Part shown: in pieces, positions 1 through 64,000 of the stretch
Layout: every line of letters starts with the position of its first letter
How positions within the stretch are numbered: position 1 is the stretch's first letter
NCBI GenBank assembly: GCA_015232405.1
Contig: JADFZS010000010.1
Span: 1,044 to 65,043, forward strand
Source: Magnetococcales bacterium
Lineage (GTDB): Bacteria; Pseudomonadota; Magnetococcia; Magnetococcales; JADFYX01
Length of the DNA: 64,000 bases
Direction: 5' to 3'
Notes under the pieces: generated by a model
The model's input: only the letters and a program-made list of their open reading frames with translations
Told to the model about the DNA's origin: nothing
Databases searched by the model: none
Translations under genes and position numbers: made by a program

Positions 1-555
1 GGAAACCGGGAGAAGATAGACCGAGCATTACACTATTTCACCTCTTCACAAATTCTCCTGCAACCCAAAAAGATACCCTGTCCGGAAATCCAAAGTGAAG
101 ATCTGGAAGCTATTGCGACAGCTTCGGCTCTCTACGCAGCAGAACAGTTACAAAGCCCTGTTGTGACCAGTGATGTTGGGTTTTACATCCCTGCTCTCAA
201 CGGCTTTCCCGGACCTTATGCTGCTTACGTAGAACATGTACTGGACCATACCGATATTTTGAACATGATGGCGGTTAAAGAAGAGCGTCGCGCCTTCTAT
301 CGAGAAGTTCTCTGTTTTTGTGATGGTCGTCCCGGTCATGACCCCACAGTGCGCCTGTTTTCGACAATAACTGAGGGGATGTTAGCTACAACTCCTTCTG
401 GAACACACGGCTATAATTTCGATAAGATTTTCATCCGAAAAGGGGATGATAAGACCATGGCTCACTTAGACGATTCACAACGTGCCATTGCATACAGTGG
501 CGAACATTGGAAGGAACTTAAGACTTTTATAAAAAGCAATTTCCCGTTATCATAA
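1..555 (+). CDS. Non-canonical purine NTP pyrophosphatase, HAM1/RdgB family (5' end just outside the window)
   Basis: Frame 1 is open from base 1 (GNREKIDRALHYF...), matching the family's N-terminal GNxxK motif. The central SDVGFYIPALNGFPGPYAAY resembles the substrate-binding segment. Stop at 553-555. Confidence 0.75.
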   Translation, partial: GNREKIDRALHYFTSSQILLQPKKIPCPEIQSEDLEAIATASALYAAEQLQSPVVTSDVGFYIPALNGFPGPYAAYVEHVLDHTDILNMMAVKEERRAFYREVLCFCDGRPGHDPTVRLFSTITEGMLATTPSGTHGYNFDKIFIRKGDDKTMAHLDDSQRAIAYSGEHWKELKTFIKSNFPLS

Positions 556-606
556 AACTGGTTTGGGGATGCAACCACAAACCTAACGGTATTAAAGAGG
601 TCGTAG

Positions 607-1191
607 ATGAATAACCTGAGAAGCAAAACCCTCTGCATTTTCTGTGGCTCCTTTTCTGGTGCCGAAGAAGAGTACACCACACAAGCTAAAGCCCTTGGAG
701 AACGTCTTGGTCAAGATGGAGTCAAACTGATTTTTGGAGGTGGAACAACAGGCTTGATGAAGGAGGTTGCCGATGGTTTCTTGGCCCACGCCCCCAAAGA
801 ATGGCTCACGGGAGTGATTCCGAAAACACTGATGGATCGTGAAGGAATACATGAAGGTATCGGTGAATGTCACATAACGGAAAACCTATTAGATCGCAAA
901 ATGTTGATGATCGAGCGCGCTGATGCAGTCATTGCGTTGCCAGGTGGGTTAGGAACCTTTAATGAAATTTTTGAGGTGGCCCTGCTCAATCAACTAAAAC
1001 TGACACAGATTCCTATTTCTCTATTTAATATATTGGGTTATTTCGATCCACTGGATGCACTGTTTCGTGCGACCATGGAAAGAAAATTCTGCGACTTGCA
1101 GGATCTGGACGGCTTGATTATGGATGCAGACCCTGATCGGCTATTAGATAAACTAAACGCTATGTTTGACCCCCAAACTGGATCTAGCTGA
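607..1191 (+). CDS. LOG family protein (TIGR00730-type Rossmann fold; cytokinin riboside 5'-monophosphate phosphoribohydrolase-like)
   Basis: GGGTTGLM and PGGLGTFNE motifs. SD-like AAGAGG lies 6 nt upstream of the ATG. Confidence 0.8.
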   Translation: MNNLRSKTLCIFCGSFSGAEEEYTTQAKALGERLGQDGVKLIFGGGTTGLMKEVADGFLAHAPKEWLTGVIPKTLMDREGIHEGIGECHITENLLDRKMLMIERADAVIALPGGLGTFNEIFEVALLNQLKLTQIPISLFNILGYFDPLDALFRATMERKFCDLQDLDGLIMDADPDRLLDKLNAMFDPQTGSS

Positions 1192-3296
1192 TGTTTTTGG
1201 ATATGGGTGTTGTGGTAGGAGCTTATGCCCTACTGCGCTGGTATGAAAGACAGAGAGATAAGAACGAAGAGCTCATCAGACAGAGTGAAGGGGCGTTGGT
1301 GGTTGTTGATGAGCCAAGTGAAGAGGATCTCTACGGTCAGAGCCAGGTATCAATCCTCAGTGCGGAGGAAGAACGCGAGAAACACCTGCATTTTCTAAAG
1401 GCCAGTGGAGCCACAATCGGTTTAAGCATTTTTAGCTTGATCTATCCACCAGCCATTTATCCCACTTTGGCCCTCTTTACCTACTCAGCCATCCCCTATA
1501 TGCGTGAGGTCGAGAACTCCATATTCGTAAAGAAGAAGGTTGACGGCTGGGTTCTTTATGGCGTTGCAGACATTCTAACTCTGGGTATTGGTCGAATTGG
1601 TACTGCCGCCTTTGCCGTTAGTCTGGTACATACGGCTAAATTTGTCATCAGCCATGCCGAAGACCGTTCCCGAAAGAAATTAATAGATATTTTCGATCAG
1701 CAACCTCGTAATGCGTGGGTTTTGAAGGATGGTTTAGAAATAAAAGTTGATCTGGATCAGATCAATATCAATGATATCGTAGTGGTTAATACTGGGGAGA
1801 TGGTTCCCATAGATGGGGTTGTCACTGAAGGTGTTGCCACCATTGACCAACACAAAATGACAGGTGAGTCGCAGCCAGTTGAGAAGGTGGTCAATGATGA
1901 TGTTTTTGCTGCAACTCTAGTAATAACAGGGCGTATTTTAATTCGCGTCACCAGTTCCGGGCAACAGACGGCAGTTGCTCAGATCACACATATTATCAAC
2001 AAATCTACGGACTTCCAAACAGCCACCCAACTGCGTGGAGAAAAATGGGCAGATAGTTGGAGCAAACCAGTTATGGGGTTGGCGATTGCCAGTGCCCCTT
2101 GGTATGGCATAACGGGATTCATCACAATATTGAATGGTCATATTGCCCAGACCATTCGTTTGACAGCCCCATTGAGCACTCTTAACCATATCAAATATGC
2201 GGCAAACCGGGGGATTCTGATTAAAGATGGTCGGGTTCTAGAAGAGCTGCACAAGATTGATACTATACTGTTTGATAAAACCGGAACGTTGACCAGTGAA
2301 GAGCCAAAAGTTGGCGATATACACTGTTTCAACGATCAATATAACAAAGAAGAGTTACTTGTTTTTGCCGCCGCCACAGAAGGACGTATGGCCCACCCCA
2401 TAGCTCATGCCATCGTCAAGCGCTCTGAGGCTTTGGGGCTTATTTGTCCAGAGGTGGATGATCGTAATTTCCAAGTGGGTAATGGGATCAGTGCAAGTGT
2501 GAATAACAGACTTGTCCAGGTGGGAAGCAAGCGGTTCATGGAGAGTCAGAAAGTCATGCTGCCGGAGGGTCTAGAGGATCTCATGCAGACTAGCCGTGAG
2601 CAGGGACATGCGTTAATTCTAGTGGCTATTGATGGTAAGGTCCAAGGGGCTTTGGAGATTGAGAGCAACATTCGTCCTGAAGTTCATGGTCTTATGAAGC
2701 AGTTGCGTAACCGTGGTGTAAAACATTTGGCTATTGTTTCCGGGGATCATCGTTATCCAACAGAGAAGTTGGCTCGTGAGCTTGGTATGGATGACTATTT
2801 CTACGATGTCCTACCCCAGGACAAGGGGGCATTAGTAGATACTCTTCATGCTGAAGGGCGGACCATCTGTTTTGTCGGTGATGGGGTCAATGATGCCATA
2901 GCCATGAAGAAGGCGGATATTTCCATCTCTTTGAGTGGAGCGACATCCATTGCCACTGATACGGCACAGATCCTACTGATGGATGGTAGTCTTAAGCGGT
3001 TACCGGAATTAATAGACCTATCCCATAGATTGGAAGAAAACCTTCAAAGAGCCTTAAGTTTGAATACAGCTCCAGGTGTAGCAATAGTTTTTGGCACCTT
3101 ACTTTTCAGGATTGATATTTTGGTAGCCATTCTCATTAGCCAATCAGGAATGATGGCAGGTATAGCTAATGCTTACCTACCTTTTGTGGATGAAACATCA
3201 GAGCAAACAACTTCTGCCAAGACAAATAACCCCACCAATCAGGATCAGATAGATTGTGAGACTACACAACGGGACACCCAGCAACCACAGTCGTAG
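1191..3296 (+). CDS. P-type ATPase, heavy-metal (P1B)-like fold but atypical
   Basis: TGES (MTGESQPV), DKTGTLT and GDGVNDAIAMKKAD motifs. The start overlaps the LOG stop (ATGA-type overlap, ctgATG). No CPx motif at the expected TM position and no N-terminal CxxC metal-binding domain. Confidence 0.8.
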   Translation: MFLDMGVVVGAYALLRWYERQRDKNEELIRQSEGALVVVDEPSEEDLYGQSQVSILSAEEEREKHLHFLKASGATIGLSIFSLIYPPAIYPTLALFTYSAIPYMREVENSIFVKKKVDGWVLYGVADILTLGIGRIGTAAFAVSLVHTAKFVISHAEDRSRKKLIDIFDQQPRNAWVLKDGLEIKVDLDQININDIVVVNTGEMVPIDGVVTEGVATIDQHKMTGESQPVEKVVNDDVFAATLVITGRILIRVTSSGQQTAVAQITHIINKSTDFQTATQLRGEKWADSWSKPVMGLAIASAPWYGITGFITILNGHIAQTIRLTAPLSTLNHIKYAANRGILIKDGRVLEELHKIDTILFDKTGTLTSEEPKVGDIHCFNDQYNKEELLVFAAATEGRMAHPIAHAIVKRSEALGLICPEVDDRNFQVGNGISASVNNRLVQVGSKRFMESQKVMLPEGLEDLMQTSREQGHALILVAIDGKVQGALEIESNIRPEVHGLMKQLRNRGVKHLAIVSGDHRYPTEKLARELGMDDYFYDVLPQDKGALVDTLHAEGRTICFVGDGVNDAIAMKKADISISLSGATSIATDTAQILLMDGSLKRLPELIDLSHRLEENLQRALSLNTAPGVAIVFGTLLFRIDILVAILISQSGMMAGIANAYLPFVDETSEQTTSAKTNNPTNQDQIDCETTQRDTQQPQS

Positions 3297-3388
3297 GTGG
3301 GTGTCACTTTAGGAAACCATATTTATCCAAATATAGATGGCCCACTAACTTTGACTTCTTGTTGGGCATTATCTTTACATTTATCCAG

Positions 3389-4693
3389 TTAGTTGACAAC
3401 GCTATCATTTTCACGATCATGATTTTCACATTGACTGATTCCGACGGGTCTGGATTGTTTTACTGGTTTGTTGTCTAAAGTTTGGAATGTAAACCCTTCT
3501 GGCCTCAACCATTTGATCATGTAATCTTTGTCTTTTATATCACCATTCTCCTGAAAAGATATTGGACCTGTAAGGCCCTGACAGGCATTCATAAAACGAA
3601 TTTCATCGGCAATTTTGCTAGACTCTGATGTGCCGATTTTTTGAATTGTCTTTAGCAAAATATTGATCGTGTCATACTCAATTGCTGCCAATCTGTCTGG
3701 TGGTTGACCAAATTCATTGCGGAATTTTTTTGCAAAAACAGAATTCTCTGGAAGCCGATAGTCGAACATTGTTGGAACAGCGACATTGGCAAATAATTTA
3801 CTCTCTTCTTGCCACTTTTTGATGTTATCCCAAAATACAATGGAATCCAAACCTTCGCCGCCAATGAATGGTATATCCTTGATCCCTCTCCCTCTAAATT
3901 CCTTAATGATTCTTTCTGCCATCGAAGTGCTGGTAAATAAAAATATAGCATCCACTGAATTTTTATTCTGTAACTCTCTTGTGTTCATAGCGTATGTGGT
4001 GAGTTCCCGCTGTGGGGTGCTAGTGAAAAAAGAGCGTTGGCTTGCTACTTTAATCTCATATTTCTCCGATGCAGCTTGGGAAAAAGCTTTACTTAGCTCA
4101 AGAGCATAATCACTACTTTCATTATAGATCACCACATTTTCATACTTGTTTTGATGTGCAAATCTTGCTAACTGATTGCCAAGTACCACATTAGTGGGAA
4201 GCATTCGGTAAAGATTGTTAAAATTCATGGTGGTGAGAATAACGTTGGTGGCGTTAGGAGTTATAAACAACATGTTACTCTGCTGGTAAATCAGTGAGGC
4301 TGAAAATGCCAATTCTGAAAAAGAGTGCCCTGTGACCGCCACCACCTGGCTGGAATGATTGGAAAAATCCCTGGCAACTGTGCGTGTGTACTCCTTGATA
4401 CTGTCTCCGGCAGTCAAAATGGAGGTGGTTTCCAATATCTTGAAAACTGCTTCTTCTCGCTCATCAATGATAAGTTCTATTTTCTGCCCCAATACTCCAC
4501 CGGACTTGTTGGCCTCTTTAACTGCCAATTTAGCCCCTTCAACGAACAATCCTCTACCTTGGGGCCATGCCACGCCAATGGTGATCGTACCATCTTCATG
4601 GTATTCTTTTTGATTCGAATTTAGATTGCACCCAGCAAGGTATAGAAGAGCCAAACAGAAATAGGTGATTTTCACAAATATATGGTTCAACAT
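3389..4693 (-). CDS. Periplasmic ligand-binding lipoprotein, type-1 PBP (Leu/Ile/Val-binding-like ABC substrate-binding family)
   Basis: Signal peptide with lipobox LAGC. Overall similarity pattern to the LivJ-type fold (GVAWPQ..., VVAVTGHSFS, IPFIGGEGLD). Confidence 0.65.
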   Translation of the reverse strand: MLNHIFVKITYFCLALLYLAGCNLNSNQKEYHEDGTITIGVAWPQGRGLFVEGAKLAVKEANKSGGVLGQKIELIIDEREEAVFKILETTSILTAGDSIKEYTRTVARDFSNHSSQVVAVTGHSFSELAFSASLIYQQSNMLFITPNATNVILTTMNFNNLYRMLPTNVVLGNQLARFAHQNKYENVVIYNESSDYALELSKAFSQAASEKYEIKVASQRSFFTSTPQRELTTYAMNTRELQNKNSVDAIFLFTSTSMAERIIKEFRGRGIKDIPFIGGEGLDSIVFWDNIKKWQEESKLFANVAVPTMFDYRLPENSVFAKKFRNEFGQPPDRLAAIEYDTINILLKTIQKIGTSESSKIADEIRFMNACQGLTGPISFQENGDIKDKDYMIKWLRPEGFTFQTLDNKPVKQSRPVGISQCENHDRENDSVVN

Positions 4694-5039
4694 TTTGTAC
4701 TTAGACCTTTACCAGCTTGTAATTAAATATAATTCAGTAACTTAAAAGCACCACAACCAATTTTGAAAAAATGGATAGGTACATCTCCTGAATATATCAA
4801 GCTTTATATTTAGAGTATCTTTTTATTAACAAGAAATCCCGATACAGTAGCAATAAATTTTCCTTATTCATAGCACAACTGAAATTTGTTCGATCAGATG
4901 GTTATTGGTGATTGCTCTTGATAGCATATGAATATCTCAAAATTATTTGTTGATATTTGTTCCATTAACACAAAGTATAAGGTATAAATAGAGATATTCA
5001 TTTGTTTTACCGCTACTGGAAAAACAAATTTTTTCTTTT

Positions 5040-5645
5040 ATGCTTATAAAAGGAGCACAATTTGTGGCTAAACTTGACGAAAAGCAATCAGACAACACTA
5101 ACGACGAAGAGAAATCTTCTAGCACTTCAAAACAGACTGCTCATGAAAAACGAAAAGAGCAGACAGCCGCAACAATTAAAAAATATACAGCTGGAGCAAT
5201 GGCAGTTGGGGTGGTTCCGTTTCCTCTCTTAGACTTGGCCGCTCTAGCAGCAATCCAACTCAAGATGCTACACAGTCTATCAAAAATCTATGATGTTGAA
5301 TTTGAAGCTAGCCTGGGCAAATCGGCTGTAAGTAGTTTGGCAGGCGGTGTCGCATCGGTATCTGGAGCCGCTCCACTAGCAGCCAGCCTGACCAAATTCA
5401 TCCCTGTTGTTGGTCATGCCTTATCATATACTTCTCTGGTTGTACTCAATGGAGCCAGCACATTTGCCATTGGTAAAGTGTTTGAACAACATTTCGCTTC
5501 AGGGGGTACATTCTTAACGTTTGATCCAACAAAAGTACGTGAATATTTTACAGAACAGTTTGAAAAAGGTAAAAAGCTCGTTACCGAAATGGGTGAAAAA
5601 TCTAAATCAAAACCTAAAATGGAACCAGCAACTGCAACCAAGTAA
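5040..5645 (+). CDS. DUF697 (YcjF-like) membrane-associated protein
   Basis: Ala/Gly-rich hydrophobic core (GAMAVGVVPFPLLDLAALAAIQLKMLHSLSKIY...) typical of DUF697. An alternative GTG start at 5064 sits behind an AAGGAG SD. Confidence 0.5.
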   Translation: MLIKGAQFVAKLDEKQSDNTNDEEKSSSTSKQTAHEKRKEQTAATIKKYTAGAMAVGVVPFPLLDLAALAAIQLKMLHSLSKIYDVEFEASLGKSAVSSLAGGVASVSGAAPLAASLTKFIPVVGHALSYTSLVVLNGASTFAIGKVFEQHFASGGTFLTFDPTKVREYFTEQFEKGKKLVTEMGEKSKSKPKMEPATATK

Positions 5646-5706
5646 AAATCTATGCTGTTTTAATTGATTTTTATTGCTAACCATATAACGATATAGGCAT
5701 TAAACC

Positions 5707-5859
5707 ATGAAGAAAACATCTGAAAAGAAACCACCCGTTACTACCAGCACACCAAAATCGAGTACAACCAAGCGTCCTGGACTGTCCAAACGCACAAATA
5801 TCAAAGCAGGTGGCTTCTGGGAAGACCTTAAAGCGTTATATCCAAGCTTCTCCAAGTAA
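5707..5859 (+). CDS. Candidate 50-aa secreted-peptide precursor with internal Gly-Gly (not in the ORF track)
   Basis: Hand translation gives MKKTSEKKPPVTTSTPKSSTTKRPGLSKRTNIKAGG-FWEDLKALYPSFSK. It lies directly upstream of the HlyD-like/C39-ABC genes and is followed by a hairpin plus T-run. The SD is weak and the leader fits the canonical double-glycine consensus poorly. Confidence 0.35.
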   Translation: MKKTSEKKPPVTTSTPKSSTTKRPGLSKRTNIKAGGFWEDLKALYPSFSK

Positions 5860-5865
5860 TACACC

Positions 5866-5906
5866 CCCTCCCCCTTTTCTTACCCGATTAGGGGGCTTCT
5901 TTTTTA
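5866..5906 (+). terminator. Possible intrinsic terminator/attenuator after the small ORF
   Basis: CCCCC (5870-5874) pairs with GGGGG (5891-5895) and is followed by CTTCTTTTTT. The loop is large (16 nt). Confidence 0.35.
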
Positions 5907-6013
5907 ATACAGCTCAAAAGGATCTTTTTCTTCCAAGCCTTGGATTGGTCTGTATTTCTGTGTTCTTCATAAACAAATGTTTGCATGATAAACATTTAAC
6001 TTTTCATTAATCT

Positions 6014-6529
6014 ATGGCTATACCATTTTCGGAAACTACCAGATCACTGAATGCTGATAAAAATACCTTCATTTCGTTGTGGTTGGTATTTTCAGCACTG
6101 ATCTTGTTTTTATGGGGAGCATGGTTTTTTGCAGGTAGCATTTATCATTATGTTGGTAGCCAACGAGTTACCATTACCAAAGAGCCGCACCCAACTTGGC
6201 GCTTGGATGATAACAAAGGCTTGGTGAAGCCCTATCATCGTTACCTGGTAGAAACCCAATTTGATAAGGAGGATCTGTCACTTATTCATCCTGGTCAACG
6301 CATATCCATTCACACAGATAATAGTTCCGCCACTTCCCAGAGTCCTTATAGCAGTCTAATCGAGAAAGTTGACCAAAAATCAGGCTTGGTACAGACTATA
6401 TTGGAGATACCTGCTGATAAACCACCTCAACTAACAGGTTTATCCACACGAGCTGAGGTAACTGTTTCTCAGCAAACTCCAGCCGCCTTTATGTTTCACA
6501 TAGTATCTCGGGAAAACAAGAACCCGTGA
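6014..6529 (+). CDS. Short HlyD-family periplasmic adaptor-like protein (lacks the coiled-coil hairpin)
   Basis: N-terminal single TM (FISLWLVFSALILFLWGAWFF) and a C-terminal barrel-sandwich-like segment (HPGQRISIHTD...). At 171 aa it is much shorter than typical HlyD. Its TGA overlaps the GTG of the next gene. Confidence 0.55.
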   Translation: MAIPFSETTRSLNADKNTFISLWLVFSALILFLWGAWFFAGSIYHYVGSQRVTITKEPHPTWRLDDNKGLVKPYHRYLVETQFDKEDLSLIHPGQRISIHTDNSSATSQSPYSSLIEKVDQKSGLVQTILEIPADKPPQLTGLSTRAEVTVSQQTPAAFMFHIVSRENKNP

Positions 6530-9249
6530 ATGCTTCCGAACGTCGTTTTTTCATCCCAGAAGTTATCCAAAGCTCCATGATGGACTGTGGCCCTGCGGCT
6601 CTCAAAGCCATGCTGAATGGTTTTGATATACCAGTTAACTATGGTCGATTGCGAGAGGCATGTCAGACTGATGTGGATGGCACCTCAATTGATACCATGG
6701 AAGATTTGGCAATACAGTTAGGTCTGGATGCAGAGCAACTAATTACTCCGGTTGATCATGTATTAATCCCTGAGGCTAAAACTCTACCAGCATTAATCGT
6801 TGTAAAACGCCCCAATGGATCAACTCATTTTATAATAATCTGGCGATTGTTTTTGGGATGGGCACAGATTATGGACCCCTCAACTGGACGCCACTGGGTT
6901 CGTACTGAAACCTTATCCGATCGGTTTTATCAACATAGCCAAGCTGTCAGTACCATTGATTGGCTGGAGTGGGCATCTTCAGAGATGTTTATCAATGTTT
7001 TACGGGCACGTTTGCTAAATGTTTGTATAGACCCGGATTGGGCAGAAGCCTGTTTAAAAAAGTGCACAAATAATGAGAGCTGGTATCCTCTGGCTAGTTT
7101 GGATGCCGCTACACGCATGGTTACCTCTCTTATCAATGCTAAAGGTATTAAGCCTGGAAAAGAGGCAGGGGAGCTTATCAACCGTTTTTTTCTCAATCCT
7201 GAGGAAATCCCCAAAGGTTATTGGTCCGTTCATGCCTTACCAGAAGATGAGGATACCCTCTTATTCAAAGGAGCCGTTATAATACACAGTACGGGCCTGG
7301 CCGAACCTGTTATTGCAGAAAGATACATTGAATCTATAGATAAACAGAATGCTGAAGAAGAAAAAGAAAAAACAGCCTCACCCTACTCACCTGAATTATC
7401 TGCAGCTATGAATGAAGAGGTTTCTCACCCAGAACGCCACATTTTATCAGCTATGCGAGAAGATGGCTTTTTTACCCCAACCATACTTATAATTTGTGCG
7501 ATATTGGCTGGTGTTGGAATTACTCTTGAAGTTCTTGTGTTACGTAATTTGATGGAGATCAATCAACAAACCCAACTCATGTCACAACAGTTGCAAACCT
7601 TTGGGCTGGTTATTCTATTTTTCATATCTTTATTGATACTTGAGTGGCCTTTAGCACTGCTATCCCGCCAAGCAGGTAAATATCTAGAAGTTCGCTTACG
7701 ATTGCGCTTTCTAAAAAAACTGCCACACCTCGAAGACCGTTATTTCCATAGCCGCTTAACTTCGGACATGATCCAGCGTGCTTACGATTTACGTGAAATA
7801 TCTAATCTTCCAAATTTGGGGGTCAATTTTTTACGTATACTGGCGCAAATTATCCTTATCACCATAGGGTTGACAGTGATCTACCCAGAAGGTACAGGCC
7901 GAGTTATTTTCAGTTGTGCAGTCGTTATTTTATTAGCTTTCTTGTCCCAACCATGGTTACAAGAAAAAGATATGCAGTTTCGGACACATGTGGGAAGCCT
8001 CAGTCGTTTTTATTTGGATGCATTACTGGGTATTGTTCCTATTCGGAGTCATGGTGCTACACAAGCAATTCAAACACAACATGAACGATTATTACTTGAT
8101 TGGTTCCGAACTGGACGAGATTTTTTTAGAACTTTTGAATACATCTCACTGTTAAATTTTTTAATCAGTACCGGACTGTCCATATGGCTAGTTCACTCTT
8201 ATTTAAATATTGATAGGGATAGCAGTGTAACTTTGGTATTGCTGTATTGGTTGCTCCAACTTCCACAACTGGGAAACCAGTTAGCTGAAAGCACCCAACA
8301 GTATCCAACATTGCGTAATCGTCTTTTGCGACTTCTAGAACCACTTTCTGCACCCGATGAAAGTCACTCTTGGTACTCCGCCGATCAGCACCGCCCAACC
8401 AATGTAGTATCTCCTGGAGAAAGTAAAGAAAAGAAACTTGGAGTTAGCATCAATTTTCACCAAGTTAACCTGATATTATCAGGCCGAGAGATTTTGCAAG
8501 ATCTGAATGTCAATTTGGCTTCTGGAGAACATGTAGCGATAGTGGGAAAATCAGGAGCTGGAAAATCCAGCTTAGTGGGATTGTTGTTAGGATGGCATCG
8601 ACCTGCTACTGGCGGTACTGTTTGGGTGGATGGTGAATTACTCCACGGATCACGCCTGGAACAGTTACGTCAAGAGTCCGTGTGGGTAGATCCTGAAGTA
8701 CAATTATGGAACCGATCGTTAGCGGACAATATTAACTATGGAAAAGAGAAAGGTAGCGACATCTCAGCCGAAATTTGGAGTCAGTCAGAACTTTTAGATA
8801 TGCTCCAATTCTTACCTGATGGTGATCAAACTATATTGGGTGAAAATGCAGGGCTACTTTCTGGTGGTGAGGGGCAACGGGTACGGTTGGGTCGTGGATT
8901 AAATAGGAACAACGCACGATTGGTTATCCTTGACGAACCATTTCGAGGCTTGACCCGCCACCAACGAAGCCAGTTATTAGGTAAAATTCGTCTCTTTTGG
9001 CAGAATGTTACTCTATTATTTATTAGCCATGATGTATCAGATACAAAAGGTTTTGATCGTACATGGGTAGTTCATGAAGGTCGTTTGGTTGAAGATGCAC
9101 CACCACATGAGTTAGCTGCTAATCCAAACTCTCATTATTCACAATTATTGGAAGCTGAACAAAGTCTACATAAATTAATTTGGAATCGTATTGACTGGAC
9201 AAAGTTATACCTGGAAAATGGTCAATTAACAGTTAGTTCAAAACGATAA
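6526..9249 (+). CDS. ABC exporter with N-terminal C39 cysteine peptidase domain (bacteriocin/peptide-processing type)
   Basis: C39 catalytic region MMDCGPAALKAML and GSTHFIIIW. Walker A GKSGAGKSSL, signature LSGGEGQRVRL and Walker B LVILDEPF. Six-TM region between residues ~310 and 600. Confidence 0.85.
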   Translation: MNASERRFFIPEVIQSSMMDCGPAALKAMLNGFDIPVNYGRLREACQTDVDGTSIDTMEDLAIQLGLDAEQLITPVDHVLIPEAKTLPALIVVKRPNGSTHFIIIWRLFLGWAQIMDPSTGRHWVRTETLSDRFYQHSQAVSTIDWLEWASSEMFINVLRARLLNVCIDPDWAEACLKKCTNNESWYPLASLDAATRMVTSLINAKGIKPGKEAGELINRFFLNPEEIPKGYWSVHALPEDEDTLLFKGAVIIHSTGLAEPVIAERYIESIDKQNAEEEKEKTASPYSPELSAAMNEEVSHPERHILSAMREDGFFTPTILIICAILAGVGITLEVLVLRNLMEINQQTQLMSQQLQTFGLVILFFISLLILEWPLALLSRQAGKYLEVRLRLRFLKKLPHLEDRYFHSRLTSDMIQRAYDLREISNLPNLGVNFLRILAQIILITIGLTVIYPEGTGRVIFSCAVVILLAFLSQPWLQEKDMQFRTHVGSLSRFYLDALLGIVPIRSHGATQAIQTQHERLLLDWFRTGRDFFRTFEYISLLNFLISTGLSIWLVHSYLNIDRDSSVTLVLLYWLLQLPQLGNQLAESTQQYPTLRNRLLRLLEPLSAPDESHSWYSADQHRPTNVVSPGESKEKKLGVSINFHQVNLILSGREILQDLNVNLASGEHVAIVGKSGAGKSSLVGLLLGWHRPATGGTVWVDGELLHGSRLEQLRQESVWVDPEVQLWNRSLADNINYGKEKGSDISAEIWSQSELLDMLQFLPDGDQTILGENAGLLSGGEGQRVRLGRGLNRNNARLVILDEPFRGLTRHQRSQLLGKIRLFWQNVTLLFISHDVSDTKGFDRTWVVHEGRLVEDAPPHELAANPNSHYSQLLEAEQSLHKLIWNRIDWTKLYLENGQLTVSSKR

Positions 9250-9341
9250 TTTTTTTTATATTATTAATAGCTATAAGGCGCTATCTTTTTTCTGCCTCTG
9301 TATATGAAAGATAATATTGCCCCATCAATTAGATTACCTCT

Positions 9342-11462
9342 ATGTCTGTAACTCAACTGACTTGGCCACACTCACGCCTACATGATGCTCTACCATTGTT
9401 AGCTAGACATGTTGGGTTTTCATCTGCTATCACCCCCCCTACTGCTTTATCTGAAGATGACCATTCTGCGGAAACCATCCACCATTGGTTAGAAAATACA
9501 GCTACTTGGATGGGTGTGGAATTTCTGGCAGTGGGAACAACATATCCAGAGTTAGAAACCATGTTGGCTCACGCTGGACCCGCAATAATTGAAATTCCAG
9601 TGAGAGAAGGTCGTGGTTTTCTTCTGCTTATTTCTGGAAATCGTCGCCGACTTACCCTGCTAGGAGAAGATGGCAAAAAACATAAGGTTCTACTTAAAGA
9701 AGTCCGAGAGCTCCTCACCAACCATCTGGAAGCTCCCCTCAGGCCAGCCATGGAAAAAATGGTTCAAGAGTTGGATATTCCTGAACATCGCCGAGAAAAA
9801 ATATTTCAATCACTGTTAAGTGAGCAACTTAGCAGTGTACATATTGGTCGCTCTTTTTGGCTGTTACGCTTATCACCAGCAGATGATTTTTGGAAACAAC
9901 TTCGTCATGCCGGATTTGTAAGAAAAGCAGCTGTTATTTTCACCAGCACGATAGCTTTTCAATTGCTCATATTATTATCCTGGGCAGTGATTGGTAAATC
10001 TATAATTTATAGCAATAGTTTTAGCGGTGCCACTGAAATATGGTCGCTACTATTATTGACAGCCATCCCCCTTCAAGTATTCAGCATTTATAAGAAAAAT
10101 CAGATTTCTCTAGATTTTGGTGCTCATCTACGCAATCGATTGTTAGATGGCATTCTCCAGCTCAAATCAGAAGAGGTTCGCCACCAGGGTAGTGGGCACT
10201 TTCTTGGCTACATAATGGACATTGAGATATTGGAGGGACAAAGCCTGACTATGGTGTTTGCCTCTCTCATCTCATTTATTCAAATCCTATCAGCCATTAT
10301 CATCCTGATGCTGGGGGCCGGGGGCTTGTTGCATGGAATGCTGTTATTGGGTTATTTTATCTTTCTTCTCTATATATCCTATAAGTTCTACCTTGGTTCC
10401 GGGCAACAATTGGCTCATTACCGTAAAATGAGCTGTGATCTGGCAGAACGCATGATTGGACATCGTACTCGACTTTCACAGGATAATCCAAAGTATCGCC
10501 ATACCGAAGAAGATGCTCTATTGGCTCGTTATATACCACTGAGCAAACGGCAAATGAAATTCATCGCCTTTATGGAAGGTGTCGGTCGACGTGGATGGCT
10601 TCTACTCTCTATAATAGCTCTTCTTCCAGAACTTACTTCGGCTCAACCTGATATTGGCTCGTTGGCCATAAGCTTAGGCGGCACTCTTTTGGCTGCCACT
10701 GCTCTCAACCAGTTTGTAATAAGCCTCCGTAATATTTTACGGGCATCACAAGCCTGGAAACAGCTGACCCCCTTATACCACAGCTCAACTAGACGACGAT
10801 ATCAAAAACCACCTCCTTTCATCCCTGACGCTCAAATTGATCACTTGGCAAAGTCAAACTCATTGATTCAAGGAGAAAAGCTAGAGTTTTCTTATTACAA
10901 TCGCACAATTTTAAACCGCTGTTCTCTAAAAGTTGAAAGAGGTCAACGTCTACTGTTGGAAGGTCCCTCTGGAGGTGGAAAATCTACTTTAGCCGCACTT
11001 TTAGCCGGTTTACGCCAGCCAAAAAATGGAACAGTGTCACTATTTGGCCTTAACTGGGAGCAATTGGGAGAAAAAGCCTGGAGACAACGGGTAGTGATCA
11101 CTCCTCAATTCCATGAAAACCATGTCATTACCGACACATTTGCCTTTAACCTGCTCATGGGTCGCCCCTGGCCACCATCAAGACAAGATTTGCTAGAAGC
11201 TAGAACTATTTGCCAGGAACTAGATTTAGGCGACCTCTTGGAAAAAATGCCTGCAGGAATGGAACAAATGGTTGGAGAGTCTGGCTGGAGACTCTCTCAT
11301 GGTGAACGTAGCCGTCTATATATTGCTAGAACCTTACTGCAAAAAGCTGATTTGATCATCCTTGATGAGAGTTTTGCTGCCCTTGATCCAAAAACCTTGA
11401 AAATTGCCCTCGATTGCGTTTTGCGTAGAAGTAAGACACTATTGCTCATCACACACCCATGA
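9342..11462 (+). CDS. ABC exporter, permease/ATPase fusion with Cys-less N-terminal (C39-like?) domain
   Basis: Walker A GPSGGGKSTL, signature variant LSHGERSRL and Walker B LIILDESFAALD. The ~170-aa N-terminal cytoplasmic domain has no catalytic Cys. Confidence 0.8.
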   Translation: MSVTQLTWPHSRLHDALPLLARHVGFSSAITPPTALSEDDHSAETIHHWLENTATWMGVEFLAVGTTYPELETMLAHAGPAIIEIPVREGRGFLLLISGNRRRLTLLGEDGKKHKVLLKEVRELLTNHLEAPLRPAMEKMVQELDIPEHRREKIFQSLLSEQLSSVHIGRSFWLLRLSPADDFWKQLRHAGFVRKAAVIFTSTIAFQLLILLSWAVIGKSIIYSNSFSGATEIWSLLLLTAIPLQVFSIYKKNQISLDFGAHLRNRLLDGILQLKSEEVRHQGSGHFLGYIMDIEILEGQSLTMVFASLISFIQILSAIIILMLGAGGLLHGMLLLGYFIFLLYISYKFYLGSGQQLAHYRKMSCDLAERMIGHRTRLSQDNPKYRHTEEDALLARYIPLSKRQMKFIAFMEGVGRRGWLLLSIIALLPELTSAQPDIGSLAISLGGTLLAATALNQFVISLRNILRASQAWKQLTPLYHSSTRRRYQKPPPFIPDAQIDHLAKSNSLIQGEKLEFSYYNRTILNRCSLKVERGQRLLLEGPSGGGKSTLAALLAGLRQPKNGTVSLFGLNWEQLGEKAWRQRVVITPQFHENHVITDTFAFNLLMGRPWPPSRQDLLEARTICQELDLGDLLEKMPAGMEQMVGESGWRLSHGERSRLYIARTLLQKADLIILDESFAALDPKTLKIALDCVLRRSKTLLLITHP

Positions 11463-11475
11463 GGAAAACCGATAA

Positions 11476-12417
11476 ATGAACAATATAAACAACTCTTCAT
11501 CAGGCCAAAACAGCACTATTCCTCAACCAAAACCCCATCGTGGTATATTAAAACGTATACGTGAAATGCTCTGGGATAAATTGCCCTATTTTATATTATT
11601 TGGCTTTCTTATCACTCTGACGACAATCTTCCTTTGGAATCGTATAGTTATCTTTGTCGAAGCCGGAGAAGGCGGTGTTCTTTACCGACCTCTATTGGGA
11701 GAGGGTGTCATAACCGACCGGGTTTATTCTGAAGGAATGTATATTCTCTTTCCTGTTAATACTCTGACACGTTACAACACAAGGGTGCAAATTCTCCGTA
11801 CTGAATTTGATGTTCTTACCAACCGCGGCCTCCCAGTCACATTGAAATTGGCTATACGTTACCGGCCTATTTTTGAGCTTCTAGGTGTACTCCATCAACG
11901 AGTAGGTCCCAACTACCCCAATAAAATTATTATTCCACAAATTGAATCTGTATTGCGTAAAGGATTGGGGAAACATTCACCAGAAGAAATATATACAAAC
12001 AAAGGTTTATTGCTAAGTAAGTTGATTGCGCAAGCTATTGAGGAGGTAGGACGAAAATATGTAATCGTTGACGACATAATTATTCGTAGCGTTAGCCTTC
12101 CTCATGAAGTTAAGAGAGCCATTGAAAAAAAACTAATTGAAGAACAACGTTTCCTCTCCTACACCTTCCGTTTACAGACAGAAATAAAAGAGGCTGAACG
12201 CAAACGTATTGAGTCAAAAGGAATCAGGGACTTTTCTGAAAATTTGAAAGCCAGTGTGACTGCCAATGTGTTGCGCTGGAAAGGAATTGATGCAACACTC
12301 AAACTAGCTTCATCACCAAATTCCAAAATAGTCATCATAGGTGGGCAAAAAGATGGTATGCCATTGATGCTCAATGCAGGTAATTGGTCTGATTTAACTC
12401 AAAAACCCCAACAATAA
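11476..12417 (+). CDS. SPFH/Band-7 (prohibitin/HflC-like) membrane protein
   Basis: N-terminal TM followed by an SPFH-like core (VEAGEGGVLYRP..., ...QIESVLRKGLG..., EAERKRIESKGI). It starts 13 bp after the ABC gene stop. Confidence 0.75.
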   Translation: MNNINNSSSGQNSTIPQPKPHRGILKRIREMLWDKLPYFILFGFLITLTTIFLWNRIVIFVEAGEGGVLYRPLLGEGVITDRVYSEGMYILFPVNTLTRYNTRVQILRTEFDVLTNRGLPVTLKLAIRYRPIFELLGVLHQRVGPNYPNKIIIPQIESVLRKGLGKHSPEEIYTNKGLLLSKLIAQAIEEVGRKYVIVDDIIIRSVSLPHEVKRAIEKKLIEEQRFLSYTFRLQTEIKEAERKRIESKGIRDFSENLKASVTANVLRWKGIDATLKLASSPNSKIVIIGGQKDGMPLMLNAGNWSDLTQKPQQ

Positions 12418-12501
12418 ATATTTTTTAATATTTTTTATACTATCAAACGATTAAAATATCAGCTTAACCAATCTCAACGGCATATGAGGATTAAAAATTA
12501 A

Positions 12502-12666
12502 ATGCACACTTCCATTTTAATAATACTGTTTGCCAGCTTGATTGTTGGCTATCTTGGCCGTCATCGAAAAATGGGGTTTTGGGGATATTTTTTTGGTTCC
12601 ATACTATTAACGCCATTTGTCGGATTAATTCTATTAGCTGCATCCGGGCCGAAACAAAAGGATTAA
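12502..12666 (+). CDS. Small (54 aa) two-TM membrane protein, hypothetical (not in the ORF track)
   Basis: Hand translation gives MHTSILIILFASLIVGYLGRHRKMGFWGYFFGSILLTPFVGLILLAASGPKQKD, i.e. two hydrophobic helices separated by a basic loop. Confidence 0.4.
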   Translation: MHTSILIILFASLIVGYLGRHRKMGFWGYFFGSILLTPFVGLILLAASGPKQKD

Positions 12667-12962
12667 TACAGGTAGGAGTTTAGAGAACCACATAGTTCAA
12701 ACCATGTAATAGTTTCTTCATCCTAAAGCCAAATTCAACTTGAAGGAGGATAGGATGGACAAAAAGAGAAGATCTACCGTTAATTTGTATCCAAACAAGC
12801 AAGCTCCATCAAACAGTTGCCAATATATGTTGAGTGTGACTTCATGAAGCGAGTGGTCCCAGAACTTCCAGATACTGCAGTCTAATTGGTTACATTTCTA
12901 TTATGTAATATATGCAGGTAAATATAAAAACATATTGTAAATACATATACATGGACGCATAA

Positions 12963-13076
12963 TCATACTTAACTATTAACAGTTATAGAGATAATGCCAT
13001 GAATGAGATCTCTGACCTAACTGTTAATGAAAAGAGACTTCTGATGGCAATGGTAGCGAGGTGGGATGATGAGTAA
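12963..13076 (+). pseudogene. 3' remnant of a RelE/HigB2-like (COG4737-type) toxin gene
   Basis: The frame reads SYLTINSYRDNAMNEISDLTVNEKRLLMAMVARWDDE*, resembling the C-terminal ...YLLxIYxKxxxxDLTxxEkxxL tail of these toxins. A stop codon lies immediately upstream (12960). It overlaps the antitoxin start by 11 nt, as in intact TA pairs. Confidence 0.4.
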
Positions 13077-13389
13077 AAAACGCAATTTGTTTGATGAACT
13101 GAGTCAGTCTATTGATGAAGCACAACAGTTCGATTCTGGCAAAATCACTCTTAAGACAACTAAAGTCGAAGCACAACCACCATTGCATATTGATGCTAAG
13201 ACTGTTCTGGAAACCAGAGAGTCTCTCCATTTATCCAGAGGGGTTTTTGCTCGTTGGTTAAGGGTCTCTCCCAGAACATTGGAAAACTGGGAACAAGGAA
13301 GATCTAGACCCAATTCTCAAGCTGCAGCTTTGATCCTTATGATACGTAAATTTCCTGATACCGTAGATCGGTTAGCTGTTTTATCATAG
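13066..13389 (+). CDS. HTH (XRE-type) antitoxin-like regulator, COG2944/HigA2/NadS-like
   Basis: The C-terminal HTH LSRGVFARWLRVSPRTLENWEQGRSRPNSQAAALI contains the WEQGRxxP signature of this family. Size is 107 aa. Confidence 0.75.
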   Translation: MMSKKRNLFDELSQSIDEAQQFDSGKITLKTTKVEAQPPLHIDAKTVLETRESLHLSRGVFARWLRVSPRTLENWEQGRSRPNSQAAALILMIRKFPDTVDRLAVLS

Positions 13390-13644
13390 TTTCATACTTA
13401 GTTGGTTGCTCTACATAAACTTTCAAGCATTTACATCATGTTAGAAAAATCTCTATTTTTTTAGATATCTTCACATTTCTCATACTTTTCTATTTTCGAT
13501 ACCTACACGACACAACTAGAATTATTTAAATTGGTCTAGTATCATGAAAAAGTTGTATTAGCTTTCTTGTGGTTCCAGCAAACCCCAAGACATGCTTGCT
13601 AATATTTCTACCATATAAGCATGTAAAACCAACCAAGGAGCCTC

Positions 13645-14973
13645 ATGAATTCAACAGTCAAAGGTAACAAGCTCGAAAATGAAATATTTAATCTATTTTC
13701 TAAAATGATCTTGGAAAATAGATTTTTATGGCTAAAAAGTGAATGCTGTCAGATTCGAAGAAAACATGGGTACTATTCAAAAGATAGAGAAAAAAATATC
13801 ATATTCGATATTTCAGTTGAGATAACCCTACCAGGACAAGACAAATATTCACAACTAATCCTAATTGAGTGTAAAAATTACGAGCGCAAAGTTGAGTTTA
13901 GCGACGTACAAAACTTCCATTCAGTAACTCAGCAAGTTGCTTCATCAAACTCAAAATCAATTATCGTTTCAACTAATGCTTTTAATGATGGAGCTTTTAA
14001 ATTTGCAAAATCAAAAGGAATAGGGTTACTTCGCTACTTTTACTCTGATGAGCTACAATGGGTACTTGCTCGATCACCTTCTAGTATGAATCCATTGCTT
14101 TCATTTGATACTGACTATTTAAATTCTTCCTCCCATGTAATGTGCCAACAAGATATTAAAAGCAAATACTTTGATTGCCACGGATACTCATACGGTAAAT
14201 ATACAACATCATTGAACGAATTTCTGTATCGATTAGTAAATGTAGGAGCAAGTGAGAACTTTAAAAAACATTTTACCAATGTCGAAGATAAATTAAAGTC
14301 AAAGACTCGGTTAGTGCCATTCATAGCAAACAAAAAAATTGAGGCAATAAGTCAAAAAATTTTACAAAATGTCAGTTATACTAAAGGCCCTACCCCACTG
14401 GATAAAATTTGCAAAAAATTATCCGAAGATACTGGTCTAGAATTGCTACAAAACACAACCCTTGCTAAAGGCGCATTAGGGAGCATCTCGTTTGATCCAA
14501 TTGTAATCAAGTTAGCTGAGGCCCATGCAGAGGATGAGTATAGGGCGAGGTTTACTTTAGCTCATGAAATTGGTCATTTAATTCTAGAACATGGTAAGTA
14601 CATGAAAAAAGAACTGTGTCATGAATCAGATTTGGACATAGAAAATCCACGATTGATCGGAATTCAAGATATTGAACGGATGGAATGGCAAGCAAACTAT
14701 TTTGCTTCGTACCTCCTTCTACCTGAAAAACAGTTGAAGGAGTCATTTTATTTATTGGTTAAAAAGTATTCCTTGATTAATCGTGGACATGGTGTGCTTT
14801 ACGTTGACAATCAAAAATGCAACAAGGACACATATTATGGCATTACAAATCGATTAAAAAAAGAGTTTAAAACTTCTCGTAGTGCATTTCAGATACGTCT
14901 CAGGAATCTTGGGCTTCTTACCGATTTTGCGTCAATGAACTACAAACTCTCAGGACACTCATTTAATTCTTGA
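13645..14973 (+). CDS. Fusion protein: N-terminal PD-(D/E)xK (Mrr-like) nuclease domain and C-terminal ImmA/IrrE (M78) zinc metallopeptidase domain
   Basis: N-terminal D...ExK pattern (IFDISVE...LILIECKNY). C-terminal HExxH (LAHEIGHLILEH) followed by WQANYFASYLLLP, typical of ImmA/IrrE. Strong SD AAGGAG. AT-rich codon usage. Confidence 0.7.
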   Translation: MNSTVKGNKLENEIFNLFSKMILENRFLWLKSECCQIRRKHGYYSKDREKNIIFDISVEITLPGQDKYSQLILIECKNYERKVEFSDVQNFHSVTQQVASSNSKSIIVSTNAFNDGAFKFAKSKGIGLLRYFYSDELQWVLARSPSSMNPLLSFDTDYLNSSSHVMCQQDIKSKYFDCHGYSYGKYTTSLNEFLYRLVNVGASENFKKHFTNVEDKLKSKTRLVPFIANKKIEAISQKILQNVSYTKGPTPLDKICKKLSEDTGLELLQNTTLAKGALGSISFDPIVIKLAEAHAEDEYRARFTLAHEIGHLILEHGKYMKKELCHESDLDIENPRLIGIQDIERMEWQANYFASYLLLPEKQLKESFYLLVKKYSLINRGHGVLYVDNQKCNKDTYYGITNRLKKEFKTSRSAFQIRLRNLGLLTDFASMNYKLSGHSFNS

Positions 14974-15030
14974 TGGAACTCTGATGGTTTAACAATCAAT
15001 ATTAAACAAATTTATGTACGGGAGTTATGG

Positions 15031-15143
15031 AGTGGGAATTCTGGGGCCACTCACATTACCTGGAGAAATTCTTGTAATAGTTATGGGTCCACTCATTATC
15101 TATTAATGAGTTCTGGTAATTGGAAGTTTTGAATCCACTCACT
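15031..15143. repeat. Cluster of CCACTCA-core repeats (three direct ~20-bp units plus one inverted core)
   Basis: Direct units: ttctggggCCACTCACatta (core 15048-15055), ttatgggtCCACTCATtatc (15090-15097) and tttgaatCCACTCACttag (15136-15143). An inverted GAGTGGG lies at 15031-15037. A related ACACTCATTTA sits at the 3' end of the upstream CDS (14956-14966). Confidence 0.6.
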
Positions 15144-15507
15144 TAGTTCTTTGATATCACAGTAGAAATTTTGATATTTTCGTAACACCATACAAATTTG
15201 AATAAAATAGCCCCAACTGTGGACGCTAATTTTTACAAACCTACCAGTTTGCTCACAGCCACACAGCAAAGACAGACTCCCCTGTAACCGGAGTGCCGGA
15301 ACTTATACTACCTCAAAATGTCCAAATGGTCAGTTATGTGAGAAAAATCAAACAATAATACTTACTAGCTAAACAACTGTTTTATTAGGATTTGGGGTCG
15401 TATTGGAGGGGAGTTTAGAGGTGGGGGAAAATGGTGTTGTACTTACAGAAATATCCTAAAAAACTAGAAGGCAGTTAGGCTGGTTCCACTTTATTTGGAG
15501 AGGTCAA

Positions 15508-15951
15508 ATGTCACTGAAATGGCATGACAAGATAATGATGGCTATCGGTTGTGAAAAACCAAACCACCCCACAGAGACTACCAGGAAGGATGACTCCTCT
15601 TCAACCACATCAAGCCCTAATTTGCACGATGCTGCCCCCATTTTACGTGATTCTGCTCTTAAAATACGCAAAGCTAGCCTCAATTTACTCAAGACCCCTC
15701 GTTCTCCACAAAAAGAGACTCCCACCTTAGTGGATTATTATAGGGAGATCGCTCGGAGCAGGCTCAAATTACAAATGCTTGGAGAAGAGGCCAGAATAAA
15801 CAACCTTCGACTGTGTGCCGCATATCAAGGTCTAATGAAAAGCATTGATAGATTCAAAAAGTTACAAAGAAAACCACAAAACAAGGTTACCACTATCTCT
15901 CTACCCCTTTCCCAACACAATATCCATAACATTGGGCATAGGCAGATCTAA
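15508..15951 (+). CDS. Hypothetical protein (no recognisable domain)
   Basis: Only evidence is an ORF of 147 aa in an otherwise ORF-poor region. The N-terminal half is low-complexity Ser/Thr/Pro-rich and the C-terminal half is predicted helical. Confidence 0.3.
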   Translation: MSLKWHDKIMMAIGCEKPNHPTETTRKDDSSSTTSSPNLHDAAPILRDSALKIRKASLNLLKTPRSPQKETPTLVDYYREIARSRLKLQMLGEEARINNLRLCAAYQGLMKSIDRFKKLQRKPQNKVTTISLPLSQHNIHNIGHRQI

Positions 15952-15984
15952 TAAAACGTGATGGTTTCCTTTTTATTTGAGAAG

Positions 15985-16599
15985 TTACTTCTCAAGAAAA
16001 CCCAGACGAACCCCCAAACTGACAAATGCTCCTGCGGTTATGCGGTTGAACCAGATCATCCATGTTGAACGGTCATCAAGTTGATTGCGAACTGTTGCAG
16101 CAAAAAAACCATATAGCACAAAAACCACCAATGTCATGACCATAAATACCGCCCCCATACCCACCATCTGCAAGAAAACATCCCCTTGATCAGGAACAAT
16201 GAACTGGGGAAGAAAGGCTAGGAAGAACAACGATAATTTAGGGTTTAAAATGTTAATCAGAAACCCACGAATAGCGATTTTAAAATAGGAATGGCTCTTA
16301 AGATATTGTTGCTGGGCTTGAGGTTGTGCGCCTTCTTTGAGTGTCATCCAAGCCAAATAGAGAAGATAGAGCACTCCAACCCATTTGAACCATTGAAAAA
16401 TAATGGCACTGGTGTGTAACAGCGCTGCCAAGCCAAAAATTGTAGCTAGCAAATGGGGTAGAATCCCCAAAGTACAACCGACGGAAGCAGCCCAGCTAGC
16501 GCGATGGCTATGGGTTAAAGCTGTGGAGATGGTATATAGAACACCAGTTCCAGGAGCCAGAACTACAATAAAAGCGGTTATAAGAAATTCACTGTTCAT
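15985..16599 (-). CDS. LysE/RhtB family amino-acid efflux translocator
   Basis: About 200 aa with six hydrophobic segments. The N-terminal FIVVLAPGTGVLYTIS resembles the family PGP motif region. Confidence 0.75.
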   Translation of the reverse strand: MNSEFLITAFIVVLAPGTGVLYTISTALTHSHRASWAASVGCTLGILPHLLATIFGLAALLHTSAIIFQWFKWVGVLYLLYLAWMTLKEGAQPQAQQQYLKSHSYFKIAIRGFLINILNPKLSLFFLAFLPQFIVPDQGDVFLQMVGMGAVFMVMTLVVFVLYGFFAATVRNQLDDRSTWMIWFNRITAGAFVSLGVRLGFLEK

Positions 16600-16759
16600 C
16601 TTTTATGATAATTTAATACCCTCTTTTTTTAATACAGAAGAAATTATCTTTGCTTCTGGCAGCAAGATAATATAATTGCTACACGAAATATCATACCGGG
16701 CATTGTCAATCTTCCGAACACACTGATCATAGACTTTCAACCTAGATTCGGCAGGAAAT

Positions 16760-17437
16760 TCAACCGTTCTTTCGCCAATATTTTTTTAATTTGACTCTCT
16801 CTAATGAAAAATATTTTATCCTATCTTCACTATCAATTGTCTTGCCTCGATATTTTTTAATCATTTTCCAAAAACCGAGGCTTGGGATTTTATATTGATC
16901 AACCTTCTTTACTACTATACAGGTCAAAAATGGGCGTTTTTTAAGATAATCTTCCTCATCCAATACATCAAAAACATATTTGAGTTCGTGATTGCTCCAA
17001 TTGTTTTTGGTAACAGGGGAAAGTTTCATTGTTGATGCTAATTTATTGTAGTTTACTGTTCCGCCTTTTATAGCAACTTTTTTTAATTCACGAGCTACCC
17101 GTTCTTTAAGTTTAGTTCTGTTTTTTCTATTTTTTCCAAAAAGTTTACCAAACCTTTTTTTAAACTCTTTCTTGCGTTTATCTATCTTTTCCTGTTTGCT
17201 GTCACGGTCTGATTTCCTTCCAGAATTTAAACCTTCACAAACATAAGAGGCATGGGAATCCCACCCAAGGGGCCAGCTTTTAAAGACATATTCATAACAA
17301 CATGGGCATAGAACTTTTTTTGATGTGATACTATCACGGTCAAGATCTGCTGCATTCACTATAACATTGTTATAGACCTTGTCTTTTTTTACTCCTCGAC
17401 TAGTTACTTCGTTTCTTAATTTCGGTTTTATTGGCAT
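16760..17437 (-). CDS. Hypothetical lysine-rich protein with N-terminal Cys cluster (CPCC...H...C)
   Basis: ORF of 225 aa, strongly AT-rich. A putative zinc-ribbon-like VLCPCCYEYVFKSWPLGWDSHASYVCEG is followed by a highly basic linker and a C-terminal globular part. No family recognised. Confidence 0.45.
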   Translation of the reverse strand: MPIKPKLRNEVTSRGVKKDKVYNNVIVNAADLDRDSITSKKVLCPCCYEYVFKSWPLGWDSHASYVCEGLNSGRKSDRDSKQEKIDKRKKEFKKRFGKLFGKNRKNRTKLKERVARELKKVAIKGGTVNYNKLASTMKLSPVTKNNWSNHELKYVFDVLDEEDYLKKRPFLTCIVVKKVDQYKIPSLGFWKMIKKYRGKTIDSEDRIKYFSLERVKLKKYWRKNG

Positions 17438-17673
17438 GGTAATGATAATCCACTGTTTTGCTAGAAATATAAAAATTTATAATCCGTTTTTAATTGATGA
17501 TCGTATTTTATCATATCCTGTATTTAGGACTATGTCATTGATCAGCTATATAGCTTTTGGTCGGGGGAGTAGTAGATACTGGATGGTCAACATTTTTCAA
17601 CCATTAGTCAGACATGATTTTATTATCGAACGAAATACCACCCTAAATTGCCTAGACATTGTACCATTTGATT

Positions 17674-20376
17674 TCAATCTGAGGATAATTGGGATTGCAG
17701 GCCAAGGCGCACTTCAACCATTTCGTAATCACCTTCAAGGCTTTTTATCTTAAAGCCCAGTTTTTCTACTAAAGCAAGCATGTCGTCATTGCTGCTCAGA
17801 ACCAAACCAAATATGGTCTTGGTGTGCCGACTATGGCAGTAGTTGATCATTTTATTCATAAGTAGACTACCCAAACCCTGCCCCTGGAGATCAGAACGGA
17901 TCAGGATGGAGTACTCTGCCTCCTCGTTATCTGCTGTGGTTGCGGTGTTGACCACCCCCAAACACTCCGGTTCACCTTGGGGTCCAAGAGTCATGGCCAT
18001 GAAAGCCATCTCCCGGTCATAATCAATATGTATAAGCTGAGCCAGTAGTTCAGGGGTAAGATTTGTCATCTCACCACAAAAGCGTAGCTGTCTGTCCCTT
18101 GAAGATGTCCGCAGGATTAGCTGTTTGTATGCCACTTCATCTTCTGGCAAAACTGGTCGCACCAATACGTTACGTCCATCTCTAAGTATGATATTTTCCT
18201 CCAACTCTCTAGGATACGGCCGGATTGCTAGACATGTTGTATTATCCGCCACATCAGAGAGGGCGATGCGAGCATCAATCACCAGACAGTCGTCAGGGCC
18301 AGCAAGAATGGGGTTCATATCCAGCACCTGTATTTGTGGGTAATCTATGACCAGTTCTGATATCCGCACCAGGAGTTGCTGGATTCGACCGGAATTGGCC
18401 AGTTTGCGGCCATCTTGTGTGTCTAAGATGGTTCCAATACTAGTACGGGTGATCAACTCCTTAGCCAATGACATATTTAGGGGTGGCAAGGTGACGGCGC
18501 GATCCTTACGAATATGGGTTCTCGCGCCACCAGGACCAAAACGAATCAGTTTTCCAAAAAGGCTATCATTTGCTATCCCTGCCATAATGACAAGATTGTT
18601 TGGTCTTCTGACCATCTCCTGAACAACAAAACCGGGGAAAGCCTCTCCTGGGTTATGTTCTTGAAACTCTTCCAACATCCTTTGACCCAAATTGGTCGCC
18701 TCCTCCTTGCAGGATACATCTGTAACCATATGACCAGTAAAATATTTAGCAATAATACTCTTGGAGCAAGGTCGCAAAGATACTGGGTATCCCACCTGGG
18801 CAGCAGCATTAACTACATCTTCAAGGGTATTTGCAATGCGGGTTTTTGGTGATTGAATCTCATAGCTCTCTAACAACTTGGCTGTCTGTTCCTCATCCAT
18901 GAAATAACAGCCCTCTGACATTATTTTTTCTATCTCTTTTATATTCTCTTCACGTTGGGCAGGACTGATCCTGGAGGTATAAACCGGGCTTTGCAGCATC
19001 ATATCCTGGTTTCTTTGGAAAGAGGCCAGATAGTGGAACCCCCTCGCCGCTTTATCCGGTGTTGAAAAAAGTGAAACATGGGCTTGAATGAAGATTTTAC
19101 GAAGATGATCCAGGCGGTCTAATGGCATACCAAGCCAACAGGCCATGACATTGCGCATGGATTTTTTGCACAGTTCAGTCACCACCTCCGCCACCTTGTC
19201 CCCAGGGGCCATAGGGGTTGGTGCGTGCATGACCAGGATGCCATGAATCCCCTTTGCTTTCAATAATATATCCATCACTGCGCGATACCTACTTGCATCT
19301 GCGTCACGACCGATATCCAGAGGAATTCGTGGTGGTCCTGATCCGGCATAGACAGCGGATAACGCCTTGGAAGTCTCTTGATCGAACATATGGAGCTGAC
19401 TGCCTCCAGCAACCAGTATATCTACAGCCACCTCTGCCGGACCACTTCCATTGCACAATACCACCAGGGAGTTACCTAAAAATGGGCGACTGTTGGCTAG
19501 TGTTTCAACAGCATCAAACAGTTCATCGGTATGGGTTACCCGCAGCATGCCAGCTCTACGTACGGCAGCATCAAAAACTTCGTCGGAATACTCCTGGCTG
19601 TTTTCGTCTGCATTGACGATTATTGTTCCATCATTACGGCGGTTTGCCTTAATGGTGATAACAGGCTTTATTCGGGATATTGCCCGTGCAGCAGAGAGAA
19701 AGCGACGGCTATCATGTATGGATCGAATGTAGAGCAGCACCGCCTGCACATTGGGTTCCAAGGCCAGAGAGTCGAGGATATCGGCTAGATCAACATCCAC
19801 CGAGTCACCAACAGAGATAACATGGGAAAATCCAACCCCTTTTGCTGTGGCCCATTCCAAAACACCAGCTACCAGACTTCCCGACTGGGAAACTATGGCT
19901 AACTTCCCTTTTTGGGCTGTAGTATGAATCCAACTGGCATTCAAGCCAATACCTGGAACCTGAATACCAGTGGAGCCAGAACCAAGCAGTCTAACACCGG
20001 ATATTCTAGCCACTTTGCTGATCTCTTCGGTGAATGAGGTTTTTTCTCCAACCTCTGAACTATCAGGATCTACGGTCATCACCACTGCCATACGATTTCC
20101 AATACTTCCCAACTGCTCGATCAACGGAGCAATGGTTGGTGGCGGAGTGCAGAGTATCGCCAGATCTGGTGAAATCGGCAGTGTTTCAACTGAGGGATAA
20201 CATAAGACGCGCAGTACCGACTCATATCTGGGATTGACAGGCATCACAGGACCGTGAAAGTCACTGAGCAACAGGTTGCGCATCACCATGGCTCCGAGAC
20301 TGTCTGGACGGTTAGATGCACCAATAATGGCAATAGAACGTGGTTTAAATAGTTTTTCCAGATTGGATAAACTCAT
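17674..20376 (-). CDS. Pat/YfiQ-like protein lysine acetyltransferase (ADP-forming acyl-CoA synthetase-like domains plus C-terminal GNAT)
   Basis: N-terminal CoA-binding SIAIIGASNRPDSLG, a central ATP-grasp-like region and a C-terminal GNAT with LQGQGLGSLLMNKM. Length is 900 aa. Confidence 0.8.
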   Translation of the reverse strand: MSLSNLEKLFKPRSIAIIGASNRPDSLGAMVMRNLLLSDFHGPVMPVNPRYESVLRVLCYPSVETLPISPDLAILCTPPPTIAPLIEQLGSIGNRMAVVMTVDPDSSEVGEKTSFTEEISKVARISGVRLLGSGSTGIQVPGIGLNASWIHTTAQKGKLAIVSQSGSLVAGVLEWATAKGVGFSHVISVGDSVDVDLADILDSLALEPNVQAVLLYIRSIHDSRRFLSAARAISRIKPVITIKANRRNDGTIIVNADENSQEYSDEVFDAAVRRAGMLRVTHTDELFDAVETLANSRPFLGNSLVVLCNGSGPAEVAVDILVAGGSQLHMFDQETSKALSAVYAGSGPPRIPLDIGRDADASRYRAVMDILLKAKGIHGILVMHAPTPMAPGDKVAEVVTELCKKSMRNVMACWLGMPLDRLDHLRKIFIQAHVSLFSTPDKAARGFHYLASFQRNQDMMLQSPVYTSRISPAQREENIKEIEKIMSEGCYFMDEEQTAKLLESYEIQSPKTRIANTLEDVVNAAAQVGYPVSLRPCSKSIIAKYFTGHMVTDVSCKEEATNLGQRMLEEFQEHNPGEAFPGFVVQEMVRRPNNLVIMAGIANDSLFGKLIRFGPGGARTHIRKDRAVTLPPLNMSLAKELITRTSIGTILDTQDGRKLANSGRIQQLLVRISELVIDYPQIQVLDMNPILAGPDDCLVIDARIALSDVADNTTCLAIRPYPRELEENIILRDGRNVLVRPVLPEDEVAYKQLILRTSSRDRQLRFCGEMTNLTPELLAQLIHIDYDREMAFMAMTLGPQGEPECLGVVNTATTADNEEAEYSILIRSDLQGQGLGSLLMNKMINYCHSRHTKTIFGLVLSSNDDMLALVEKLGFKIKSLEGDYEMVEVRLGLQSQLSSD

Positions 20377-20635
20377 CTCTCCATCCCTTGCATCGTTTAA
20401 CGATTAACAAGAACATCACGTATCTGTTGAGAACAGTTTGCTAATATGTATTAAACAGACAGAAAACCAACTCCTATTTTTAAATGCAAGATGAGTATGA
20501 AAATATTTTATTAACAACTCCATCTCACATCGGTGTTACCATCTGGGAAAATGTGGCATAGTTTTATATTCTTAAAGCTCCTTGCAACATAGCAGTGGAG
20601 CAAGTCCGGTAAACATTATTGCTACAACTGGGTTT

Positions 20636-20802
20636 AACCTAGAAACGGCAGTTGTCGGCACGCACCTGATGCAAGCTATTGATTCACCTGGTATATCAGA
20701 GGAAAGTCTTATCACCAAAAAGGTGACTGCGATTTCCCCTGATACACCAGATAAACCAATATCTTACACCATGCACGCACCGCCAACCGCCGTTTCTAGG
20801 TT
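20636..20802. repeat. Palindromic repeat-family copy interrupted by a ~106-bp insert
   Basis: Left arm AACCTAGAAACGGCAGTTG (20636-20654) and right arm CAACCGCCGTTTCTAGGTT (20784-20802). The loop sequence GCACGCACC is present on both sides of the insert (20658-20666 and 20773-20781). Confidence 0.8.
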
Positions 20803-20811
20803 TAAGCAAGC

Positions 20812-22563
20812 ATGGCTTATGGTAAAGATATTATGAAACAAAAAAAGAAAAAACCATTAAAAACGGGTAGTGTAAAAAAGAAACTTGAAAAAGCTTTAGA
20901 GGCTTTTAGCAAAGGGAAAACAAAAAAGACCCGTCTTTTGTGTTTATCAATATTGAGAGATAGGCCACACAACCCCACGGCACTGCTTTTGGCTGGGCGT
21001 ATCGCTGTACGTGAAGGACGCATGGATGAAGCTGTAGAAAGTTTGCGTAGGGCTGTTATCCACGCTCCTAATAATGCTGATACTCATCAAATTTTGGGCA
21101 AAGTCCTAAACAAACTGGGAGATCCCGAAGGGGCAGTTGCAGCCTTTAGAGAGGCAGTACGAATAAATAACAGACACAAAAAAGCCAGCCGAAGTCTGGG
21201 TAAAATCCTGTTGCGCAGTGGGCAGTATGCAGCTTCAGAGACACATCTACGGCAAAGTCTGGAAGTTTCTCCACACCGTATCCGACTTCGTTATCTCCTT
21301 GGTGTGGCCTGTCGAAAACAGAATAATCATGGAGAGGCAGAACGAATATTTCGCACTATTATTGAGATACGCCCGGATCATGTCGATGCATTGGTTAATC
21401 TGGGCATATCCCTACGTGAACAAGGTAAGTTACAAGAGGCAGAAAGCTTCTTGATACAGGCTGCTAGTAAAGACAAACAGTCGGCAAAAACTTATGCCAA
21501 CCTAGCCTTGACTCAATATGAGCTTGGTTTCAGCACAAAGGCAGAGGAAAACTGCAACCACTCCTTGCAACTAGAACCCAACAGAGCATATGTGCACTGG
21601 ATTAGAGGACAGAGTCGTCTACGACAGGGAGTTCTGGAAGATGGGTGGAAGGATTTTGAATGGCGCACCCGTATGGATGGCTATCACCATTCCAAGCTAC
21701 CATTTGTCGAATGGAGTGGTGAAGATTTGCGTGACCGGACTATATTGGTCTATGGAGAACAAGGGATTGGTAATGAAGTTATGTGCGCGTCCTGTTTGGA
21801 TGACCTCATCAATCAGGCAGGAAAGGTTATTCTGGAGTGTGATGTTCGTTTAGTCGCCCTGTTCCAATATACGTTTCCCCATATCATGGTGGTCAGGCGT
21901 TATAGAAAGGGCAATAAAGCTTGGTTAGATGCCCTACCCCCTGTTGATTTTCAAATATCCAGTGCATCTTTGCCCCGTTATTTCCGCAACAGTAGCGAAG
22001 ATTTCTCAGGCAAGAGACCCCAATTATGTTCCGATCTCACTCTCAAAAACCAGTGGCAGGAGAAATTGGCCTCTCTTGGTGATGGCTTGAAAATCGGTAT
22101 TTCATGGCGTGGAGGTTCCCATCCTCTGGCACGAAAACAACGATCAACGGAACTTTTTCATTGGGCACCACTTTTCAATATTGACGGTGTACATTGGATC
22201 AATGTTCAATATGGTGCCAGTGATAAGGAACTGGCCCAAACCAGTTGGGATATGGGAGTACAAATCAACCATTTCAGCAATTTTGATCCCTTGGGTGATC
22301 TTAATGGCTTTGTCGCTCTTCTCTCTTCTCTGGATTTGGTGATCTCCATCGACAACAACACGGTACACTTTGCCGGAGCACTGGAAGTTCCAGTCTGGAC
22401 CTTGTTACCATTCGCTGCAGATTGGCGATGGATGGAGAGCCGGGAAGATACTCCATGGTACACCAGTATGCGGCTTTTCCGTCAAGAACGGCCCGGAGAT
22501 TGGGGAGCAGTTTTCAATAAAGTCGCAAAAGCTCTGCAAGTGTTAAAAGATAATCACCACTGA
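20812..22563 (+). CDS. TPR-repeat protein with C-terminal GT9-like (heptosyltransferase-fold) glycosyltransferase domain
   Basis: N-terminal TPR units (AxxxLGxxLxxxGDxxxAxxxFxxAxxxxP patterns). The C-terminus has ILVYGEQGIGNEVM and DLVISIDNNTVHFAGALEVPVWTLLP...DWRW, typical of the GT9 fold. The start could instead be the ATG at 20836. Confidence 0.7.
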   Translation: MAYGKDIMKQKKKKPLKTGSVKKKLEKALEAFSKGKTKKTRLLCLSILRDRPHNPTALLLAGRIAVREGRMDEAVESLRRAVIHAPNNADTHQILGKVLNKLGDPEGAVAAFREAVRINNRHKKASRSLGKILLRSGQYAASETHLRQSLEVSPHRIRLRYLLGVACRKQNNHGEAERIFRTIIEIRPDHVDALVNLGISLREQGKLQEAESFLIQAASKDKQSAKTYANLALTQYELGFSTKAEENCNHSLQLEPNRAYVHWIRGQSRLRQGVLEDGWKDFEWRTRMDGYHHSKLPFVEWSGEDLRDRTILVYGEQGIGNEVMCASCLDDLINQAGKVILECDVRLVALFQYTFPHIMVVRRYRKGNKAWLDALPPVDFQISSASLPRYFRNSSEDFSGKRPQLCSDLTLKNQWQEKLASLGDGLKIGISWRGGSHPLARKQRSTELFHWAPLFNIDGVHWINVQYGASDKELAQTSWDMGVQINHFSNFDPLGDLNGFVALLSSLDLVISIDNNTVHFAGALEVPVWTLLPFAADWRWMESREDTPWYTSMRLFRQERPGDWGAVFNKVAKALQVLKDNHH

Positions 22564-22660
22564 AATACCACTATTTTTTTGCGATCAGATCGTTGAGCTT
22601 GAGGTTGTTGCCACAAATTCACATTTACCCTTAATAGATGAAGGCATCTTTAAGCTATTT

Positions 22661-22679
22661 CAACCGCCGTTTCTAGGTT
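22661..22679. repeat. Solo right arm of the palindromic repeat family
   Basis: CAACCGCCGTTTCTAGGTT followed by AAATG, identical to the right arm and flank at 26460-26483. No matching left arm nearby. Confidence 0.7.
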
Positions 22680-22796
22680 AAATGCAGACAATATGTCCTC
22701 TTACTTCTTTTGCATCAAGAAGTTCAAATTCATATTCTTTATTTAAATCATGGTTGGTAGTTAATATCGTCTGATGTTCAGCATGTTACTTGTGAT

Positions 22797-23639
22797 ATGC
22801 TACACTTATCATTAATCATATATACAGGATGGGGTGATATGTCAGAACAAATCGACGATGACTCAAAGAATCCGGTGGATGATGCCAAGCCATTACCGTT
22901 AATCGCACCTTGTCGCAAACTGGACATTGAGGCTCCGAAACGCTGGCTTCGACTGGGCCTGGCTGATCTGAAACACACCCGTAAAAAAAGCCTTGTCTAT
23001 GGCTTGGTAGCGTTGCTTATGTGTTATGTCGCTGGCTATGTAGGATTCGTCATCAGCGGGCCACTGGCATTGCTGACCATCCTTTCCGGTCTGACCCTGA
23101 TCGGCCCTGTGATGGCTATAGGCCTCTACTCTATTAGTTGTCAGCTGAAAACCGGACGGGAGCCGCTATTGACATACTGCCTGCGTGATAAGACAGGTGG
23201 GGTCGGTAACTTGGCACTGTTTTCCTGTGTTCTAATCATCCTGTTTCTGTTCTGGATACACGTGGGGCATCTACTGCAAATTATCTTCCTGGCTAGTGGG
23301 TTTGACAGCGAGCCAATGGAGCTGATCTTCTTTTTCGGCATCGGGACTGTGGTGGGAGGTGTATTTGCGATTATAACCTTCTGTATCAGCGCATATTCTT
23401 TGCCCATGATAATGGAACGCAAGACTGACCTGCTCACCGCAGTAGTCACCAGCATCAATGCTGTGTTGCGCAATCGCAAGGTGTCATTCATCTGGGCGGC
23501 GACAATCATGGGCGGTGTGCTTATCTCGGTGATAACCGGACTGTTGGCACTGGTGGTGATATTCCCGGTACTCGGTCATGCAACCTGGCATGCTTACCAA
23601 GAAACTGTGGACGCAAGCGCCTGGCCACTTCGTAACTAA
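22797..23639 (+). CDS. DUF2189-like integral membrane protein
   Basis: The N-terminal cytoplasmic segment contains PCRKLDIEAPKRWLRLGLADL, followed by ~5 TM helices. The likely true start is the ATG at 22839 (MSEQ...). Confidence 0.55.
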   Translation: MLHLSLIIYTGWGDMSEQIDDDSKNPVDDAKPLPLIAPCRKLDIEAPKRWLRLGLADLKHTRKKSLVYGLVALLMCYVAGYVGFVISGPLALLTILSGLTLIGPVMAIGLYSISCQLKTGREPLLTYCLRDKTGGVGNLALFSCVLIILFLFWIHVGHLLQIIFLASGFDSEPMELIFFFGIGTVVGGVFAIITFCISAYSLPMIMERKTDLLTAVVTSINAVLRNRKVSFIWAATIMGGVLISVITGLLALVVIFPVLGHATWHAYQETVDASAWPLRN

Positions 23640-23961
23640 TGGTCTACCCCCCAATATCACACTGATGAAGCAATGGATATGCTCCATAGATTGGCGACGA
23701 GCAGAGCAATTACTGGTAGATATGAAGCCCATTTTATCAGCATCAAGTAGCACAAAACTCTCTCATCTGTACTTAGATAGACTCACAACTGCCACAATTT
23801 TAATTTTGTACCCATGAAAAATTTTTATCTGCAACATTTTTTTATTGAATTCGTCGGCGGGTCGTGTATTATTTGTTTCCACGCAAACAATTTTGTTGTT
23901 GTGCAAACACTATAAACCATTTTATTAATTGTGAAAGCAATTGGATATATAAGGAATTAAC

Positions 23962-24141
23962 ATGAAAAGTCTACTTTCAGCAAAAAAGAGAAACTCAATT
24001 CAACCACGTCGCACAGCCTCCATTGGCTTGGTAACAAAAAAAGCAAATCTGTCGTCAGGTGCAGGAGTTCAATCACGAAAAAAACAACTGGAAATGGAGC
24101 TGTTTGAACATCACCTACTAGGTTTTGGCCCCTGCGGTTAA
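23962..24141 (+). CDS. Small basic hypothetical protein, 59 aa (not in the ORF track)
   Basis: SD AAGGA lies 7 nt upstream of the ATG. Hand translation gives MKSLLSAKKRNSIQPRRTASIGLVTKKANLSSGAGVQSRKKQLEMELFEHHLLGFGPCG. A strong intrinsic terminator follows. Confidence 0.5.
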   Translation: MKSLLSAKKRNSIQPRRTASIGLVTKKANLSSGAGVQSRKKQLEMELFEHHLLGFGPCG

Positions 24142-24175
24142 TATTCAACTAATTCGCACTTCTTTTACAAAACAG

Positions 24176-24202
24176 ACCCCACAATCAAGTGGGGTTTTTT
24201 TT
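24176..24202 (+). terminator. Rho-independent terminator
   Basis: CCCCAC (24176-24181), loop AATCAA, GTGGGG (24188-24193), then T9. Confidence 0.8.
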
Positions 24203-24277
24203 TGATAATCAGGGTATAGATTTTTCAAAAAAAGCAATAAATCCTTTAAAAGAATCTTCAATATCCCCCACAATAAA

Positions 24278-25069
24278 CTAGAACGCCTCACAATGTTCCT
24301 GCTTTAGACCTATCCGTCCCATAATAGGTAGCTGTAGGTGTATGGGATTGAAGCCAGCACCTATAGAAGCCCCGAAAAAATTGATATCACCTTGCACATC
24401 AGGTCCTAGATTGATACCCAAAATACCCCATAGTGAGATGTGAACACCTTCGCTACCAGCAGGTTTAACCCAAAGGCGATTATCCGGCAGATAATCCTTG
24501 CCGATGGCTGTGGCTGGCAGGTTGAAATCCAACTCTGGTACATTACGGACAATATGGACAATGAAGGTGTTGCTATTGGGGCCTGGCCATACCCGGTAGC
24601 TGTCTGCATGGGGGTAGGATTCTGCCGCGGCTAGGATTTTGGGAATTGCTGTTTTTGCCTCGTCACCACATAGCTGTGCTATTATATCCGGTTTAGCACC
24701 GTACCAAAAGCGGTCAGGAATATCCTGCTCGATCTTTACCACTGGTAAGCCTCGCCTTTTACGCCACCCCACTACCTGCAATACTGTGAAAGCATCATCA
24801 CCTGCCGATTTAAAGGTAATCCAGGTATGTATTCCAAAAATTCCTCGCCAACTAAAAGCCCTCGCGGCATAAAGTTGTACAATCGCATTTTGAACGCTGC
24901 CCGGCTCTGGTCCAATACCACTGCTGTTACGGTTTGCAGTACGCCAGTCCAATCCCAACTTTACTTGACCACAGCTACTGAGATAGAGGGAACTTGCAAG
25001 CAGAAAAATTGAGAAAATACCCAGACTCTTACGGGTTCTTTGTTTCATAGCTTTAAAATAAGAGTACAT
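24278..25069 (-). CDS. DUF3750-like lipoprotein
   Basis: Signal peptide with lipobox-like LSSC. Conserved-looking core: HTWITFKSAGDDAFTVLQVVGW and YRVWPGPNSNTF. Confidence 0.55.
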   Translation of the reverse strand: MYSYFKAMKQRTRKSLGIFSIFLLASSLYLSSCGQVKLGLDWRTANRNSSGIGPEPGSVQNAIVQLYAARAFSWRGIFGIHTWITFKSAGDDAFTVLQVVGWRKRRGLPVVKIEQDIPDRFWYGAKPDIIAQLCGDEAKTAIPKILAAAESYPHADSYRVWPGPNSNTFIVHIVRNVPELDFNLPATAIGKDYLPDNRLWVKPAGSEGVHISLWGILGINLGPDVQGDINFFGASIGAGFNPIHLQLPIMGRIGLKQEHCEAF

Positions 25070-25138
25070 TTCATATTAAAAACCGATATTTTTTGGTTCT
25101 CCAGAATTTGTATTCCGGTAATGAAATCAGCTTACAGT

Positions 25139-25987
25139 CTATCGATCCATTAAGGTTTCCATCCATGCAAAATGCTCACGGCTTGGAAAAAGCCTTCCAG
25201 CCATCTCTTGAGCCATTTCCATGGACTTATCTCGTAAACAGTCAGGATGATGAGCATCTGACCCAACAGAAATTGAAAGTTGGTATTCACTTGCCACTTG
25301 CCAAAAAGGTAGCCATGGGTAAGGGGCGCACTCCTCTGATCCCATTATAATTGGTAGTTGCCTAAATCCATTGGCATTGATTTCCAAGGGCACATTAAGC
25401 TCAGAAGCTGCCTGACAGATTGCTCGGCAACAACTTTGTGCGTGGGAATCCCATGTCGGATAGCTAAGCCTGAAAAAATCTGGGTGTGCCATATAGAGAA
25501 ATAGCCCCGACTCCATAGATTTAATAAAAAAATCTGTATAAGCAGACAGTTCCGAAGAGTTTGTGATCTGACTAACAACCGACTTCCATTCTCCCTTATG
25601 CAGAAAAAAATGGATGCCACCAGTTAAAAAATCAACCCCCCCTTCTCCCAAAATCTTATCTCTGAAAAAACCTTGGAAATCAGGTATGTATTCTACCTCT
25701 AATCCCTTGAGTACAGTCAGTTCCGGAAACTCTATAGCGGCCTGATCAACCGCAGTACTATAACTCTCCAGTTCCGACATATCCATCCTTATACTCGACC
25801 AACGACCATCAGGAAGAGGAGTGTGATCGGAGAATCCCAACAGGGTTATACCAACTTCAGAAGCCTTTTTTGCATAGTCTCTCGCTTCTCCTGTAGCATG
25901 TTTACAGCGAAAAGTATGAGTGTGGAGATTGATTTTTGCAAAATTGTCTTTCATAAAAATGCCCATTCTAAGGGAAAAACCATCCAT
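25139..25987 (-). CDS. PHP-family phosphoesterase (HisJ-type histidinol-phosphatase-like)
   Basis: N-terminal metal-binding INLHTHTFRCKHA, followed by GFSDHTP and VGSDAHHP motifs. The start is uncertain (Met at 25987, 25966 or 25954). Confidence 0.75.
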   Translation of the reverse strand: MDGFSLRMGIFMKDNFAKINLHTHTFRCKHATGEARDYAKKASEVGITLLGFSDHTPLPDGRWSSIRMDMSELESYSTAVDQAAIEFPELTVLKGLEVEYIPDFQGFFRDKILGEGGVDFLTGGIHFFLHKGEWKSVVSQITNSSELSAYTDFFIKSMESGLFLYMAHPDFFRLSYPTWDSHAQSCCRAICQAASELNVPLEINANGFRQLPIIMGSEECAPYPWLPFWQVASEYQLSISVGSDAHHPDCLRDKSMEMAQEMAGRLFPSREHFAWMETLMDR

Positions 25988-26148
25988 ATCTATAATCTAT
26001 AACCAATCAGAGCGTGAATGATTCATTATAAATTTTGTGTGTAAAACATTAATATTACAATATAATTTCCAAATTAACTCTGCATGATCAAGGAATTGTT
26101 TAAAATATTTAAATTGTTTGATTCAAATCAAGGTTAACTACTTTTAAT

Positions 26149-26258
26149 GCAGGTAGTATCCGCAGGTAAGGGTGGCTCCTCTACCTGCCTACTAGCTCTT
26201 GAGGAGAGGCGCAAAAACAGGTGAGGATCGGTTTGTATGGAACCGATGAGGAGCCACA
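26149..26258. ncRNA. Candidate structured RNA / cis-regulatory element (unclassified)
   Basis: A locally GC-richer island in an AT-rich intergenic region. It has nested complementarity: GGTGGCTCCTC (26171-26181) with GAGGAGCCAC (26249-26258); GCAGGTAG (26149-26156) with CTACCTGC (26181-26188); and hairpin ATCGGTT-TGTATGG-AACCGAT (26227-26247). Strand is undetermined. On the minus strand it would be the 5' leader of the PHP gene. Confidence 0.3.
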
Positions 26259-26426
26259 GAGTCACATTCTATAACATTATCTTCTTTTTTTCAAATTTTA
26301 TGATTCTAAAGTACAATCAAGATAGCACAATATATGTAACCATATTCTAAATACCAACAACCTCCTCAACTCGACAACTGGCCCATACTTCTATCTCAAA
26401 GCCATGGCTATCGGCACTTTAGATTA

Positions 26427-26478
26427 AACCTAGAAACAGCAGTTGTCAGTACGCACCGCCAACCGCCGTTTCTAGGTT
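26427..26478. repeat. Intact copy of the ~52-bp palindromic repeat family
   Basis: AACCTAGAAACAGCAGTTG - TCAGTACGCACCGC - CAACCGCCGTTTCTAGGTT. The arms are complementary except at two positions. Confidence 0.85.
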
Positions 26479-26739
26479 AAATGAGTAGCCCTAGAATTTC
26501 TTTCAGTCGGAAGATGTTGTCCATTCCAATTAAATGTCGCCATTGATTTGGCAACTGAACCAATAGTTTAACTAGCCTTGGCTGAGTCAGTTTGCTGTTG
26601 GAACAGGCATTTATTAAGAATCTCTATAAACTAACAATCGTATGTGTTAGATTCAACAAAACCATCCAGCTGCTGTTATTTAGGTTAAGTATATCTATTT
26701 CTGAATCTTTATATCAATTTATGTTATGATGAGTGACAT

Positions 26740-29700
26740 ATGATTAAAAATATTTCAACATCTGATAAACTGTTTGGTAAAAATATTCGCAATACTACAA
26801 TAGCAGTTACCATCCTCTGGACACTTTTACTAGGAGGATCGCTGTCTTGGAATATATACAAAGAACAACAAAAAACCATGGCTTTGGTTACCAATTCTGC
26901 CAGAGAAAATTTTAACAAAGATAAAGCGTTCCGTTTATGGGGAACATCCCATGGTGGAGTCTATGTACCATCTACAACACGTACCCCACCTAATCCCAAT
27001 TTAAAACATATACCTGAGAGAGATATTGAAACTCCTTCGGGGATAAAACTAACCTTGATGAATCCTGCCTACATGGTCAGGCAGTTGATGGATGAGTATT
27101 CAAAGCTGTATGGGGTTCGTGGTAGGATTACAAGTTTACAACCTCTCAATGAGAAAAACACACCTGATGATTGGGAAAGAGCAGCTTTAATATCTTTTGA
27201 GAAAAATGAAGTTGACGAAGTGATGTCTGTCACCAAGTTTGACGGCAAATCTTACCTTCGCCTCATGCGACCAATGATCACAAAAAAAGGGTGTCTTAAA
27301 TGTCATGGTCACCAAGGTTATGAAATTGGTGACATTCGTGGTGGAATTGGTGTCTCTGTTCTGATGGACCCTTATCTGGATTTTGAAAAAGAGTCAATTA
27401 CCACCTTGTCACTGTCTCATATAATCTTCTGGATGTTTGGTTTTGGAGGTATAGTTTTATTTGCTCACAGGCAATACCAGCAACAGTCCGAGCGTAATCT
27501 AGCTGCAAATAATCTGTTTGAAAGTGAAGAGCGTTTTCGACAAATTACGGATAACATTACACTTGTGCTTTGGATGATGTCTGCTGATACAAAAGTTATT
27601 CACTTTGTTAGTCCATCATATGAGAATATTTGGAAAAGATCCTGTCAGAGTCTGTATGATGAACCCCATTCGTGGATGACCTCCATACATGTTGATGATC
27701 AAAAAGTGGTATCAGAATCTTTCCAAAATATGGCAAATACAGGGGTTTTTGATGAAGTTTACAGGATAACAAGACCCGATGGAGAGGTTAGGTGGATCCA
27801 TGAACATGCAGTACCAATTAAAAACAAGGCGGGAGAGATCTACCGTATTGCGGGGTTTGCAGAAGATATCACCCAGCAAAAACAGGCAGAGGAAGATATC
27901 AAGACTGCAAACGCCAAGATGCTAGCAAGTGAGAGACAACTAAGATCAATACTGTTTAACAGCCAAGCAGTTGTCTTTTTAAAGGACGTTGAAGGCCGAT
28001 ATCAGCTTATCAATAAAAAGTATGAAGATTTATTTCATGTAACCGAAAGCGAAATTATCGGTAAAACAGATTTTGATATATTCCCCGCTGAAATGGCCGA
28101 AACATTTCGTAAAAACGATAATATGGTTTTAAAGAGTGGCAAACCCCAGGAGATAGAAGAACATGTACCACAACAAGATGGAATGCATACATATATCTCT
28201 GTTAAATTCCCTCTACGTAATGAAGATGGCGTTATTTATGGAGTATGTGGCATTGCGACTGATATCACAGCCCGTCGACATGCTGAGGAATCCCTGCAAT
28301 TAAGTGAAGAGCGGCATCGCATACTATTAGAGTCTATTACGGAGATTATCTGGACCACTGACTCTCAAGGAGGTTTTGCGAAACCACAAAGTTCATGGGA
28401 AAATTTCACCGGACAACCTTGGAAAGAACATAAAGATTATGGCTGGATCAAGATGATCCATGAGGATGACCGGAAAACAATAAAGAAGCTCTGGAAGGAG
28501 GCTCTTAAAAACAAATCAATTTATGAATCTTCAGGACGGGTATGGAGTGCTACTCTTGGGGAGTACCGATTTTTCATAGCCCGTGCAACACCTCTTTTAA
28601 CAGGTGACGGTGAGGTTAGGGAATGGGTTGGAACTATTTCCGACGTTACTGAACGAAAAATGTCAGAAGATGCGTTAATTGATGCCAAAAAATCAGCTGA
28701 GGCAGCTAATACTGCCAAAAGCGAATTTCTTGCTGTGATGAGTCACGAAATACGCACTCCACTCAATGCTATCATCGGCATGGCAGATATCTCAATAGAG
28801 AGAAATCAAGATCCTGATCTTAATCACTTTCTCAAGATAATTGACAGATCTGGTAATAATCTACTTAATCTCATTGAAGATATTCTTGACCTATCCCAAA
28901 TCGAATCTGGACGAATGAAAGTTGAATACAAACCTGTTGATCTTGAGATGTTGACTCTGGAGGCTTTGGATATCCATACCATAAACGCTAAAAACAATTG
29001 GTTGGATCTGACTTGTAAAATTGATCAAAACACACCAGACTCTTTCACGGGTGATAAAAAACGATTACGTCAGGTTTTACTTAATTTAATTGGAAATGCA
29101 ATCAAGTTTACCAAGCATGGAAAAGTGGAACTCTTGGTCTCCTGCCCTTCATCGCAATCCCTCCAATTTTCGGTAGTTGATACCGGGATAGGAATTCCTG
29201 AAGAACAACTGCAATTAATCTTTGAACCTTTTTCCCAAGCTGATTCATCAAATACTCGGGAACATGGGGGAATCGGATTGGGACTACCTATTTGCAAACG
29301 TCTAGTTGCCGCCATGAACGGTGAGATATGGGTTGAAAGCGAAGTAGGAAAAGGCAGTACATTCCATTTCTCAATTCCTTTATCAGAAAAAGACCAACTA
29401 GTTGTTCCATCTACCACAACCAACATCTCTCAGGCCCAGAGTTCACAACTCTCAGGTGATGCACTATCTATTTTGATGGCTGAGGATAATTTAGACGGCT
29501 GCATGGTTATTGAGGCGTACATAAGCAAAACAACTCATAAACTGGAGATTGTTGAAAATGGTGCTCTAGCTGTCGAAAAAATCAAGTCCGGCAATAAGTA
29601 CGATCTCATCCTCATGGATATACAAATGCCAGTATTGGATGGTCTAACAGCTACTAAACAAATACGCGCCTGGGAAAAAGAACAGAATATCTCAAAGGTT

Positions 29701-29835
29701 CCCATCCTCGCTTTAACTGCACACGCTATGAGCGGAGATGAGGAAAAATCATTGGCTGCTGGATGTGATAGTCACATTACCAAACCTATCACGAAGCAAA
29801 AATTGTTGGAGTCGATTAATTTATTTATTAAATAG
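26740..29835 (+). CDS. Hybrid sensor histidine kinase/response regulator with N-terminal DUF3365-type heme-c domain and PAS domains
   Basis: A periplasmic/extracytoplasmic domain with CLKCH and GDIRGGIGVS, followed by three PAS-like units. HisKA MSHEIRTPLNAIIG, HATPase GGIGLGLPICKRLV and REC DLILMDIQMPVLDG. Confidence 0.85.
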   Translation: MIKNISTSDKLFGKNIRNTTIAVTILWTLLLGGSLSWNIYKEQQKTMALVTNSARENFNKDKAFRLWGTSHGGVYVPSTTRTPPNPNLKHIPERDIETPSGIKLTLMNPAYMVRQLMDEYSKLYGVRGRITSLQPLNEKNTPDDWERAALISFEKNEVDEVMSVTKFDGKSYLRLMRPMITKKGCLKCHGHQGYEIGDIRGGIGVSVLMDPYLDFEKESITTLSLSHIIFWMFGFGGIVLFAHRQYQQQSERNLAANNLFESEERFRQITDNITLVLWMMSADTKVIHFVSPSYENIWKRSCQSLYDEPHSWMTSIHVDDQKVVSESFQNMANTGVFDEVYRITRPDGEVRWIHEHAVPIKNKAGEIYRIAGFAEDITQQKQAEEDIKTANAKMLASERQLRSILFNSQAVVFLKDVEGRYQLINKKYEDLFHVTESEIIGKTDFDIFPAEMAETFRKNDNMVLKSGKPQEIEEHVPQQDGMHTYISVKFPLRNEDGVIYGVCGIATDITARRHAEESLQLSEERHRILLESITEIIWTTDSQGGFAKPQSSWENFTGQPWKEHKDYGWIKMIHEDDRKTIKKLWKEALKNKSIYESSGRVWSATLGEYRFFIARATPLLTGDGEVREWVGTISDVTERKMSEDALIDAKKSAEAANTAKSEFLAVMSHEIRTPLNAIIGMADISIERNQDPDLNHFLKIIDRSGNNLLNLIEDILDLSQIESGRMKVEYKPVDLEMLTLEALDIHTINAKNNWLDLTCKIDQNTPDSFTGDKKRLRQVLLNLIGNAIKFTKHGKVELLVSCPSSQSLQFSVVDTGIGIPEEQLQLIFEPFSQADSSNTREHGGIGLGLPICKRLVAAMNGEIWVESEVGKGSTFHFSIPLSEKDQLVVPSTTTNISQAQSSQLSGDALSILMAEDNLDGCMVIEAYISKTTHKLEIVENGALAVEKIKSGNKYDLILMDIQMPVLDGLTATKQIRAWEKEQNISKVPILALTAHAMSGDEEKSLAAGCDSHITKPITKQKLLESINLFIK

Positions 29836-29867
29836 CAAGACCAAGGCTCGCTTTTAGAACCTTATGC

Positions 29868-31988
29868 TCAACTCTTTTGTTTGACGGATTTTACTTGGCT
29901 GATACTTTTCTTCAGTGCCTGTGATAATTCACTCAATGACACCGGTTTCATAAAAACACTCTGGAAGCCAAATTCAGCAGCACTCTTATCGGAAATCTTC
30001 TCGCTAAAGCCTGTGCAGAGGAAAATTGGAATATCTGGCCTCACATCCAGTATTTTGCGTGCCATAATGTTGCCTGTCATTCCAGGCATAACTTGGTCAG
30101 TAACTACAGCAACATAGGAATCTGCCTCTTTCAAGAAATAATCAAGTGCTTTTTTCGAGTCAGAGAAGCCAACAGGTTCATAACCCAGAGCTTTCAACAT
30201 TTTAACAGCCACATCAACCAGGCTGGGCTCGTCATCCACAAACAGAACCCTTCCGTTGCCTTTCTGAATGGAAGCAATTTCATCCGCAACGTTTTGGGGT
30301 TTCTTATCGTCTTTAATACTGGGGAAAAAAACTTTAAACTCTGCGCCCTTTCCCACCTGGCTATCAACCTCAATTGCTCCACCACACTCTTCAATTATAC
30401 TATGAGCAACCGCTAAACCGAGACCAGTTCCTTTCCCTTGCTCCTTTGTAGTATAAAAAGGCTCGAACATCCGCTCCTGGATCTTTGGGGATATCCCTGG
30501 ACCAGTGTCTCGAACCATGATTTGAAGAAAATTTCCAGGAGCAACACTTAGTGTACTTGCACTATCTGCCAGTATTTCAACTGGTTTCATAATAAACTCA
30601 AATTCCCCTCCATCTTCTCCCATAGCTTGTCCAGCGTTAGTACAAATATTGACCAACACCTGATACAAATGGGATGAAGACATGAGAACCTTATGACCCT
30701 GTACATCAATGGATGTTTTAAACTCTATGGTGGATGGTAATGTAGAGCGCATCAACCTCAACACCTCATTCACTATTGGCTTAGGATCAAACAGCTCGTT
30801 ACTGGTTTGAGAGCGGCGACCTATGGTTAGAAGTTGACGGACCAAATCTGCTCCACGTTGTGAAGCTTTAAGAATACTTTTGATCTCTTCGTTGACATAA
30901 CTTTCTTTCATAGATAACAGTTCTGCATTTCCAGCAATAATTCCGAGTATATTGTTGAAGTCATGGGCAACCCCTCCAGAAAGTGTTCCCACTGCTTCCA
31001 GTTTCTGGGATTGTCGAAGCCGTTTCTCAATTCTTCTTCTCTCAGAAACATCACGGATGAAAGATGTGAAGGTTATTTCCCCCCCTACTGACCAGGATGC
31101 AAGGGTTATTTCAAGAGGTACTTCACAACCATCTTTGCATTTCCCTACGAACAACAACACCTCCCCTAATTTATGGTTCATCTTTCCAGTTTCATTGGCT
31201 CTTTTAATGGCTAAAAGATGTTTATTTTTATATCGGGCAGGAATAATAATTGATATGGGTTTTCCCAAAGCTTCCACACTTGAAAATTTAAAAATCCTTT
31301 CAGCCATTTTGTTCCAATAAGTAATGATCCCATTGTAATCGATGGAAATAATTCCATCGGTGGCCGATTCTGAAAGAACTCTGAATCTCTCCTCACTTTC
31401 TATCAGGGAGTTTTCTGATTGGACCAATTGGTCTATGTTGCTGATTGTTGTCAAAATTTGTAGGGAGCGGTTTTCATTATCACGTAGTGCAATACTCTCC
31501 AAACGACTAAAAAAATAGTCACCACCCTCACCTGAAAAACGTACTTCACAACGTTTCATGGTATCGGAGGCAAGAACAGCATTACAATGAATATAAATAA
31601 GATCTCGATCATCATGATGAATATGATGAGCAACCTTATCCCCAACCAGTTCAGCTCTGTCCTTTCCGAGCATGTTTGAAGCGGTGAGATTAGCCCCCCG
31701 AATTATCCCTAAAGGACTAAGAGTGATATAGCCGACTGGGGCATAGTCGTACAGCACGGAATAATCATCCCTAGCTTTTGCCAGTTCGAGTTCTGATTTT
31801 CGCAACTCCTCATTCTGTATCTCCAACTCAATTTGGTGAACTTGAAGTTCGTGAAGAAGGCTATCGATTTTCTGAGTTGATCTTATACCCATGTCCCCAG
31901 AGGGGCTTGCTAATACTATCTTCTCAGCCAATTGACGCAGCTCAATAAATTTATCGTTCAATATGCTTTTTTGACTCATAGCTAACAC
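29868..31988 (-). CDS. PAS-domain hybrid sensor histidine kinase with C-terminal receiver
   Basis: Coiled-coil plus two PAS units. HisKA GGVAHDFNNILGII, HATPase GTGLGLAVAHSII and REC VLFVDDEP...VVTDQVMPGMTG. Confidence 0.85.
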   Translation of the reverse strand: MLAMSQKSILNDKFIELRQLAEKIVLASPSGDMGIRSTQKIDSLLHELQVHQIELEIQNEELRKSELELAKARDDYSVLYDYAPVGYITLSPLGIIRGANLTASNMLGKDRAELVGDKVAHHIHHDDRDLIYIHCNAVLASDTMKRCEVRFSGEGGDYFFSRLESIALRDNENRSLQILTTISNIDQLVQSENSLIESEERFRVLSESATDGIISIDYNGIITYWNKMAERIFKFSSVEALGKPISIIIPARYKNKHLLAIKRANETGKMNHKLGEVLLFVGKCKDGCEVPLEITLASWSVGGEITFTSFIRDVSERRRIEKRLRQSQKLEAVGTLSGGVAHDFNNILGIIAGNAELLSMKESYVNEEIKSILKASQRGADLVRQLLTIGRRSQTSNELFDPKPIVNEVLRLMRSTLPSTIEFKTSIDVQGHKVLMSSSHLYQVLVNICTNAGQAMGEDGGEFEFIMKPVEILADSASTLSVAPGNFLQIMVRDTGPGISPKIQERMFEPFYTTKEQGKGTGLGLAVAHSIIEECGGAIEVDSQVGKGAEFKVFFPSIKDDKKPQNVADEIASIQKGNGRVLFVDDEPSLVDVAVKMLKALGYEPVGFSDSKKALDYFLKEADSYVAVVTDQVMPGMTGNIMARKILDVRPDIPIFLCTGFSEKISDKSAAEFGFQSVFMKPVSLSELSQALKKSISQVKSVKQKS

Positions 31989-32047
31989 CTCGCTTGGACA
32001 ACTTATTTCCCAATGGTTACAAAATGCCCCTTGTTATTTATTTTGAT

Positions 32048-35000
32048 TTATGGGGGGTGTGAGAGATTACGCTCTGTAGTTGCCATAGCGTAAAGCTTGC
32101 CAGTCTCGTCGCAAAGGTTTGTAATCGTAACAAGGACATCCAAAATCTTTCCATCCTTGGTATGCCTCTGTGTTTCAAATGGCAACACTTGCTCTCCTGA
32201 AGCGACCTTTTTGATGATACTGTCTATCTCTTTAATTTTTACCTTTGGTACGATCATTTTAATCGACTTGCCAATGGCCTCATTTTCGATATAACCATAC
32301 ATACGCTCTGCCCCCGGATTCCAAGCTGAGATGACGCCAGATAGATCTTGAACAGTAATAGCATCGTACGAATCCTGAACGACTACCGCCAACCGATTTA
32401 GCCTCTTCTGTTTTTTAATGCTTGTTATGTCCATAAATGTTATGACCACGCCATCGATTACATTTTCCAGAGTTCTATAGGGTTTCACACGCATATTTAA
32501 CCATTGCCAAGATTTTGTTTGGACCTCTACTTCTATAGGGACCAGATCCTCTAAAACCTTACTAGCGTCATTGGAAATGGATTCATATAAAAGATTTGTA
32601 ACAATGTGTGAAAGAGGACGACCAATGTCGGATGGAATAAGGTTGATAAACTCAGAAATCCTAGGGGTGAAACGACGTACATTTAAATCAAGATCCAAAA
32701 ACACTACTCCAACATCGGTACTAGCCATGTAGTTGGCCATGTCGTCATTTGCCTTGGACAACTCATTTATTTTTTCCTGATATTCGCTGTTAACCGTGGT
32801 CAACTCCTCGTTGATTGATTGCCCTTCCTCTTTAGAGGTTTCTAACTCTTCGTTGGCACTCTGCAACTCCTCGTTGGAGGCTTGCATCTCCTCGTTAGTT
32901 GATTTCAACTCTTCATTGGATGATTCCAACTCTTCAATGGTGGTCTGTAGATACTCTTTTGTGGAACTTAGCTCCTTCTCCAACTCAGCAATGCGTTTGT
33001 CCTTGTCTCCTGAAGTAACCATGGGTTTTGTTTTACGCTCTATATGAATTTGCTCAATGTCTTCAAAGATCACGACCTTATAACTTGATAGCTCTGGAAG
33101 ATCGGAAAGTGGTTTAACTAGAAGATTGATGTGCTGCACACCACCATTGACTCCGACTCGAACTCCTTCATATTTGACCGACTTACCCTCAGTTTTGACC
33201 TTACGGATCGCTGTTGTCAGGTCAGGAAGCAAACCTTCACGAGCCTGTTTCAAAATATTAAAACTTGCTTTACCTTGGTTTGCTTCTAAGTATTTTCCTG
33301 TACGCCCATGAATAAAGAGAATCTCATAGTGATCATTGATAATCACACATGCAGGGGTGTGTTGTGCCAACAAGAGATTTTCCATAGCAGATTTCAAGTC
33401 AAAATCAGGTTCTGTATTTTCACTTTCACCAGAAAACATTATTGGTGGTTCCCTGGTGTATTGAATTATGGGTGGTTCAAACCGTTTTTTATCATCCACA
33501 CAAATGGGTTTACGCTGGTACAGTTTCCATTTCCTATTGATGGTCTTAAAAAGATGAGAGCTACTTCCAACGGTTTCCGACGTTCCCAACAAAAGATGAC
33601 CGTTGGGTTTTAATGCATAATGGAAGATGGGTAGTACCTTTGCCTGAAGGGAGGCGCCGAAATAGATAAGCAAATTACGACAACTGATAAGGTCGAGTGA
33701 AGAGAACGGGGGGTCCTTAATCAAATTTTGTTCCGCAATCACCAGCATGTCACGAATCTTCTTGTTGATTTCGTAGCTGTTTCCTTCCTTTGTGAAATAG
33801 CGTTTCAACCTGTCGGAGGAGATATATGCGCTAATTGTGTCTGGATAAATGCCAAGACGAGCAAATTCGATAGCATGACTATCCAGGTCAGTGGAAAATA
33901 TTTGAATGTTGAACTGATGATTTTGTGTCTCCATATGTTCGTGAAGCAGTATTGCGATGGAGTATGCCTCCTCCCCAGTGGCGCAACCGGGAACCCAAAT
34001 CCGAATAGGCTGGTCTGGATTACGATCGGCAAAAAGTCCTGGAATAATTTTTGTTTCAAGTAGTTCAAATACCTCTGGATCTCTATAGAAATTAGAGACC
34101 CCAATCAAAAGTTCTTTGAACAGCGTACTGCTCTCTTCACGATTTTTCTGGAGACGCATGATGTAATCAGCTATCGAGTCAATTTGATTGATTGCCATAC
34201 GTCTCTGGACCCTGCGGAGAATGGTGTTCTCCTTGTACTGGGAAAAATCGTGACCAACCTTGGATCGTAAAATTACAAGTACTTTCTGAAGTTGTACCCT
34301 AATATCATCACCGATGGGCAACATCATTTTGTTTTGTAGAGCTATATCCCGATGTTGCAGGTAGGCGATTAATTTATCCGGCATATTCTCAGGTGCTATG
34401 GTGTAGTCAACCAAGCCTGTTTGGATGGCGTTGGCTGGCATTCCGTCAAATTTGGCTGAGGTCGGCTCCTGGACCATGACCATACCCCCCGCCTCTTTGA
34501 TTGCCTTCAAGCCCTGTGTGCCGTCTGTTCCCGTGCCAGAAAGAATTATACAAACGGCACGTTCCTTGGCATCTTCTGCCAAAGAGCGGAGAAAATTGTC
34601 GATGGTCAACCTTTGATGCCGTGGTTGGGTCGGCTCTATGAGATGAAGAGTATCATTAAGAATAGCCAAGTCCCGATCTGGTGGTATTACATATACACAG
34701 TTAGGTTCAACCTTGGTCCCATCTTCCACCTGGGCAACCTTCATGATGGTATATTGGGCGATCAATTCCGCCAGAATGCTATTGTGTTTAGCATCCAGGT
34801 GCTGTACCAGGACAAAGACCATTCCAGAGCTTGATGGTACATTTCTGAAAAACCTTTCATACGCCTCCAAACCACCAGCAGAAGCTCCGATGGCAATTAT
34901 GGGGAAACCGCTTTTCTCCTGTGAGACCTTCCTACTCGATTGATCATCTTTTGGCTGCTGCTTGGATGAACCTGAACTTCTCTTTGATTGTTTAGCGGGT

Positions 35001-35089
35001 CGTTTAGGCGGTTTTCTTTTCGCAATGCTGGAATCTTGGGCAGAGTTATTTTCTTTTTCAGAATCAAGAAATTTAGATATCCCAACCAT
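32048..35089 (-). CDS. CheB methylesterase-CheR methyltransferase fusion protein with coiled-coil and C-terminal PAS domains
   Basis: CheB-like IGASAGGLEA, CheR SAM-binding WVPGCATGEEAYS, a heptad region EELESSNEELKSTNEEMQASNEELQSANEELETSKEE and two PAS-like units. Confidence 0.85.
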   Translation of the reverse strand: MVGISKFLDSEKENNSAQDSSIAKRKPPKRPAKQSKRSSGSSKQQPKDDQSSRKVSQEKSGFPIIAIGASAGGLEAYERFFRNVPSSSGMVFVLVQHLDAKHNSILAELIAQYTIMKVAQVEDGTKVEPNCVYVIPPDRDLAILNDTLHLIEPTQPRHQRLTIDNFLRSLAEDAKERAVCIILSGTGTDGTQGLKAIKEAGGMVMVQEPTSAKFDGMPANAIQTGLVDYTIAPENMPDKLIAYLQHRDIALQNKMMLPIGDDIRVQLQKVLVILRSKVGHDFSQYKENTILRRVQRRMAINQIDSIADYIMRLQKNREESSTLFKELLIGVSNFYRDPEVFELLETKIIPGLFADRNPDQPIRIWVPGCATGEEAYSIAILLHEHMETQNHQFNIQIFSTDLDSHAIEFARLGIYPDTISAYISSDRLKRYFTKEGNSYEINKKIRDMLVIAEQNLIKDPPFSSLDLISCRNLLIYFGASLQAKVLPIFHYALKPNGHLLLGTSETVGSSSHLFKTINRKWKLYQRKPICVDDKKRFEPPIIQYTREPPIMFSGESENTEPDFDLKSAMENLLLAQHTPACVIINDHYEILFIHGRTGKYLEANQGKASFNILKQAREGLLPDLTTAIRKVKTEGKSVKYEGVRVGVNGGVQHINLLVKPLSDLPELSSYKVVIFEDIEQIHIERKTKPMVTSGDKDKRIAELEKELSSTKEYLQTTIEELESSNEELKSTNEEMQASNEELQSANEELETSKEEGQSINEELTTVNSEYQEKINELSKANDDMANYMASTDVGVVFLDLDLNVRRFTPRISEFINLIPSDIGRPLSHIVTNLLYESISNDASKVLEDLVPIEVEVQTKSWQWLNMRVKPYRTLENVIDGVVITFMDITSIKKQKRLNRLAVVVQDSYDAITVQDLSGVISAWNPGAERMYGYIENEAIGKSIKMIVPKVKIKEIDSIIKKVASGEQVLPFETQRHTKDGKILDVLVTITNLCDETGKLYAMATTERNLSHPP

Positions 35090-35316
35090 TTATCCCCCCC
35101 CAAGATCCAATAACTTCATTATATGTAGACAGTGTAACAGGTATTTAAAATAAATGTTTGAATTTTATGTTGATATTTCAAATCATCATTGTAACCTAGT
35201 AAACAGTACCAACTCATATTTTTTTAGAATGATACTCTTGATCTGGTTTCAAAAATTCAGAAACGGAACTATACTTCAAGGGGACAATATTGGGTAAACA
35301 GAATCTTGTAACCTTG

Positions 35317-37395
35317 TTATATATTTAACGATGGCAAGATAATTGTAAACTCTGTCTTCACCCATGAATATTTGGATTTGGTTACTGTTATCTGACCTCT
35401 GTGATCTTCGATAATACCCTCAACGATAGAGAGTCCCAACCCGGTACCTTTGGTTTTACCCTTGGTGGTAAAAAATGGATCAAAAATCCTTCCTAATTGT
35501 GATTCTGGTATACCAGGTCCATTATCTCGCACCCAGATCCATATATGCTTGTCTTTTAATTTGGCAGCTATCCGTATTTTTAAATTATCGTTAGAATCGA
35601 TATTGTTAAATGCATCTATGGAGTTATTCAGTAGATTTACAAATACCTGAGTTATCTGCTGCCTATCACAATACATGATAAGATCATCTGGAATATCAAA
35701 TTGGATAGAATAATCAGGCTTTATTCTGTGACGCAGCAGTGTTTTTGCATCTTGTAATGGATCAATTACAAGGCATTCCACCTTATCCATCTCCATACCA
35801 CCCTTAGAATAGGTCTTGAGGCTATCGACAATTTTACTTATGCGTTTGCTACCATCTAGAATCCCATGTAAAGTCGGTTCTATCTCTTCTATAAAATTTG
35901 AAATCCTCCCACTTTTATCTTCATGACTGTTTTTTTGTACTATGGGTTTAGCAACGTCCCAAAATTTGTTGAGAAATTGGATATTACCAAAAATAAATGA
36001 GTTGGGATTGTTGATTTCATGGGCTATACCCGCTGAAAAAGTACCCAATGTTGCCAGGCGTTCGGCATGAATTAGCTGTTTTGTACGATCCTCTACCATA
36101 TGCTCCAACTTTTCAGCATATTGACGAAGTTGATTTTCAGACTCTTTTTTATGGGTTATATCTCTTATTGTCGCAATGAACTGTACAAAATCCCCTGAAC
36201 GAACATGGGTGATTGTTAACTCAATGGGAAAATGTTCCCCTCCTTTTTTCTCTCCAACAACCTCTTTTTCAAAAAAAAGCTCTCCTTGCACTCCATGCAA
36301 AACATTGTTATCCACATTGTTACTATGCCAATGCACATATTTTGCTATTAATTTATCATGTATTTGTTTTGTTGGGCTTGGTATCAATATTTTAATATTT
36401 TTATGTAAAAGCTCTTCTTTTTCATAACCAAAAATATGACAAATTGCAGGATTTACAGACTCAATTTTCCCCTTCATATTGGTGGTAATAATGCCCTCTC
36501 CCACATTGTCCATTATTGTTTCAATACGAACCCGGCTTCTATCAAGCCGGGAGTAACTATCTGATAAATTGGTCACCATTTGGTTGAAACTATTTGCCAT
36601 GTTCCAGAGTTCAGAACCCTCTAAAAGTGGAATTCTTTGGGTTAAATCACCTTTTTCTATCTTGGTGATGGTCTGGCACACCTCATTGAGTGGTTTTTCT
36701 ATCCCCTTTCGCAAATAAAAGTTAGTCAAAAACAAGATGGTAATAAGAGCAACAATTGATATTACAATGGCTTTATTTCTTGAGCTTTTGATAACAGCCA
36801 GCTCTGAATCCAGACTAATTTGAACATATACCAAACCAAGTAGTTCAGTTTCATGACCATGACATCTCTGGCACTGGGGTATTGAAATAATTGGAGTTAG
36901 AAATTCCATAAAATGTTTATCATCAGGAGAGTTACTGCTTTGGAACGTAACTGTTTGATGTGTTGCCAACATTTTTTTTAAATGTTTGTTTTGTGGGGAA
37001 ATGACCGACAACTCTTTTTTAGCTTTTCTATAGGGAAATAACTCACTACCCCTTTTGAAATTAACAGCATCGATAGTTGAGTTATCTCTGAACGCTTCTG
37101 TGCCGTCTATCCTTAAAATTTCAAAATGAATAACTTCAGGAACCAGCTTTAAATTTTCTGCATAGGTTGCTGCTACACTTGCCGAACCTGTAAGCATAAC
37201 TGACCTCAAGCCATAGATGGCTGTAGTAGTCAATTTTTGTCCATATTCTTTTTTTTGCTTAACAAAATTGTTTGATTGATGTTGTGAATAGATAATCAAA
37301 AGACCAAAAAGAACCAGAAATGAGACTGTACCAACCAAAGCAAGAATTTTGTCACAAATCTTTTTTTGCCGTTTTACATGATCGGAACTCAACAT
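35317..37395 (-). CDS. Sensor histidine kinase with extracytoplasmic CxxCH (heme-c) sensor domain, HAMP and PAS
   Basis: N-terminal TM, then a periplasmic domain with CQRCHGHE, a second TM and HAMP. HisKA AGIAHEINNPNSFI and HATPase GTGLGLSIVEGII. Confidence 0.85.
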   Translation of the reverse strand: MLSSDHVKRQKKICDKILALVGTVSFLVLFGLLIIYSQHQSNNFVKQKKEYGQKLTTTAIYGLRSVMLTGSASVAATYAENLKLVPEVIHFEILRIDGTEAFRDNSTIDAVNFKRGSELFPYRKAKKELSVISPQNKHLKKMLATHQTVTFQSSNSPDDKHFMEFLTPIISIPQCQRCHGHETELLGLVYVQISLDSELAVIKSSRNKAIVISIVALITILFLTNFYLRKGIEKPLNEVCQTITKIEKGDLTQRIPLLEGSELWNMANSFNQMVTNLSDSYSRLDRSRVRIETIMDNVGEGIITTNMKGKIESVNPAICHIFGYEKEELLHKNIKILIPSPTKQIHDKLIAKYVHWHSNNVDNNVLHGVQGELFFEKEVVGEKKGGEHFPIELTITHVRSGDFVQFIATIRDITHKKESENQLRQYAEKLEHMVEDRTKQLIHAERLATLGTFSAGIAHEINNPNSFIFGNIQFLNKFWDVAKPIVQKNSHEDKSGRISNFIEEIEPTLHGILDGSKRISKIVDSLKTYSKGGMEMDKVECLVIDPLQDAKTLLRHRIKPDYSIQFDIPDDLIMYCDRQQITQVFVNLLNNSIDAFNNIDSNDNLKIRIAAKLKDKHIWIWVRDNGPGIPESQLGRIFDPFFTTKGKTKGTGLGLSIVEGIIEDHRGQITVTKSKYSWVKTEFTIILPSLNI

Positions 37396-37745
37396 GATGA
37401 TAGGATCAAATGATTTGTAGAGTTGCTACTAGAAACAAGGCGTTGGTAGTGACGGATATTTTCCATTGAACAGACAATTTGCTCCAGCCTAAGCAGTTTT
37501 TAAGTTGCTTAATAATTTAAAGAGTGCTGATACTGTAAACAATGATATACCTGACGGCAAGGTCTGCATGGACCAATTTTTTTACAATTATAACTTGTAA
37601 CTCGGCAACCCTTTTTAAATTTTGAGCCTTCTAATATGCTATTCACTAATATGGAAACTCAATGGCTGTAATTGGGTACTTATTGAACTGCGAGCTTTAT
37701 TAATGGCAAACCTTGCTGATTTTCTGTTATTAACGAGATACTTTC

Positions 37746-38543
37746 ATGATTAGAAGTTTATTAACAAAAAAAAGCTCCATACAAAAAAAATATTTCGTAT
37801 TAAAATATTTAATCATGTTTTCTGTATTGTTTTTTCCTCATTCAAACGCTTTTTGTCAGGAAATTGAAAATTTTGATCTGCCATCCATAATCCGCGGTGG
37901 CAAACTATATGATAACTGGTTGGCATTTGTTCCAAAAGAAAAACAGCATTTAATAAGTAAAGTGAGAAAATCTCATCCCTCTTATCCCAAAAATAGCAAG
38001 CAAAATGGTATAACTACATGGCGCTGTAAAGAGTGTCACGGCTGGGATTATAAGGGTGTTTCAGGTGCGTATAAAACCGGTTCACACTACACGGGTATAA
38101 TAGGGATAGATAAATATACAGGACGCAAAACAGATGAGGTAATGCAAATTTTACGTGATAGTACACATAAAATTTCTGGTGATATGATCTCCCAAGAAAA
38201 CGCAAAATCTCTTGCTGCTTTTGTGATAGCTGGTCAGGTGGAAATGGATGATTATTTCAAACCAGGAACCTCAAAAATTGATGGAAACGCCAACAGAGGT
38301 AAACCATTTTTTCAAACTCTATGCTCAAGTTGTCATGGGCTAGATGGACGGTTAATTAACTTCAGTGTAAAAATTAATGAATATGAATTTTTAGGAAGTA
38401 TAGGAAAGAAAAACGTGTGGGAGTTAATACATAAAATTCGCAACGGACAACCTGATGAAAAAATGATCTCTTTGCGGGCATTAACTCTTCAACAGCAAAA
38501 AGATATCGTCGCATACATTCAAACACTTCCAGACAAACCATAA
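37746..38543 (+). CDS. Diheme c-type cytochrome (periplasmic)
   Basis: Signal peptide plus two CxxCH motifs (CKECH, CSSCH). Confidence 0.8.
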   Translation: MIRSLLTKKSSIQKKYFVLKYLIMFSVLFFPHSNAFCQEIENFDLPSIIRGGKLYDNWLAFVPKEKQHLISKVRKSHPSYPKNSKQNGITTWRCKECHGWDYKGVSGAYKTGSHYTGIIGIDKYTGRKTDEVMQILRDSTHKISGDMISQENAKSLAAFVIAGQVEMDDYFKPGTSKIDGNANRGKPFFQTLCSSCHGLDGRLINFSVKINEYEFLGSIGKKNVWELIHKIRNGQPDEKMISLRALTLQQQKDIVAYIQTLPDKP

Positions 38544-38621
38544 TCATGTGTATACTGGAGGGAGTAAACGGTAGTAATTCGGAACAATAAACCATCGAAT
38601 AATTAATAAAAGGAACAGGCA

Positions 38622-39065
38622 ATGCAATCTAAATCGACAAAGATAAAATTAATGATAGTTGATGACGAGCCTGAAATTCAGAGGAGTATCGGTCGGTTTA
38701 TCTCTTTTCAACCGGAAATGGAGTCAGTTGAGATAATCAACGCCAGTACCTTTGAAGAGGCACTGAAATTACTGGAAAATGAGACACCTCTTATTATCCT
38801 CCAAGATATCAATTTACCGGACGGTAACGGCCTTCAATTTATAAAACAGGCCAAGAAGAAATATCCAATGGTCCAATTTATCGTGATTACTGGCGCTAGT
38901 GATCTTGATAGAGTTATGGAGGCTATATCTCTAGGAGCGGTTGATTATATCAAAAAGCCCCTTGATCTTGAATCACTTTCAACTGTTATCCAAGAGACCA
39001 TGAACAGGTGCAAACGTTTAAGAGAGCTACTTGTGGAAGAGTATTCTTCGCAAAATACAGCCTGA
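38622..39065 (+). CDS. Single-domain response regulator (CheY-like receiver)
   Basis: MIVDDEPEI...IILQDINLPDGNG...VITGASD...K pattern of a REC domain. No output domain. Confidence 0.85.
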   Translation: MQSKSTKIKLMIVDDEPEIQRSIGRFISFQPEMESVEIINASTFEEALKLLENETPLIILQDINLPDGNGLQFIKQAKKKYPMVQFIVITGASDLDRVMEAISLGAVDYIKKPLDLESLSTVIQETMNRCKRLRELLVEEYSSQNTA

Positions 39066-39233
39066 AAAAGAATATAGTTCAACAAAAAATGTTGGTTGGA
39101 TAATCTGTAGCCCTCATAAAAAGGGCTGTCACAGATGCCTCTATCACCTCCCGGCCAAAAAAGCCGGGGTTGATATATGCCTACGTGACGAAATTGATAG
39201 GAGATGTCCCCTATAGAGATCTAAACCGAGCTA

Positions 39234-39746
39234 TTACAGATCAGAAAATTGAAAAAATTTCTTGTAATCATCCAATTGTTGTTCTCGGTCAACTGGTGAT
39301 CCATTTTTTGATTCTTGCTGGCTAATAGCAGCCTTTATTTGCTTTGCCACAGCCATGTCAAATTTTGAAATATGTTCTGAATATTTCTTGATAATTTTTG
39401 AAAAAATATCAATTTGATTTTTATAGAGCATGATACGCGAGTTAGTGGCAAAAAAGATCAAAAAATCTGCATGATCACGCATATGGGCTTTTACATTATG
39501 CACCTGGCTTTTTACCATTAGTGTTTCTTCATACAAAAAATGCTCGTAGAAGTTGTTTTCTAATGTTGTGAGTAGATTTACCGCGGTTTTTTGATCAGAT
39601 TTTGTAGCTAGAAAATTTGCAACTTTCTGCATTCGAGACAGTAGCTCTTTGTGCTGATCATCCAGGTTTGTGACATCAGTAATTGGAATGGTAAATGAAA
39701 ACTTTTCATGAATATTGTGTTTTTCAGATTGAAAACTTATTGACAT
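39234..39746 (-). CDS. Hemerythrin-like metal-binding protein (bacteriohemerythrin family)
   Basis: LDDQHKELL followed by FYEHFLYEETLM...H...H..DH..F, matching the spacing of the hemerythrin His/Glu iron ligands. Confidence 0.65.
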   Translation of the reverse strand: MSISFQSEKHNIHEKFSFTIPITDVTNLDDQHKELLSRMQKVANFLATKSDQKTAVNLLTTLENNFYEHFLYEETLMVKSQVHNVKAHMRDHADFLIFFATNSRIMLYKNQIDIFSKIIKKYSEHISKFDMAVAKQIKAAISQQESKNGSPVDREQQLDDYKKFFQFSDL

Positions 39747-39814
39747 CAGTTCCTCACTTTAAGGTAATAAGACAGATAGTTTATCACGATCATGACAATA
39801 TCATACTAAATGCG

Positions 39815-39845
39815 CATACTACAAAAAATTCTTTTTTGTAGTATG
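39815..39845. promoter_or_regulatory. Perfect 14-bp inverted repeat with 3-bp spacer (candidate operator)
   Basis: CATACTACAAAAAA-TTC-TTTTTTGTAGTATG, located 69-99 bp upstream of the hemerythrin-like gene start in the divergent intergenic region. Confidence 0.5.
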
Positions 39846-40243
39846 GATTAGCGGTGCAAAAACGTACCCTACTCCATAAAAACACAATCCAAACAGAATT
39901 TTGCAGACATTTAGTTTATTGGTCAATGAATAATTTATCTGTTTGAAAGGCCTCTATCTTTTTTCATGTTGTAGTTTTTTTAGGCCTGATCATATTTCAT
40001 GCTTAGATGTAATGTACCAATTTTTATTTTCTAGTCAGATATAGCAATTTCTTTAACGTTGAACTTTTTTTTAACACTAGTATTAGAACCATCTCTCACC
40101 GGGAAATCGGTTCATTTTATTTATGAACAGACATTTATATCTTGTGTTAAAGAAAACTCTATTGTATGTTAACCGGATGTAAAAATACTAAAAAAGTTGT
40201 GTTTTTGCAATTAATAGAGAGCTTTAACAAGGATTAATCAAGA

Positions 40244-40624
40244 ATGAAAGCCAAATTGCTTTTCAAAAGTCTTATTGTCCATCTTTTCAGCTTCTTGTTT
40301 GTGATGGTGGTAAGTGTCTCATTTACCCTTATCAGCACAAGCGATGCCTATGCCAAGTTTAATGCCAGGTCGGCAATGAAAGTTCTAAAACGCAACGACT
40401 GCACCAAGTGCCATTCTGTCAAAAAATCCAAGAACGGCCCCTCTTACCGTAAAGTATCAAAAAAATATCGTGGCAAACCCGATGCAGAAGAAAAACTATA
40501 CAAACATCTGACCACCAACCCAATTGTTGAGTTGGAAGATGGTACAAAAGAAGAGCATAAAAAAACCGATTTTGATAGTGATGAACAACTTCGAGAGTTC
40601 ATCCGTTGGATTTTAACACTATAA
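40244..40624 (+). CDS. Monoheme class-I c-type cytochrome (c551/MtoD-like), periplasmic
   Basis: Signal peptide ending in AYA. Single CTKCH followed by NGPSYRKVSKKYRG, similar to the c551/c552 pattern. Confidence 0.75.
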   Translation: MKAKLLFKSLIVHLFSFLFVMVVSVSFTLISTSDAYAKFNARSAMKVLKRNDCTKCHSVKKSKNGPSYRKVSKKYRGKPDAEEKLYKHLTTNPIVELEDGTKEEHKKTDFDSDEQLREFIRWILTL

Positions 40625-40742
40625 GTAGGCCGGATTATTCTGGATCTTAGAACAATCCGATGATTACGTCTCATGTCATCCTACAAATAAGACGCAAATA
40701 TCTATATTTAAAAAGATATTAAAAAAGCCAGGGAGAAGGAAG

Positions 40743-41834
40743 TTGAAGATAAAGCACTCTTTATTGGTAAATATGATCACAATCGTTCTTCTGTTGGTGG
40801 GCAGTGTAGATATTGCATTTTCCATGGAAAATGAAAAGCTACCCCTAATGTCAGATACACAAAAAGATGCTAACACATCCAGCTCCTATGAATATGACGA
40901 AGATGATAATAGGCAGAAGCGCGTTGACGTGGTGCTCAAGGGTGATGCTGCCTGTACCTTCTGTCATGAGGAGGAGGATTCTGTATCCCTGCTTAAAATT
41001 GGCAAGACAAAACATGGTACACTGGCAGATGATCGTGTACCAACCTGTACCGACTGCCATGGTGCTAGTGAACAACATCTTGTGAAAAAATCTGGTAGTG
41101 ACAAACGACCTCTACCCGATATTGTCTTTCCCAGTCGTAACCCTGGAATTATAGACGATTTCAATATTGATGAGGACCACGGCCAGGTCAAGATCGCCAA
41201 GATGCCTGCCGCTGCCATGAATAAGCCCTGCCTTAAGTGTCACAAGGATAATCGTCTTATGTTCTGGGCTAGCAGTGCCCACGCCAACCAGGATGTGGCC
41301 TGTACCAGCTGTCATGAACTACATACTGATAACGACAGGGTATTACACACTGGTGGTCAGCCCAATGTCTGTTTTAGTTGTCACAAAAATCAACGTGCTC
41401 TTTTCAACAGACCTTCCCATCACCCGGTTCCTGAAGGACAGATGGTCTGTTCCGACTGTCACAATCCCCACGGTTCTGCTGGGCCTAAATCTTTAAAAAA
41501 GGATACTGTCAACGAGGTTTGTTACCAGTGCCATACAGAAAAGCGTGGTCCCTTTGTCCATATGCACCCACCAGTACAAGAAGATTGTAGAATATGTCAT
41601 AACCCCCATGGAACTGCCGTTGCAGACCTTCTGATAAGCAGACCACCATATCTGTGCCAGGAGTGTCATAGCAGCACCTACCATCGTAGTCAGGTTGCTG
41701 GTTTGCCAGGGTCACCATCGTCAAATCCAAATGTTTTGGGAACCATAGCCCGCGGATGTGTGAAGTGTCATACCCAAATTCATGGTGGTAACAGTAACCA
41801 GAACATAAGGAGAGATGGTCGTTACTTCCGCTAA
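40743..41834 (+). CDS. Decaheme c-type cytochrome, MtrA/DmsE/PioA/MtoA family
   Basis: Ten CxxCH motifs counted (CTFCH, CTDCH, CLKCH, CTSCH, CFSCH, CSDCH, CYQCH, CRICH, CQECH, CVKCH). Signal peptide present. TTG start behind GGGAGAAGGA. Size of ~360 aa is typical of the family. Confidence 0.85.
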   Translation: MKIKHSLLVNMITIVLLLVGSVDIAFSMENEKLPLMSDTQKDANTSSSYEYDEDDNRQKRVDVVLKGDAACTFCHEEEDSVSLLKIGKTKHGTLADDRVPTCTDCHGASEQHLVKKSGSDKRPLPDIVFPSRNPGIIDDFNIDEDHGQVKIAKMPAAAMNKPCLKCHKDNRLMFWASSAHANQDVACTSCHELHTDNDRVLHTGGQPNVCFSCHKNQRALFNRPSHHPVPEGQMVCSDCHNPHGSAGPKSLKKDTVNEVCYQCHTEKRGPFVHMHPPVQEDCRICHNPHGTAVADLLISRPPYLCQECHSSTYHRSQVAGLPGSPSSNPNVLGTIARGCVKCHTQIHGGNSNQNIRRDGRYFR

Positions 41835-41968
41835 TGGCATAATGGGCTACAGCCTTATATCTCTGGTTTAATAATTTGCTTAAAAGAAATAAGAGACTAT
41901 CACAATGGTTGAGGGTCAGGTCATCAAACATTGGAGAGGTAGAAATCTACCAAGGGAATCTAATTATC

Positions 41969-44065
41969 ATGAATAGAATCAAACACACACTGACCATGGC
42001 ATCATGTTTTGCCGCATTGCTTGGGGCTGTTGGGGGGGCAGAGGCCCAGGAAATGAGTGAAACTGCTGCAGAGTTCATCAAACCTGAGAGTTGGTTCTCT
42101 ATTGGTGTTGGATTGCAAGATGGTAACAGGGAACAACTGGGAACCTTCGACAATGAACGTGGCAGTGGTGTGCGGTTGCTGTTGGATGCCGACCTTAAGG
42201 TGAGAGATGATAAAACAGGTATATGGAAGACCGCCCAGATAAAAAATCTGGGGCAGGATAACCGCAGTGTAAAATTGGGTTATAACCACCAAGGACAGTG
42301 GGGTGTCACACTCGACTATGTAAGCATGCCTAGAGTAGCACCATTTACGGTTTATTCCAGCAACAGTGGTTTGGGTACAGCAACACATATAATCAACACC
42401 ACTGCCGCTGCTGGTAGTGGACCGGAAGTAGAGGTCAAAACCAACCGTGACCGAACCAAGCTCAGTCTCTATAAAAATGTTAAAGATCACCTACGCTTCA
42501 ATTTTAATTTTAGCAATCAGATAAAGAGTGGAACCCGTGTTTGGGGACAACGTGGTTATGGTGATGGTGGCAGCTATCCTGAGTTTTTGTTGGAACCCAA
42601 CAATCACACCATTCGTGATATGGATACCAGTGTCAACTATATGAGTGATAAACTGCAATTGACACTTGGTTATTTTGGCAGTTGGTTTTCCAATGAAGAT
42701 AATTTAGTAAATGTGACTAGAGAAACTGGTACTGCAACATCTCCCTATATATCCCTGCCATTAGATAATGAAGCCCACAAGCTTCATATGAGTGGTGGTT
42801 ATAACTTTACCGATACAACCCGTGGTGCTTTTAAAGTCTCTTATAACAGAGCACTGCAAAATGAGAGAATGCATCTGTCTGACATAACTGGTTTGAGCAT
42901 TAGTGATACCGCACCAACAAGTTTAGAAGGTAGGATAGATACCACATTGGTGCAGGTGGATGTGACCAGTCGCCCTAATCCAAAGTTAAATGTTTTGGCA
43001 AAGCTGCGTTATCTCAATGATGAGGATAGAACCCCTCCTTGGGAAGTGGTCACAGGCTCCACGACAATACGCTCCAATCCAATATCCAAAACAACCTACA
43101 CCGGAAAGGTTGAAGCTACCTATCGCCTGCCAGACAGAACCAGGGTAACAGCAGGAATCAAACATGAGTTCCAAGATCGTGAAGTACCCATTGGTAATGA
43201 TAGTGATGGGGATGGTTTTGACAACGAACGTGTCGTTCCATTTCGTACTGAATTGAGTGAAACCACTTATAAACTTCAATTACGTCGGGCTTTAACCCAA
43301 ATTGCCAACGGTTCTTTGTCCTATAAACATTCAGAACGTGATGGATCAAATTATACCGATGGTGATAGACTAACAGAGAGTTCCACCCTACAGATTACTC
43401 CCTACTATATATCAGACCGTACACGTGACAAGTTGCGACTGGCTGTTGATGTTCGTCCTATTGATGTCTTTGGATTACAATTTAGCTCTGAGTATGTAAA
43501 CGATAAACACAGCAAAGGTGATAGACCACACGGACGGGATAAAGCACGTACTCAGCTCTACTCAATCGATGCCGATTATGCCTATTCCAGTGACCTGCTA
43601 TTCACAGCATGGTATTCCCGACAGATAGATGAGATATGGCTTGGTACATACTATGCCTTTAATGGTACAAATCCGGCTGAGAAATACTCCGAAGTCGAAG
43701 ATACATCCGACTCAATTGGATTCGGAGTTCGCAACCAATATAGTGATTCCATAAAACTCGGTGCAAATTTGTTGATGACAGTCACCGAAGTGAAGTACAA
43801 TGATGTGGTTGAACCGACTGGAGTGACTCAGTTACCGGAAATCGAAAGCGAAACCACCAAGTTCAACGCTTTTGTTGAATATGTTGGGTTAGGTCCGGGA
43901 ACTCTGCGAGCAGATTATGTATACGAACGGTGGGACACCAATGATTGGACTTGGCAGTTCAGCGATGGTTCCCCATATAGCTATCTGACCGATGGTACTA
44001 CCATTGTTGCAGATGATGTTCAGGAATCCAACTTTATTGGGGTCCGCTATACGACCGAATTTTAG
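41969..44065 (+). CDS. Outer-membrane beta-barrel protein, MtrB/PioB/MtoB family
   Basis: Signal peptide MNRIKHTLTMASCFAALLGAVGGAEAQ, ~700 aa of alternating beta-strand-like sequence and a C-terminal aromatic residue (...RYTTEF). It sits immediately downstream of the decaheme gene. Confidence 0.75.
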   Translation: MNRIKHTLTMASCFAALLGAVGGAEAQEMSETAAEFIKPESWFSIGVGLQDGNREQLGTFDNERGSGVRLLLDADLKVRDDKTGIWKTAQIKNLGQDNRSVKLGYNHQGQWGVTLDYVSMPRVAPFTVYSSNSGLGTATHIINTTAAAGSGPEVEVKTNRDRTKLSLYKNVKDHLRFNFNFSNQIKSGTRVWGQRGYGDGGSYPEFLLEPNNHTIRDMDTSVNYMSDKLQLTLGYFGSWFSNEDNLVNVTRETGTATSPYISLPLDNEAHKLHMSGGYNFTDTTRGAFKVSYNRALQNERMHLSDITGLSISDTAPTSLEGRIDTTLVQVDVTSRPNPKLNVLAKLRYLNDEDRTPPWEVVTGSTTIRSNPISKTTYTGKVEATYRLPDRTRVTAGIKHEFQDREVPIGNDSDGDGFDNERVVPFRTELSETTYKLQLRRALTQIANGSLSYKHSERDGSNYTDGDRLTESSTLQITPYYISDRTRDKLRLAVDVRPIDVFGLQFSSEYVNDKHSKGDRPHGRDKARTQLYSIDADYAYSSDLLFTAWYSRQIDEIWLGTYYAFNGTNPAEKYSEVEDTSDSIGFGVRNQYSDSIKLGANLLMTVTEVKYNDVVEPTGVTQLPEIESETTKFNAFVEYVGLGPGTLRADYVYERWDTNDWTWQFSDGSPYSYLTDGTTIVADDVQESNFIGVRYTTEF

Positions 44066-44151
44066 CTGTAATGTTCATTTAGAACAGCAACAGCAACCAA
44101 CAATGGTTGCTGTTGCCGTTTTAAGTGATCAGCTTTCTTAGAGAAACACCT

Positions 44152-46194
44152 ATGATGAATACTGAGCAGACTTTTATGAAACATAACTCAGTACAAAAAA
44201 TAGTGTTGGTGTTGTCCCTTCTTGTCTGCTTGTTATCACCAGTCATTTTCTCTACCAACCTCTTTGCAAACTCTTCTAGCAAAAACACTGTAATACCATG
44301 GGCAAAAGATAACCATGTCTGTATGGAGTGCCATGACGGTCGAAAGCGGATTGATGTCGTTGATACCGGCATATATTCAGAACCCGGAGATGAAAGACAA
44401 CTCAAGGCAATCTACCCGGAGCAATATGGGGTAGGTATCCATGCCAATATGCTCTGTACCGATTGCCACGCCTCCATCACAAGCCCAGAACCACCTCATC
44501 AGGTGGGTGAAGCCAAAAAAATCAATTGTGTCGAATGTCATAAAAAGCTGTTAGAAGATTTTAAGGTCGGCAAACTGCACACCTCCCACTTGAAAAGATT
44601 GCATGTTGTGGCACAAAACACAGAAAATTATCTGGTTTCATACCATGCTCGTGACAATAAAGATGATGATCGTTTTGCCAATGCTTGGTGTGATGATTGT
44701 CATGATAGCCATTTTTTCAATATACCAACGGCTAAAGATAGCCCCACTTATATGTCATGGCGTTATGGAATCCCTGATAAATGTGGCGGCTGTCACGATT
44801 ATGCACTGGAGACCTACGTAAATTCGGTACATGGGGTGGAGTTGCTTGATAAAAACAACTTCGATTCTGCCAACTGTACCGATTGCCATCCGGCATATAT
44901 GAAAGGTGGCGCCCATTGGACTGTTTTCAAAGTTGGTAGCCAGGACTCTTGTGGCTCCTGTCATCCAAAAAATCTAGAATCCTATCGCAATACCTATCAT
45001 GGTCAGGTGACAAAACTCGGTTATACCCATACAGCTAAATGTTTTGACTGCCACGAAAGTCACAAAACCCTGCCTGTAGACAATCCCAAATCGTTGGTTC
45101 ATGAAAACAACCTTTTAAAAACCTGCCAAAAATGTCATGACGGAAAAAAAAGACCTTTGGCAACCAAGGGATTTACTACCTACAGCCCCCATGCTCATGA
45201 TGGTGATTTTAAACGTTATCCCCAGGTTTGGATCGCCTCCTGGTTTATGTATTCATTATTGAGTTTAGTCACAATATTTTTCCTGGTTCACTCCATATTA
45301 TGGTTTTATCGGGAATGGCAAGATAAACAGAAAAAAATAGTGGCAAAGAGTGTGGATTGGACCGCTTTGGGTCTATCTCCCACGCAACATATTCAACGTT
45401 ATACTGGTGAGTGGCGTCTGTTTCACGGCCTGTTTTCTTTTGCGGTCATTATGATGATCACAACCGGTATGTCCCTTAAATTTTCCCACACCACCTGGGC
45501 GCCTCTTATTGCAAAGCTATTTGGTGGTGTAGAGTATATGGGGTTGGTTCACCGCTATGTTGCGGCTTTTATGTTTGTATTATTTGTTTCTCACCTATTC
45601 ATACTGTTGAAACGGTTGTTGCGTGATCCAGATTTTCGCTGGTTTGGGCCGGATTCTCTACTACCAACCTGGAGAGATTTTGTACACTGTTGGCAAATGT
45701 TTGTCTGGTTTTTTAATCGCGGTGAAAAACCCAAATTTGATCGCTGGCCCTATTACACCAAATTTGGTTATTGGGCCATCTATTGGGGTATTGTTGTAAT
45801 AGGAGTTAGTGGTCTGATATTGGCTTTTCCAACTATAGCGGGACAGTATCTTGAAGGGTGGGTGTTTAACGTGTCCCTGCTGGTTCATAGTGTGGAGGCG
45901 TTGTTGGCAACTTTCTATCTATTTGTCTTCCACGTTTTTCATAACAATTTTCGCCCAAGCAAGGTGTTGCATCAGGAGGCGGTAATTTTCAGTGGTAGCC
46001 AAAGCCTGGAGGTATTCCAAAGGGAGCATCCAGCTCAATTTGACCGTCTGGTTGCCAATGGCAAATTACAGCAACTGTTTATTACCGAGCCTTCACCAGA
46101 GATGCTCAAGAAAATTAGTTTAAAAAGGATGTTGCTGATAGCGGCAGGTTTTTTAGTCCTGGCTCTAGTTCTAAATGGTGTTCTGACATCTTGA
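44152..46194 (+). CDS. Nine-heme c-type cytochrome fused to a C-terminal membrane cytochrome b (FdnI/HydC-like) domain; CbcL-like quinol oxidoreductase
   Basis: Nine CxxCH motifs (CMECH, CTDCH, CVECH, CDDCH, CGGCH, CTDCH, CGSCH, CFDCH, CQKCH), followed by 5-6 TM helices with conserved His residues (FLVHSILWF, RLFHGLF, LVHRYVAAF, LLVHSVEALL..FHVFH). Confidence 0.8.
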   Translation: MMNTEQTFMKHNSVQKIVLVLSLLVCLLSPVIFSTNLFANSSSKNTVIPWAKDNHVCMECHDGRKRIDVVDTGIYSEPGDERQLKAIYPEQYGVGIHANMLCTDCHASITSPEPPHQVGEAKKINCVECHKKLLEDFKVGKLHTSHLKRLHVVAQNTENYLVSYHARDNKDDDRFANAWCDDCHDSHFFNIPTAKDSPTYMSWRYGIPDKCGGCHDYALETYVNSVHGVELLDKNNFDSANCTDCHPAYMKGGAHWTVFKVGSQDSCGSCHPKNLESYRNTYHGQVTKLGYTHTAKCFDCHESHKTLPVDNPKSLVHENNLLKTCQKCHDGKKRPLATKGFTTYSPHAHDGDFKRYPQVWIASWFMYSLLSLVTIFFLVHSILWFYREWQDKQKKIVAKSVDWTALGLSPTQHIQRYTGEWRLFHGLFSFAVIMMITTGMSLKFSHTTWAPLIAKLFGGVEYMGLVHRYVAAFMFVLFVSHLFILLKRLLRDPDFRWFGPDSLLPTWRDFVHCWQMFVWFFNRGEKPKFDRWPYYTKFGYWAIYWGIVVIGVSGLILAFPTIAGQYLEGWVFNVSLLVHSVEALLATFYLFVFHVFHNNFRPSKVLHQEAVIFSGSQSLEVFQREHPAQFDRLVANGKLQQLFITEPSPEMLKKISLKRMLLIAAGFLVLALVLNGVLTS

Positions 46195-46218
46195 TGCAAG
46201 AGAAATGGTATACAAAAA

Positions 46219-48165
46219 TTAGTTATTAAACTTGTTCAGTAATCTTGGTATCATTTCAGCTGGTTGCGCTCTACCGTGTAACCAACCCTGAACATCATCG
46301 CATCCTCCTTCAAACAATCTACACTGTTGATCTGCGGTCTCCACACCTTCAGCAGTTACCATTAAATTTAGACTGCGTGCCATGTTAATGATGGCAAAAA
46401 CTATATTGGATTTATCGGGTTTTGATTGCAGAGAAGTGATAAATGAACGGTCTATTTTAAGGCGATCAAAGGGAAACTGTTGCAGATGGGATAGTGATGA
46501 ATAACCAGTACCAAAATCATCAAGTGAGATTTTTACCCCCAACGCTTTAAGAGAGACAAGCACCTCTTTTGCCCTTTGGGCATCAGTCATAACCTGTGAT
46601 TCGGTTATTTCCAACTCCAGACAGTGGGGCGGCAGACCTGTACGTTGCAAAGATCCGACAACCACATCAACCAATTTAGGGTCGGAGAACTGACGAGGTG
46701 AGAGGTTTACAGCCACATGGAGGTTCTCATAACCCATATCTAGCCAACGTTTCAGATCCAAACAAGCACTTTCTAGAATATGCTGACCTAATGGAAGAAT
46801 TAAGCCAGTCTCTTCTGCCAGGGGAATAAACTGGTCTGGAAAGGCCACCATATGCCCAGGGTCAGCGGGGTCCAACCAGCGAACCAAAGCCTCAAAACCA
46901 ACAATTTTCATGGTGGAGAGAGCAATTTTTGGCTGATAATATGCTACTAGATCACCTTGATTAAGGGCGTTACGCAGATCATGCTCAAGATCTAGCAGGT
47001 TTTGGTTTTGTAGATGGGCCTCTTTGGAAAAAAGCTGGTACTCACCACCACCCTTTTTTTTGGCACTTTTCAAGGCAAACATGGCTTTTTCCAGCAGTTG
47101 ATCTCCATCATCGGGAAAAAGGCTTATACCGATACTAAGCTGAACTTGGAGAAACCTGCCATCCACCTGGATGGGTTTAGCCATGGCATCTTGAATTCGA
47201 CGTAACGGATGCATGATCTCACTGGTGTTTTGGATGGAACATAACAATAAAAACTCATCACCATCAGCCTTTGCCAAGGTGTCGCCACCACGCAAAACCC
47301 CAGCCAACCTTGTAGCCAGGGTTTTGAGAACGGCATCACCTCCGGTACGACCCATTGTATCGTTTATTCTACTAAAGCGGTCCACACCTAAAGCCATTAC
47401 TGCAATGGCCTCTTTGCTTCTTCGAGACTTGTATATAACCTGCTCCAACCTATCGATAAACAGACGTCGGTTGGGAATTCCAGTCAGTTTATCTTCAATA
47501 GCACGCTTTTGCTTTCGTTCATTATTCGTGTGCAATGTGTGCAAAACACTAAGAGCCATGGAGATGGAATCGACCAAAAGCTTACTGTGTGGATTCTCTT
47601 TGCAACGATCTCTGATTATAATGTTGACCACCATGATTATCTTTTCTGAGTTCATGGCTTTGACTTTGAAGATGCTATGACCGTGAGGTTTAGAATCATC
47701 TAAACGGTTGATATGGTTTTCATCAATTTCAGGTCTAAATAGGTAAGTGTGTTCCATATCCATGGCCAGTCCACACAGGCAACTGCCAAAGTCAATATTT
47801 CTACATAAATTGATCTGTTCCGGGGAAAAATTACTATGGGCAACCATGTTAAGCTTGCCATTTTCTTCATCTACCAAAAACAGGCAACCAGAGTCCAGGC
47901 TGTCCACATTGGGAATTGACAATAGATGATCCAGGGCCTTTTGCAGTTTGACTTTTAGTGAATCAGGAGTCGTGGAGAGACTGACAATATCCGTAATGAC
48001 CTTGAGTGCTATTCGATATTCGTCGGCTTCCGCCACAAGTGTCTGCTGAATCGTGGTTTGCAGTAGGTCAAAAAGTTCACGTTGCCCACAATCATCACGT
48101 TTTTTACCAACCTTGAAAAGATGACTCAACAGGGCTTTTAGGGGGGTGCTGTTATCACTCAACAT
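46219..48165 (-). CDS. GAF-like sensor / degenerate GGDEF / EAL protein (probable c-di-GMP phosphodiesterase)
   Basis: The GGDEF position reads ADGDEF (degenerate). EAL motifs are intact: FEALVRW, DDFGTGYSSL, LKIDRSF, EGVET. Confidence 0.85.
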   Translation of the reverse strand: MLSDNSTPLKALLSHLFKVGKKRDDCGQRELFDLLQTTIQQTLVAEADEYRIALKVITDIVSLSTTPDSLKVKLQKALDHLLSIPNVDSLDSGCLFLVDEENGKLNMVAHSNFSPEQINLCRNIDFGSCLCGLAMDMEHTYLFRPEIDENHINRLDDSKPHGHSIFKVKAMNSEKIIMVVNIIIRDRCKENPHSKLLVDSISMALSVLHTLHTNNERKQKRAIEDKLTGIPNRRLFIDRLEQVIYKSRRSKEAIAVMALGVDRFSRINDTMGRTGGDAVLKTLATRLAGVLRGGDTLAKADGDEFLLLCSIQNTSEIMHPLRRIQDAMAKPIQVDGRFLQVQLSIGISLFPDDGDQLLEKAMFALKSAKKKGGGEYQLFSKEAHLQNQNLLDLEHDLRNALNQGDLVAYYQPKIALSTMKIVGFEALVRWLDPADPGHMVAFPDQFIPLAEETGLILPLGQHILESACLDLKRWLDMGYENLHVAVNLSPRQFSDPKLVDVVVGSLQRTGLPPHCLELEITESQVMTDAQRAKEVLVSLKALGVKISLDDFGTGYSSLSHLQQFPFDRLKIDRSFITSLQSKPDKSNIVFAIINMARSLNLMVTAEGVETADQQCRLFEGGCDDVQGWLHGRAQPAEMIPRLLNKFNN

Positions 48166-49835
48166 ACAGGATCATTCTCTTGTTTTGCTAGTTGAACACA
48201 GTTGCGCCCCGCTCTTTTTGCTTGATATAGCGCATTATCAGCTAGCTTGACCAACTTTTCTCCACTCATCTTTGTTTCAAAATCTTTATAAACAACCACA
48301 CCAAGGGATATAGTTACTTTTAGACCATCAACCACCATAGCTTCAATGTCGGACCGCAAACGCTCCGCTGAGAACATAGCCCCCCGTTCATTGGTGTTGG
48401 GGAGAATAGCGACAAACTCCTCACCACCATAGCGGCAACTGATGTCCAGATTACGCATGGTGCTCTTCATCTGTTTGCCAACTGCTTCCAACACGCGATC
48501 ACCCTGGTCATGACCATGGGTATCATTAAATTTCTTAAAATGGTCGACATCAAATAGAATTAATGACATGACCTGTTTATATCTGGTAGACCTGCCAATC
48601 TCTGCGACCAATGACTCATCAAACATACGTCGATTGTTAAGGCCTGTAAGGGCATCGGTTGTTGCAATATGTCTTAGTTGCTCTTCTAGTTTTTTCTCAG
48701 CTGTTACATCACGAATAAGAGCTGCGGAACCAACCAACTCATCTTTCTCATTATAAAAAGATGATGCATAAAAAGAGAGCACCTTATCTTTATAAAAAAT
48801 TATATCAGGTGGTACATTTTCACTCAAATGGGCATCGATATAGGCCGGATCATCCACCAACTGATTAAAACCTTCTTGGATTATTGTTTTTCTGCGTTTT
48901 TTCAACAAACGTTCTGCAGATGGGTTGACCAAAACCACATTGTTTTGACGATCAGTAACAACTATACCCTCTCTAGCGGAAAGAATGATTGTTGAGAGTT
49001 TCTCTTTTTCACTGATAAGTCCTGAGTGGGTACGAGAGAGTTCATTAGCCATTAAATTAAATATATTGGCCATATCGCTCAATTCATCTCTTCCGATAAT
49101 TGGTACTTGATGATCCAAGTCACCTTCGGATATTGTCTGCATGGCCATTTTCATATCCCGGATCGGAATAACAAGGGAGCGTATCAATAGCCAACCTGCT
49201 AAACTGGTCATCAATACCGCCATTAGCATAACTATTTTAAGACCCTGTTTTAACTGGGACATCTCCGCCACAAGATCATTCATGGCTAAAACAGCCAGAT
49301 CTCTCTCTTGTCGTAGCAGTGGCTCTAAATCAAAATCAACATACTCAGCTGAGGTATTAAACTCCCTTTTGGCTTCAAAGCCCTCCTCTTTTCGTTCTTC
49401 AACAAAAGCCAAGGCCATCTTTTTACCAAGTTCGTAAAACTCCTTGGTACTTTCTCTAATTCTCTCTACACTTTCGATCACATCTTTATTATCTTTGCCA
49501 GCATAGAACTTTTTGTACTCTTCTAGGTTCTCAAGGAAATCGTCAAAATAGTCAGAAGCACCACTAAAAACATCAGAATCCGATCTCTCATCCTTATCAA
49601 TAGCAACTTCTGTAAGATAATATTGCATTTGCAGTAGATCTTTGCCCATGTTGTTGCCAAGCATCATCAATTGCAATCTCTGGTCACGTACCTCTTGAAT
49701 TGAGCGGAACATACCTTCGATGGCAATCCAACTCCAGATACCAACAAACATAAGCATCAACAACGGAATAATAACTCCAAGGGTTACTCTGACGCTGATT
49801 TTAAATCTATTAAGATTCATTAGAACTCCCGCCAC
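48159..49835 (-). CDS. Membrane sensor diguanylate cyclase (helical sensor-HAMP-PAS-GGDEF)
   Basis: Two TM segments flank a helical extracytoplasmic domain, then HAMP and PAS. Active-site RYGGEEF has a canonical I-site RNLD five residues upstream. It overlaps the downstream gene by 7 nt. Confidence 0.85.
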   Translation of the reverse strand: MAGVLMNLNRFKISVRVTLGVIIPLLMLMFVGIWSWIAIEGMFRSIQEVRDQRLQLMMLGNNMGKDLLQMQYYLTEVAIDKDERSDSDVFSGASDYFDDFLENLEEYKKFYAGKDNKDVIESVERIRESTKEFYELGKKMALAFVEERKEEGFEAKREFNTSAEYVDFDLEPLLRQERDLAVLAMNDLVAEMSQLKQGLKIVMLMAVLMTSLAGWLLIRSLVIPIRDMKMAMQTISEGDLDHQVPIIGRDELSDMANIFNLMANELSRTHSGLISEKEKLSTIILSAREGIVVTDRQNNVVLVNPSAERLLKKRRKTIIQEGFNQLVDDPAYIDAHLSENVPPDIIFYKDKVLSFYASSFYNEKDELVGSAALIRDVTAEKKLEEQLRHIATTDALTGLNNRRMFDESLVAEIGRSTRYKQVMSLILFDVDHFKKFNDTHGHDQGDRVLEAVGKQMKSTMRNLDISCRYGGEEFVAILPNTNERGAMFSAERLRSDIEAMVVDGLKVTISLGVVVYKDFETKMSGEKLVKLADNALYQAKRAGRNCVQLAKQENDPVC

Positions 49836-50328
49836 TCTTAAGTCAATTTTGTGTTTAGCTTTAATTGGTAGTCGATATTATATGAAAACTTCATTTCTAA
49901 ACCCTGACCTAACCCATCAATTGTATCACTTTTAGAAAGAGAATTCAGTGCAAAATCTCTGAGTAGCTACCTTGTTGTAGTCCACCCTGCCCGTTATTTC
50001 GAGCTGTTCAACATCTATTTTGTTCCATTGGGTTATTGCAAAACTGTTACATACCAGTTTCTATTGTAATATCATTAATAGTTCGTTAACAAATAAAAAA
50101 TAGATAGATGTTTTGATTGAATTTTTTGATTCGTAGTTTGTAAAGACAAATACCACAACTTTTGTCGGGTTTTTGATAAAAAAACCTATGGAGAGTTAAT
50201 AAAAATATTTGTCAAAATTGTTTGTACAGGAAATAATAATACACAAATTTTATTTCAAATAGCGAAAATATACGTAAACAAGATTGATAATGCGGTTGAA
50301 CTAATGAAATATGCCAAAAAGAGAGATT

Positions 50329-51822
50329 TTACAAATCGATCATAGATTTATAGAGATCTCTGTAGTTTCGTTTCATATCATTGATAGCATAATATTTTTC
50401 CACCCTTTTTTTCATGGCATTACTACATTGTTCATACCATTCACCATCGCTTAAAAGACGAATGAGAGCACTAGCAGTTTCACGAGGATTGGAAACTCGT
50501 GTTATTGCACCTGCTGGACCTAATGGGGGATCTTCATCAGGATGTCCCATAATCATTTCACGACATCCACCCACATCTGTTGCGACAGTTGGAATTCCTG
50601 AAACCCCTGCTTCTAAAATCACTAAGGGTTGTCCTTCACTGATACTGGTTAAGACATTGACATCAATTTTACCCATATACTCCATCAAGTTTACCCGACC
50701 TGTAAATGTAACTGACTCTTCAAGTGAATAGTGTTTGATCAGCTGATTACACTCACCAAAATAGTCCATATCCTCCTCAGCAGGCCCTAGTACCAAAACC
50801 TTAACATGTGGTAAAGCTTCTACCAATATGGCACAGGCTCGTAGAAAACTTTTGATATCTTTAATTGGAACAACCCGGCCTATCAAAGCTACTGTAGGCG
50901 GGCGATTTTCCTCTTTAACCACTTTACCAAAACGTTCTAAATCGACACCATTTGGAATTATGCGCATTTTTTTTTCGTCAGCACCATCAGATTTTTGAAA
51001 AAGCTGATTACCTGCATGCAGGGTTATTATATGTTTGCTTGCATCGTAACAAACTTTGGAGTAGGCGTGAAAAGTGTCAATCCACAAACTTTTTATATCT
51101 TTTTCCGAATGATCAACTTGAATGGAGGTTCTAGGTTTTTCATATATCCAACTTGCCATATTGATTTCAATGCGTCTTTCATTAGTATAAATGCCATGTT
51201 CAGTGACAAATACCGGGCGTTTTTTTTCAATACCGGCTCTTGCCAGGGCAAATCCAGCAAAACCGGTAGAGACCGAGTGATAAACCTTGGCCTCAGGAAG
51301 TTCGCAGGTAAGAAGAATAAACAGGTTTCCAGTCAGATACCGCCATGTCCAAAAAACATCGGGAAAAGATGAGTTGGGTAGGTTTTTATTATAGAATGCG
51401 ACAAATAGTTTCCATGCTTCTTTTGAGTTCATCACCCTTTCCCAATCCAAATACTCCCGATAGGGACGAATTGTCTCAATTAGCTCTCCCAACGTATCAA
51501 GACTTGGTTCATCGTAAAATGCGATTAAATTTTTTTCCAATTCTTTAAAAAAGTACCCCCATAAAGCAAACCTCTTTTTTTTACGAGCTTTAAAGGGACC
51601 AAGAAATACATTATGAACCTCTATCAAGTTATCAGGAAGTTCAAAACACATTTTGGTTTCCGTATTTGCAGGAAGGATCGCCAATAAGGAAAAAGTACAA
51701 TCGGGGATGGAACGTATTATGTCATGAACCCAGCTGGAGACTCCACCAGGTACATATGGATAGGTTCCCTCAACAATCATGCAGATATCAGCAACTCTTT
51801 TATTTGAAGATGAACTTTTCAT
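50329..51822 (-). CDS. pelF: Pel polysaccharide glycosyltransferase PelF (GT4)
   Basis: N-terminal IVEGTYPYVPGGVSSWVHDII is characteristic of PelF. C-terminal GT4 motif SISEGQPLVILEAGVSGIP. Gene order matches pelDEF. Confidence 0.85.
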   Translation of the reverse strand: MKSSSSNKRVADICMIVEGTYPYVPGGVSSWVHDIIRSIPDCTFSLLAILPANTETKMCFELPDNLIEVHNVFLGPFKARKKKRFALWGYFFKELEKNLIAFYDEPSLDTLGELIETIRPYREYLDWERVMNSKEAWKLFVAFYNKNLPNSSFPDVFWTWRYLTGNLFILLTCELPEAKVYHSVSTGFAGFALARAGIEKKRPVFVTEHGIYTNERRIEINMASWIYEKPRTSIQVDHSEKDIKSLWIDTFHAYSKVCYDASKHIITLHAGNQLFQKSDGADEKKMRIIPNGVDLERFGKVVKEENRPPTVALIGRVVPIKDIKSFLRACAILVEALPHVKVLVLGPAEEDMDYFGECNQLIKHYSLEESVTFTGRVNLMEYMGKIDVNVLTSISEGQPLVILEAGVSGIPTVATDVGGCREMIMGHPDEDPPLGPAGAITRVSNPRETASALIRLLSDGEWYEQCSNAMKKRVEKYYAINDMKRNYRDLYKSMIDL

Positions 51823-52922
51823 TTTAAAGAGTTAGCCCACATCTGAATTGATTGAATGACTTTTATAGGGAAATCTGTATTCTTTATAAATCTATCTACA
51901 TATTTTTCAGCTATTTCATTTAACAGGTCGTATTTTCCATTTTGATAAAGAGCATCCATATACCAGGTTACTATTTTCAAATCATCTTTATCAAAGGTTA
52001 TAGACTTTTTCAACAGCTCCTCAGCCTCGGCTATCTGTCCATTTTTCAATAGTAGACGGCCGATTGAAGATATGGTTTGCAGGTCTTCCTTATCAAGCTC
52101 CAAATATCGTTTATAATAACCGATGGCTTTATTACGATTGGTTGTTGCACTCAGATCATCTAAAAGTCCACTGAAAGCATACTCATCAATATGTTTGGCA
52201 GTGGTGATTAGCAACTCAGGGTTATGGGGATCTTCCAATATCTGTTTTTCATAAACCAAAGATTTTTTTGTATATTCGTTTTCAACATGAGAGATAGCAG
52301 TGGCAGCCTGTACCCTGATAGCATTGTCTGGTGAGTTAACAGCCTCTTGCAAAATTGAGGCAAATGCAGGTTTGAAATGACCAGTTATCAGGGCAATCAT
52401 AGAGAGTTTTTGGCTCTGGTTTCCAAAAGCCAGAATGTCTTTGAATGGCGACAGACCCCCTGGTGTGTCTGCAGTTGAAATTCTAAGTTTGTCTGCCAAC
52501 TCTTCTGAGTATTGTCGGCTTTCATCGGGAAAAAGCTCGGCATACCAATCATCAAATGGACGGGAATCTTTTCCATAACTCAAAAACAGAATAAAAACAA
52601 AAAAGGTACCGATTATCCCAACCAACCCAAGCATGGCAGTAGTACCAGCCAGCAAAAGAAATAGAGCTCTACCACAACTGGACCATTTTGAATAATAAGC
52701 TATCGTTACCAAAACAGTGACAAAAACTACATGCATGATAATGAGCCAACCACCAGTAATAGTACTAGTAGTAGTTTCCAACTTAAACATCTCATTCAAC
52801 ATGATAAGATGGATAAGCAGGGTTACAGTAAAAAACAGCAAAAATTTAAGAATGCAAGATCTGTTGACTACAAAAATTGGGATATGGGTTTTTTTATCAG
52901 AAATATCTGTTGAGGTACTCAT
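51819..52922 (-). CDS. pelE: PelE-like inner-membrane TPR protein
   Basis: Four N-terminal TM helices followed by a TPR-like cytoplasmic region. It lies between the pelD-like and pelF-like genes and overlaps the pelF start by 4 nt. Confidence 0.65.
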   Translation of the reverse strand: MSTSTDISDKKTHIPIFVVNRSCILKFLLFFTVTLLIHLIMLNEMFKLETTTSTITGGWLIIMHVVFVTVLVTIAYYSKWSSCGRALFLLLAGTTAMLGLVGIIGTFFVFILFLSYGKDSRPFDDWYAELFPDESRQYSEELADKLRISTADTPGGLSPFKDILAFGNQSQKLSMIALITGHFKPAFASILQEAVNSPDNAIRVQAATAISHVENEYTKKSLVYEKQILEDPHNPELLITTAKHIDEYAFSGLLDDLSATTNRNKAIGYYKRYLELDKEDLQTISSIGRLLLKNGQIAEAEELLKKSITFDKDDLKIVTWYMDALYQNGKYDLLNEIAEKYVDRFIKNTDFPIKVIQSIQMWANSLK

Positions 52923-52927
52923 CTCCT

Positions 52928-54337
52928 CTACCTAGTATCTTTGCTGTTATAAACAACTTTTGAAGTTACCTCAAACACAGCAAGAGGAGCAACCCAAGCC
53001 AACTTCTTCTCTAAAATATCACGAACTTTATTTATGACCAAAGGCAGATGTTCACTGGGTGTTGCAGGTAGGAGCAAGGCAAACTCCTCTCCTATTACAT
53101 CATAATCAAAAATCATATCTGTAGTACGCATAGCCAAGGTCATCAAATCCCCAATGGATACGGGCAATCTGCCTAACTCTTGCTGAGATAATTCTTGCGG
53201 ATTTGTTAAACGGATTATTATTAAACACACATCAAACTTGTTACGTCGCCCCAAAACAGATAGCACTTCAATTTGTCTTTGCAGGAATCCTATTGAATAG
53301 AGTTTATGATCTTCATTGACCATCTTTTCGGATTGGGCACGGTGATGACGGCGTGCCTTATCGTAAGCAATACCAATCCATTCACAAAGAAGTTTAAAAT
53401 TCTCAATGTTGCTTGTATTTAGTTCAGAAAACTCTAATTTTTCAACCTTGAGCATACCGATAAAATTACCGGAATCCGTACTTATCAAGGGGCTGGCAAT
53501 TATTCCCTGATCTTCTAAAATTGCTCTGTCCTCGGTACGAGCCACACACAAAGTTTGTTGGCTGCCTATAACAGTACGGAAAAGAGGTGTGTGAGGTTCA
53601 AAAAGTTCAATATATCCTTTCTCCGACCAACCCTCTTTAATAACTACTTCAAGACCCTGTTTACTGAGCAGAAATATAGAGAATGAATCTGGATTTAAAA
53701 CCATACTAACCAGATCTTTCGCTCCATTTAAAATTGTTTTTGTATCATGCCCCTCCATGATCTGAGCCATTTTAAAATAGGAGATCATAGTTTGTGTTTG
53801 ACCAGCAACCATGGTTTCAAGGCGATCTTTGATCTGGTGCATCTGGACATAAGCGTTAGTAATAGAGTGTTCACGCCCCTGTCCTTCAACTAAATACTGA
53901 CGTAATTTATCTCTTTCTCTTATATGCCGAAGCCTTAACTCTCCAAGAATAGTAGATGTCATCAACCAAAAAATTGGCAGTTTCATTATTGTATAAATAT
54001 GCTCATAAACATCTTGCCCAAATACATAATTGTTTGCAGAACCTGAAAAAATCAATATCAGGCTGGCTATAATTGTAACAACCATGCCCTCCCAACGACC
54101 ATATTGTACGGTAATTATGAGTATGATTATCCAAAATGGGTGGGGGTCAACCTGATAAAAACCATCACTATTGCCAAAATAGTTATCAATTGCAAAACAG
54201 ACAGCAAAAAAAATGCCCATCTCCAACAAAGCACTGGTTCTTATACCTAAAAATTTTTTTTGTTTGGGAAACGATACCAAATTTGCATTTAGGTCGGACG
54301 GGGCAGGCTGCTCACTATTGCTTGATTCAACTAGCAT
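52928..54337 (-). CDS. pelD: PelD-like c-di-GMP receptor (TM-GAF-degenerate GGDEF)
   Basis: Four N-terminal TM helices and a central GAF-like region. C-terminal degenerate GGDEF (IGEEFALLLP) with an upstream RTTD (RxxD) I-site-like motif. Confidence 0.75.
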   Translation of the reverse strand: MLVESSNSEQPAPSDLNANLVSFPKQKKFLGIRTSALLEMGIFFAVCFAIDNYFGNSDGFYQVDPHPFWIIILIITVQYGRWEGMVVTIIASLILIFSGSANNYVFGQDVYEHIYTIMKLPIFWLMTSTILGELRLRHIRERDKLRQYLVEGQGREHSITNAYVQMHQIKDRLETMVAGQTQTMISYFKMAQIMEGHDTKTILNGAKDLVSMVLNPDSFSIFLLSKQGLEVVIKEGWSEKGYIELFEPHTPLFRTVIGSQQTLCVARTEDRAILEDQGIIASPLISTDSGNFIGMLKVEKLEFSELNTSNIENFKLLCEWIGIAYDKARRHHRAQSEKMVNEDHKLYSIGFLQRQIEVLSVLGRRNKFDVCLIIIRLTNPQELSQQELGRLPVSIGDLMTLAMRTTDMIFDYDVIGEEFALLLPATPSEHLPLVINKVRDILEKKLAWVAPLAVFEVTSKVVYNSKDTR

Positions 54338-54971
54338 CTTTAGGGGTGGATTTCTTTAAAAGTAATCTTGATACAAGTTGCTGGACCAAACTCTTTGATG
54401 TAGAGGCGAGTGTCTCTCTACTTCCGATAATTGAACCACGCATGGAGTGGCTGGCTTTCCACATTACCACTCCGTCTTTGGTTCTTAACAGAGATAAAAC
54501 AAGACTAACTATTGGGTCAGCACGTAAACCGTGCTGGTATGAATACTCAGTAACAGTACCGGTCAATATCATATCGACCTGCAAACGTTTTCCCAATCGA
54601 GTACTGTTGTAGGGTTTCATTACACGATCTTTTTCTACACTGTTTGTTTTTAGATATCTACGAATTGTATCTTCCGGTGGTTGATTGGTCACACCTTGTA
54701 CATATAGCTCTGTTGAAACAAGTTTCGCAACAATAACACCAGCATTGGGAGTTGTACTAAAATTTTCCAGAGGTACAACCGCTAAAGACAAATCCTTTAC
54801 TGAAAGCAACTCTTTGCTACGAAAAACTTGTATATTTTCCGGGGTAGCAGAAATGGTCACACACCCAGAGAGAGTTGCAACAAACAGTGATAAGAAGGCT
54901 ATCTTTAAAAATCGATAGCCAAACTCAACAATCCCTATTTGTCTGTTTATTAACATTGCGTTTGATTCCAA
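54327..54971 (-). CDS. pelC: PelC-like outer-membrane lipoprotein
   Basis: Lipobox LSGC. Size and position between the porin-like and pelD-like genes match PelC. Confidence 0.65.
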   Translation of the reverse strand: MESNAMLINRQIGIVEFGYRFLKIAFLSLFVATLSGCVTISATPENIQVFRSKELLSVKDLSLAVVPLENFSTTPNAGVIVAKLVSTELYVQGVTNQPPEDTIRRYLKTNSVEKDRVMKPYNSTRLGKRLQVDMILTGTVTEYSYQHGLRADPIVSLVLSLLRTKDGVVMWKASHSMRGSIIGSRETLASTSKSLVQQLVSRLLLKKSTPKDAS

Positions 54972-55246
54972 CTTTTACCACGTTTCAACTTATTTCTAAG
55001 TTATAAAGCTACAAATAACTGTGATCTATAAAGCAGTTCAAGTGCTTTAGAGTAAACACAGATAGTTATTTATCGGCTATACAGTGTAAAAGTGTACTGA
55101 TTTTGATGGATCTCCTTTTGTGTATAGCAAAAGTTACTGCTTTGCCAAATGGAAAAACAAAAACCATCCTAACCAATTGTGTGACAAGCTCTTTACGTTT
55201 AAGTAAGAATAATCAACAGTTTGCTTAAACCATAACATGTTTTATG

Positions 55247-57220
55247 CTAAATAAATTGCAAGGAATGGCTGAAACTCAAGAAGAAAAATGGGGTGGTTGA
55301 TTGCTCGGTTATATCTAAACCAAAATCCATCTTCACATCAAGAACATGATCATCTTGCCAATACCAATTCCCCACTAGCCCCAAGCCCAAAGAGTGCTTA
55401 TTTGATAGTGAATCGAAGGTATCACTAATTAATAGGGAGCGGGTTAATACTCTTGATGAAACATCCTGCCAGCCAACAGAGATAGTATGGCTCTCTTTTT
55501 CAGGTCTTGGGTAAGGTTCAAAGGAACTGCCATCTTCTTTGGTGCTGGTCAACAGATAGCTGGGGTTTTCCCATGCTAGAGCATAACCCAATGAGAGAGG
55601 ATAATCTTCAGGGCTCCACTGCCAGCTTAAGTCAATATTAATACTTTTGGCAGCATTGGAATAGCCCTGTATATGATAGCGGTTGACAGCAGCAAACAGT
55701 CTACTTTGGAGGGTATCCCACCAATCGTCATAGCGCCCAAATCCTAGTTGATCCCGCTGCGCTTGATGAAGCCGCCCTGAAATATCTCCATTTTCAGGAT
55801 AATACAATTTACCTTTTGCCTCCCATCCCCCACTCTCCCCTTTTGTAATATGGGTTAGCAGAAGGCCAGGTTTGAGTTGTCCTGCAATATTCAAAGCAGA
55901 TTTGCCAATGGTTAAATCATTATGTTCAACCCCTACCCCCCAAAGAAGACTGTTTTTTTCAATAACATCAACATCAACCAACCATGGGTCTGGGGCAACA
56001 ATTTGGCTTAAGGATAAACCTGTTGTAAGGCGTAATTTATTGCTTACTGCAAAGTTAACATTGGTAAACAGATCTTTTTTTATCAAATCATCTGCAGAGT
56101 TATTAGTGTATGATAAACCTGTTTGCCACTCCCCTTTATGCTGCCTTAGAAGGGCCATTTTCTCTTTAATCAGTTCATTATTCATCGGGTCATTTAACAA
56201 TGCCCGGTCATAATCCAAAAGAGCCTCCTGCCAAAAGCCAGCATCTTCCAAACTTTGCGCCCGATAAACCAACTGCTTTAGTTCAAGCTTTGTATTATTC
56301 TTAACTAAAGGTACACCACCCAACTTTTTTGTTATCTTATTTTGCAGTTGCCATCGCAATTGATCCAAGTTAAACAAAGCTTCTGTAGACTCATCTAAAA
56401 GCTCCCCATCATCACTATCTGAATGTTGGGGTTGTGATGAAGAGTCACCTTGCAAAACCAAGATTTGTCTCTCCCAATCTACATCAAGCCAATTTGCTTT
56501 TACATCTCTTTCATCTCCCGAGTGAGACTTCGTTAACTCCAAAAGGAGATCATTTTGGCTCAAGTCAACCTTTCCACTTTTTAATTTATCTATTATTTCA
56601 TCAGCCTTGATAGTGGAGGAATACTCAGTCAACCCCAATAGAATCTCTTGCTGGTTCAATTTGAAAGAATCATCTGTGGTGGAACTTTGTGAAAGGTCAG
56701 TATTTTCATCAAAAATAAAACCTGTCAACTCCATAAGGATTTCACGTAGATTGGATTTGGTTTTTGCCCTTTTTGCTGTATTAAAAACCAGTGCATGTTT
56801 TTCACCTTCAACTTTACGCCAGCTACCTTTTAGAGGGGCTTTCCAAGTCAACAACAGTGTGTTGTAGCCATGATAACTCTGAAACGATTGAAACTTAGCA
56901 CCAAAGCCATCAAGGGGGTTATCCTCCTGTAAAAACTCAATTGGCCCTGCAAACCTGATATAAAGCTCGTTTTTATCCCCGGTTACTTCAAACAACATCT
57001 CAGTTTTGATTTTAAGAGCTACCTGTCCATTGGTCAGCTTTGAAACATCCAAAGTTACAGGCTTTGGTCTTATCCGGTAATCTTGTTTAGATACAGATTT
57101 ATTTTGGGAATCATGATTGGGGGTTGTTGTCTGGGCTGCATCAGCTACAACTGGTACGACAGCACTCAACACAAGAGCAGCTGCTGCTGTTTCTAGATTT
57201 ATATTTTGCATTGTTTGCAA
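55247..57220 (-). CDS. Outer-membrane beta-barrel protein corresponding to the PelB C-terminal porin region, encoded as a separate gene with its own signal peptide
   Basis: Signal peptide ...VVPVVADA. The acidic N-terminal half is of unknown fold, with one TPR-like unit (FWQEALLDYDRALLNDP). The C-terminal ~300 aa have alternating beta-strand character. Confidence 0.55.
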   Translation of the reverse strand: MQTMQNINLETAAAALVLSAVVPVVADAAQTTTPNHDSQNKSVSKQDYRIRPKPVTLDVSKLTNGQVALKIKTEMLFEVTGDKNELYIRFAGPIEFLQEDNPLDGFGAKFQSFQSYHGYNTLLLTWKAPLKGSWRKVEGEKHALVFNTAKRAKTKSNLREILMELTGFIFDENTDLSQSSTTDDSFKLNQQEILLGLTEYSSTIKADEIIDKLKSGKVDLSQNDLLLELTKSHSGDERDVKANWLDVDWERQILVLQGDSSSQPQHSDSDDGELLDESTEALFNLDQLRWQLQNKITKKLGGVPLVKNNTKLELKQLVYRAQSLEDAGFWQEALLDYDRALLNDPMNNELIKEKMALLRQHKGEWQTGLSYTNNSADDLIKKDLFTNVNFAVSNKLRLTTGLSLSQIVAPDPWLVDVDVIEKNSLLWGVGVEHNDLTIGKSALNIAGQLKPGLLLTHITKGESGGWEAKGKLYYPENGDISGRLHQAQRDQLGFGRYDDWWDTLQSRLFAAVNRYHIQGYSNAAKSINIDLSWQWSPEDYPLSLGYALAWENPSYLLTSTKEDGSSFEPYPRPEKESHTISVGWQDVSSRVLTRSLLISDTFDSLSNKHSLGLGLVGNWYWQDDHVLDVKMDFGLDITEQSTTPFFFLSFSHSLQFI

Positions 57221-57303
57221 TTTACAGCTGTTTTATAGCAGACTCAAAGCCCTAGCCCACATGTTGCTAAATTCGGTTGAGAGAACCGGGCAGGAACAAT
57301 AAC

Positions 57304-57351
57304 CCTAGAAACGGCGGTAGGCGGTGCGTGCTGACAACCGCCGTTTCTAGG
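57304..57351. repeat. Copy of the palindromic repeat family, inverted orientation
   Basis: CCTAGAAACGGCGGTAG - GCGGTGCGTGCTGA - CAACCGCCGTTTCTAGG. The loop is the reverse complement of the 26446-26459 loop with one substitution. Confidence 0.85.
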
Positions 57352-57366
57352 ATAACCAAGTCTTAG

Positions 57367-60054
57367 TTAATTTAATAGTTGTTGGGCAAGATCCAGTCGG
57401 TCCATCTCAAAAAGAAGCTCAACATAATCTGCCCGCAACCAATGATCATCCTTTTTCTCATGAAGAAGTTGAGCATATTGATTCATTGCTTTTTTCTTCA
57501 TGCCCAGACGATGCAATAAGCGCGCCTTTGTTGATCTCTCTTTGTAGGTTTGGCTAGTTTCGAGCATGTCCAAAGCTGCACGAAGATACATTTCGCCACG
57601 CTCTTTAGCCCCTTTATTGATGAGTACATCTCCCATATAGAGATAATCTTGATGGGTTGCCTTCGGCTGAACAAGCAGACGTTGAAAATACCTCTCTGCA
57701 GCCTGCCACCGCTTTTGTTCCATGGCAAAGATACCAAGATTTTTAAGGGCAAATGTATTTTTGGGATCAGACTTCAATAAGGTTTTCATTATTATGGATG
57801 CTGTATTTTTAAGATCCAGATCCAGAGCTGCCCTGCTTATGGTCATAAGGCGTTTTATATCTTTTTGAACAAAAGGTATTTGACGCAACATCAATTCTGC
57901 CACCATAGCTTTATTGTCAAGGCGTAACGATGCTTCTTGAATCAGATCAGAAAAACGGTGATTTTTACCCAAAAGCTCCAACCGTTTCATGCCGATATCA
58001 ACAACCAATTGAGGCTGCCCACTATTCAACAGATGCTCCATCCAACCAGTTATATTTTCATTAGATGATTTTTTGGCTCGTACCAAAAGCCAAGAGACAG
58101 CCTCCTTAGGTGCTTTTGGCCCCCAAAGATATCTTAACTGCCCCACTATTGGATTTTTAGGTGAAGTAATATTTTTTGCAGCAATCAAAAAGCTCTTCTC
58201 TGCTAATGATTGATCCCCTAGATCAAGAGCCAGATAACCAAGCTCACCATAATTTTGTGCTAATCCATATAGCTTTGGGTTGTTGAGACTTTTATTGGCT
58301 AAATCCAGCATGATATCAGACACAGCAAGATTTTTTTCCCAGCTTTGGCGTACAATACTTCCATAAATCAGCCTATCTTCACTATTTTGTGAATCGGCGA
58401 GGATTTTAGCAATTTTCATCGCTTTTTGTAGTTGGCCTGCCAAGACATATATCTCCGCCAATAAAAGCCGACTTTCACGATTTTGATAGTGCTTATTTAT
58501 TATTTTTGCCCCTACCAGAGCAATATTTGTATTGCCTCCATTAAAAGCCCCGTATGTTAAATCTTTTAGAAAACCATACTCTGACTCTTTTAAATTTTTT
58601 ATCCAGTGGATAATGGCACTTTGGTTTTTACCCTCTAAAGCAGAAAAAAGCACCCACCCCTTCTCTACCTCCATTCCCTTGCGACTCTTGTACAAATTAT
58701 CAAATACTATAAAACCATCACTGTATCGCCCATTATCAAAAAAATATTGCCTTAAGTCGGCTATCAACCAACTAGGAGAATTGGGATTTGCAACTGCCCT
58801 TTGCGCCCACGCCATGGCTGTCTGCTTTTCACCCATTTCCAAAAGTAGAGCAATACCTGACTGTAGATGTTCAATTTTTATCTTTTCATTACTCCAAGCG
58901 CGATCCAACCAAAAGGTGGTGTTAACCTTATTTCCCAACAACCAGGTTAGACTGGCAGTTTTAACAGGGTTGTCATTCAGAAAGTCTACGTCTAGTCGTT
59001 TTGTAAGAAATTCTGCAGTTTTGACCTCTCCTTTATCAATAGCGTAGTCGATAAATAGATGCTTAAGCCAAGGTGGGAAAGCTTTGTCGGGAAGTGCATT
59101 TACCACTTTTATGGCAAGTTCATTGTTCTCCTGCTTTAATGCCATCGCCACCAATTGCGGCAAAACTTTTATAGCAAGCTTTCCTTTTTCAAATTGTCTC
59201 TCAATAATAGGCATGACAGCATCTTGTCTACCTGTAGCATCTGCTAACTCTATCCATTTCGTTAGCAGATCTGCCGAATGCAAGGCCGCCCCCTGATAAG
59301 GTTCAAGCAGACGCCAAGCTAACTCTGCATTGGCACTGTAATGTAATAAATCGCCAAATACAGAGGCATGGTAAGGATCAAAATGATTTGTTAGCCACGA
59401 TTTGCTAGCCATAAGGGCTTTTTCATTTTCACCAACCATCAACAACATATCGGTATGGAGTATAGCTAATTGTGAATCCATAACATCAGGATGGCGTTTT
59501 CTTAATATCAATAAAACATCTGCAGCCTCTATCCACTGTTTTCTACTAGCCAACAATATTGCAAGTTTAATAAAATTGTCTGGTTTTTCGGGATATTCTC
59601 GGACCAATTGATAGAGAACATCTATCTCTTGGGGATACATTGCCAGCAGATCATAACTGACAACCAGTTTTTCTAGTAACTCTACTGTGGGCCTTATCTT
59701 GCGAATCTCTTCTTGGTTGTGCAACTCATCAAATGGTCTTTGTGCCAACTTATAATAAAGCCCAAGAAGTTGTCGGGCCTCCAGTAAGTTTGGATTATTT
59801 TCAACTAACTTTTCTAATAGATTAATTGCATCTTCTATACTCCCATGCCTTATTCGCAGCTCAAGTAGAGGCATGAGGTTTTTTACAGTTGGGTCACTAT
59901 CTTCCATGATACGGTCTACATATTTTTGGGCGTCGGTATATTGACCAGCCTTCAGATATATCAGGGCAAGCTCATCATTGCTTGGCGTGATCAGCCTAAT
60001 AGCTGAAAAACCACCAAAAATTATCAAGATTAAGACCAAATAATAACGATACAT
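57367..60054 (-). CDS. pelB: PelB-like TPR scaffold protein (N-terminal TM anchor and long TPR array, no porin domain)
   Basis: N-terminal TM helix followed by ~850 aa of TPR-like repeats. It lies between the pelA-like and porin-like genes. Confidence 0.7.
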   Translation of the reverse strand: MYRYYLVLILIIFGGFSAIRLITPSNDELALIYLKAGQYTDAQKYVDRIMEDSDPTVKNLMPLLELRIRHGSIEDAINLLEKLVENNPNLLEARQLLGLYYKLAQRPFDELHNQEEIRKIRPTVELLEKLVVSYDLLAMYPQEIDVLYQLVREYPEKPDNFIKLAILLASRKQWIEAADVLLILRKRHPDVMDSQLAILHTDMLLMVGENEKALMASKSWLTNHFDPYHASVFGDLLHYSANAELAWRLLEPYQGAALHSADLLTKWIELADATGRQDAVMPIIERQFEKGKLAIKVLPQLVAMALKQENNELAIKVVNALPDKAFPPWLKHLFIDYAIDKGEVKTAEFLTKRLDVDFLNDNPVKTASLTWLLGNKVNTTFWLDRAWSNEKIKIEHLQSGIALLLEMGEKQTAMAWAQRAVANPNSPSWLIADLRQYFFDNGRYSDGFIVFDNLYKSRKGMEVEKGWVLFSALEGKNQSAIIHWIKNLKESEYGFLKDLTYGAFNGGNTNIALVGAKIINKHYQNRESRLLLAEIYVLAGQLQKAMKIAKILADSQNSEDRLIYGSIVRQSWEKNLAVSDIMLDLANKSLNNPKLYGLAQNYGELGYLALDLGDQSLAEKSFLIAAKNITSPKNPIVGQLRYLWGPKAPKEAVSWLLVRAKKSSNENITGWMEHLLNSGQPQLVVDIGMKRLELLGKNHRFSDLIQEASLRLDNKAMVAELMLRQIPFVQKDIKRLMTISRAALDLDLKNTASIIMKTLLKSDPKNTFALKNLGIFAMEQKRWQAAERYFQRLLVQPKATHQDYLYMGDVLINKGAKERGEMYLRAALDMLETSQTYKERSTKARLLHRLGMKKKAMNQYAQLLHEKKDDHWLRADYVELLFEMDRLDLAQQLLN

Positions 60055-60075
60055 GAATTACCAGATAAAAAGTCT

Positions 60076-62439
60076 TCAGTCAGTTTCAAGATTTTTAATC
60101 TCGACGCGACCTCCAGGCAAACCTTTAGACCCGAAAGAAAATTTCAACACTCCATTTTTTCCAATATTTCCAACATGATGATCAATCACATCTCCAACAT
60201 CATCAATTAAACTTGCTTCAAACTGGCCTTTCCATGGTGTTTTCCAGACAAATTCACCACTACCATAACCATGGGAGTTGAATTTCAAACTATGGGGTGT
60301 AGGAAAAGAGAGAGAGCCAACCATCCAGCTGGACTCAACCATATATGGCCTACCTGACGGAAGAACACCACTATTAGGATGGTCTGTCAGGGCAATGATA
60401 GGAGCCTCATGATCCTTATCCAGTGCAATGTAGAGACTACCCTGATGATGTTTCTGACCTAAGACCCCTTCTGATTTATTGAAATCAACTCTTGTAAATA
60501 GCGCTTGATCAAAGCGTACTGTGTTTAAAGCCCCACGATCCACAATTCGCCAACGTCCTTTTTCATCTCTTTGTAGATCTGCACCAATTGCACCCTCTAC
60601 AACACTGGCAAAATGGCTGGCAGCAATTGGAGTTAAAGGTAGAGAGCGTGCATAGTCCAAGTTAAAACGCAGGGCATTCAAACTTGAGGTTTTTTCGCCT
60701 GAATACATATGGTAATAAACGTTAAATGGTTTCAACCGCAAAGGAGTGCCTGTGTTGTGTACTGTTTTTACCAAATGTTTAAAACCAAAAAAGTTGGAAC
60801 TCCACAACTCAGTATATGTATTTTCGTTACTGTTTGATGAATAAGTCTGCCAAGCAGATCCAACCCTTCGTCCCAATGGAGCAACCCAAGATATAGAAGG
60901 AAACTGCCTATCAAAACGAGAATCTCCTCCGTTGATATTTTTCATTCCAGCCTCTTCTACGGCCAATATAGCATCTTCATAAGGCAGGGTGTCTCCTGAC
61001 CACTGGAATAGTTTTACCTTTTTGCCTTCTGGAGCCAATTTCTCTATCTCTTTAACTGATTCTGCAATCTCTTGAGCAAGACTATATGGACCGAAATAAT
61101 AGGCTCTCGGGGTACGGTATTCCATAATTACTTCCTGGTCATTATTGCCTTTTATCCTCTCATTCTCATTGCTCGCAATTCTGTTTAATGCTTGCTTCCA
61201 TGCTCCAGTATCCATCTGTGGCTTTTTTTTAGTCCGCCCCATATCCAATAGAGATTTTAGTTGCTGAAAAAAATCGTTCTCTTTGAGTTGTGGATATAAC
61301 CATAAATACTGTTGCTCTTTATCTTCGGAATACTCTTCAAAAAATTGCCAGAATAGTGGGTGGCTATAGGTGTGACTTCCGATTTCTACATGTTTTAAGG
61401 CAAATGCCTTTTTGGCTATTTTTTTTATAGACGGGTTTTGCCCAAGTCGTTCATCGAAATCACCGGCAATGGGGGCAACTGTTACTGGAAGATCTGGATA
61501 TTTCTCTAAAATCTCCTTAAGAATCACCTCGCTTGATAGTTTTTTATCCTTACTGTATTCATCAATTTGGGTTAAATTTCGCCAACCATCACCATCGATA
61601 TGGGAAAAATAAATACGCCTATTTGACATGGTGGTAGCATCAAGTTTAGCTAATTTATCTGTTGCAAAGGCCTTGGCAAAAAAATTAAATGGATTTATAT
61701 ACCACTGAATAAAATCTCCTTCAGGAGTTGTATACAAAGCAAAGGATTCTGCTACATAACCTCCATTTGGACCAGTCGCAACCAATACTGTATCTGTTTC
61801 TGGTTTGTTAAATTGTCTGGCAGTTAGGTGGACTTTAACTCTAGGATCTGTTGCTACCATTTTTTTGTATGACGGAAGCACTCCACTAAAGGTTCTCTCA
61901 AAGTCCATTACCCTTGGGTTTTTATCTATCAATTGCACTTTGTGAGTAAAACGTACCCACTCTGAAAGTGGCTTAAGTCCCAACCTTCCCCAAAAACGGT
62001 CCATTAAATACCCAGGTGTGGTTTCCCCTTTTAAATTGATATCAAAAGGAGGAGTTCCCATTACCACCAATTTTTTTCCCGCTGCTATTATATCAATTGC
62101 CCAACGTAATAATCTATTTGGGTCTGCTATCCTGTCAGTAGACATCCAGAGCAAAACACCCCGAACATCTTTCATCTGAGACAAAGATGGAAGTGGTTGA
62201 CTTAAATTGTGGTTGCGTAATAACAACCCAATATGATTCAGAGGCATTTCTGCTAATTTATGAGGTTTATCAAACCAATATGGACTGTTTTTAGAGTCAT
62301 CATGCAATGAGAGGATGGTTCTTGGCTCGGAGGTAAAACCCTCAACTGTTTTTTGCTCGCAGAAACCTTTTTGGGTAAAAATACTAAAACACAAAAGCAG
62401 GATTAAAAACTGATAAGGCAACATAGTTATAAATCCCAC
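60076..62439 (-). CDS. pelA: PelA-like polysaccharide deacetylase (CE4) module with flanking domains, lacking the N-terminal hydrolase domain
   Basis: Signal peptide plus CE4-like metal/catalytic motifs HIDGDGW and EIGSHTYSHP. The C-terminal beta-rich region is consistent with a jelly-roll. Confidence 0.7.
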   Translation of the reverse strand: MGFITMLPYQFLILLLCFSIFTQKGFCEQKTVEGFTSEPRTILSLHDDSKNSPYWFDKPHKLAEMPLNHIGLLLRNHNLSQPLPSLSQMKDVRGVLLWMSTDRIADPNRLLRWAIDIIAAGKKLVVMGTPPFDINLKGETTPGYLMDRFWGRLGLKPLSEWVRFTHKVQLIDKNPRVMDFERTFSGVLPSYKKMVATDPRVKVHLTARQFNKPETDTVLVATGPNGGYVAESFALYTTPEGDFIQWYINPFNFFAKAFATDKLAKLDATTMSNRRIYFSHIDGDGWRNLTQIDEYSKDKKLSSEVILKEILEKYPDLPVTVAPIAGDFDERLGQNPSIKKIAKKAFALKHVEIGSHTYSHPLFWQFFEEYSEDKEQQYLWLYPQLKENDFFQQLKSLLDMGRTKKKPQMDTGAWKQALNRIASNENERIKGNNDQEVIMEYRTPRAYYFGPYSLAQEIAESVKEIEKLAPEGKKVKLFQWSGDTLPYEDAILAVEEAGMKNINGGDSRFDRQFPSISWVAPLGRRVGSAWQTYSSNSNENTYTELWSSNFFGFKHLVKTVHNTGTPLRLKPFNVYYHMYSGEKTSSLNALRFNLDYARSLPLTPIAASHFASVVEGAIGADLQRDEKGRWRIVDRGALNTVRFDQALFTRVDFNKSEGVLGQKHHQGSLYIALDKDHEAPIIALTDHPNSGVLPSGRPYMVESSWMVGSLSFPTPHSLKFNSHGYGSGEFVWKTPWKGQFEASLIDDVGDVIDHHVGNIGKNGVLKFSFGSKGLPGGRVEIKNLETD

Positions 62440-62442
62440 TTT

Positions 62443-63294
62443 TCAAGGTTTGTTGGGTGGTATCCAATCAAGGTTTATTGAAGTTATGAAAGAGTTGAAA
62501 CCATGCCTTTCATGTTCGCTATAGAGCTTGGCAACCCCATCTTGATCATCGGTTTCCCAATAATCCAAGATGTATAGCTTTAGATCGGCTTTTTTTTTAA
62601 ACATATTATTTATTTGTCTAATTCTTCTATCTCGGGTAACAACTTTTAACAGATAATATTGTTCTTTAACGGGATCATAACTACTAAACAAGGATTCCGC
62701 TATCACCATATCAATATCTTCATATAGCCTATCAAATAGTCTGCTATCATCCCTGATCATGATCTTTAACTGGGGGTAATGAAGATGAACTGTTTTGATA
62801 AGATTGATTGTGGTATCTAGTGTATCTTCATATAAATCGGCTCTTTTGGGAGTATCAAAATATATGCCTTGAAAACCCATACGAATAAATTGCGGTATAA
62901 AGGTGTAAAGAACCCACTGTGTCCAACGTCGATCATTTACATTCACTAGAAATTCATCAACATCAATACCTTGAGATCTCTTTTTGGTTATTAGTCCTTG
63001 GCGGTTTAACTCCAAGAAATAACGGCTGTTTTCAAGAATTTTATATGTGCTGAAATGGGCTAAAACTATTTTTCCCCGTACTGTAAAAGGCTCTAGGGGT
63101 TGTTGGGTTTTTGAATTTAAAATCAATATGTTATAAGGGAGCAGAAGATTTGCTTGTGAATTAATGCCAGAGTACACCACAAGAGTCTTGGAGTAACCTG
63201 TTGTTGGCAGTATAACAGCTGATAAAATTATAGCGTAAACAAAAGTCCACCCCATTAAACGGTATATCCATTTACGATTTACAATATCAAGCAT
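62443..63294 (-). CDS. Stand-alone glycoside hydrolase resembling the PelA N-terminal hydrolase domain (GH114/GH166-like TIM barrel)
   Basis: Signal/TM anchor followed by ~250 aa with GFQGIYFDT and YILDYW patterns typical of this TIM-barrel hydrolase family. It ends 3 nt before the deacetylase gene start. Confidence 0.55.
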   Translation of the reverse strand: MLDIVNRKWIYRLMGWTFVYAIILSAVILPTTGYSKTLVVYSGINSQANLLLPYNILILNSKTQQPLEPFTVRGKIVLAHFSTYKILENSRYFLELNRQGLITKKRSQGIDVDEFLVNVNDRRWTQWVLYTFIPQFIRMGFQGIYFDTPKRADLYEDTLDTTINLIKTVHLHYPQLKIMIRDDSRLFDRLYEDIDMVIAESLFSSYDPVKEQYYLLKVVTRDRRIRQINNMFKKKADLKLYILDYWETDDQDGVAKLYSEHERHGFNSFITSINLDWIPPNKP

Positions 63295-63345
63295 TAGCTA
63301 GAAAACTCATCATTTTGTAGATATTTATCAAGTACATTCAGATAT

Positions 63346-64000
63346 TTAATCTTTGACTATAACTATATGATCTTGTTCAGATTCACCTGCTTTTTCCAGG
63401 GCAACCTTTGCCAACTCTACCAACTCTTCATGATTTTGTGTTTTGTTTTCTGTGAATGATGCAATACCAAATTGAAATGATAGAGCAATCTCATCTTGGG
63501 GTGGATGAAAAACATCATCAAAGCGATTGGCAACTTGATAGGCTTTGTTAGAAGGGGTGTCTAGTAGTATACTGCAAAAAATATCATGGCCTATACGACA
63601 ACAATGGTCAGTCTCCCTGAAGACACTTCGAACTGCACTTCCCATACTAATCAGAACCTTATTACCCATATTTTTCCCATAATTTTTGCACAAATTTTCA
63701 AATTCTACAGGCTTGAAACAGATTACTGTCAACTCCAGGTTCTGCCTTTTTGTCCTTTTATACTCTTTAAACAGTATTTCATCCATCCAGCGGGTATTAT
63801 AAAGACCCGTCAAATTGTCCGAATAAGACATGGATCGCAATCGATCATGTCGCCGTCTATTTTTTGTTATATCGCGAATAAACAAAATGGAACCAATATT
63901 TTCCCCACTATCATCTGTGGAATTTGAAAAAAAGCATCGCAGTACTTTATCCTGATACTGAATTGTCTTGGTGTTATTTTTTTTCTCGTTATGTATCAAA
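63346..64000 (-). CDS. PAS-like / degenerate GGDEF domain protein (5' end outside the window)
   Basis: GGDEF-domain core (LTGLYNTRWMDE...) with the active-site motif replaced by GHDIF. The reading frame is open to the window edge. Confidence 0.7.
   Translation of the reverse strand, partial: LIHNEKKNNTKTIQYQDKVLRCFFSNSTDDSGENIGSILFIRDITKNRRRHDRLRSMSYSDNLTGLYNTRWMDEILFKEYKRTKRQNLELTVICFKPVEFENLCKNYGKNMGNKVLISMGSAVRSVFRETDHCCRIGHDIFCSILLDTPSNKAYQVANRFDDVFHPPQDEIALSFQFGIASFTENKTQNHEELVELAKVALEKAGESEQDHIVIVKD

Follow-up and report, generated by a model that had tools for sequence, protein, structure and literature searches.

An undescribed peptide family with an unusual predicted K-T-N-I-K-A-G export tag, from magnetotactic cocci to cable bacteria

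Introduction

In Xanthomonas oryzae, the PCAT RaxB exports RaxX, the precursor of which counts 60 aa; cleavage after Gly-Gly removes a leader of 39 aa (10.1101/442517). The RaxX leader has the canonical hydrophobic residues at positions -4, -7, and -12, the peptide is tyrosine-sulfated by RaxST, and the system employs a full adaptor together with TolC (10.1101/442517). Another PCAT, HetC of Nostoc PCC 7120, is believed to be the exporter of a signalling peptide that has yet to be identified (PMC10986499).

Here, we analysed a window of 64,000 nucleotides (the whole stretch of DNA under study) from a Magnetococcales MAG, in which a first-pass annotation had pointed to a 50-aa ORF with an internal Gly-Gly close to a C39-peptidase ABC exporter. 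Most likely, this ORF encodes the precursor of an exported peptide and thus a predicted dedicated substrate of the adjacent C39-ABC system. Judging from sequence comparison, it is a member of a hitherto undescribed peptide family, which has an unusual predicted export tag ("K-T-N-I-K-A-G") and ranges from magnetotactic cocci to cable bacteria. New here are a putative leader class of the non-canonical, basic type K-[ST]-x-h-K-A-G, a conserved eight-gene cassette, and a predicted core that is conserved across phyla.

A Small Gene Conserved Across Phyla

The ORF is flanked by a DUF697 gene (5040-5645) and a 171-codon gene (6014-6529), which are 368 nt apart:

5707..5859, + strand: precursor peptide gene, 50 aa plus stop, based on translation, orthologues, and profile search; the gene is probably not annotated in the source MAG

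Its translation, MKKTSEKKPPVTTSTPKSSTTKRPGLSKRTNIKAGGFWEDLKALYPSFSK, exactly matches the one given in the first-pass annotation, including G35-G36. The ATG directly follows an in-frame stop and is the first ATG there. As had been remarked, the SD is weak (AGG 9 nt upstream of the ATG); the orthologues carry GAGGA, GGAGG, or GAGG. With 30 aa as the lower limit, 131 ORFs overlap the first 16 kb of the window, and the size of 50 codons alone is therefore not beyond chance. Hence, it is conservation, and not size, that identifies the ORF as a real gene.

The slot is filled by orthologous ORFs of 44-68 aa at 8 independent loci, which represent two phyla and three classes (Magnetococcia, Mariprofundia, and Desulfobulbia). 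Besides the window, these loci are those of Magnetococcales HHB-1 (L034) and Ca. Electrothrix aestuarii (L037), one further genome assembly (L038), and four metagenome loci (L035, L039, L041, and L042); in these seven, the ORF measures 44-58 aa. The orthologues derive from Magnetococcales, Mariprofundaceae, Ca. Electrothrix, and metagenomes. The shared slot is located directly 3' of the DUF697 gene and near the genes for a PBP lipoprotein, a short HlyD-like protein, the C39-ABC, a second ABC, and an SPFH protein. Among the orthologues, nucleotide identity at the three codon positions is 0.67/0.85/0.39, the third position being the least conserved, and the differing codon pairs comprise 46 synonymous and 45 non-synonymous pairs. 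The codon-position pattern is a coding signature for this frame and therefore indicates selection on the protein. ORF 5707-5859(+) is a genuine gene under protein-level selection.

A single-sequence search with the 50-mer against a database of 5.8 billion proteins yielded neither a match nor an exact copy, as there were no three 5-residue words in common. A profile of six synteny-derived orthologues retrieved 21 clusters from the same 5.8 billion proteins, all named 'hypothetical protein' and several of them on the same contigs as exporter matches. The database does contain the C39-ABC next door (P0001, 100% identical), which comes from this MAG, but not the peptide; the ORF is therefore probably unannotated in the source MAG. 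In Ca. Electrothrix aestuarii, the peptide gene was likewise not called by automated annotation; in both genomes the overlooked gene is now flagged. Neither Pfam nor NCBIfam holds a family for any of the peptides up to E=10, and Rfam gave no match within the window. Within the library covered, literature searches with the motif strings, the domain combination of the cassette, and cable-bacteria PCATs retrieved nothing relevant.

Leader, Box, and Predicted Cut

Based on the alignments and on AF2 modelling, the precursor can be divided into the following predicted parts:

5707..5811, + strand: predicted leader (aa 1-35) with a disordered N-terminus rich in Lys, Ser, Thr, and Pro and with the box at its end (AF2 and alignments)
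5779..5811, + strand: predicted conserved export/cleavage box G25-L-S-K-R-T-N-I-K-A-G35 (22-orthologue alignment and motif counts)
5812..5856, + strand: predicted core or mature peptide GFWEDLKALYPSFSK, 15 aa (14 aa if cut after G36), conserved across phyla

In the AF2 model, residues 1-36 have no secondary structure and are disordered. The consensus of the box across orthologues is G-h-x-x-[KRQ]-[ST]-x-[IVL]-K-[AVG]-G. Three positions are invariant in the 22 orthologues, namely -11 (G), -3 (K), and -1 (G; G35 in the window), and position -4 is I, V, or L in all 22. Position -2 (residue 34 in the window) is A in 17, V in three, and G in two of them. A first MAFFT register, in which "LKAL" of the window was equated with "LKAG" of Pseudoalteromonas, was dropped because further sequences show that TNIKAG corresponds to TGLKAG.

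Numbered from a cut after G35, position -7 is R/K/Q and position -12 mostly K, with hydrophobic residues at -8 and -10 instead. From the classical hydrophobic -4/-7/-12 pattern, only -4 (I/V/L) is retained; hydrophobic residues at -7 and -12 are not kept, and the leader is thus non-canonical. The first-pass annotation had rightly cautioned that the fit to this pattern is poor, which, on the present alignments, is a property of the whole peptide family.

Directly after the box, at residue 36, 15 of the 22 orthologues have G, three D, two S, and two N; in the wider family, G follows 54% of 185 box copies. The window itself has G35-G36; the conserved residue pair at the end of the box is Ala-Gly. 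Because residue 36 varies and G35 is invariant, Gly-Gly is not the conserved element. Conservation at syntenic loci, proposed earlier as a check on the ORF, is thus found for the ORF itself, which is kept in 8 loci, but for its Gly-Gly only in 15/22 orthologues. A site after K-A-G exists in every member, and the family-consistent prediction is therefore a cut after G35, which would release the 15-aa peptide GFWEDLKALYPSFSK. This product is one residue longer than the 14-residue peptide that had been expected from a cut after Gly-Gly. In GG-containing members, the cut may alternatively fall after G36, and the window would then give the 14-mer FWEDLKALYPSFSK. As the box departs from classical double-glycine leaders, its putative recognition by the C39 domain is an extrapolation.

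The core, with the consensus [GD]FWED[LM][KR]xLY, is near-invariant from Magnetococcia to Desulfobulbia. Box end and core read KTNIKAG/DFWEDLRSLYPDFLNKQ in Magnetococcales HHB-1 and RSQVKAG/GFWEDMRALYGMK in Electrothrix (the slash marks the end of the box). The core is 13-17 aa long in 19/22 orthologues, and AF2 places a short helix at residues 37-44 with low confidence.

The Same Box Precedes Unrelated Cores

Further loci were fetched solely by homology to the N-terminus of the C39-ABC (35-52% identity for matches that cover most of the query). Small ORFs with the box and unrelated cores occur at ten of these exporter-homologue loci (L001, L012, L014, L016, L017, L018, L023, L024, L033, and L040), for example MNVKTQIKAG/NGGDSIVWGN and MNVKTNVKAG/RLAANHNTIVR. 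The leaders range from 10 to about 45 aa, some being as short as MNVKTNVKAG. In L014, the box stands ahead of Cys-rich 40-mers, and Pseudoalteromonas amylolytica has ...VKTGLKAG/NPGAR and ...IKSGLKAA/YTGGGY. Tandem precursors in L012 repeat VKSNVKAG every ~23 residues, ahead of an NHNQ motif. Moreover, beside exporter homologues without DUF697, the box directly follows the start Met in 20-28-aa ORFs and is also found in tandem repeats.

In 196 kb of exporter-homologue loci, the strict box was counted 32 times, compared to 0.44 times in shuffles; since these sequences also served to derive the motif, the contrast is partly post hoc. The box is present once in the 64-kb window, in the 50-aa ORF, where 0.14 occurrences are expected, and long ORFs totalling 85,000 aa do not contain it. 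When 1.84 billion representative proteins were searched exhaustively with a profile, 67 of them matched, mostly short ones with 1-5 tandem box copies. In the short proteins pooled from both peptide searches, NHN-type cores were found in 52/80. Because the same box precedes unrelated cores at loci that were found by exporter homology, it can be read as the putative recognition/cleavage tag of this transporter clade. A portable tag, N-terminal or repeated, that travels with one transporter clade and stands before cores of any kind looks like a leader or export signal.

The Exporter Cassette

In the window, the gene order is PBP gene (on the minus strand), DUF697 gene, small ORF, 171-aa gene, C39-ABC, ABC2, SPFH/Band-7, and 54-aa ORF:

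3389..4693, - strand: PBP lipoprotein (ANF_receptor/Peripla_BP_6; Pfam, LAGC lipobox)
5040..5645, + strand: DUF697 membrane protein gene (Pfam DUF697, E=5e-13)
6014..6529, + strand: short single-pass HlyD-like adaptor, 171 aa (N-terminal 63 aa homologous to HlyD_3 proteins)
6526..9249, + strand: C39-peptidase ABC half-transporter, 907 aa (Peptidase_C39 E=2e-16, ABC_membrane, ABC_tran)
9342..11462, + strand: second ABC half-transporter, 706 aa, without peptidase (domain and family-model matches)
11476..12417, + strand: SPFH/Band-7 protein (Pfam Band_7, E=1e-23)
12502..12666, + strand: conserved hydrophobic small protein, 54 aa, 3' of the SPFH gene

The exporter had been correctly recognized as a C39-peptidase ABC protein at 6526-9249. 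Its catalytic residues Q15, C21, H101, and D117 are invariant in three homologues and align with those of PCAT1 (4RY2), and an insert of ~180 aa separates the peptidase from the membrane domain. The 120 best C39-ABC relatives share 44-61% identity with the window protein and stem from Magnetococcales, Zetaproteobacteria, cable bacteria, Beggiatoa-like bacteria, Thiomargarita, Desulfonema, Chloroflexota, and Pseudoalteromonas. The 706-aa ABC2 is presumably the heterodimer partner of the C39-ABC, which it adjoins at many loci (L001, L006, L007, L017, L020-L022, L028, L029, L034, L037, L039, and L040).

The peptide gene was described as immediately upstream of the exporter, but it lies 667 nt upstream of the C39-ABC gene and the 171-aa HlyD-like gene intervenes. 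Only the N-terminal 63 aa of the encoded protein align with the 390-aa HlyD_3 proteins that are found at the same operon position in other loci. Pfam gave no match for it, including the HlyD_3, lipoyl, and alpha-hairpin domains. Its AF2 model (pLDDT 68) has a TM helix at 10-42 and a beta-rich domain without a long helical hairpin, and Foldseek searches with this model returned weak matches (best E=9e-3). The 171-aa protein is a truncated HlyD relative and not a full member of the family.

DUF697, and not the exporter, is the more tightly linked partner of the peptide gene. The DUF697 gene is always directly 5' of the peptide gene, in 8/8 independent loci with gaps of 16-87 nt, while in L041 about 2 kb lie between the peptide gene and the exporter, which is encoded on the opposite strand. 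The PBP gene adjoins peptide gene and exporter at orthologous loci, where its product carries TSP_3 repeats (6/6 loci) and, in all but L034, an OmpA domain; the window PBP is 53% identical to the PBP of the Pseudoalteromonas cassette. Furthermore, the SPFH gene follows ABC2 in L001, L034, L035, and L037-L040. Homologues of the 54-aa protein are encoded in L034 and L035, and genes for 52-56-aa proteins occupy the same place in L038, L039, and L040.

Hairpin and Transcription Unit

A hairpin and a T-run follow the ORF in the window:

5870..5905, + strand: terminator-like hairpin CCCCCT/AGGGGG, then CTTCTTTTTT (folding)

The stem (5870-5875/5890-5895) consists of six G-C-rich pairs and encloses a 14-nt loop, and CTTCTTTTTT is located at 5896-5905. 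The hairpin has a dG of -13.4 kcal/mol and a z of -1.6 to -2.6, depending on the frame that is folded. It was missed by a terminator scan because the loop limit of the scan is 8 nt. A stronger equivalent (dG -29.8, z -4.5) follows the gene of Electrothrix aestuarii, but the hairpin is absent or weak in L034, L035, L038, and L039. Hence, the hairpin plus T-run noticed earlier is present in the window and is kept in only one of the five orthologous loci tested. In L039, the next gene begins 10 nt after the peptide gene. Promoter-like sites are not in excess (6 compared to 5.0 in shuffles).

Since DUF697 and peptide gene are only 16-87 nt apart at every locus, a DUF697-peptide unit with the peptide gene in second place is more likely than a solitary transcript of high expression. 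Most simply, the hairpin ends the DUF697-peptide unit in those genomes in which the next gene is not co-oriented or closely packed.

A Putative Route to the Cell Envelope

The first-pass annotation had suggested that the ORF is a substrate of the C39-ABC. This part of the proposal stands, since comparative evidence makes the ORF a leader-bearing, predicted export substrate; Gly-Gly as the conserved site does not. We consider it rather probable that the box is recognized by the C39 domain, which cleaves after G35, and that the core is exported through the C39-ABC/ABC2 pair.

The scheme by which we infer cleavage, the exact cut position, export, destination, and biological role of the peptide would be as follows. 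The precursor would have three parts, namely a disordered Lys-rich N-terminus, the 11-residue box G-L-S-K-R-T-N-I-K-A-G, and the core GFWEDLKALYPSFSK. The box would dock in the C39 domain (Q15/C21/H101/D117 intact), and this cysteine protease within the 907-aa ABC protein would cut after the invariant Gly35. C39-ABC/ABC2 and the short HlyD-like single-pass protein would then move the 15-residue core across the inner membrane, and the core peptide would act in the periplasm or cell envelope. The long helical hairpin of an adaptor normally reaches TolC. The PBP lipoprotein is always part of the cassette, and its relatives often have a peptidoglycan-binding OmpA domain. Because the adaptor apparently lacks the TolC-reaching hairpin and the PBP lipoprotein is conserved, the destination of the peptide may be the periplasm or cell envelope.

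A more far-reaching reading, to which we assign a small probability, is that peptide and cassette form a conserved envelope peptide-receptor module in which a TolC-independent PCAT with a truncated adaptor delivers the peptide to the periplasm only, where the PBP binds it. In such a module, the co-conserved ANF-receptor-type lipoprotein, which is fused to TSP3 (Ca-binding) and OmpA domains in relatives, would be the binder of the peptide, and DUF697 and SPFH would organize the membrane site. The export tag would then also define a large undescribed superfamily of tandem-repeat "box-NHNxT" precursors. Cable-bacteria filaments share a periplasm. A near-identical core in Magnetococcales and in these shared-periplasm bacteria would make the peptide a candidate intercellular or envelope-state signal.

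Alternative Explanations

The simplest alternative is a chance ORF in an intergenic spacer. ORFs of such length are common in 40% GC DNA, the SD is weak, and the protein database holds no exact copy, but 21 homologous clusters, synteny in 8 loci, and the coding-type conservation of codon positions leave this explanation a negligible probability. We regard it as refuted by the orthologues, the profile clusters, and the codon-position pattern. Somewhat more room, though still little, is left for a small basic protein that stays uncleaved and acts together with DUF697, either within the cell or at the membrane, so that the proximity of the exporter would reflect a shared envelope function. The adjacency of DUF697 and peptide gene is the tightest linkage in the cassette (16-87 nt, 8/8 loci), and the orientation of the exporter in L041 fits such a partnership. 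It would also agree with the conservation of both the leader-like part and the core, and with a box that is not a canonical GG leader. Against it, mini-ORFs and tandem repeats with the box beside exporters without DUF697 fit a portable export tag and are hard to account for in another way, and we consider an uncleaved partner quite improbable.

Two further explanations accept export and differ in what the peptide does; we hold either to be improbable. The first-pass annotation had favoured a ComC/CSP-like quorum-sensing pheromone, that is, a secreted 14-15-mer that is sensed by a cognate two-component system and coordinates population behaviour. The short core (13-17 aa in 19/22 orthologues), the PCAT next to the peptide gene, and the terminator-like hairpin after the gene in the window and in L037 are in line with this. 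However, there is no histidine kinase or response regulator in or beside the cassette (window and L034-L042), no match to ComC or to any other Pfam/NCBIfam family, and the PBP lipoprotein is the only conserved candidate binder. Moreover, peptide pheromones typically show pherotype diversification, whereas this core is almost invariant across Magnetococcia, Mariprofundia, and Desulfobulbia. The second explanation is a small unmodified bacteriocin or microcin with the upstream DUF697 membrane protein as its immunity protein. PCAT export is the classical route of microcins and class II bacteriocins, and the peptide gene always adjoins the gene of a membrane protein, with which it probably shares a transcript, much as in toxin-immunity pairs. 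Elsewhere, the cores that follow the box are hypervariable, and some of them are Cys-rich (L014). Yet the near-neutral 15-aa core is far shorter than known class II microcins, and it is conserved across phyla rather than strain-specific. The PBP, SPFH, and 54-aa proteins of the cassette have no known role in bacteriocin systems, and DUF697 (NCBIfam slr1306/TIGR01620) is broadly distributed with no described immunity function. We therefore retain the reading that the ORF encodes a leader-bearing precursor that is probably processed and exported by the C39-ABC system.

Implications

If the proposed processing is correct, the leader "K-[ST]-x-h-K-A-G" would have to join the rules by which PCAT substrates are found, as current rules would miss such leaders, and a substrate would be assigned to a widespread orphan transporter clade. 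A short peptide conserved across phyla together with a binding-protein lipoprotein would, furthermore, be unusual for bacterial exported peptides, and this joint conservation would suggest a housekeeping or signalling role rather than warfare.

Comparison with Known Systems

With HetC, the window protein shares that it is a PCAT in a Gram-negative bacterium. HetC was rejected as a relative, since it has an N-terminal cyclic-nucleotide-binding domain (PMC10986499) and the window protein has none. The NHLP/Nif11 export system resembles the cassette in its combination of an HlyD-like gene, a C39-ABC, and a peptidase-less second ABC, and of the named PCAT-type models, TIGR03796 and TIGR03797 match the two ABC genes of the window best. 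However, the scores stay far below the cut-offs (145.7 compared to 853.3 bits for TIGR03796 and 105.7 compared to 709.4 bits for TIGR03797), and Pfam and NCBIfam gave no match to an NHLP or Nif11 domain in the precursors.

The PCAT/AMS double-glycine systems (ComC-ComA, colicin V-CvaB, and CtA-PCAT1) likewise have a small precursor beside a C39-ABC and the Gln/Cys/His/Asp set, and, as in their leaders, the window leader ends in small residues and has a hydrophobic -4. In contrast to these leaders, which are acidic and amphipathic, the window box is basic ([KR]-[ST]-x-h-K-A-G). Its family has Ala (or Val) instead of Gly at -2, and -7 and -12 are not hydrophobic. The transporter also differs from classical PCATs, as it is a two-gene pair (C39-ABC and ABC2) with a ~180-aa insert after the peptidase and an adaptor that is cut down to about 170 aa.

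Among the described systems, RaxX-RaxB/RaxA resembles the window in being a Gram-negative PCAT system with a ~60-aa precursor, a long leader, a glycine motif, and a short secreted peptide. The window differs in having no sulfotransferase and no sequence similarity to RaxX. Nevertheless, RaxX-RaxB shows that Gram-negative PCATs do process long-leader precursors of ~60 aa into short secreted peptides.

A Probable Small Cassette Member and Segments of the Two ABC Proteins

Directly 3′ of the SPFH gene, the window holds a further short reading frame:

12502-12666, +, 54-aa hydrophobic ORF, product MHTSILIILFASLIVGYLGRHRKMGFWGYFFGSILLTPFVGLILLAASGPKQKD

Clear homologs of its product are encoded in Magnetococcales HHB-1 (L034, 14573-14737) and in a metagenome locus (L035, 2749-2916). 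At the equivalent position, the gene calls of L038, L039, and L040 include small genes of 52-56 aa. The ORF appears to be a further small conserved member of the cassette. Within the C39-ABC protein (6526-9249), a conserved insert of about 180 aa (residues ~140-320) separates the peptidase from the membrane domain. In the second ABC protein, the first ~200 aa (9342-10040) have no match in Pfam or PDB.

Neighboring Genes

Two genes further downstream in the window may form a defense or toxin-antitoxin-like pair:

13066-13389, +, small HTH protein (NadS/MqsA-like)
13645-14973, +, 442-aa protein, Mrr_cat restriction-endonuclease domain fused to a Peptidase_M78 (ImmA/IrrE) domain

Both Electrothrix-type loci, L037 (16291-19632) and L039 (15215-18532), carry 3′ of the Band-7 gene a fusion of ~1100 aa that joins a Reg_prop/Y_Y_Y sensor to a guanylate/adenylate cyclase domain. 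Polyphosphate kinase 1 is encoded upstream of DUF697 in these loci and in L042. Large BTAD/NB-ARC-type transcriptional activators lie immediately 5′ of the short adaptor and C39-ABC genes in two metagenome loci, L014 (69-2246) and L009 (2412-4559), the former with four box-bearing peptide genes.

A sulfotransferase gene adjoins the cassette in L038 (460-1506), and a glutaminyl-cyclase-like gene adjoins the peptide gene in L041 (1762-3009); either product could be a lineage-specific modifier of the peptide.

Box-Bearing Peptides at Other Loci

Downstream of its cassette, Pseudoalteromonas amylolytica JW1 (L001) encodes box-bearing peptides:

8858-9267 and 11854-14571, two pairs of box-bearing peptides

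Their predicted cores are tiny (NPGAR; YTGGGY/YGGGGY). One pair is immediately followed by a 744-aa asparagine-synthase-like gene, whose product is a possible modifying enzyme.

A large set of short proteins contains two to five tandem units each:

L012 39-1807, -, tandem-unit short proteins (also P0141 and P0143-P0203 from database searches)

The unit reads GL+VK[ST]N[VI]KAG(G) and precedes a stretch of ~10-15 residues with NHN[QE]T. These proteins matched no curated family, and no literature on them was found. They look like multi-core precursors that have their tag in common with the cassette peptides.

Follow-up and report, generated by a model that had tools for sequence, protein, structure and literature searches.

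A conserved Magnetococcales operon for a two-subunit ABC pump, probably a peptide exporter, with a hairpin-less HlyD-type adaptor and an SPFH protein

Four + strand genes of a Magnetococcales MAG, located at positions 6014-6529, 6526-9249, 9342-11462 and 11476-12417 of the window (the whole analyzed stretch of 64,000 nucleotides), were confirmed to form a real and conserved operon. They specify an ABC pump of two subunits, the probable task of which is to cleave and export a small peptide whose gene lies just upstream. The operon had been proposed in an earlier note on this DNA, and the ORF positions match those given there exactly, all on the + strand. The stop codon of the 171-aa gene overlaps the GTG start of ABC1 (GTGA), and, as previously described, the SPFH gene begins 13 bp past ABC2. 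Magnetococcales HHB-1, Candidatus Electrothrix and other loci share this gene order, so the arrangement is not due to chance. The features of the region are listed below.

1191..3296, + strand, P1B-type P-type ATPase (TIGR01525, 397 bits versus a cut-off of 346)
3389..4693, - strand, periplasmic binding protein of the ANF_receptor/Peripla_BP_6 type (Pfam)
5040..5645, + strand, DUF697 membrane protein (Pfam DUF697)
5707..5859, + strand, candidate precursor (substrate) peptide gene, 50 aa, upstream of the exporter genes
5870..5905, + strand, terminator-like hairpin (CCCCCU...AGGGGG then CUUCUUUUUU), directly 3' of the small ORF
6014..6529, + strand, mini membrane-fusion protein (mini-adaptor), 171 aa, an HlyD deletion derivative
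6526..9249, + strand, ABC1, peptidase-containing ABC half-transporter, 907 aa, GTG start
6526..6951, + strand, C39 peptidase domain of ABC1, aa 1-142, with intact catalytic triad
6952..7299, + strand, predicted extra subdomain of ABC1, aa 143-258 (AF2 model)
9166..9249, + strand, C-terminal extension of ABC1 past the canonical NBD end (...IWNRIDWTKLYLENGQLTVSSKR)
9342..11462, + strand, ABC2, 706 aa, with C39-like domain, TMD and shortened NBD
9342..9716, + strand, putative C39-like domain (CLD) of ABC2, aa ~1-125, no cysteine (hhalign, profile match)
11476..12417, + strand, SPFH/Band 7 (prohibitin-like) protein, 313 aa, one N-terminal TM helix
12502..12663, + strand, fifth gene, product of 53 aa, two TM helices predicted (...GYLGRHRKMGFWGYFFGSILLTP...)

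New with respect to the earlier note are the candidate substrate gene, the shortened NBD of ABC2, the C-terminal tail of ABC1, the fifth gene and the conservation of the wider neighbourhood.

ABC1 consists, in order, of a C39 peptidase, an extra subdomain, a linker, a TMD, a full NBD and a C-terminal extension. Pfam models for Peptidase_C39 (aa 13-134, 60 bits), ABC_membrane and ABC_tran were all matched, and aa 350-880 align with PCAT1 (4ry2). Cys21, His101 and Asp117 of the peptidase are invariant across 47 homologues. Using the AF2 model of this domain (pLDDT 91), Foldseek retrieved the peptidase domains of PCAT1, LahT150 and ComA, with E-values down to 6e-8, TM 0.78 and rmsd 2.3-2.8. The extra segment of ~180 aa, to which the earlier note had drawn attention, was borne out both by the AF2 model and by alignments in which residue 205 of PCAT1 corresponds to ABC1 residue 350 and position 156 of TIGR03796 to residue 322. 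It is conserved, with few gaps, in 120 aligned homologues (>500 were found). In the model that includes it (pTM 0.84), the segment is predicted to form a subdomain of ~115 aa, a helical bundle with a long beta-hairpin packed against the C39 domain (per-block pLDDT >94 throughout), upstream of a low-confidence linker (aa ~260-290). Foldseek gave no match covering the subdomain, and alignments to isolated C39 domains spanned only ~130 residues. The tail at the opposite end of ABC1 (consensus W..WRRLRLEDGRL.E) is conserved in 35 of 35 full-length ABC1 sequences surveyed and resembles the post-H-loop hairpin of ABC1 itself (FDRVLVVE.GRIVEDG); when scored against the profile of that hairpin, 16 of the 35 tails exceeded the 95th percentile of the shuffled ones. 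The hairpin that the tail resembles is the one missing from ABC2.

Pfam detected only ABC_tran in ABC2. Its NBD, which carries the signature motif LSHGE, ends one residue past the H-loop histidine (...LLLITHP*). About 75 full-length ABC2 orthologues all terminate in ...[AT]H[PR], as do the ABC2s of the metagenome loci, and the NCBIfam alignments of ABC2 all stop 36-45 positions short of the model end. The first 205 residues contain no cysteine. That the N-terminal domain is a Cys-less C39-like domain, as suggested earlier, is moderately supported, with weak statistics: hhalign placed it on the ABC1 C39 profile in register with the C39 core (E 1.1e-4, probability 57%), with substitutions at the catalytic sites (C21 to R12 and H101 to G92), and the profile match to the PCAT1 peptidase domain in the PDB (7n87) had an E-value of 0.37. 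The ABC1 and ABC2 genes are neighbours in about 35 loci. In some MAG contigs (L005 and L006) ABC2 occurs on its own, which counts against the scheme favoured below. The asymmetry of ABC2 with respect to ABC1, in its CLD, LSHGE signature and truncated NBD, was counted toward pairing of the two as a heterodimer.

The 50-aa peptide has a Lys-rich N-terminal extension, a conserved ...KRTNIKAG motif and then a core, GFWEDLKALYPSFSK, such that it carries ...TNIKAG|G. HHB-1 (...KTNIKAG|DFWEDLRSLYPDF) and Electrothrix (...QSQIKAG|GFWEDMRALYG) each have an orthologous small ORF at this position. In the related loci, the motif [IVL][KR][AG]G closes short MKxKTxxKAG leaders in 29 small ORFs from 17 of 87 loci, versus 0-3 in shuffled controls. 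In many loci the pump is accompanied by small ORFs with this same cleavage-type motif, often arranged in tandem and with hypervariable cores, and the motif in the window belongs with this large family of pump-adjoining peptides. The peptide itself matched no Pfam or NCBIfam model and, with its long Lys-rich extension and conserved core, is unlike typical bacteriocins. Judged by its sequence and position, 5707-5859 is likely the substrate gene of the exporter. The leader is non-canonical, with Lys at -7, no residue at -12 and usually Ala rather than Gly at -2, while LahT150 needs hydrophobic residues at -7 and -12 (PMC6363468). Cleavage after the motif is therefore putative.

The hairpin that follows the peptide gene has a folding energy of -13.4 kcal/mol, with a modest z of -1.64. 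A strong equivalent with a U-run (z -3.65) lies 3' of the small ORF in Electrothrix, and the small ORF of L007 is also trailed by a hairpin; none was evident after the small ORF of HHB-1. The structure, placed between the peptide and exporter genes, may be an attenuator. Farther upstream, the DUF697 gene has counterparts at the equivalent position in HHB-1 (two copies) and in Electrothrix. In these same two genomes, a homologue of the binding protein is located between the peptide and mini-adaptor genes, fused to TSP3 repeats and, in Electrothrix, additionally to an OmpA peptidoglycan-binding domain. Next to the system, both HHB-1 and the Chloroflexota locus L007 carry a homologue of the P-type ATPase (31-36% identity); the ATPase is a recurrent neighbour, with an uncertain link to the exporter.

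The 171-aa protein matched no Pfam or NCBIfam model directly. From a cytoplasmic helix at the N terminus, the chain passes through a TM helix (aa 18-40) into a periplasmic beta-barrel of eight strands and ends in a C-terminal helix; it has neither the lipoyl domain nor the alpha-hairpin. Its family profile matches the MacA/EmrA barrel in the PDB, and the best Foldseek matches were ZneB, MacA, BesA, MexA, EmrA and HlyD (7sgr). Weak matches were also found to proteins of ~390 aa bearing HlyD_3 and Biotin_lipoyl_2. Against the full-length HlyD partners found within its own exporter family, the mini-adaptor gave an hhalign probability of 99.8% (E 8e-29), aligning aa 78-171 of the mini-adaptor with the C-terminal barrel (aa 280-382) of the full-length protein; the N-terminal consensus is identical in the two. 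The 171-aa gene is therefore a genuine, conserved deletion derivative of the exporter family's own ~390-aa HlyD, which has retained the N-terminal tail, TM helix and beta-barrel, while the lipoyl and hairpin domains (~225 residues) are gone. Sequence profile, fold and family comparison thus agree with the minimal, hairpin-less HlyD recognized initially.

The SPFH protein matched Pfam Band_7 with 84 bits (cut-off 23.6), and among solved structures it is nearest to prohibitin-2 and prohibitin-1 (E 8e-10). By the positive-inside rule, it is predicted to be N-in, with a periplasmic SPFH domain. The 53-aa product of the fifth gene matched no Pfam family above cut-off; in Electrothrix, L090 and HHB-1 an orthologue is likewise encoded next to SPFH.

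Taken together, we favour, with moderate confidence, a heterodimeric peptide processing-and-export machine of the PCAT kind; in this clade its HlyD adaptor has been reduced to the mini-adaptor, and an SPFH protein has joined the operon. The C39 domain of ABC1, together with its family-specific helical subdomain, would recognize the basic leader of the 5707-5859 peptide and cut after the ...IKAG motif, releasing a core of ~15 residues that the ABC1-ABC2 heterodimer would move through the inner membrane. The CLD of ABC2 would be expected to dock the substrate or the adaptor rather than cleave. What remains of HlyD in the mini-adaptor would contact the pump through its tail, TM helix and membrane-proximal barrel; the lipoyl domain and the hairpin that reaches the outer-membrane channel have been lost, so that delivery would most likely be periplasmic rather than via a TolC-type duct. 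The SPFH and 53-aa membrane proteins, presumably recruited 3' of ABC2 in the mini-adaptor clade, would most plausibly constitute a periplasm-facing oligomeric scaffold or cage that organizes or regulates the pump.

Other readings of the adaptor and of the peptide's destination bear directly on this scheme. Since related systems possess a ~390-aa HlyD, the 171-aa gene could be a decayed, non-functional remnant in a degenerating operon. The short form, however, constitutes a family of 64 representative clusters, mostly of 150-190 aa, with conserved motifs and no disruptions; its AF2 model is a compact, confident fold (pLDDT 88), and its stop overlaps the start of ABC1. In the ABC2 tree the mini-adaptor loci form one clade, which points to a single origin and extends over several phyla. 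The truncated-pseudogene alternative raised in the earlier note thus failed, and decay of this kind is effectively refuted. A more serious alternative, which we nevertheless regard as unlikely, is that the peptide leaves the cell, the mini-adaptor coupling to an unlinked outer-membrane component or the export following some other outer-membrane route, such that loss of the hairpin is irrelevant. Unlinked TolC is common in type I systems, the full-HlyD sister clade presumably secretes out of the cell, and the Electrothrix cluster includes an OmpA-domain lipoprotein. Against this, the adaptor is reduced to the membrane-proximal barrel, whereas in solved tripartite pumps contact with the outer-membrane factor is made by the alpha-hairpin. 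An outer-membrane factor gene is absent from the operon, as noted previously, and was not found in any mini-adaptor locus inspected.

The SPFH and 53-aa genes might also be mere neighbours with a general role in membrane quality control, the pump still being a peptide exporter. SPFH genes are common and often occur in small operons of their own; L010 carries the mini-adaptor, ABC1 and ABC2 with no SPFH gene within 10 kb downstream, and in L007 and L009 a distance of 0.8-4.7 kb separates SPFH from ABC2. Conversely, six independent loci (the window, HHB-1, Electrothrix, L023, L090 and L092) have it directly 3' of ABC2, with spacings of -47 to 133 bp, and in L092 it stays with ABC2 even though ABC1 is not adjacent. 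The eight independent SPFH-linked loci derive from Magnetococcales, Desulfobacterota (Electrothrix), Chloroflexota and unassigned metagenomes, and thus from at least three phyla. All SPFH genes observed fell in the mini-adaptor clade: the gene was present in 5 of the 9 loci with a mini-adaptor, versus 0 of 18 full-HlyD loci with downstream sequence (counts that ignore phylogeny). The survey thus established conserved linkage across phyla, so that the unlinked-SPFH alternative raised in the earlier note failed as well, and a role as mere neighbours appears improbable. Finally, the top NCBIfam scores of both ABC proteins were for CydC and CydD, which would suggest a CydDC-like or lipid/thiol exporter with a regulatory C39 domain and an upstream small ORF that is no substrate. 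These scores are far below the cut-offs (138 versus 329 and 152 versus 435) and mostly NBD-derived, the C39 triad is invariant, and the surroundings of the pumps are strongly enriched in leader-type ORFs; we consider such a function very improbable.

In comparison with known systems, the combination of a mini-adaptor with SPFH was not found in the NCBI curated family library or in the literature searched. The likeness to NHLM/Nif11 sets (TIGR03794 HlyD, TIGR03796 C39-ABC and TIGR03797 second ABC) noted earlier stands for the architecture, that of an adaptor, a C39-ABC and a peptidase-inactive second ABC, which is also the three-gene layout of the full-HlyD sister clade. It does not extend to membership in the family: the model searches recovered C39 and Band_7, while all three NHLM models were far below their trusted cut-offs (146 versus 853 and 106 versus 709, with no match for the adaptor, and 32 versus 156 for the full-length partner HlyD). 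Moreover, the precursors here have no NHLP or Nif11 leader, and ABC2 misses the last ~43 model positions of TIGR03797.

The SPFH protein shares with the HflK/C-FtsH and prohibitin cages a Band_7 domain and a single N-terminal TM helix, and its operon partnership with a membrane machine is analogous. It is not an HflK/HflC equivalog (15-16 bits versus cut-offs of 134-159), and in place of an AAA protease its client here would be an ABC exporter. The mini-adaptor resembles HlyD in its cytoplasmic N-terminal helix, TM helix and membrane-proximal barrel, the HlyD chains of 7sgr being among the fold matches, while the long helical domain that docks to TolC is absent. Borrelia BesA, another of the fold matches, is likewise an adaptor without the alpha-hairpin; it retains lipoyl, barrel and membrane-proximal domains and partners an RND pump, in contrast to the single barrel and ABC pair described here. 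HlyB, too, is an ABC half-transporter whose C39-like domain is catalytically dead, as proposed for ABC2, yet it is a homodimer with the CLD on both subunits and no active peptidase.

The nearest relatives in mode of action would be the PCAT/AMS transporters (PCAT1 of Clostridium thermocellum, ComA and LahT), which share the N-terminal C39 domain with its Cys-His-Asp triad and fold, the succeeding type-I exporter TMD and NBD, and an adjoining small peptide gene with a Gly-ended leader; LahT150 gave the Foldseek values of E 6e-8 and TM 0.78. In contrast to the solved PCATs, which are homodimers, ABC1 would be paired with a second, non-catalytic half-transporter, its C39 domain is predicted to have an additional folded subdomain, and the MKxKTxxKAG leaders are short and basic, without the hydrophobic residues at -7 and -12 that LahT150 requires.

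The four genes of the operon all lie on the forward strand, in open reading frames that coincide exactly with the positions proposed in the earlier note, and they are flanked by a small peptide gene upstream and a small membrane protein gene downstream:

5707-5859, candidate precursor peptide ORF, 50 codons
6014-6529, forward strand, mini-adaptor gene, 171 aa
6526-9249, forward strand, ABC1, 907 aa, with a GTG start that overlaps the mini-adaptor stop as GTGA
9342-11462, forward strand, ABC2, 706 aa
11476-12417, forward strand, SPFH gene, 313 aa, 13 bp past the ABC2 stop
12502-12663, 53-aa two-TM protein with a GRHRKMGFWGYFFGS motif

The operon probably extends to the 53-aa gene, which is found beside the SPFH gene in Candidatus Electrothrix, Magnetococcales HHB-1 and the related locus L090 as well, and whose product has no Pfam family above cut-off. 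A promoter scan was uninformative either way as to an internal promoter of the SPFH gene (21 sites versus 21.4 expected). The best-supported reading of this gene set is a heterodimeric PCAT-type pump that would process and export the adjacent peptide.

The 171-aa protein, described previously as a minimal HlyD, is indeed one. It has no match in Pfam (HlyD_3 and Biotin_lipoyl_2 included) or in NCBIfam, and a word-indexed protein search returned only the protein itself, which is annotated as belonging to a Magnetococcales MAG; its nature emerged only through an exhaustive phmmer search, profiles and structure. The phmmer search yielded relatives in 64 representative clusters, mostly of 150-190 aa, together with a few weaker matches of ~390 aa that carry HlyD_3, HlyD_D23 and Biotin_lipoyl_2. 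Such full-length HlyDs (~390-400 aa) serve as the adaptor in related exporter loci, including that of Archangium (L008) and many metagenome loci. In profile-profile alignment, residues 78-171 of the mini-adaptor match residues 280-382 of the full HlyD (hhalign, 99.8%, E 8e-29), and the N-terminal consensus MxxPFSxTxRSLxAD...WGxWFF is common to both types. On the basis of this alignment and the shared N-terminus, the short adaptor is the product of an internal loss of ~225 residues, comprising the lipoyl domain and the alpha-hairpin, from the family's own HlyD.

The AlphaFold (AF2) model of the mini-adaptor, based on 27 sequences (pLDDT 88), begins with a helix, continues with a TM helix (aa 18-40) and an eight-strand barrel of the membrane fusion protein fold, and ends in a C-terminal helix. 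Only ~35 residues separate the TM helix from the part of the barrel that aligns with full-length residues 280-382, and both the lipoyl domain and the alpha-helical hairpin are absent. Its Foldseek neighbours are mostly membrane fusion proteins, among which are the HlyD chains of the HlyB/D complex, and the family profile matches MacA and EmrA in their beta-barrel domains (PDB, E 0.04-0.3). The protein has an N-terminal TM anchor and a periplasmic beta-barrel homologous to that of membrane fusion proteins. The alternative that the gene is a truncated pseudogene of a normal HlyD is ruled out by the conserved short family of 64 clusters, by the confident fold and by the grouping of the mini-adaptor loci in one clade on a neighbour-joining ABC2 tree. 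The single exception on the tree, L022, was scored as having a "mini" adaptor, yet was placed inside the full-HlyD clade. The 170-aa ORFs adjoining ABC2 in L090 and in L005 (Mariprofundaceae) were examined and are not mini-adaptors. In locus L010, the mini-adaptor and ABC1 genes are separated by a 1.2-kb spacer (4600-5500), which contains several short GC-rich palindromes, e.g., GCCAGGGGCAACGCCCC and GCCCTAAAGGGCAC, that resemble REP-like repeats. The mini-adaptor is a natural minimal HlyD, from which the portion of a membrane fusion protein that the pump cannot do without can be read off, and which marks what looks like an evolutionary change from secretion across the envelope to another kind of output.

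ABC1 is matched in Pfam by Peptidase_C39 (PF03412, aa 13-134; 60 bits versus a cut-off of 22), ABC_membrane (30.7 versus 28) and ABC_tran (81 bits), and PCAT1 can be aligned with it over aa 350-880. Residues Cys21, His101 and Asp117 are invariant among 47 homologues. In the model of residues 1-340 (pLDDT 91, pTM 0.84), the C39 part (aa 1-142) is followed by a helical bundle (aa 143-223), a long beta-hairpin packed on the bundle (aa 235-258), a low-confidence linker and then an elbow helix and TM1. The extra segment, estimated previously at ~180 aa, amounts to about 150-180 residues relative to PCAT1 and the NHLM ABC1 model. The C39 part matches PCAT1, LahT150 and ComA (Foldseek, E down to 6e-8), and no Foldseek match was seen over the extra subdomain, the alignments to isolated C39 domains spanning only ~130 residues. 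The segment is common to more than 500 proteins (38-50% identity) from Acidobacteriota, Myxococcota, Chloroflexota, Planctomycetota and others. A search with the first 436 residues of the window ABC1 did not return the 907-aa protein itself; the mini-adaptor and ABC2 of the same MAG are present in the collection, and this ABC1 is perhaps annotated differently or missing.

ABC2 is matched in Pfam by ABC_tran only. Its N-terminal ~205 residues contain no cysteine at all, in agreement with the earlier note, and the C39-like nature suggested there for this region is likely rather than proven. The profile of the region aligns in register with that of the ABC1 C39 core (hhalign E 1.1e-4, probability 57%), an Arg standing at the position of the catalytic Cys and a Gly at that of the catalytic His. 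It also weakly matches the PCAT1 peptidase domain (PDB, E 0.37), and because of these two matches the region is likely a non-catalytic C39-like domain.

Both ABC proteins have canonical Walker A, Walker B-Glu and H-loop motifs, and ABC2 has LSHGE as its signature motif. All of the ~75 ABC2 orthologues (P0002-P0075), and the ABC2 proteins of the metagenome loci, stop one residue past the H-loop His (...IAHP or ...ITHP at the very end), the C-terminus in the window lying at 11459. Curated ABC models cease aligning to ABC2 36-45 positions short of the model ends. This family-wide truncation had gone unnoticed in the earlier note. ABC1 carries a C-terminal extension past the normal end of the NBD (window 9166-9249; consensus W..WRRLRLEDGRL.E), which is present in all 35 full-length ABC1 proteins from 35 loci. 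The tail resembles the post-H-loop beta-hairpin of ABC1 itself (FDRVLVVE.GRIVEDG), and 16 of the 35 tails exceed the 95th percentile of shuffled tails when scored against a profile of that hairpin. Judging from this likeness in sequence, the ABC1 tail may be donated in trans to complement the truncated NBD of ABC2. The constant adjacency of a second, asymmetric half-transporter suggests that ABC1 and ABC2 form a heterodimer instead of a PCAT-type homodimer. In L005 and L006 (Parabeggiatoa), the ABC2 genes have no partners nearby, the genes being dispersed or the MAG contigs fragmented.

The candidate precursor peptide reads MKKTSEKKPPVTTSTPKSSTTKRPGLSKRTNIKAG/GFWEDLKALYPSFSK, the slash marking the putative cleavage site within the motif ...IKAG/G, and its N-terminal half is very markedly Lys-rich. 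Orthologues at the same position, in which motif and core are kept, occur in HHB-1 (...NIKAG/DFWEDLRSLYPDF) and Electrothrix (...QIKAG/GFWEDMRALYG). A terminator-like hairpin 3' of the small ORF (5870-5905) has a modest folding z-score in the window; in Electrothrix it is strong, the Chloroflexota locus L007 also has it, and HHB-1 lacks it. The terminator scan of the window did not pick up this hairpin because of its loop size. Beside homologous pumps, many small ORFs start with a ten-residue leader, MK[VI]KT.x[KR][AG]G, followed by short hypervariable cores, and are often arranged in tandem:

L083, 5932-6335 region, four copies
L085, 14250-14607, three copies
L014, three copies
Archangium (L008), 5197-5595, two copies
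L091, 1701-1871, two copies

Leader-family ORFs were also recorded at L086. The strict leader motif was detected in 29 ORFs from 17 of 87 loci, versus 0-3 in reversed or shuffled sequence. In other, apparently multi-core precursors (L068, L084 and L089), repeated leader-like units (LKVKTNVKAGG...) suggest multi-core peptides, and long-leader variants that end in TNVRAG or IRAG occur in L010 and L007. Several cores share a C-terminal CVGI after Ser/Gly/Thr-rich stretches (L043, 4372-4560; L070, 4395-4547; L079, 3492-3662). The peptides scanned have no match in NCBIfam, and the leader strings were not found in the open-access literature searched. The leader rules established for LahT150 call for hydrophobic residues at positions -4, -7 and -12 (PMC6363468), of which the candidate leader keeps only that at -4, with a Lys at -7. 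This difference may be the reason for the extra subdomain of the C39 part.

The SPFH protein is matched by Band_7 (PF01145, aa 61-242; 84.4 bits versus 23.6). Its gene directly follows ABC2 in six loci counted as independent: the window (13 bp), HHB-1 (overlapping genes), Electrothrix (9-bp gap), L023, L090 (22-bp gap) and L092 (110-bp gap, although ABC1 is not adjacent). The linkage is thus conserved, a point on which the earlier note had made its proposal depend. In two further loci the SPFH gene lies farther from ABC2 (0.8 kb in L007 and 4.7 kb in L009). Among loci of known adaptor type in which 1.5 kb or more of sequence follows ABC2, SPFH is present in 5 and absent in 4 of those with a mini-adaptor, versus present in 0 and absent in 18 of those with a full-length HlyD (Fisher p about 0.002, kinship of the loci being ignored); L091 is a further full-HlyD locus that lacks an SPFH gene. 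The nearest solved structures are prohibitins, and assignment to HflK or HflC is rejected by the NCBIfam equivalog cut-offs (15.3 versus 134.4 and 15.8 versus 159.4). From the positive-inside rule, the SPFH domain is predicted to be periplasmic, anchored by a single TM helix. SPFH proteins are ubiquitous and, to our knowledge, few of their bacterial clients are known apart from FtsH. The conserved genetic coupling of an SPFH protein with a defined ABC exporter provides a concrete, testable client.

Upstream of the peptide gene, three Pfam-annotated or recurrent neighbours were observed:

1191-3296, P1B-type ATPase (L001, HHB-1, 2433-4646; L007, 3242-5455)
3389-4693, reverse strand, ANF-receptor/Peripla_BP_6 binding protein (L001, 5838-7664; L003, Electrothrix, 4260-6614)
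5040-5645, DUF697 (YcjF-like) membrane protein (L001, 4916-5497 and 14191-14748; L003, 3336-3911)

In each of the three closest loci, the peptide gene comes directly after the DUF697 gene, of which HHB-1 has a second copy after SPFH. In HHB-1 and Electrothrix, the binding protein gene is located inside the operon, between the peptide and adaptor genes, and encodes a putative lipoprotein with calcium-binding TSP3 repeats as its fusion partner, to which Electrothrix adds an OmpA peptidoglycan anchor. In the TM segment of the P1B ATPase before DKTGT, the usual CPx is apparently replaced by APL or APF (absent in L007), and this apparent replacement of the metal-binding motif suggests an atypical substrate. 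Polyphosphate kinase genes lie on either side of the Electrothrix cluster, PPK1 upstream (L003, 999-3206) and PPK2 downstream (18699-19616). Farther downstream in the window, an Xre-type HTH gene (13066-13389) is followed by a gene for a protein with Mrr_cat restriction-endonuclease and IrrE/Peptidase_M78 domains (13645-14973), in a stretch of lower GC (~35%); this pair may represent a module of defence or of a mobile element.

Taken as a mechanism, the heterodimeric pump would cleave and export the adjacent AG/GG-leader peptide, which would probably be released into the periplasm, since the domains with which the adaptor would reach an outer-membrane duct are gone. The recruited SPFH protein and the small membrane protein could then act as a scaffold or regulator. 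Of these elements, the identities of the domains, the catalytic residues, the origin of the adaptor by deletion, the synteny and the enrichment of the motif are shown by the data, and the heterodimer, the site of cleavage, the destination of the peptide and the part played by SPFH are inferred. A more far-reaching joint reading, which we consider rather unlikely, would make the mini-adaptor/SPFH clade a distinct class of machine. Its heterodimer would be held by strand donation, the W..WRRLRLEDGRL tail of ABC1 replacing the beta-hairpin missing after the ABC2 H-loop; the conserved 15-residue peptide would be delivered to the periplasmic chamber of an SPFH cage rather than into a TolC duct, and captured there by the clustered binding-protein lipoprotein (OmpA-fused in relatives). 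If so, the system would serve peptide signalling or peptide loading within the periplasm as a self-contained device, and would not be a bacteriocin secretor. The wider family is widespread in Acidobacteriota, Myxococcota, Chloroflexota, cable bacteria and magnetotactic bacteria, more than 400 relatives come from metagenomes, and no protein of the family scores above the cut-off of an NCBIfam model. It is characterized by a C39 peptidase that bears an extra subdomain, by a partner whose NBD is cut at the H-loop, by a hairpin-like ABC1 tail and by tandem hypervariable cores behind ten-residue MKxKTxxKAG leaders. The family offers a new handle for the mining of peptide natural products, and it is an unusual case for the study of how ABC transporters work.

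In terms of known systems, neither ABC1 nor ABC2 reaches the cut-off of any curated NCBIfam model. A CydDC thiol exporter is rejected on the CydC/CydD equivalog cut-offs (ABC2, 137.6 versus 329; ABC1, 152 versus 435). The proposed likeness to NHLM/Nif11 export sets holds for the three-gene architecture and fails for membership: with the NHLM equivalog models (TIGR03794, TIGR03796 and TIGR03797), ABC1 scored 145.7 versus 853.3 and ABC2 105.7 versus 709.4, the 171-aa protein had no match, and even the full-length partner HlyD stayed below the cut-off (32.4 versus 156.2). In contrast to the ~70-aa NHLP/Nif11 leader domains of NHLM/Nif11 precursors, the small ORFs of the window family have leaders that are about 10 aa long or Lys-rich. 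Our literature search, confined to open-access sources and incomplete, yielded nothing relevant on an SPFH/C39/ABC association or on heterodimeric PCATs of this type. The pairing of mini-adaptor and SPFH, the H-loop-cut NBD, the ABC1 tail and the MKxKTxxKAG leaders are undescribed in these sources, and a prior description elsewhere is possible. The likeness to PCAT/AMS systems resides in ABC1, whose N-terminal C39 domain has the catalytic residues Cys, His and Asp and shares the fold of LahT150, ComA and PCAT1, and which combines a type-I exporter TMD and a canonical NBD on the same chain; the ...IKAG/G leader of the candidate substrate is non-canonical by the LahT150 rules (PMC6363468). The likeness to NHLM/Nif11 systems resides in the conserved gene order, with HlyD, C39-ABC and a second ABC without active peptidase, and the sister clade of the mini-adaptor loci shows the same NHLM-like three-gene layout with a full-length HlyD. 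In its working the system resembles a PCAT, and in its layout the three-gene NHLM/Nif11 export sets.

What the first reader, a model, noticed from the sequence alone, without database searches (positions are those of the whole stretch)
13645..14973. PD-(D/E)xK nuclease fused to an ImmA/IrrE metallopeptidase in an AT-rich islet: candidate defence or abortive-infection effector
The N-terminal ~150 aa carry a restriction-endonuclease-like D...ExK core (IFDISVE / LILIECKNY). The C-terminal ~150 aa carry HEIGHLILEH plus the WQANYFASYLL segment of ImmA/IrrE (M78) peptidases. ImmA/IrrE proteases classically act by cleaving a cognate XRE-type repressor in response to a signal, and an XRE-type gene sits 255 bp upstream. 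Coupling a signal-activated protease module to a nuclease in one polypeptide, with AT-rich composition, a TA remnant and repeats as neighbours, is what one expects of an uncharacterised phage-defence or mobile-element control gene. I do not recognise this exact fusion as a named defence system.
Basis: partly seen in the sequence, partly recalled or inferred. Interest (0 to 1): 0.65.

Follow-up and report, generated by a model that had tools for sequence, protein, structure and literature searches.

The report
Stand-alone nuclease fused to switchable peptidase
This gene encodes one protein joining a DNA-cutting restriction-type nuclease to a latent zinc protease of the kind bacteria use to sense DNA damage or phage attack; it belongs to a rare, widely scattered, unstudied family that works without a partner gene and is a plausible, untested, single-gene defence or toxin module.

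Summary
ORF 13645-14973 (442 aa) carries an N-terminal Mrr_cat PD-(D/E)xK nuclease and a C-terminal ImmA/IrrE (M78) peptidase, both above Pfam thresholds and both supported by an AlphaFold model (pLDDT 86).

The fusion is a conserved family. In 191 full-length members from more than ten phyla, D55/E75/K77 and H307/H316/E347 are 100% conserved and E308/H311 are each in 190/191. The peptidase is closest to CapP, with a cysteine-bearing loop (C325, 77% of members) where CapP has its autoinhibitory cysteine switch. There is no GAF domain.

The proposed XRE partner is not supported. An HTH neighbour occurs in 2 of 75 upstream genes. The window's HTH belongs to a RelE-associated antitoxin family and occurs without this gene in the nearest relatives.

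The family is a solo, patchily distributed accessory gene: 156 hits in 185,579 species genomes, variable flanks, about 8% defence-type neighbours, and a prophage accessory slot in one case.

The best reading is a fused toxin-regulator module in which the latent peptidase gates the nuclease. The defence role, the trigger and the peptidase substrate are all inferred. No paper describing this fusion was found. I rate it a new variant of a known kind, of moderate interest.

The parts
13635..13640 (+). Shine-Dalgarno sequence AAGGAG, 4 nt before the ATG
   Evidence: Read directly from the sequence.
13645..14973 (+). Whole ORF, 442 aa: Mrr_cat nuclease, linker/mid-domain, CapP/IrrE-type M78 peptidase
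   Evidence: AF2 model: pLDDT 86.3, pTM 0.82.
13645..14037 (+). PD-(D/E)xK (Mrr_cat) nuclease domain, aa 1-131, with alpha-beta-beta-beta-alpha-beta core
   Evidence: Pfam PF04471, 34.8 bits. Foldseek matches to AF1548 1y88, Can2 8bao, MspJI 4f0p and Card1 6xl1. Secondary structure.
13801..13821 (+). IFDISVE: catalytic D55 (191/191) and E59 (190/191)
   Evidence: coordinates.
13855..13881 (+). LILIECKNY: catalytic E75-x-K77 (both 191/191)
   Evidence: coordinates.
14038..14325 (+). Family-specific linker and small alpha/beta mid-domain, aa 132-227, with no match to any library
   Evidence: Not covered by the Pfam or PADLOC hits. AF2 confidence is low at 141-160 and high at 161-210.
14059..14082 (+). 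Linker motif WVLARSPS (W139 187/191, R143 189/191, S144-P145-S146 about 86%), in a low-confidence loop
   Evidence: The motif co-varies with the switch cysteine.
14326..14934 (+). CapP/IrrE-type zinc metallopeptidase domain plus short helical tail, aa 228-430; no GAF domain
   Evidence: Pfam PF06114, 53.9 bits. PADLOC capP 9e-20, aa 230-368 on profile positions 3-122 of 242. Foldseek CapP 7t5t 4.9e-7 and PprI 8sln 4.2e-5. Profile against PDB: CapP 1.8e-9.
14542..14550 (+). R300-A-R302. R300 lies 7 residues before the first zinc histidine, the position of the ssDNA-contacting R90 of E. coli CapP
   Evidence: R300 169/191; R302 is R or K in 186/191. CapP R90/H97 from PMC13228613. The equivalence is inferred from sequence register only.
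14563..14592 (+). HEIGHLILEH: zinc site H307-E308-x-x-H311 plus invariant H316
   Evidence: H307 and H316 191/191; E308 and H311 190/191.
14602..14637 (+). Putative cysteine-switch loop MKKELCHESDLD: beta-strand 320-326 bearing C325, followed by acidic residues
   Evidence: AF2 strand 320-326. C325 148/191, D329 137/191. The loop aligns with the CapP loop ESFQCSDAD with a 2-residue offset of the Cys. CapP switch described.
14680..14709 (+). MEWQANYFAS: third zinc ligand E347 (191/191), Q349 and A350 (191/191)
   Evidence: Aligns with the E129 helix of CapP.

Best explanation
The gene encodes a member of a conserved but undescribed family of about 440-aa single-chain proteins. Each has an N-terminal Mrr-type PD-(D/E)xK DNA nuclease, a family-specific linker/mid-domain of about 95 aa, and a C-terminal CapP/IrrE-type zinc peptidase. 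That peptidase carries a CapP-like cysteine-switch loop but has no GAF domain and no partner repressor.

The gene is a stand-alone, horizontally moving accessory gene. I read it as a fused effector-regulator module, a single-polypeptide counterpart of the ImmA-protease systems RosmerTA, PD-lambda-2 and CapH/CapP. In that model the nuclease is the toxic effector and the latent peptidase is the switch. A cue such as single-stranded DNA, DNA damage or a phage product displaces the cysteine from the zinc. The active peptidase then cuts a substrate, most economically its own conserved linker or another copy of the protein. That licenses the nuclease to degrade DNA and stop phage replication or cell growth.

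Shown: domain identities, conservation of both catalytic sites, absence of a conserved partner, patchy distribution. Inferred: the defence role, the direction of control, the trigger and self-cleavage.
For: Both domains exceed Pfam cutoffs and match solved nuclease and CapP/IrrE folds in a confident model.

In 191 full-length members with 28-54% identity to the window protein, D55, E75, K77, H307, H316 and E347 are 100% conserved, and E308 and H311 are each in 190/191. Both enzymatic activities are therefore needed.

The loop between HExxH and E347 forms a beta-strand bearing C325 (77% of members) followed by acidic residues. This matches CapP's autoinhibitory cysteine switch in position.

No neighbour family is shared by more than 6 of 80 loci. 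HTH neighbours occur in 2/75.

The distribution is sparse and phylum-hopping: 156 hits in 185,579 species genomes, with the best hit to the Magnetococcales copy only 54% identical, in Nitrosomonas and Methylobacter. The gene is 34% GC against 42-48% in its flanks. Synteny with Magnetococcales HHB-1 breaks where the islet starts.

Contexts include a prophage integrase-to-cI accessory slot (L088), IS66 and other transposases, a TA-rich island and an nSTAND/HEPN-MNT neighbourhood. About 8% of nearest neighbours hit defence models: DRT, HamB, MADS, PD-Lambda-3, DrmC.

Two long variants place the module behind a NACHT-like NTPase.

The linker motif S144-P145-S146 and D177 co-vary with C325 (144/4/16/27, Fisher p 1e-17). 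The top MI pairs link residues 138 and 144-146 to 273, 291, 325 and 326.

Precedents: the ImmA protease is a hub antitoxin domain paired with many toxins, including nucleases (PMC10440598). The Xre-peptidase PD-lambda-2B and a single-gene defence protein with an N-terminal Mrr nuclease were validated experimentally (PMC9519451).
Against: There are no experimental data for any family member, and no paper describes the fusion.

Most neighbours are ordinary housekeeping genes. Defence-neighbour enrichment is modest and was not tested against a background.

The family is nearly absent from plasmid and phage collections: 2 full-length plasmid-collection records, one of them a 4.09-Mb record that looks chromosomal, and 3-4 IMG/VR contigs.

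All characterised ImmA/IrrE/CapP enzymes cleave a separate HTH repressor, not themselves.

The cysteine is offset by 2 residues from CapP's in the profile alignment and is absent in 23% of members.

The covariation is confounded by shared ancestry: the members lacking both Cys and SPS form the divergent subfamily. I had no model coordinates, so I could not check whether the linker lies near the active site.

The window copy carries three substitutions at columns that are at least 98% conserved in the nuclease domain (E89Q, K94V, Q114N), so this particular copy may be attenuated.
Confidence: 0.45

Rival explanations
1. One reading: a CapP/ImmA-like protease whose cognate substrate is the XRE-type protein encoded 255 bp upstream (13066-13389). 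Cleavage of that repressor would control the locus.
For: All characterised family members cleave an adjacent HTH repressor. An HTH gene lies upstream on the same strand. One relative has a capH-like upstream neighbour.
Against: An HTH neighbour occurs in only 2/75 loci. The window's HTH protein is of NadS/MqsA antitoxin type with a C-terminal HTH and has no capH match. Its family pairs with a RelE toxin and occurs without the Mrr-M78 gene in the closest Magnetococcales genomes. A probable toxin remnant precedes it.
Confidence: 0.05
2. A direct restriction-type nuclease (solitary type IV or Mrr-like enzyme) that attacks foreign DNA without killing the host. The peptidase domain would serve another purpose, such as degrading a phage protein or anti-restriction factor, or acting as a DNA-binding/regulatory scaffold.
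For: Mrr_cat domain with an intact D...ExK. Fold similarity to the catalytic domains of the modification-dependent enzymes MspJI and AspBHI. Solo-gene status fits type IV enzymes.
Against: No recognisable DNA-modification reader or Mrr_N domain is present. The peptidase catalytic residues are essentially invariant, so it is not a mere scaffold. The cysteine-switch loop implies a latent, signal-gated enzyme rather than a constitutive one.
Confidence: 0.15
3. A DNA-damage or stress-response regulator like IrrE. The peptidase would cleave an unlinked chromosomal repressor when ssDNA accumulates, and the nuclease domain would act as the DNA sensor, replacing the HTH/GAF module, or as a repair nuclease.
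For: The closest structural relatives are the ssDNA-activated CapP and PprI/IrrE. R300 is conserved at the position of CapP's ssDNA-contact R90. Many loci are surrounded by housekeeping genes. IrrE and its substrate DdrO are unlinked genes in Deinococcus (my own knowledge, not checked here).
Against: The family occurs in roughly 0.1% of species, scattered over more than 10 phyla, with a different context in every genus. About 10% of copies are truncated. Some copies sit in prophage or IS contexts. The nuclease catalytic triad is 100% conserved, so it is more than a binding domain.
Confidence: 0.15
4. A selfish, addiction-type fused toxin-antitoxin with no defence role. The peptidase domain would continually neutralise or turn over the nuclease, and the gene would persist because its loss is harmful.
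For: The ImmA protease acts as an antitoxin domain in NetFlax/RosmerTA. The gene sits beside TA genes in L112 and beside a TA remnant in the window. Truncated peptidase-only remnants exist.
Against: Post-segregational killing is hard to achieve when toxin and antitoxin are one polypeptide made in equal amounts. The family is rare on plasmids. TA function and defence function are not mutually exclusive.
Confidence: 0.1

Closest known systems
CapP of the CapH/CapP regulator of CBASS and other immune operons (PDB 7t5t)
   Same: Best sequence and fold match for the C-terminal half (PADLOC capP 9e-20; Foldseek 4.9e-7; profile 1.8e-9). Shared features: HExxH plus a downstream Glu; a Cys-bearing strand between them followed by acidic residues (cysteine-switch position); and an Arg 7 residues before the first His.
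   Different: No GAF domain: the capP profile is matched only over positions 3-122 of 242, and only about 95 residues follow E347. There is no CapH partner and no downstream immune operon. A nuclease is fused N-terminally. The Cys is offset by 2 residues in the alignment.
RosmerTA (RmrT toxin with RmrA, an HTH plus ImmA-type Zn-peptidase antitoxin)
   Same: The peptidase half hits twelve PADLOC RmrA models, best E 4.9e-13. It shares the logic of a toxic effector controlled by an ImmA-type peptidase module with a validated anti-phage role.
   Different: RosmerTA has two genes and an N-terminal HTH on RmrA. Here there is one gene and no HTH, and the toxin-like nuclease occupies the N-terminal position in the same chain.
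PD-lambda-2 of E. coli (HigB-like toxin, HigA-like Xre fused to an ImmA/IrrE peptidase, and a third gene)
   Same: An ImmA/IrrE peptidase fused to another domain within an experimentally validated defence system. The fusion protein alone is toxic.
   Different: PD-lambda-2 has three genes, and its fusion partner is an HTH rather than a nuclease.
IrrE/PprI-DdrO of Deinococcus and ImmA-ImmR of ICEBs1
   Same: Same peptidase family (Pfam PF06114; Foldseek 8sln and 3dti). Both are signal-activated cleavage switches.
   Different: Those enzymes cleave a separate HTH repressor and carry no nuclease. IrrE has HTH and GAF domains and no cysteine switch.
Mrr / type IV restriction enzymes and single-gene defence proteins with an N-terminal Mrr-family nuclease plus a C-terminal sensor (Vassallo et al. 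2022); nuclease domains of Can2 and Card1
   Same: Mrr_cat fold with D...ExK. The layout of nuclease effector followed by a second regulatory or sensor domain has experimental precedent.
   Different: No Mrr_N winged helix, beta-propeller or CARF domain is present. The second domain is a catalytically intact metallopeptidase.

Membership tests
Peptidase_M78 / ImmA-IrrE (COG2856) metallopeptidases | HExxH zinc motif plus a downstream Glu ligand on the (E)xxAN helix; score above the Pfam gathering threshold | tested here: met
   PF06114 53.9 bits against cutoff 22. H307, E308, H311 and E347 are 99.5-100% conserved in 191 members.
Peptidase_M78 / ImmA-IrrE (COG2856) metallopeptidases | Fold similar to solved IrrE/CapP structures | tested here: met
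   Foldseek: 7t5t 4.9e-7, 8sln 4.2e-5, 3dti 9.1e-5, each over about 200 aligned columns.
Peptidase_M78 / ImmA-IrrE (COG2856) metallopeptidases | Proteolytic activity on a defined substrate | not testable with these tools
   This needs biochemistry. No substrate is identified.
CapH/CapP immune-operon regulator | Adjacent CapH-type HTH repressor gene | tested here: not met
   A capH model hit occurs in 1 of 75 upstream neighbours, and any HTH in 2 of 75. The window's HTH gene does not match capH.
CapH/CapP immune-operon regulator | Peptidase, central HTH and C-terminal GAF architecture that binds ssDNA | tested here: not met
   The capP profile is matched only over positions 3-122 of 242. The protein ends about 95 residues after E347, and a nuclease lies N-terminal instead.
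CapH/CapP immune-operon regulator | Internal cysteine-switch loop (present in about a third of CapP proteins) | tested here: inconclusive
   A Cys-bearing strand is found at the equivalent place and C325 is present in 148/191 members. However, there is a 2-residue offset in the alignment, and no coordinates were available to check zinc coordination.
RosmerTA | Two-gene operon: RmrT toxin plus RmrA (HTH with Zn-peptidase) | tested here: not met
   It is a single gene with no conserved neighbour and no HTH in the protein. The RmrA models match the peptidase region only.
Mrr_cat / PD-(D/E)xK restriction-endonuclease-like nucleases | D...(D/E)xK catalytic motif on the alpha-beta-beta-beta-alpha-beta core; score above the Pfam threshold | tested here: met
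   PF04471 34.8 bits against cutoff 21. D55, E75 and K77 are in 191/191 members. Secondary structure is in the expected order. Fold matches: 1y88, 8bao, 4f0p.
Mrr-type (type IV) restriction enzyme | N-terminal Mrr_N or other DNA-modification reader domain preceding a C-terminal Mrr_cat | tested here: not met
   No reader domain was detected, and Mrr_cat is at the extreme N-terminus.
Mrr-type (type IV) restriction enzyme | Cleavage of modified DNA | not testable with these tools
   This needs biochemistry.
Known anti-phage defence systems (PADLOC-DB v2.0.0) | Full-length match to a system protein model | tested here: not met
   Only domain-level hits were found, to capP, RmrA and PDC-M69B, all on aa 204-427. 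Nothing matches the nuclease half. Later database versions were not available.

The most novel reading that the evidence does not exclude
A self-contained 'protease-gated nuclease' immune protein. A CapP-type cysteine-switch peptidase, deprived of its GAF domain and its repressor substrate, senses an infection or DNA-damage cue. It does so possibly through DNA bound by the fused nuclease/mid-domain. It then cleaves its own invariant linker (W139-x-L-x-R143-S-P-S) in cis or trans to unleash the Mrr-type nuclease. That would be a new single-polypeptide abortive-infection mechanism built on zymogen-like autoprocessing. The NACHT-fused variants would make the same module part of NLR-like proteins.
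Probability: 0.2. Interest if true: 0.75.

Novelty: new variant of a known kind. Interest (0 to 1): 0.55.

Why it matters
ImmA/IrrE/CapP peptidases are known only as switches that cut a separate repressor. This family keeps the latent, probably signal-gated peptidase but has lost both the repressor and the GAF sensor, and it is welded to a catalytically intact nuclease. If the peptidase controls the nuclease, this would be a compact one-gene sensor-effector. It would extend the RosmerTA/CapP logic to a fused form and give a tractable system for asking what these peptidases sense and how a cysteine switch is opened. It would also add a family to defence-system catalogues that currently annotate it only as 'ImmA/IrrE family metallo-endopeptidase'. 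If instead it turns out to be an IrrE-like damage regulator with an unlinked substrate, it would show that the nuclease fold can replace the HTH/GAF DNA sensor.

Tried and rejected
- **Conserved partner gene.** All-against-all BLAST of ORFs within 3.5 kb in 80 loci found no cluster in more than 6 loci, and those clusters were generic ABC and LysR families. Pfam and PADLOC scans of the nearest upstream and downstream ORFs found no recurrent family. The partner idea was rejected.
- **Domain swapping.** A phmmer search of the peptidase half against 1.84 billion representatives suggested other length classes. Most proved to be N-terminally truncated gene calls of the same family. Only the two NACHT-like proteins are genuinely different.
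- **Phage carriage.** The two 'Acinetobacter phage MD-2021a' hits are chromosomal contigs carrying nrdAB, metE and LysR regulators. PHROGs and BFVD match single domains only.
- **Mobile-element boundaries in the window.** There is no tRNA in 64 kb. Repeats are only short A/T-rich chance matches.
- **Transcription signals.** 12 promoter-like sites were found against 10.2 expected, and no terminator, so the scan is uninformative.
- **Literature.** Eight searches found no description of an Mrr_cat-M78 fusion.
- **Toxin remnant.** The best alignment is only 7/13 identities at E 0.15, so it stays suggestive.
Full report
**1. Observation.**

The ORF at 13645-14973 (+) is real. It is 442 aa long, starts with ATG, and has an AAGGAG Shine-Dalgarno sequence 4 nt upstream.

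Pfam places Mrr_cat (PF04471) on aa 55-129 at 34.8 bits against a cutoff of 21. It places Peptidase_M78 (PF06114) on aa 296-419 at 53.9 bits against a cutoff of 22. PADLOC matches the C-terminal half to capP (9e-20) and to twelve RmrA models, and finds nothing for the N-terminal half. NCBIfam has no model for the protein beyond a far sub-threshold hit to the spr1629 repressor/antitoxin family.

The gene is 34.2% GC. It lies in a 35.6% GC stretch (about 12.1-15.3 kb) between genes of 42-48% GC. An HTH gene (13066-13389) ends 255 bp upstream.

**2. The fusion is a conserved family.**

A search of 5.8 billion proteins found 345 homologues. All of the best 120 are 415-467 aa long and cover at least 89% of the query. 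The identical sequence is annotated 'ImmA/IrrE family metallo-endopeptidase [Magnetococcales bacterium]'. The next best hits are only 54% identical, from Nitrosomonas, Methylobacter and Methylomonas.

A scan of one genome per species found 156 relatives in 185,579 genomes. They come from Gamma- and Betaproteobacteria, Acidobacteriota, Bacteroidota, Nitrospirota, anammox Planctomycetota, Chloroflexia, Patescibacteria, Sorangium, Leptospiraceae and Verrucomicrobiales. An exhaustive phmmer search with the peptidase half found 126 cluster representatives at E<=1e-30.

I aligned 191 full-length members that are 28-54% identical to the window protein.
- D55, E75 and K77 are 100% conserved, as are Y43, S45 and R48 in the preceding hairpin.
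- H307, H316, E347, Q349 and A350 are 100% conserved, and E308 and H311 are each present in 190/191.

Both active sites are therefore under strong purifying selection.

**3. Structure.**

AlphaFold2 with a 120-sequence alignment gave mean pLDDT 86.3 and pTM 0.82. Foldseek against the PDB matched the C-terminal ~200 residues to CapP (7t5t, 4.9e-7), PprI/IrrE (8sln, 3dti) and an M. tuberculosis XRE-peptidase regulator (6cz6). It matched the N-terminal ~115 residues to PD-(D/E)xK nucleases: AF1548 1y88, Can2 8bao, MspJI 4f0p and Card1 6xl1. A family profile against PDB sequences finds only CapP (1.8e-9).

Residues 132-227 match nothing. They hold a low-confidence loop with the near-invariant motif W139-x-L141-x-R143-S-P-S, followed by a confidently folded small alpha/beta unit.

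**4. A CapP-like switch without CapP's partners.**

CapP has zinc ligands H96/H100/E129 (Thauera numbering). A cysteine on a beta-strand inserted between them caps the zinc. ssDNA bound between the peptidase and GAF domains displaces this 'cysteine switch', and the enzyme then cleaves CapH between F82 and R83.

In the window protein the segment between HExxH and E347 forms a strand (320-326) carrying C325, followed by acidic residues (MKKELCHESDLD). C325 is present in 148/191 members and D329 in 137/191. The profile alignment puts this loop on CapP's ESFQCSDAD, with the D-x-D in register and the Cys two residues earlier. R300 (169/191) lies seven residues before the first His, the position of CapP's ssDNA-contacting R90.

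The protein has no room for a GAF domain. The capP model is matched only over positions 3-122 of 242, and only about 95 residues follow E347.

I treat 'cysteine switch' as a well-founded inference, not a demonstrated fact.

**5. No conserved partner; the XRE gene is a bystander.**

- Clustering all ORFs within 3.5 kb in 80 loci gave no family in more than 6 loci, and those were generic ABC and LysR proteins.
- Pfam scans of the nearest upstream and downstream ORFs found HTH_31 in 2/75 upstream, one being the window, and no HTH downstream. Everything else was a singleton.
- The window's HTH protein is of NadS/MqsA antitoxin type with a C-terminal HTH, and it does not hit capH.
- Its own family is large, and members are 60-85% identical to it.
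- In a Chromatiaceae genome the homologue follows a RelE (PF06296) toxin gene with a 4-bp overlap.
- In the two closest Magnetococcales genomes (85% identity) it is followed by Omp85/TamB, with no Mrr-M78 gene.
- In the window, a 25-codon ORF overlapping its start aligns 7/13 with the toxin's C-terminus at the right place (E 0.15, suggestive only).

The HTH gene is therefore best read as an orphan antitoxin that shares an islet with the fusion gene by chance.

**6. Genomic ecology.**

Flanks differ in every genus and are often housekeeping genes. Several contexts are typical of accessory or conflict genes:
- transposases;
- an nSTAND NTPase and HEPN/MNT;
- a caspase-Sel1 protein;
- a TA-rich island with a second Mrr_cat nuclease;
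- a prophage, where the gene sits between the integrase and the S24 CI-like repressor (L088).

About 8% of the nearest neighbours hit defence models, each in a single locus: Drt4/6, HamB, mad2/mad3, PD-Lambda-3_A, DrmC and PDC candidates. I did not compute a background rate.

The family is almost absent from plasmid and phage collections. The two 'phage' records are really chromosomal contigs. About 10% of genomic copies are truncated, and a Rhizobium plasmid has a peptidase-only remnant beside a transposase.

In Magnetococcales HHB-1 the upstream genes (C39-ABC, ABC, Band_7) are syntenic with the window, but synteny ends where the AT-rich islet begins.

Together these results show a sporadic, horizontally acquired solo gene, not a housekeeping function.

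**7. How it probably works.**

The ImmA-protease domain is a hub regulatory or 'antitoxin' domain. It is paired with many toxins, including nucleases, in RosmerTA-type defence systems. An Xre-ImmA/IrrE fusion is part of the validated PD-lambda-2 system. Single-gene defence proteins with an N-terminal Mrr nuclease and a C-terminal sensor also exist.

The most economical reading is that this family fuses effector and regulator. The nuclease is the toxic output and the latent peptidase is the gate.

Two observations hint that the linker talks to the peptidase active site.
- The S144-P145-S146 motif and D177 are lost together with C325: the counts are 144, 4, 16 and 27, Fisher p 1e-17.
- The strongest inter-domain MI pairs join residues 138 and 144-146 to 273, 291, 325 and 326.

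This is confounded by phylogeny, because the members lacking both form the divergent subfamily. I could not check it on coordinates.

Known cleavage sites have a hydrophobic P1 and an Arg at P1'. CapH is cut at F82|R83. The DdrO L|R site is from my memory and was not checked here. The family has two conserved x|R candidates, L129|R130 and residue 142|R143. Self-cleavage there is a speculation to be tested, not a result.

I give the effector-regulator model 0.45. The specific autoprocessing version gets about 0.2.

**8. Rivals.**

- The XRE-substrate model is largely excluded (0.05).
- A direct, non-suicidal restriction enzyme with an accessory protease (0.15) is not excluded.
- An IrrE-like damage regulator with an unlinked substrate (0.15) is not excluded.
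- A purely selfish fused TA (0.1) is less likely, because toxin and antitoxin in a single chain cannot have differential stability.

**9. Novelty.**

Eight full-text literature searches found no description of this architecture. The curated libraries hold only the separate domains. Both domains and the general logic are known, while the architecture, the loss of the repressor and GAF domain, and the solo status are new. I rate it a new variant of a known kind, with moderate interest (0.55).

One caveat applies to the window copy. It differs from the family at three columns that are at least 98% conserved in the nuclease domain (E89Q, K94V, Q114N), which places it among the ~5% most deviant members. 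A more typical homologue should be tested alongside it.

Noticed in passing
window 12999-13389: The HTH gene 13066-13389 looks like an orphan antitoxin. Its family follows a RelE (PF06296) toxin with a 4-bp overlap in a relative (L107). In the window only a 25-codon ORF (MNEISDLTVNEKRLLMAMVARWDDE) remains, overlapping its start; it aligns 7/13 to the toxin's C-terminus (E 0.15). The HTH protein also matches phrog_2104 full length (E 2.5e-24).
   Followed up: yes
window 13909-13986 (aa 89, 94, 114 of the ORF): The window copy differs from the family at three columns that are at least 98% conserved in the nuclease domain (E89Q, K94V, Q114N). That is 3 deviations in 47 conserved columns, rank 183 of 191, although the D-ExK triad is intact. 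This may reflect relaxed or altered nuclease function in this copy.
   Followed up: partly
P0200 (661 aa) and P0226 (806 aa): Two long relatives place a NACHT-like NTPase region (Pfam 27-30 bits) in front of an Mrr_cat-like domain plus the same peptidase half. In them the ExK motif is degenerate (IIVKCFD / IIVKYFE). P0234 is the same subtype without the NACHT region.
   Followed up: partly
family alignment (191 sequences); loci such as L040, L046, L049, L066-L069, L075-L084: The family splits into two subfamilies. One has the switch cysteine, the R-SPS linker motif and D177, and includes the window copy. The other is more divergent (Pseudomonas, Bacteroidota, Acidobacteriota) and lacks all three.
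   Followed up: partly
L089 1654-2769, L090 7627-8784, L113 5780-6895: A DUF3800 (PF12686) gene lies directly next to the family gene in three unrelated loci: two proviral contigs and a Nitrospirota MAG. It is not a general partner but recurs more than any other neighbour.
   Followed up: no
L085 (CAKLQH020000007.1, 'Acinetobacter phage MD-2021a'): This record in the phage collection is evidently an Acinetobacter chromosomal contig (nrdAB, metE, LysR/TetR/AraC regulators). A 4.09-Mb A. baumannii record in the plasmid collection also looks chromosomal. A. baumannii therefore carries a full-length family member (29% identity) in a housekeeping context.
   Followed up: partly
window 16500-17700 (ORF 16760-17437, minus strand): This is a second AT-rich patch (33-34% GC), separated from the first by a LysE gene of normal GC. 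It holds a 225-aa lysine-rich ORF with a CxxC...C pattern and no significant hit in Pfam, NCBIfam, PADLOC or PHROGs. ORF 15508-15951 (147 aa) is likewise without hits.
   Followed up: partly
window 6526-12417 versus L114: The C39-peptidase ABC transporter, second ABC protein and SPFH/Band_7 genes are syntenic with Magnetococcales bacterium HHB-1 (Band_7 75% identical). Synteny ends right after Band_7, where the AT-rich islet starts in the window.
   Followed up: partly
L055, L057, L063, L065, L070, L071, L073, L079; L086 4977-5720: About 10% of genomic copies are truncated ORFs (242-360 aa); some lie at contig ends and others are probably pseudogenes. Rhizobium plasmid pRgalR602b has a 247-aa peptidase-only remnant beside a transposase.
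   Followed up: partly
L110 versus L111: The same family gene (P0002) with the same downstream genes (ProQ, ankyrin) has an IS66 element upstream in one metagenome contig and a pyrophosphatase gene in another. This is local insertion polymorphism next to the gene.
   Followed up: no

Follow-up and report, generated by a model that had tools for sequence, protein, structure and literature searches.

The palindromic repeat at 20638-20800 of the window (the whole stretch of 64,000 nucleotides of Magnetococcales DNA analysed here) appears from its sequence to be one complete non-autonomous element of 163 bp, a MITE with IS1380-like ends. The 163-bp form spreads as a unit, and nothing has inserted at the 20638-20800 locus itself. 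The 106-bp centre of the element and the two 9-bp repeats that bound it are inherited parts of that unit. The compact 48-bp copies in the same window probably arose by deletion of the centre between the 9-bp repeats of a long form, a reading to which we give a probability of roughly 60%.

Structure of the element and its IS1380-like relatives

An earlier reading of this DNA, made from the sequence only, described two intact arms, a 106-bp insert at 20667-20772 and a perfect 9-bp repeat on either side of it. Direct reading of the sequence confirms this layout, with the parts in the order arm, 9-mer, centre, 9-mer, arm. The arm at 20638-20657, which reads CCTAGAAACGGCAGTTGTCG on the plus strand, is of the IRR type and forms the 3' arm of the hairpin of the minus (sense) strand, while the arm at 20782-20800, which reads CCTAGAAACGGCGGTTGGC on the minus strand, is of the IRL type and forms the 5' arm; both are assigned to the minus strand. 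The two arms differ, one being IRL-like (GGTTGGCGG) and the other IRR-like (AGTTGTCRG). The 9-mer, GCACGCACC, is found at 20658-20666 and again at 20773-20781 with 9/9 positions identical, and can alternatively be parsed as a direct repeat of 8 bp (GCACGCAC) around a unit of 107 bp. The palindromic centre, or core (20667-20772, minus strand), has the termini CTGATGCAAG... and ATGGTGTAAG... in the long form. It extends the stem formed by the arms and has homologues elsewhere. At its apex is the hairpin TCACC-AAAAA-GGTGA (20712-20726), which is invariant across all long-form copies. Outside the arms, the pentamer TTTAA at 20633-20637 is matched by the same pentamer at 20801-20805. Since it is the whole 163 bp that bears this 5-bp TSD, the element arrived at 20638 as a unit.

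Four copies of the family are present in the window: the 163-bp copy, two copies of 48 bp and a solo arm. One compact copy lies on the minus strand at 26429-26476 (26424-26481 with its TSDs), between TTAAA at 26424-26428 and TTAAA at 26477-26481. The other is inverted and lies on the plus strand at 57304-57351 (57299-57356 with its TSDs), between ATAAC at 57299-57303 and ATAAC at 57352-57356. With TTTAA, TTAAA and ATAAC, every complete copy in the window (3/3) is flanked by 5-bp direct repeats. The solo arm, CAACCGCCGTTTCTAGG, followed by TTAAA, occupies 22661-22677 and represents a truncated copy. The 9-mer occurs four times in the 64-kb window, against an expectation of 0.10, and a 14-mer of the arm occurs seven times, against 0.11. 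A further hairpin, with 28-nt arms (TTTAGAACAGCAAC...GTTGCCGTTTTAAG, 48 nt), is located at 44071-44131, directly 3' of the stop codon of ORF 41876-44065. It may represent either a stem of the terminator type or a 48-bp copy in decay; a covariance model built on the core gives it only the 18 bits of a generic hairpin.

The long copy sits in a divergent spacer between a gene for a Pat-like acyl-CoA synthetase/GNAT protein (17674-20376, minus strand) and a TPR gene (20812-22563, plus strand), and ends 11 bp upstream of the start codon of the latter. ORF 20582-20836 runs through the element and had been taken earlier as probably not a gene, which is right. In a protein database search it is related only to frames that read through other copies of the element, and the similarity stops at the element ends. 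The ORF is a repeat artefact, and the element has no coding capacity. Identification of the family thus accounts for four repeat copies in the window and removes one spurious ORF. The nearest homologue of a flanking gene, beyond the source MAG, is only 50% identical, so that the sequences compared include no orthologous empty site, and an exact-protein look-up of both flanking genes, aimed at sister strains, returned no match on record.

The TPR gene is bracketed by family sequences, with the long copy before its start and a solo arm of the same orientation 98 bp past its stop. IS1380-family elements are able to mobilise adjacent DNA by using surrogate ends. The outer flanks around the bracketed gene disagree, being TTTAA on one side and TTAAA on the other.

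The ends of the element are those of a group of larger insertion sequences. Both ends carry the 17-nt tip CCTAGAAACGGCRGTTG, which is common to all members of the family and is also found in L119 and in about a dozen ISs of 1.64-1.68 kb. L119, located on a Polaromonas plasmid, is an autonomous IS of 1638 bp with the ends CCTAGAAACGGCAGTT... and CCTATTTTCGGCAGTT..., a TTTAA TSD and a 510-aa transposase. About ten copies of 1646 bp, which encode a 523-aa transposase, were encountered in a metagenome scan, together with two of about 1.68 kb. The autonomous elements sampled come from plasmids and metagenomes, none of them from a Magnetococcales genome. Each is 1638-1682 bp long and encodes a single transposase; the TIRs measure about 17 nt, and their tips start with CC. 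The target duplications are AT-rich, and those around the autonomous copies L119 and L129 are 5 bp. In sister copies of the window element, such as the one in L135, the first 22 nt are identical to the IRR of 1646-bp autonomous elements such as L134.

Both transposases (510 aa and 523 aa) match the Pfam model DDE_Tnp_1_4 above its cut-off of 34.7 (86 bits). The best NCBIfam model for both is transpos_IS1380, which is matched over its full extent (positions 8-417 of 419), while the next family scores below 35 bits. As the score of 155-158 bits (E 1.6e-45 to 4e-46) falls below the curated cut-off of 180, these transposases represent a divergent clade of IS1380-like ISs. The size of the parent ISs, their short TIRs and the 5-bp duplication fit the IS1380 family, of which IS1247 is a described member with a length of 1672 bp, an IR of 16/13 and a DR of 5 (PMC3281130). 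An IS1380-like transposase was sought in the 64-kb window by tblastn, and none is encoded there. Shared tips, 5-bp TSDs and the lack of a transposase in the window therefore suggest that the palindromic repeat is a MITE of this divergent IS1380-like group.

In its observed properties the element conforms to a MITE: it is short and non-coding, shares its TIRs with an autonomous IS, has a matching 5-bp TSD and occurs as dispersed copies. It is ordinary selfish DNA. Compared with members of the IS1380 family such as IS1247 and ISEcp1, the window element shares 17-22 nt of both ends with the IS1380-like relatives, as well as the 5-bp duplication, but is without a gene and has a length of only 163 or 48 bp. 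We know of no described MITE family that is tied to IS1380-like ends. A text search of the literature, which covered the TIR string only, returned no match.

Elements that have this tip and 5-bp TSDs were found in Oxalobacteraceae, Methyloversatilis, Hydrogenophilus and gammaproteobacterial MAGs. Further hosts of elements with the tip are plasmids of Hydrogenophaga and Polaromonas and a Limisphaerales chromosome. The elements in these groups measure between 94 and 340 bp. The repeat family is seen here in Magnetococcales, in Beta- and Gammaproteobacteria and in one Verrucomicrobiota genome. The TSDs among the relatives include TTCAA, ATGAT, ATTAT, TTGAA, ATCAT, ATAAT and TTTAT, and perfect 5-bp flanks of the type WTNAW surround all three full copies in the window and most relatives in which both flanks can be read. 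For annotation, the family can be recognised by its tip, a 5-bp WTNAW duplication and IS1380-like partners.

A contig scan with the 14-mer returned at least 115 loci, mostly chance matches, with about 20 real relatives among the matches listed. A 25-mer specific to the sublineage of the window had 0 matches in a first metagenome scan, and viral contigs scanned with TIR and core patterns gave nothing relevant. On the Limisphaerales chromosome (OZ260084.1; L024, L043, L072 and L101) there is a repeat of about 187-294 bp that has the same 17-nt tip, followed by CACGGAT-type motifs. Since Limisphaerales belong to the Verrucomicrobiota, the TIR family crosses phyla. No transposase was found beside the solitary arms in Limisphaerales, L112 and L113.

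Origin of the long and short forms

At least 14 other long-form copies are present at unrelated loci (L135, L149, which is truncated, L155, L165, L171, L172, L188 and P0241-P0248). All of them share the arm/9-mer/centre junctions, and where complete they have the same length, while the flanks differ between copies. L175 shows the core only, because its contig ends inside the core. P0241-P0248 are eight copies that were retrieved by comparing the translated spurious ORF with a protein database; all have both arms and unrelated flanks. One of these eight lies in another Magnetococcales MAG (L188 9525-9687), is 163 bp long and has the TSD TTAAA. The spacer between a HATPase gene and a 200-aa gene holds the long form in L188 and measures only 30 nt in a syntenic JGI contig. 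The copy in L171 is exactly 163 bp after removal of a nested IS and is flanked by TTTAA. According to BLAST, the core of the window copy is 80-85% identical to the cores of L165, L135 and L155; the core in L188 is about 95% identical to it, as estimated by eye from the alignment.

These copies bear directly on the proposal, made in the sequence-only reading, that a very small element inserted into the loop of a resident compact copy at this locus and left a 9-bp TSD. Such a fresh insertion at 20638 would account for the local direct repeat and the insert only. The same junctions and a homologous core (80-95% identical) recur in all the other long-form copies, including the one in the second Magnetococcales MAG, and the TSD that belongs to this locus is the 5-bp repeat around the whole 163 bp. 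Moreover, core and arms have co-diverged, with compensatory changes across the junction, and no second copy of the core was detected in the 64-kb window, either by a search with filters off or by the covariance model of the core. The proposal is thus unsupported, and we regard a fresh insertion as extremely improbable. The other suggestion offered at the time, that the family has a variable central region, is supported by the range of forms found: besides the size classes of 48 and 163 bp, relatives include elements of 39, 52 and 94 bp and others of about 170-340 bp.

Internal deletion of a long form does occur. A 52-bp copy at L188 10377-10428 has a single 9-mer followed by ATGG, the first four bases of the core, and from this sequence it appears to be a long form deleted at breakpoints other than those of the 48-bp copies. 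It lies in the 200-aa-gene/DUF3301 spacer (L188 10314-10538), where JGI 3300072015 carries a long form. Among relatives, what sets the shorter elements apart from the longer is the clean loss of a single internal block (330 versus 170 bp, and 323 versus 233 bp). Elements of 39 and 48 bp that consist of TIRs only, with flanking duplications of 4-5 bp, are found at L148 123-161 (the same as L153 3199-3237), at L163 1344-1391 and in the upstream region of L172. Within a host genome, the long and the short form have the same TIR variant.

A concerted change of the TIRs is seen in L188 9525-9687, L171, P0243, P0247 and P0248, where CTAGAAACGG is replaced by CTAGATTCGG and CCGTTTCTAG by CCGAATCTAG. 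Through this triple change, one arm of the L188 copy reads ATT for AAA and the other AAT for TTT, while the core is still the one that closely resembles that of the window copy. This suggests that the ends track the resident transposase.

The following course of events seems the most likely. An IS1380-like transposase encoded outside the window would bind the 17-22-nt ends in trans and would move the 163 bp as a unit into TTTAA, a target of the WTNAW type, with duplication of 5 bp. Slippage or recombination between the 9-bp repeats would remove the hairpin-prone centre, whether at the resident site or ahead of another round of transposition. The 48-bp product would have intact ends and might still be able to move. 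In E. coli, palindromes are deleted between short direct repeats by slipped-strand mispairing. The present family is similar in that a 9-bp repeat stands at symmetric positions of a long palindrome, and the short form equals the long form minus its centre and one copy of the repeat. It differs from the E. coli case in that the direction of change is deduced here from a 52-bp relative with other breakpoints.

Against deletion, a perfect 9-bp repeat that bounds a unit with its own inverted ends is a classical signature of insertion. The deletion model needs the 9-mer to be a self-pairing (G.U) segment of the stem, and we estimate the probability that such a repeat is present somewhere in the stem by chance at roughly 0.05-0.1. 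An ancient nested insertion is to be weighed as well, in which a palindromic, MITE-like unit of 106/107 bp entered the apex of a 48-bp IS1380-type element and duplicated 8-9 bp (GGTGCGTGC). The composite would then have been spread as a 163-bp unit by the IS1380-like transposase, and the 48-bp copies would be either the uninvaded form or recombination revertants. We consider this course of events possible, if on the whole unlikely.

The 9/9 direct repeat, with GCACGCACC on both sides, stands exactly where a nested insertion would place it, at the boundary of the unit. L171, L172 and L175 each have an IS of the IS701 family in the long form's apex loop, which marks hairpin apexes as targets; because this other IS inserts there with an 8-bp duplication, insertion into an apex is mechanistically plausible. 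A diverged sublineage (L172) includes a 48-bp form with a different centre, which would also fit. The interior of the long form is palindromic, as in many MITEs, unlike that of the sampled autonomous ISs, in which palindromy ends after about 17-22 nt. Simple internal deletion of those ISs thus does not explain the long palindromic interior.

Other observations do not favour a nested origin of the core. Its apex hairpin is found in every sampled autonomous IS, at about the tip distance that is typical of the family, although, apart from repeatedly picking out this motif, local alignment between the core and the termini of 12 autonomous ISs did no better than with shuffles. The same junction and 9-mer are present in all long-form copies, with no case of different junctions that would point to independent insertions, so that at most one ancient insertion event can have taken place. 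The insert alone, with other duplications, is represented by a single ambiguous half-copy. Searches with the covariance model gave no armless core in the window or in 73 loci (L116-L188), a limited search space biased towards arms, and there is none among the eight protein-level matches. The half-copy is the piece at L135 131-200, a half core without an IS1380-type arm or a 9-mer, which starts 4-5 nt past the outer end of a complete long-form copy. Its presence beside another copy would suit a nested insertion; however, it shares the derived variant CGAAG with its neighbour and is therefore not an old independent lineage. Furthermore, the 52-bp copy in L188 indicates that short forms arise from long ones, and the TIR variant common to short and long forms of one host genome likewise argues against nesting. 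Lastly, the direct repeat is produced equally well by the reverse process, deletion between repeats.

Pairing and strand polarity of the hairpin

The insert had been said to have no obvious terminal inverted repeats. This is wrong, since the core is an imperfect palindrome in register with the arms, and an inverted-repeat search gives arms of 78 nt that are 77% complementary. Where the two halves disagree, the mismatch is nearly always a transition, which gives G.U on the minus strand. A single hairpin of about 73 base pairs spans the whole element. Folding of the minus strand yields an uninterrupted hairpin at -118.4 kcal/mol (z -14.5), compared to -72.7 kcal/mol for the plus strand. The two 9-mers pair with each other on the minus strand, with six Watson-Crick and four G.U pairs.

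Covariation was measured on a gapless alignment of six long-form copies. In this alignment 98.4% of cells are paired, compared to 37-47% in slid controls. Compensatory double changes are seen in 15 pairs, including pairs across the arm/core junction, and 0/500 shuffles reach the observed values. There are 55 G.U cells versus two A.C cells, which favours the minus strand here. The sense strand has the more stable fold in all copies, with a margin of 12-47 kcal/mol over the antisense strand, and with the core covariance model the window copy reaches 113 bits on its minus strand and 56 bits on its plus strand. The sense strand (minus here) runs from IRL to IRR, which is the transposase-sense direction of the parent IS.

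With its pairing on one strand, the element may be a transcribed leader structure of the parent IS or a descendant of one. A more far-reaching possibility is that selection maintains the 163-nt hairpin as a strand-specific structure of single-stranded RNA or DNA, which spreads by transposition and whose apex serves as a landing pad for ISs; we hold this to be speculative and rather doubtful. If it is true, the hairpin might act as a double-stranded RNA substrate, as a regulatory stem or as a hairpin that controls transposition and was taken over from the parent IS leader. The element would then be a mobile structured-RNA module and more than a passive MITE.

It could also be argued that the hairpin is primarily a functional structured RNA or a cis-regulatory stem, such as a terminator, an mRNA stabiliser, an RNase III site or a REP-like sequence, and that its mobility is secondary. 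The very stable fold, the strand-specific pairing, the conserved G.U pairs and the compensatory changes are what such a role would lead one to expect. However, neither the window nor any of 13 related loci matched an Rfam family at gathering thresholds, and the E-value mode gave only sub-threshold, microRNA-like hairpins. A scan of 20300-20900 detected no promoter-like or terminator-like sites. The orientation relative to neighbouring genes varies among the three window copies and the two L188 copies, and a cis-regulatory role is therefore not supported. Moreover, TIRs, TSDs and autonomous partners fully account for the spread of the element. A primarily regulatory hairpin thus seems improbable to us.

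Known mobile repeats and the apex of the hairpin

Short, non-coding hairpin MITEs with TIRs and target duplications are known from several bacteria, and include the Correia elements (NEMIS) of Neisseria, RUP, ERIC/IRU and Nezha. Correia-type MITEs have many intergenic copies, occur in long and internally deleted size classes and form long hairpins when transcribed. The family described here is similar in having long and internally deleted forms and in its hairpin fold. The known MITEs differ in their TIRs, in their parent IS families and in their duplications, which in Correia elements is TA. In addition, the entire 163 nt form one stem with G.U polarity here, and the short form is little more than two TIRs.

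Nested mobile repeats are a further point of comparison. In cyanobacteria small dispersed repeats are found inside other repeats, and IS1397 and ISKpn1 target REP sequences or hairpin loops. For the family described here this picture applies one level up, to the IS701-family IS, which lies within the long form at its apex loop and is flanked there by an 8-bp duplication. The 106-bp centre itself differs from such nested repeats, as it has one ambiguous armless copy and no known autonomous partner.

IS1380 transposases form the prokaryotic outgroup of piggyBac, and CCCTT is the commonest 5' motif of the C-rich tips of piggyBac elements (PMC10813416). The tip of the window family, CCTAGAAA..., and its T/A-rich targets (TTTAA, TTAAA) may recall these C-rich tips and the TTAA target. 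The duplication is 5 bp here and not 4 bp, as in piggyBac, and the elements are bacterial. The resemblance is at most reminiscent and would serve as a lead, not as a relationship.

The forms of 39-48 bp consist of little more than two putative transposase-binding ends and TSDs, which places them among the smallest plausible mobile units. They would be convenient substrates for examining the minimal requirements of IS1380/piggyBac-type transposases. Pairing on one strand and the repeated landing of another IS in the apex are leads on the interplay between hairpins and transposition. The TIR-only forms, the strand-specific hairpin and the apex-seeking IS might thus be of interest to specialists, as modest leads only.

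The apex motif, TCACC-N5-GGTGA, is present in 12/12 autonomous ISs (L119, L125, L129, L130, L133, L134, L136, L140, L159, L160, L164 and L170), where it lies within about nt 77-101. Its distance from the IRL tip is 87 nt, or 85 in the count for L119, for which the outer boundary was placed 8 nt too far out; in the long form the motif is located at about nt 75. In L119 the motif includes part of the start codon, and in the other autonomous ISs it is found some ten codons inside the transposase gene. In 1.06 Mb of retrieved loci the motif occurs 46 times, against about one occurrence expected. With its fixed distance from the tip, it looks like a signal at the nucleic-acid level in the autonomous ISs, whatever it encodes.

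The IS701-family IS occupies about 146-1930 of L171, and apart from the three apex loops it also adjoins the half-core in L135 (131-1797). It is thus found on four contigs, with three transposase variants in all. It encodes a transposase of 445 aa (NCBIfam transpos_IS701_3, 375 bits), has the TIR CTGAAGTTTCACC and makes duplications of 8 bp. In the apex loops the duplications measure 8 bp in L171 (CCTTGTTG) and 7-8 bp in L175. The possibility that the core represents long TIRs of this IS was considered and rejected, as the IS has a short TIR and 8-bp duplications of its own and is positioned inside the apex loop. Across this IS the L135 contig looks like a chimera, since the flank beyond the other end of the IS does not match. 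A more distant clade (62% identical) lands in AT-rich TTCTTAAA instead.
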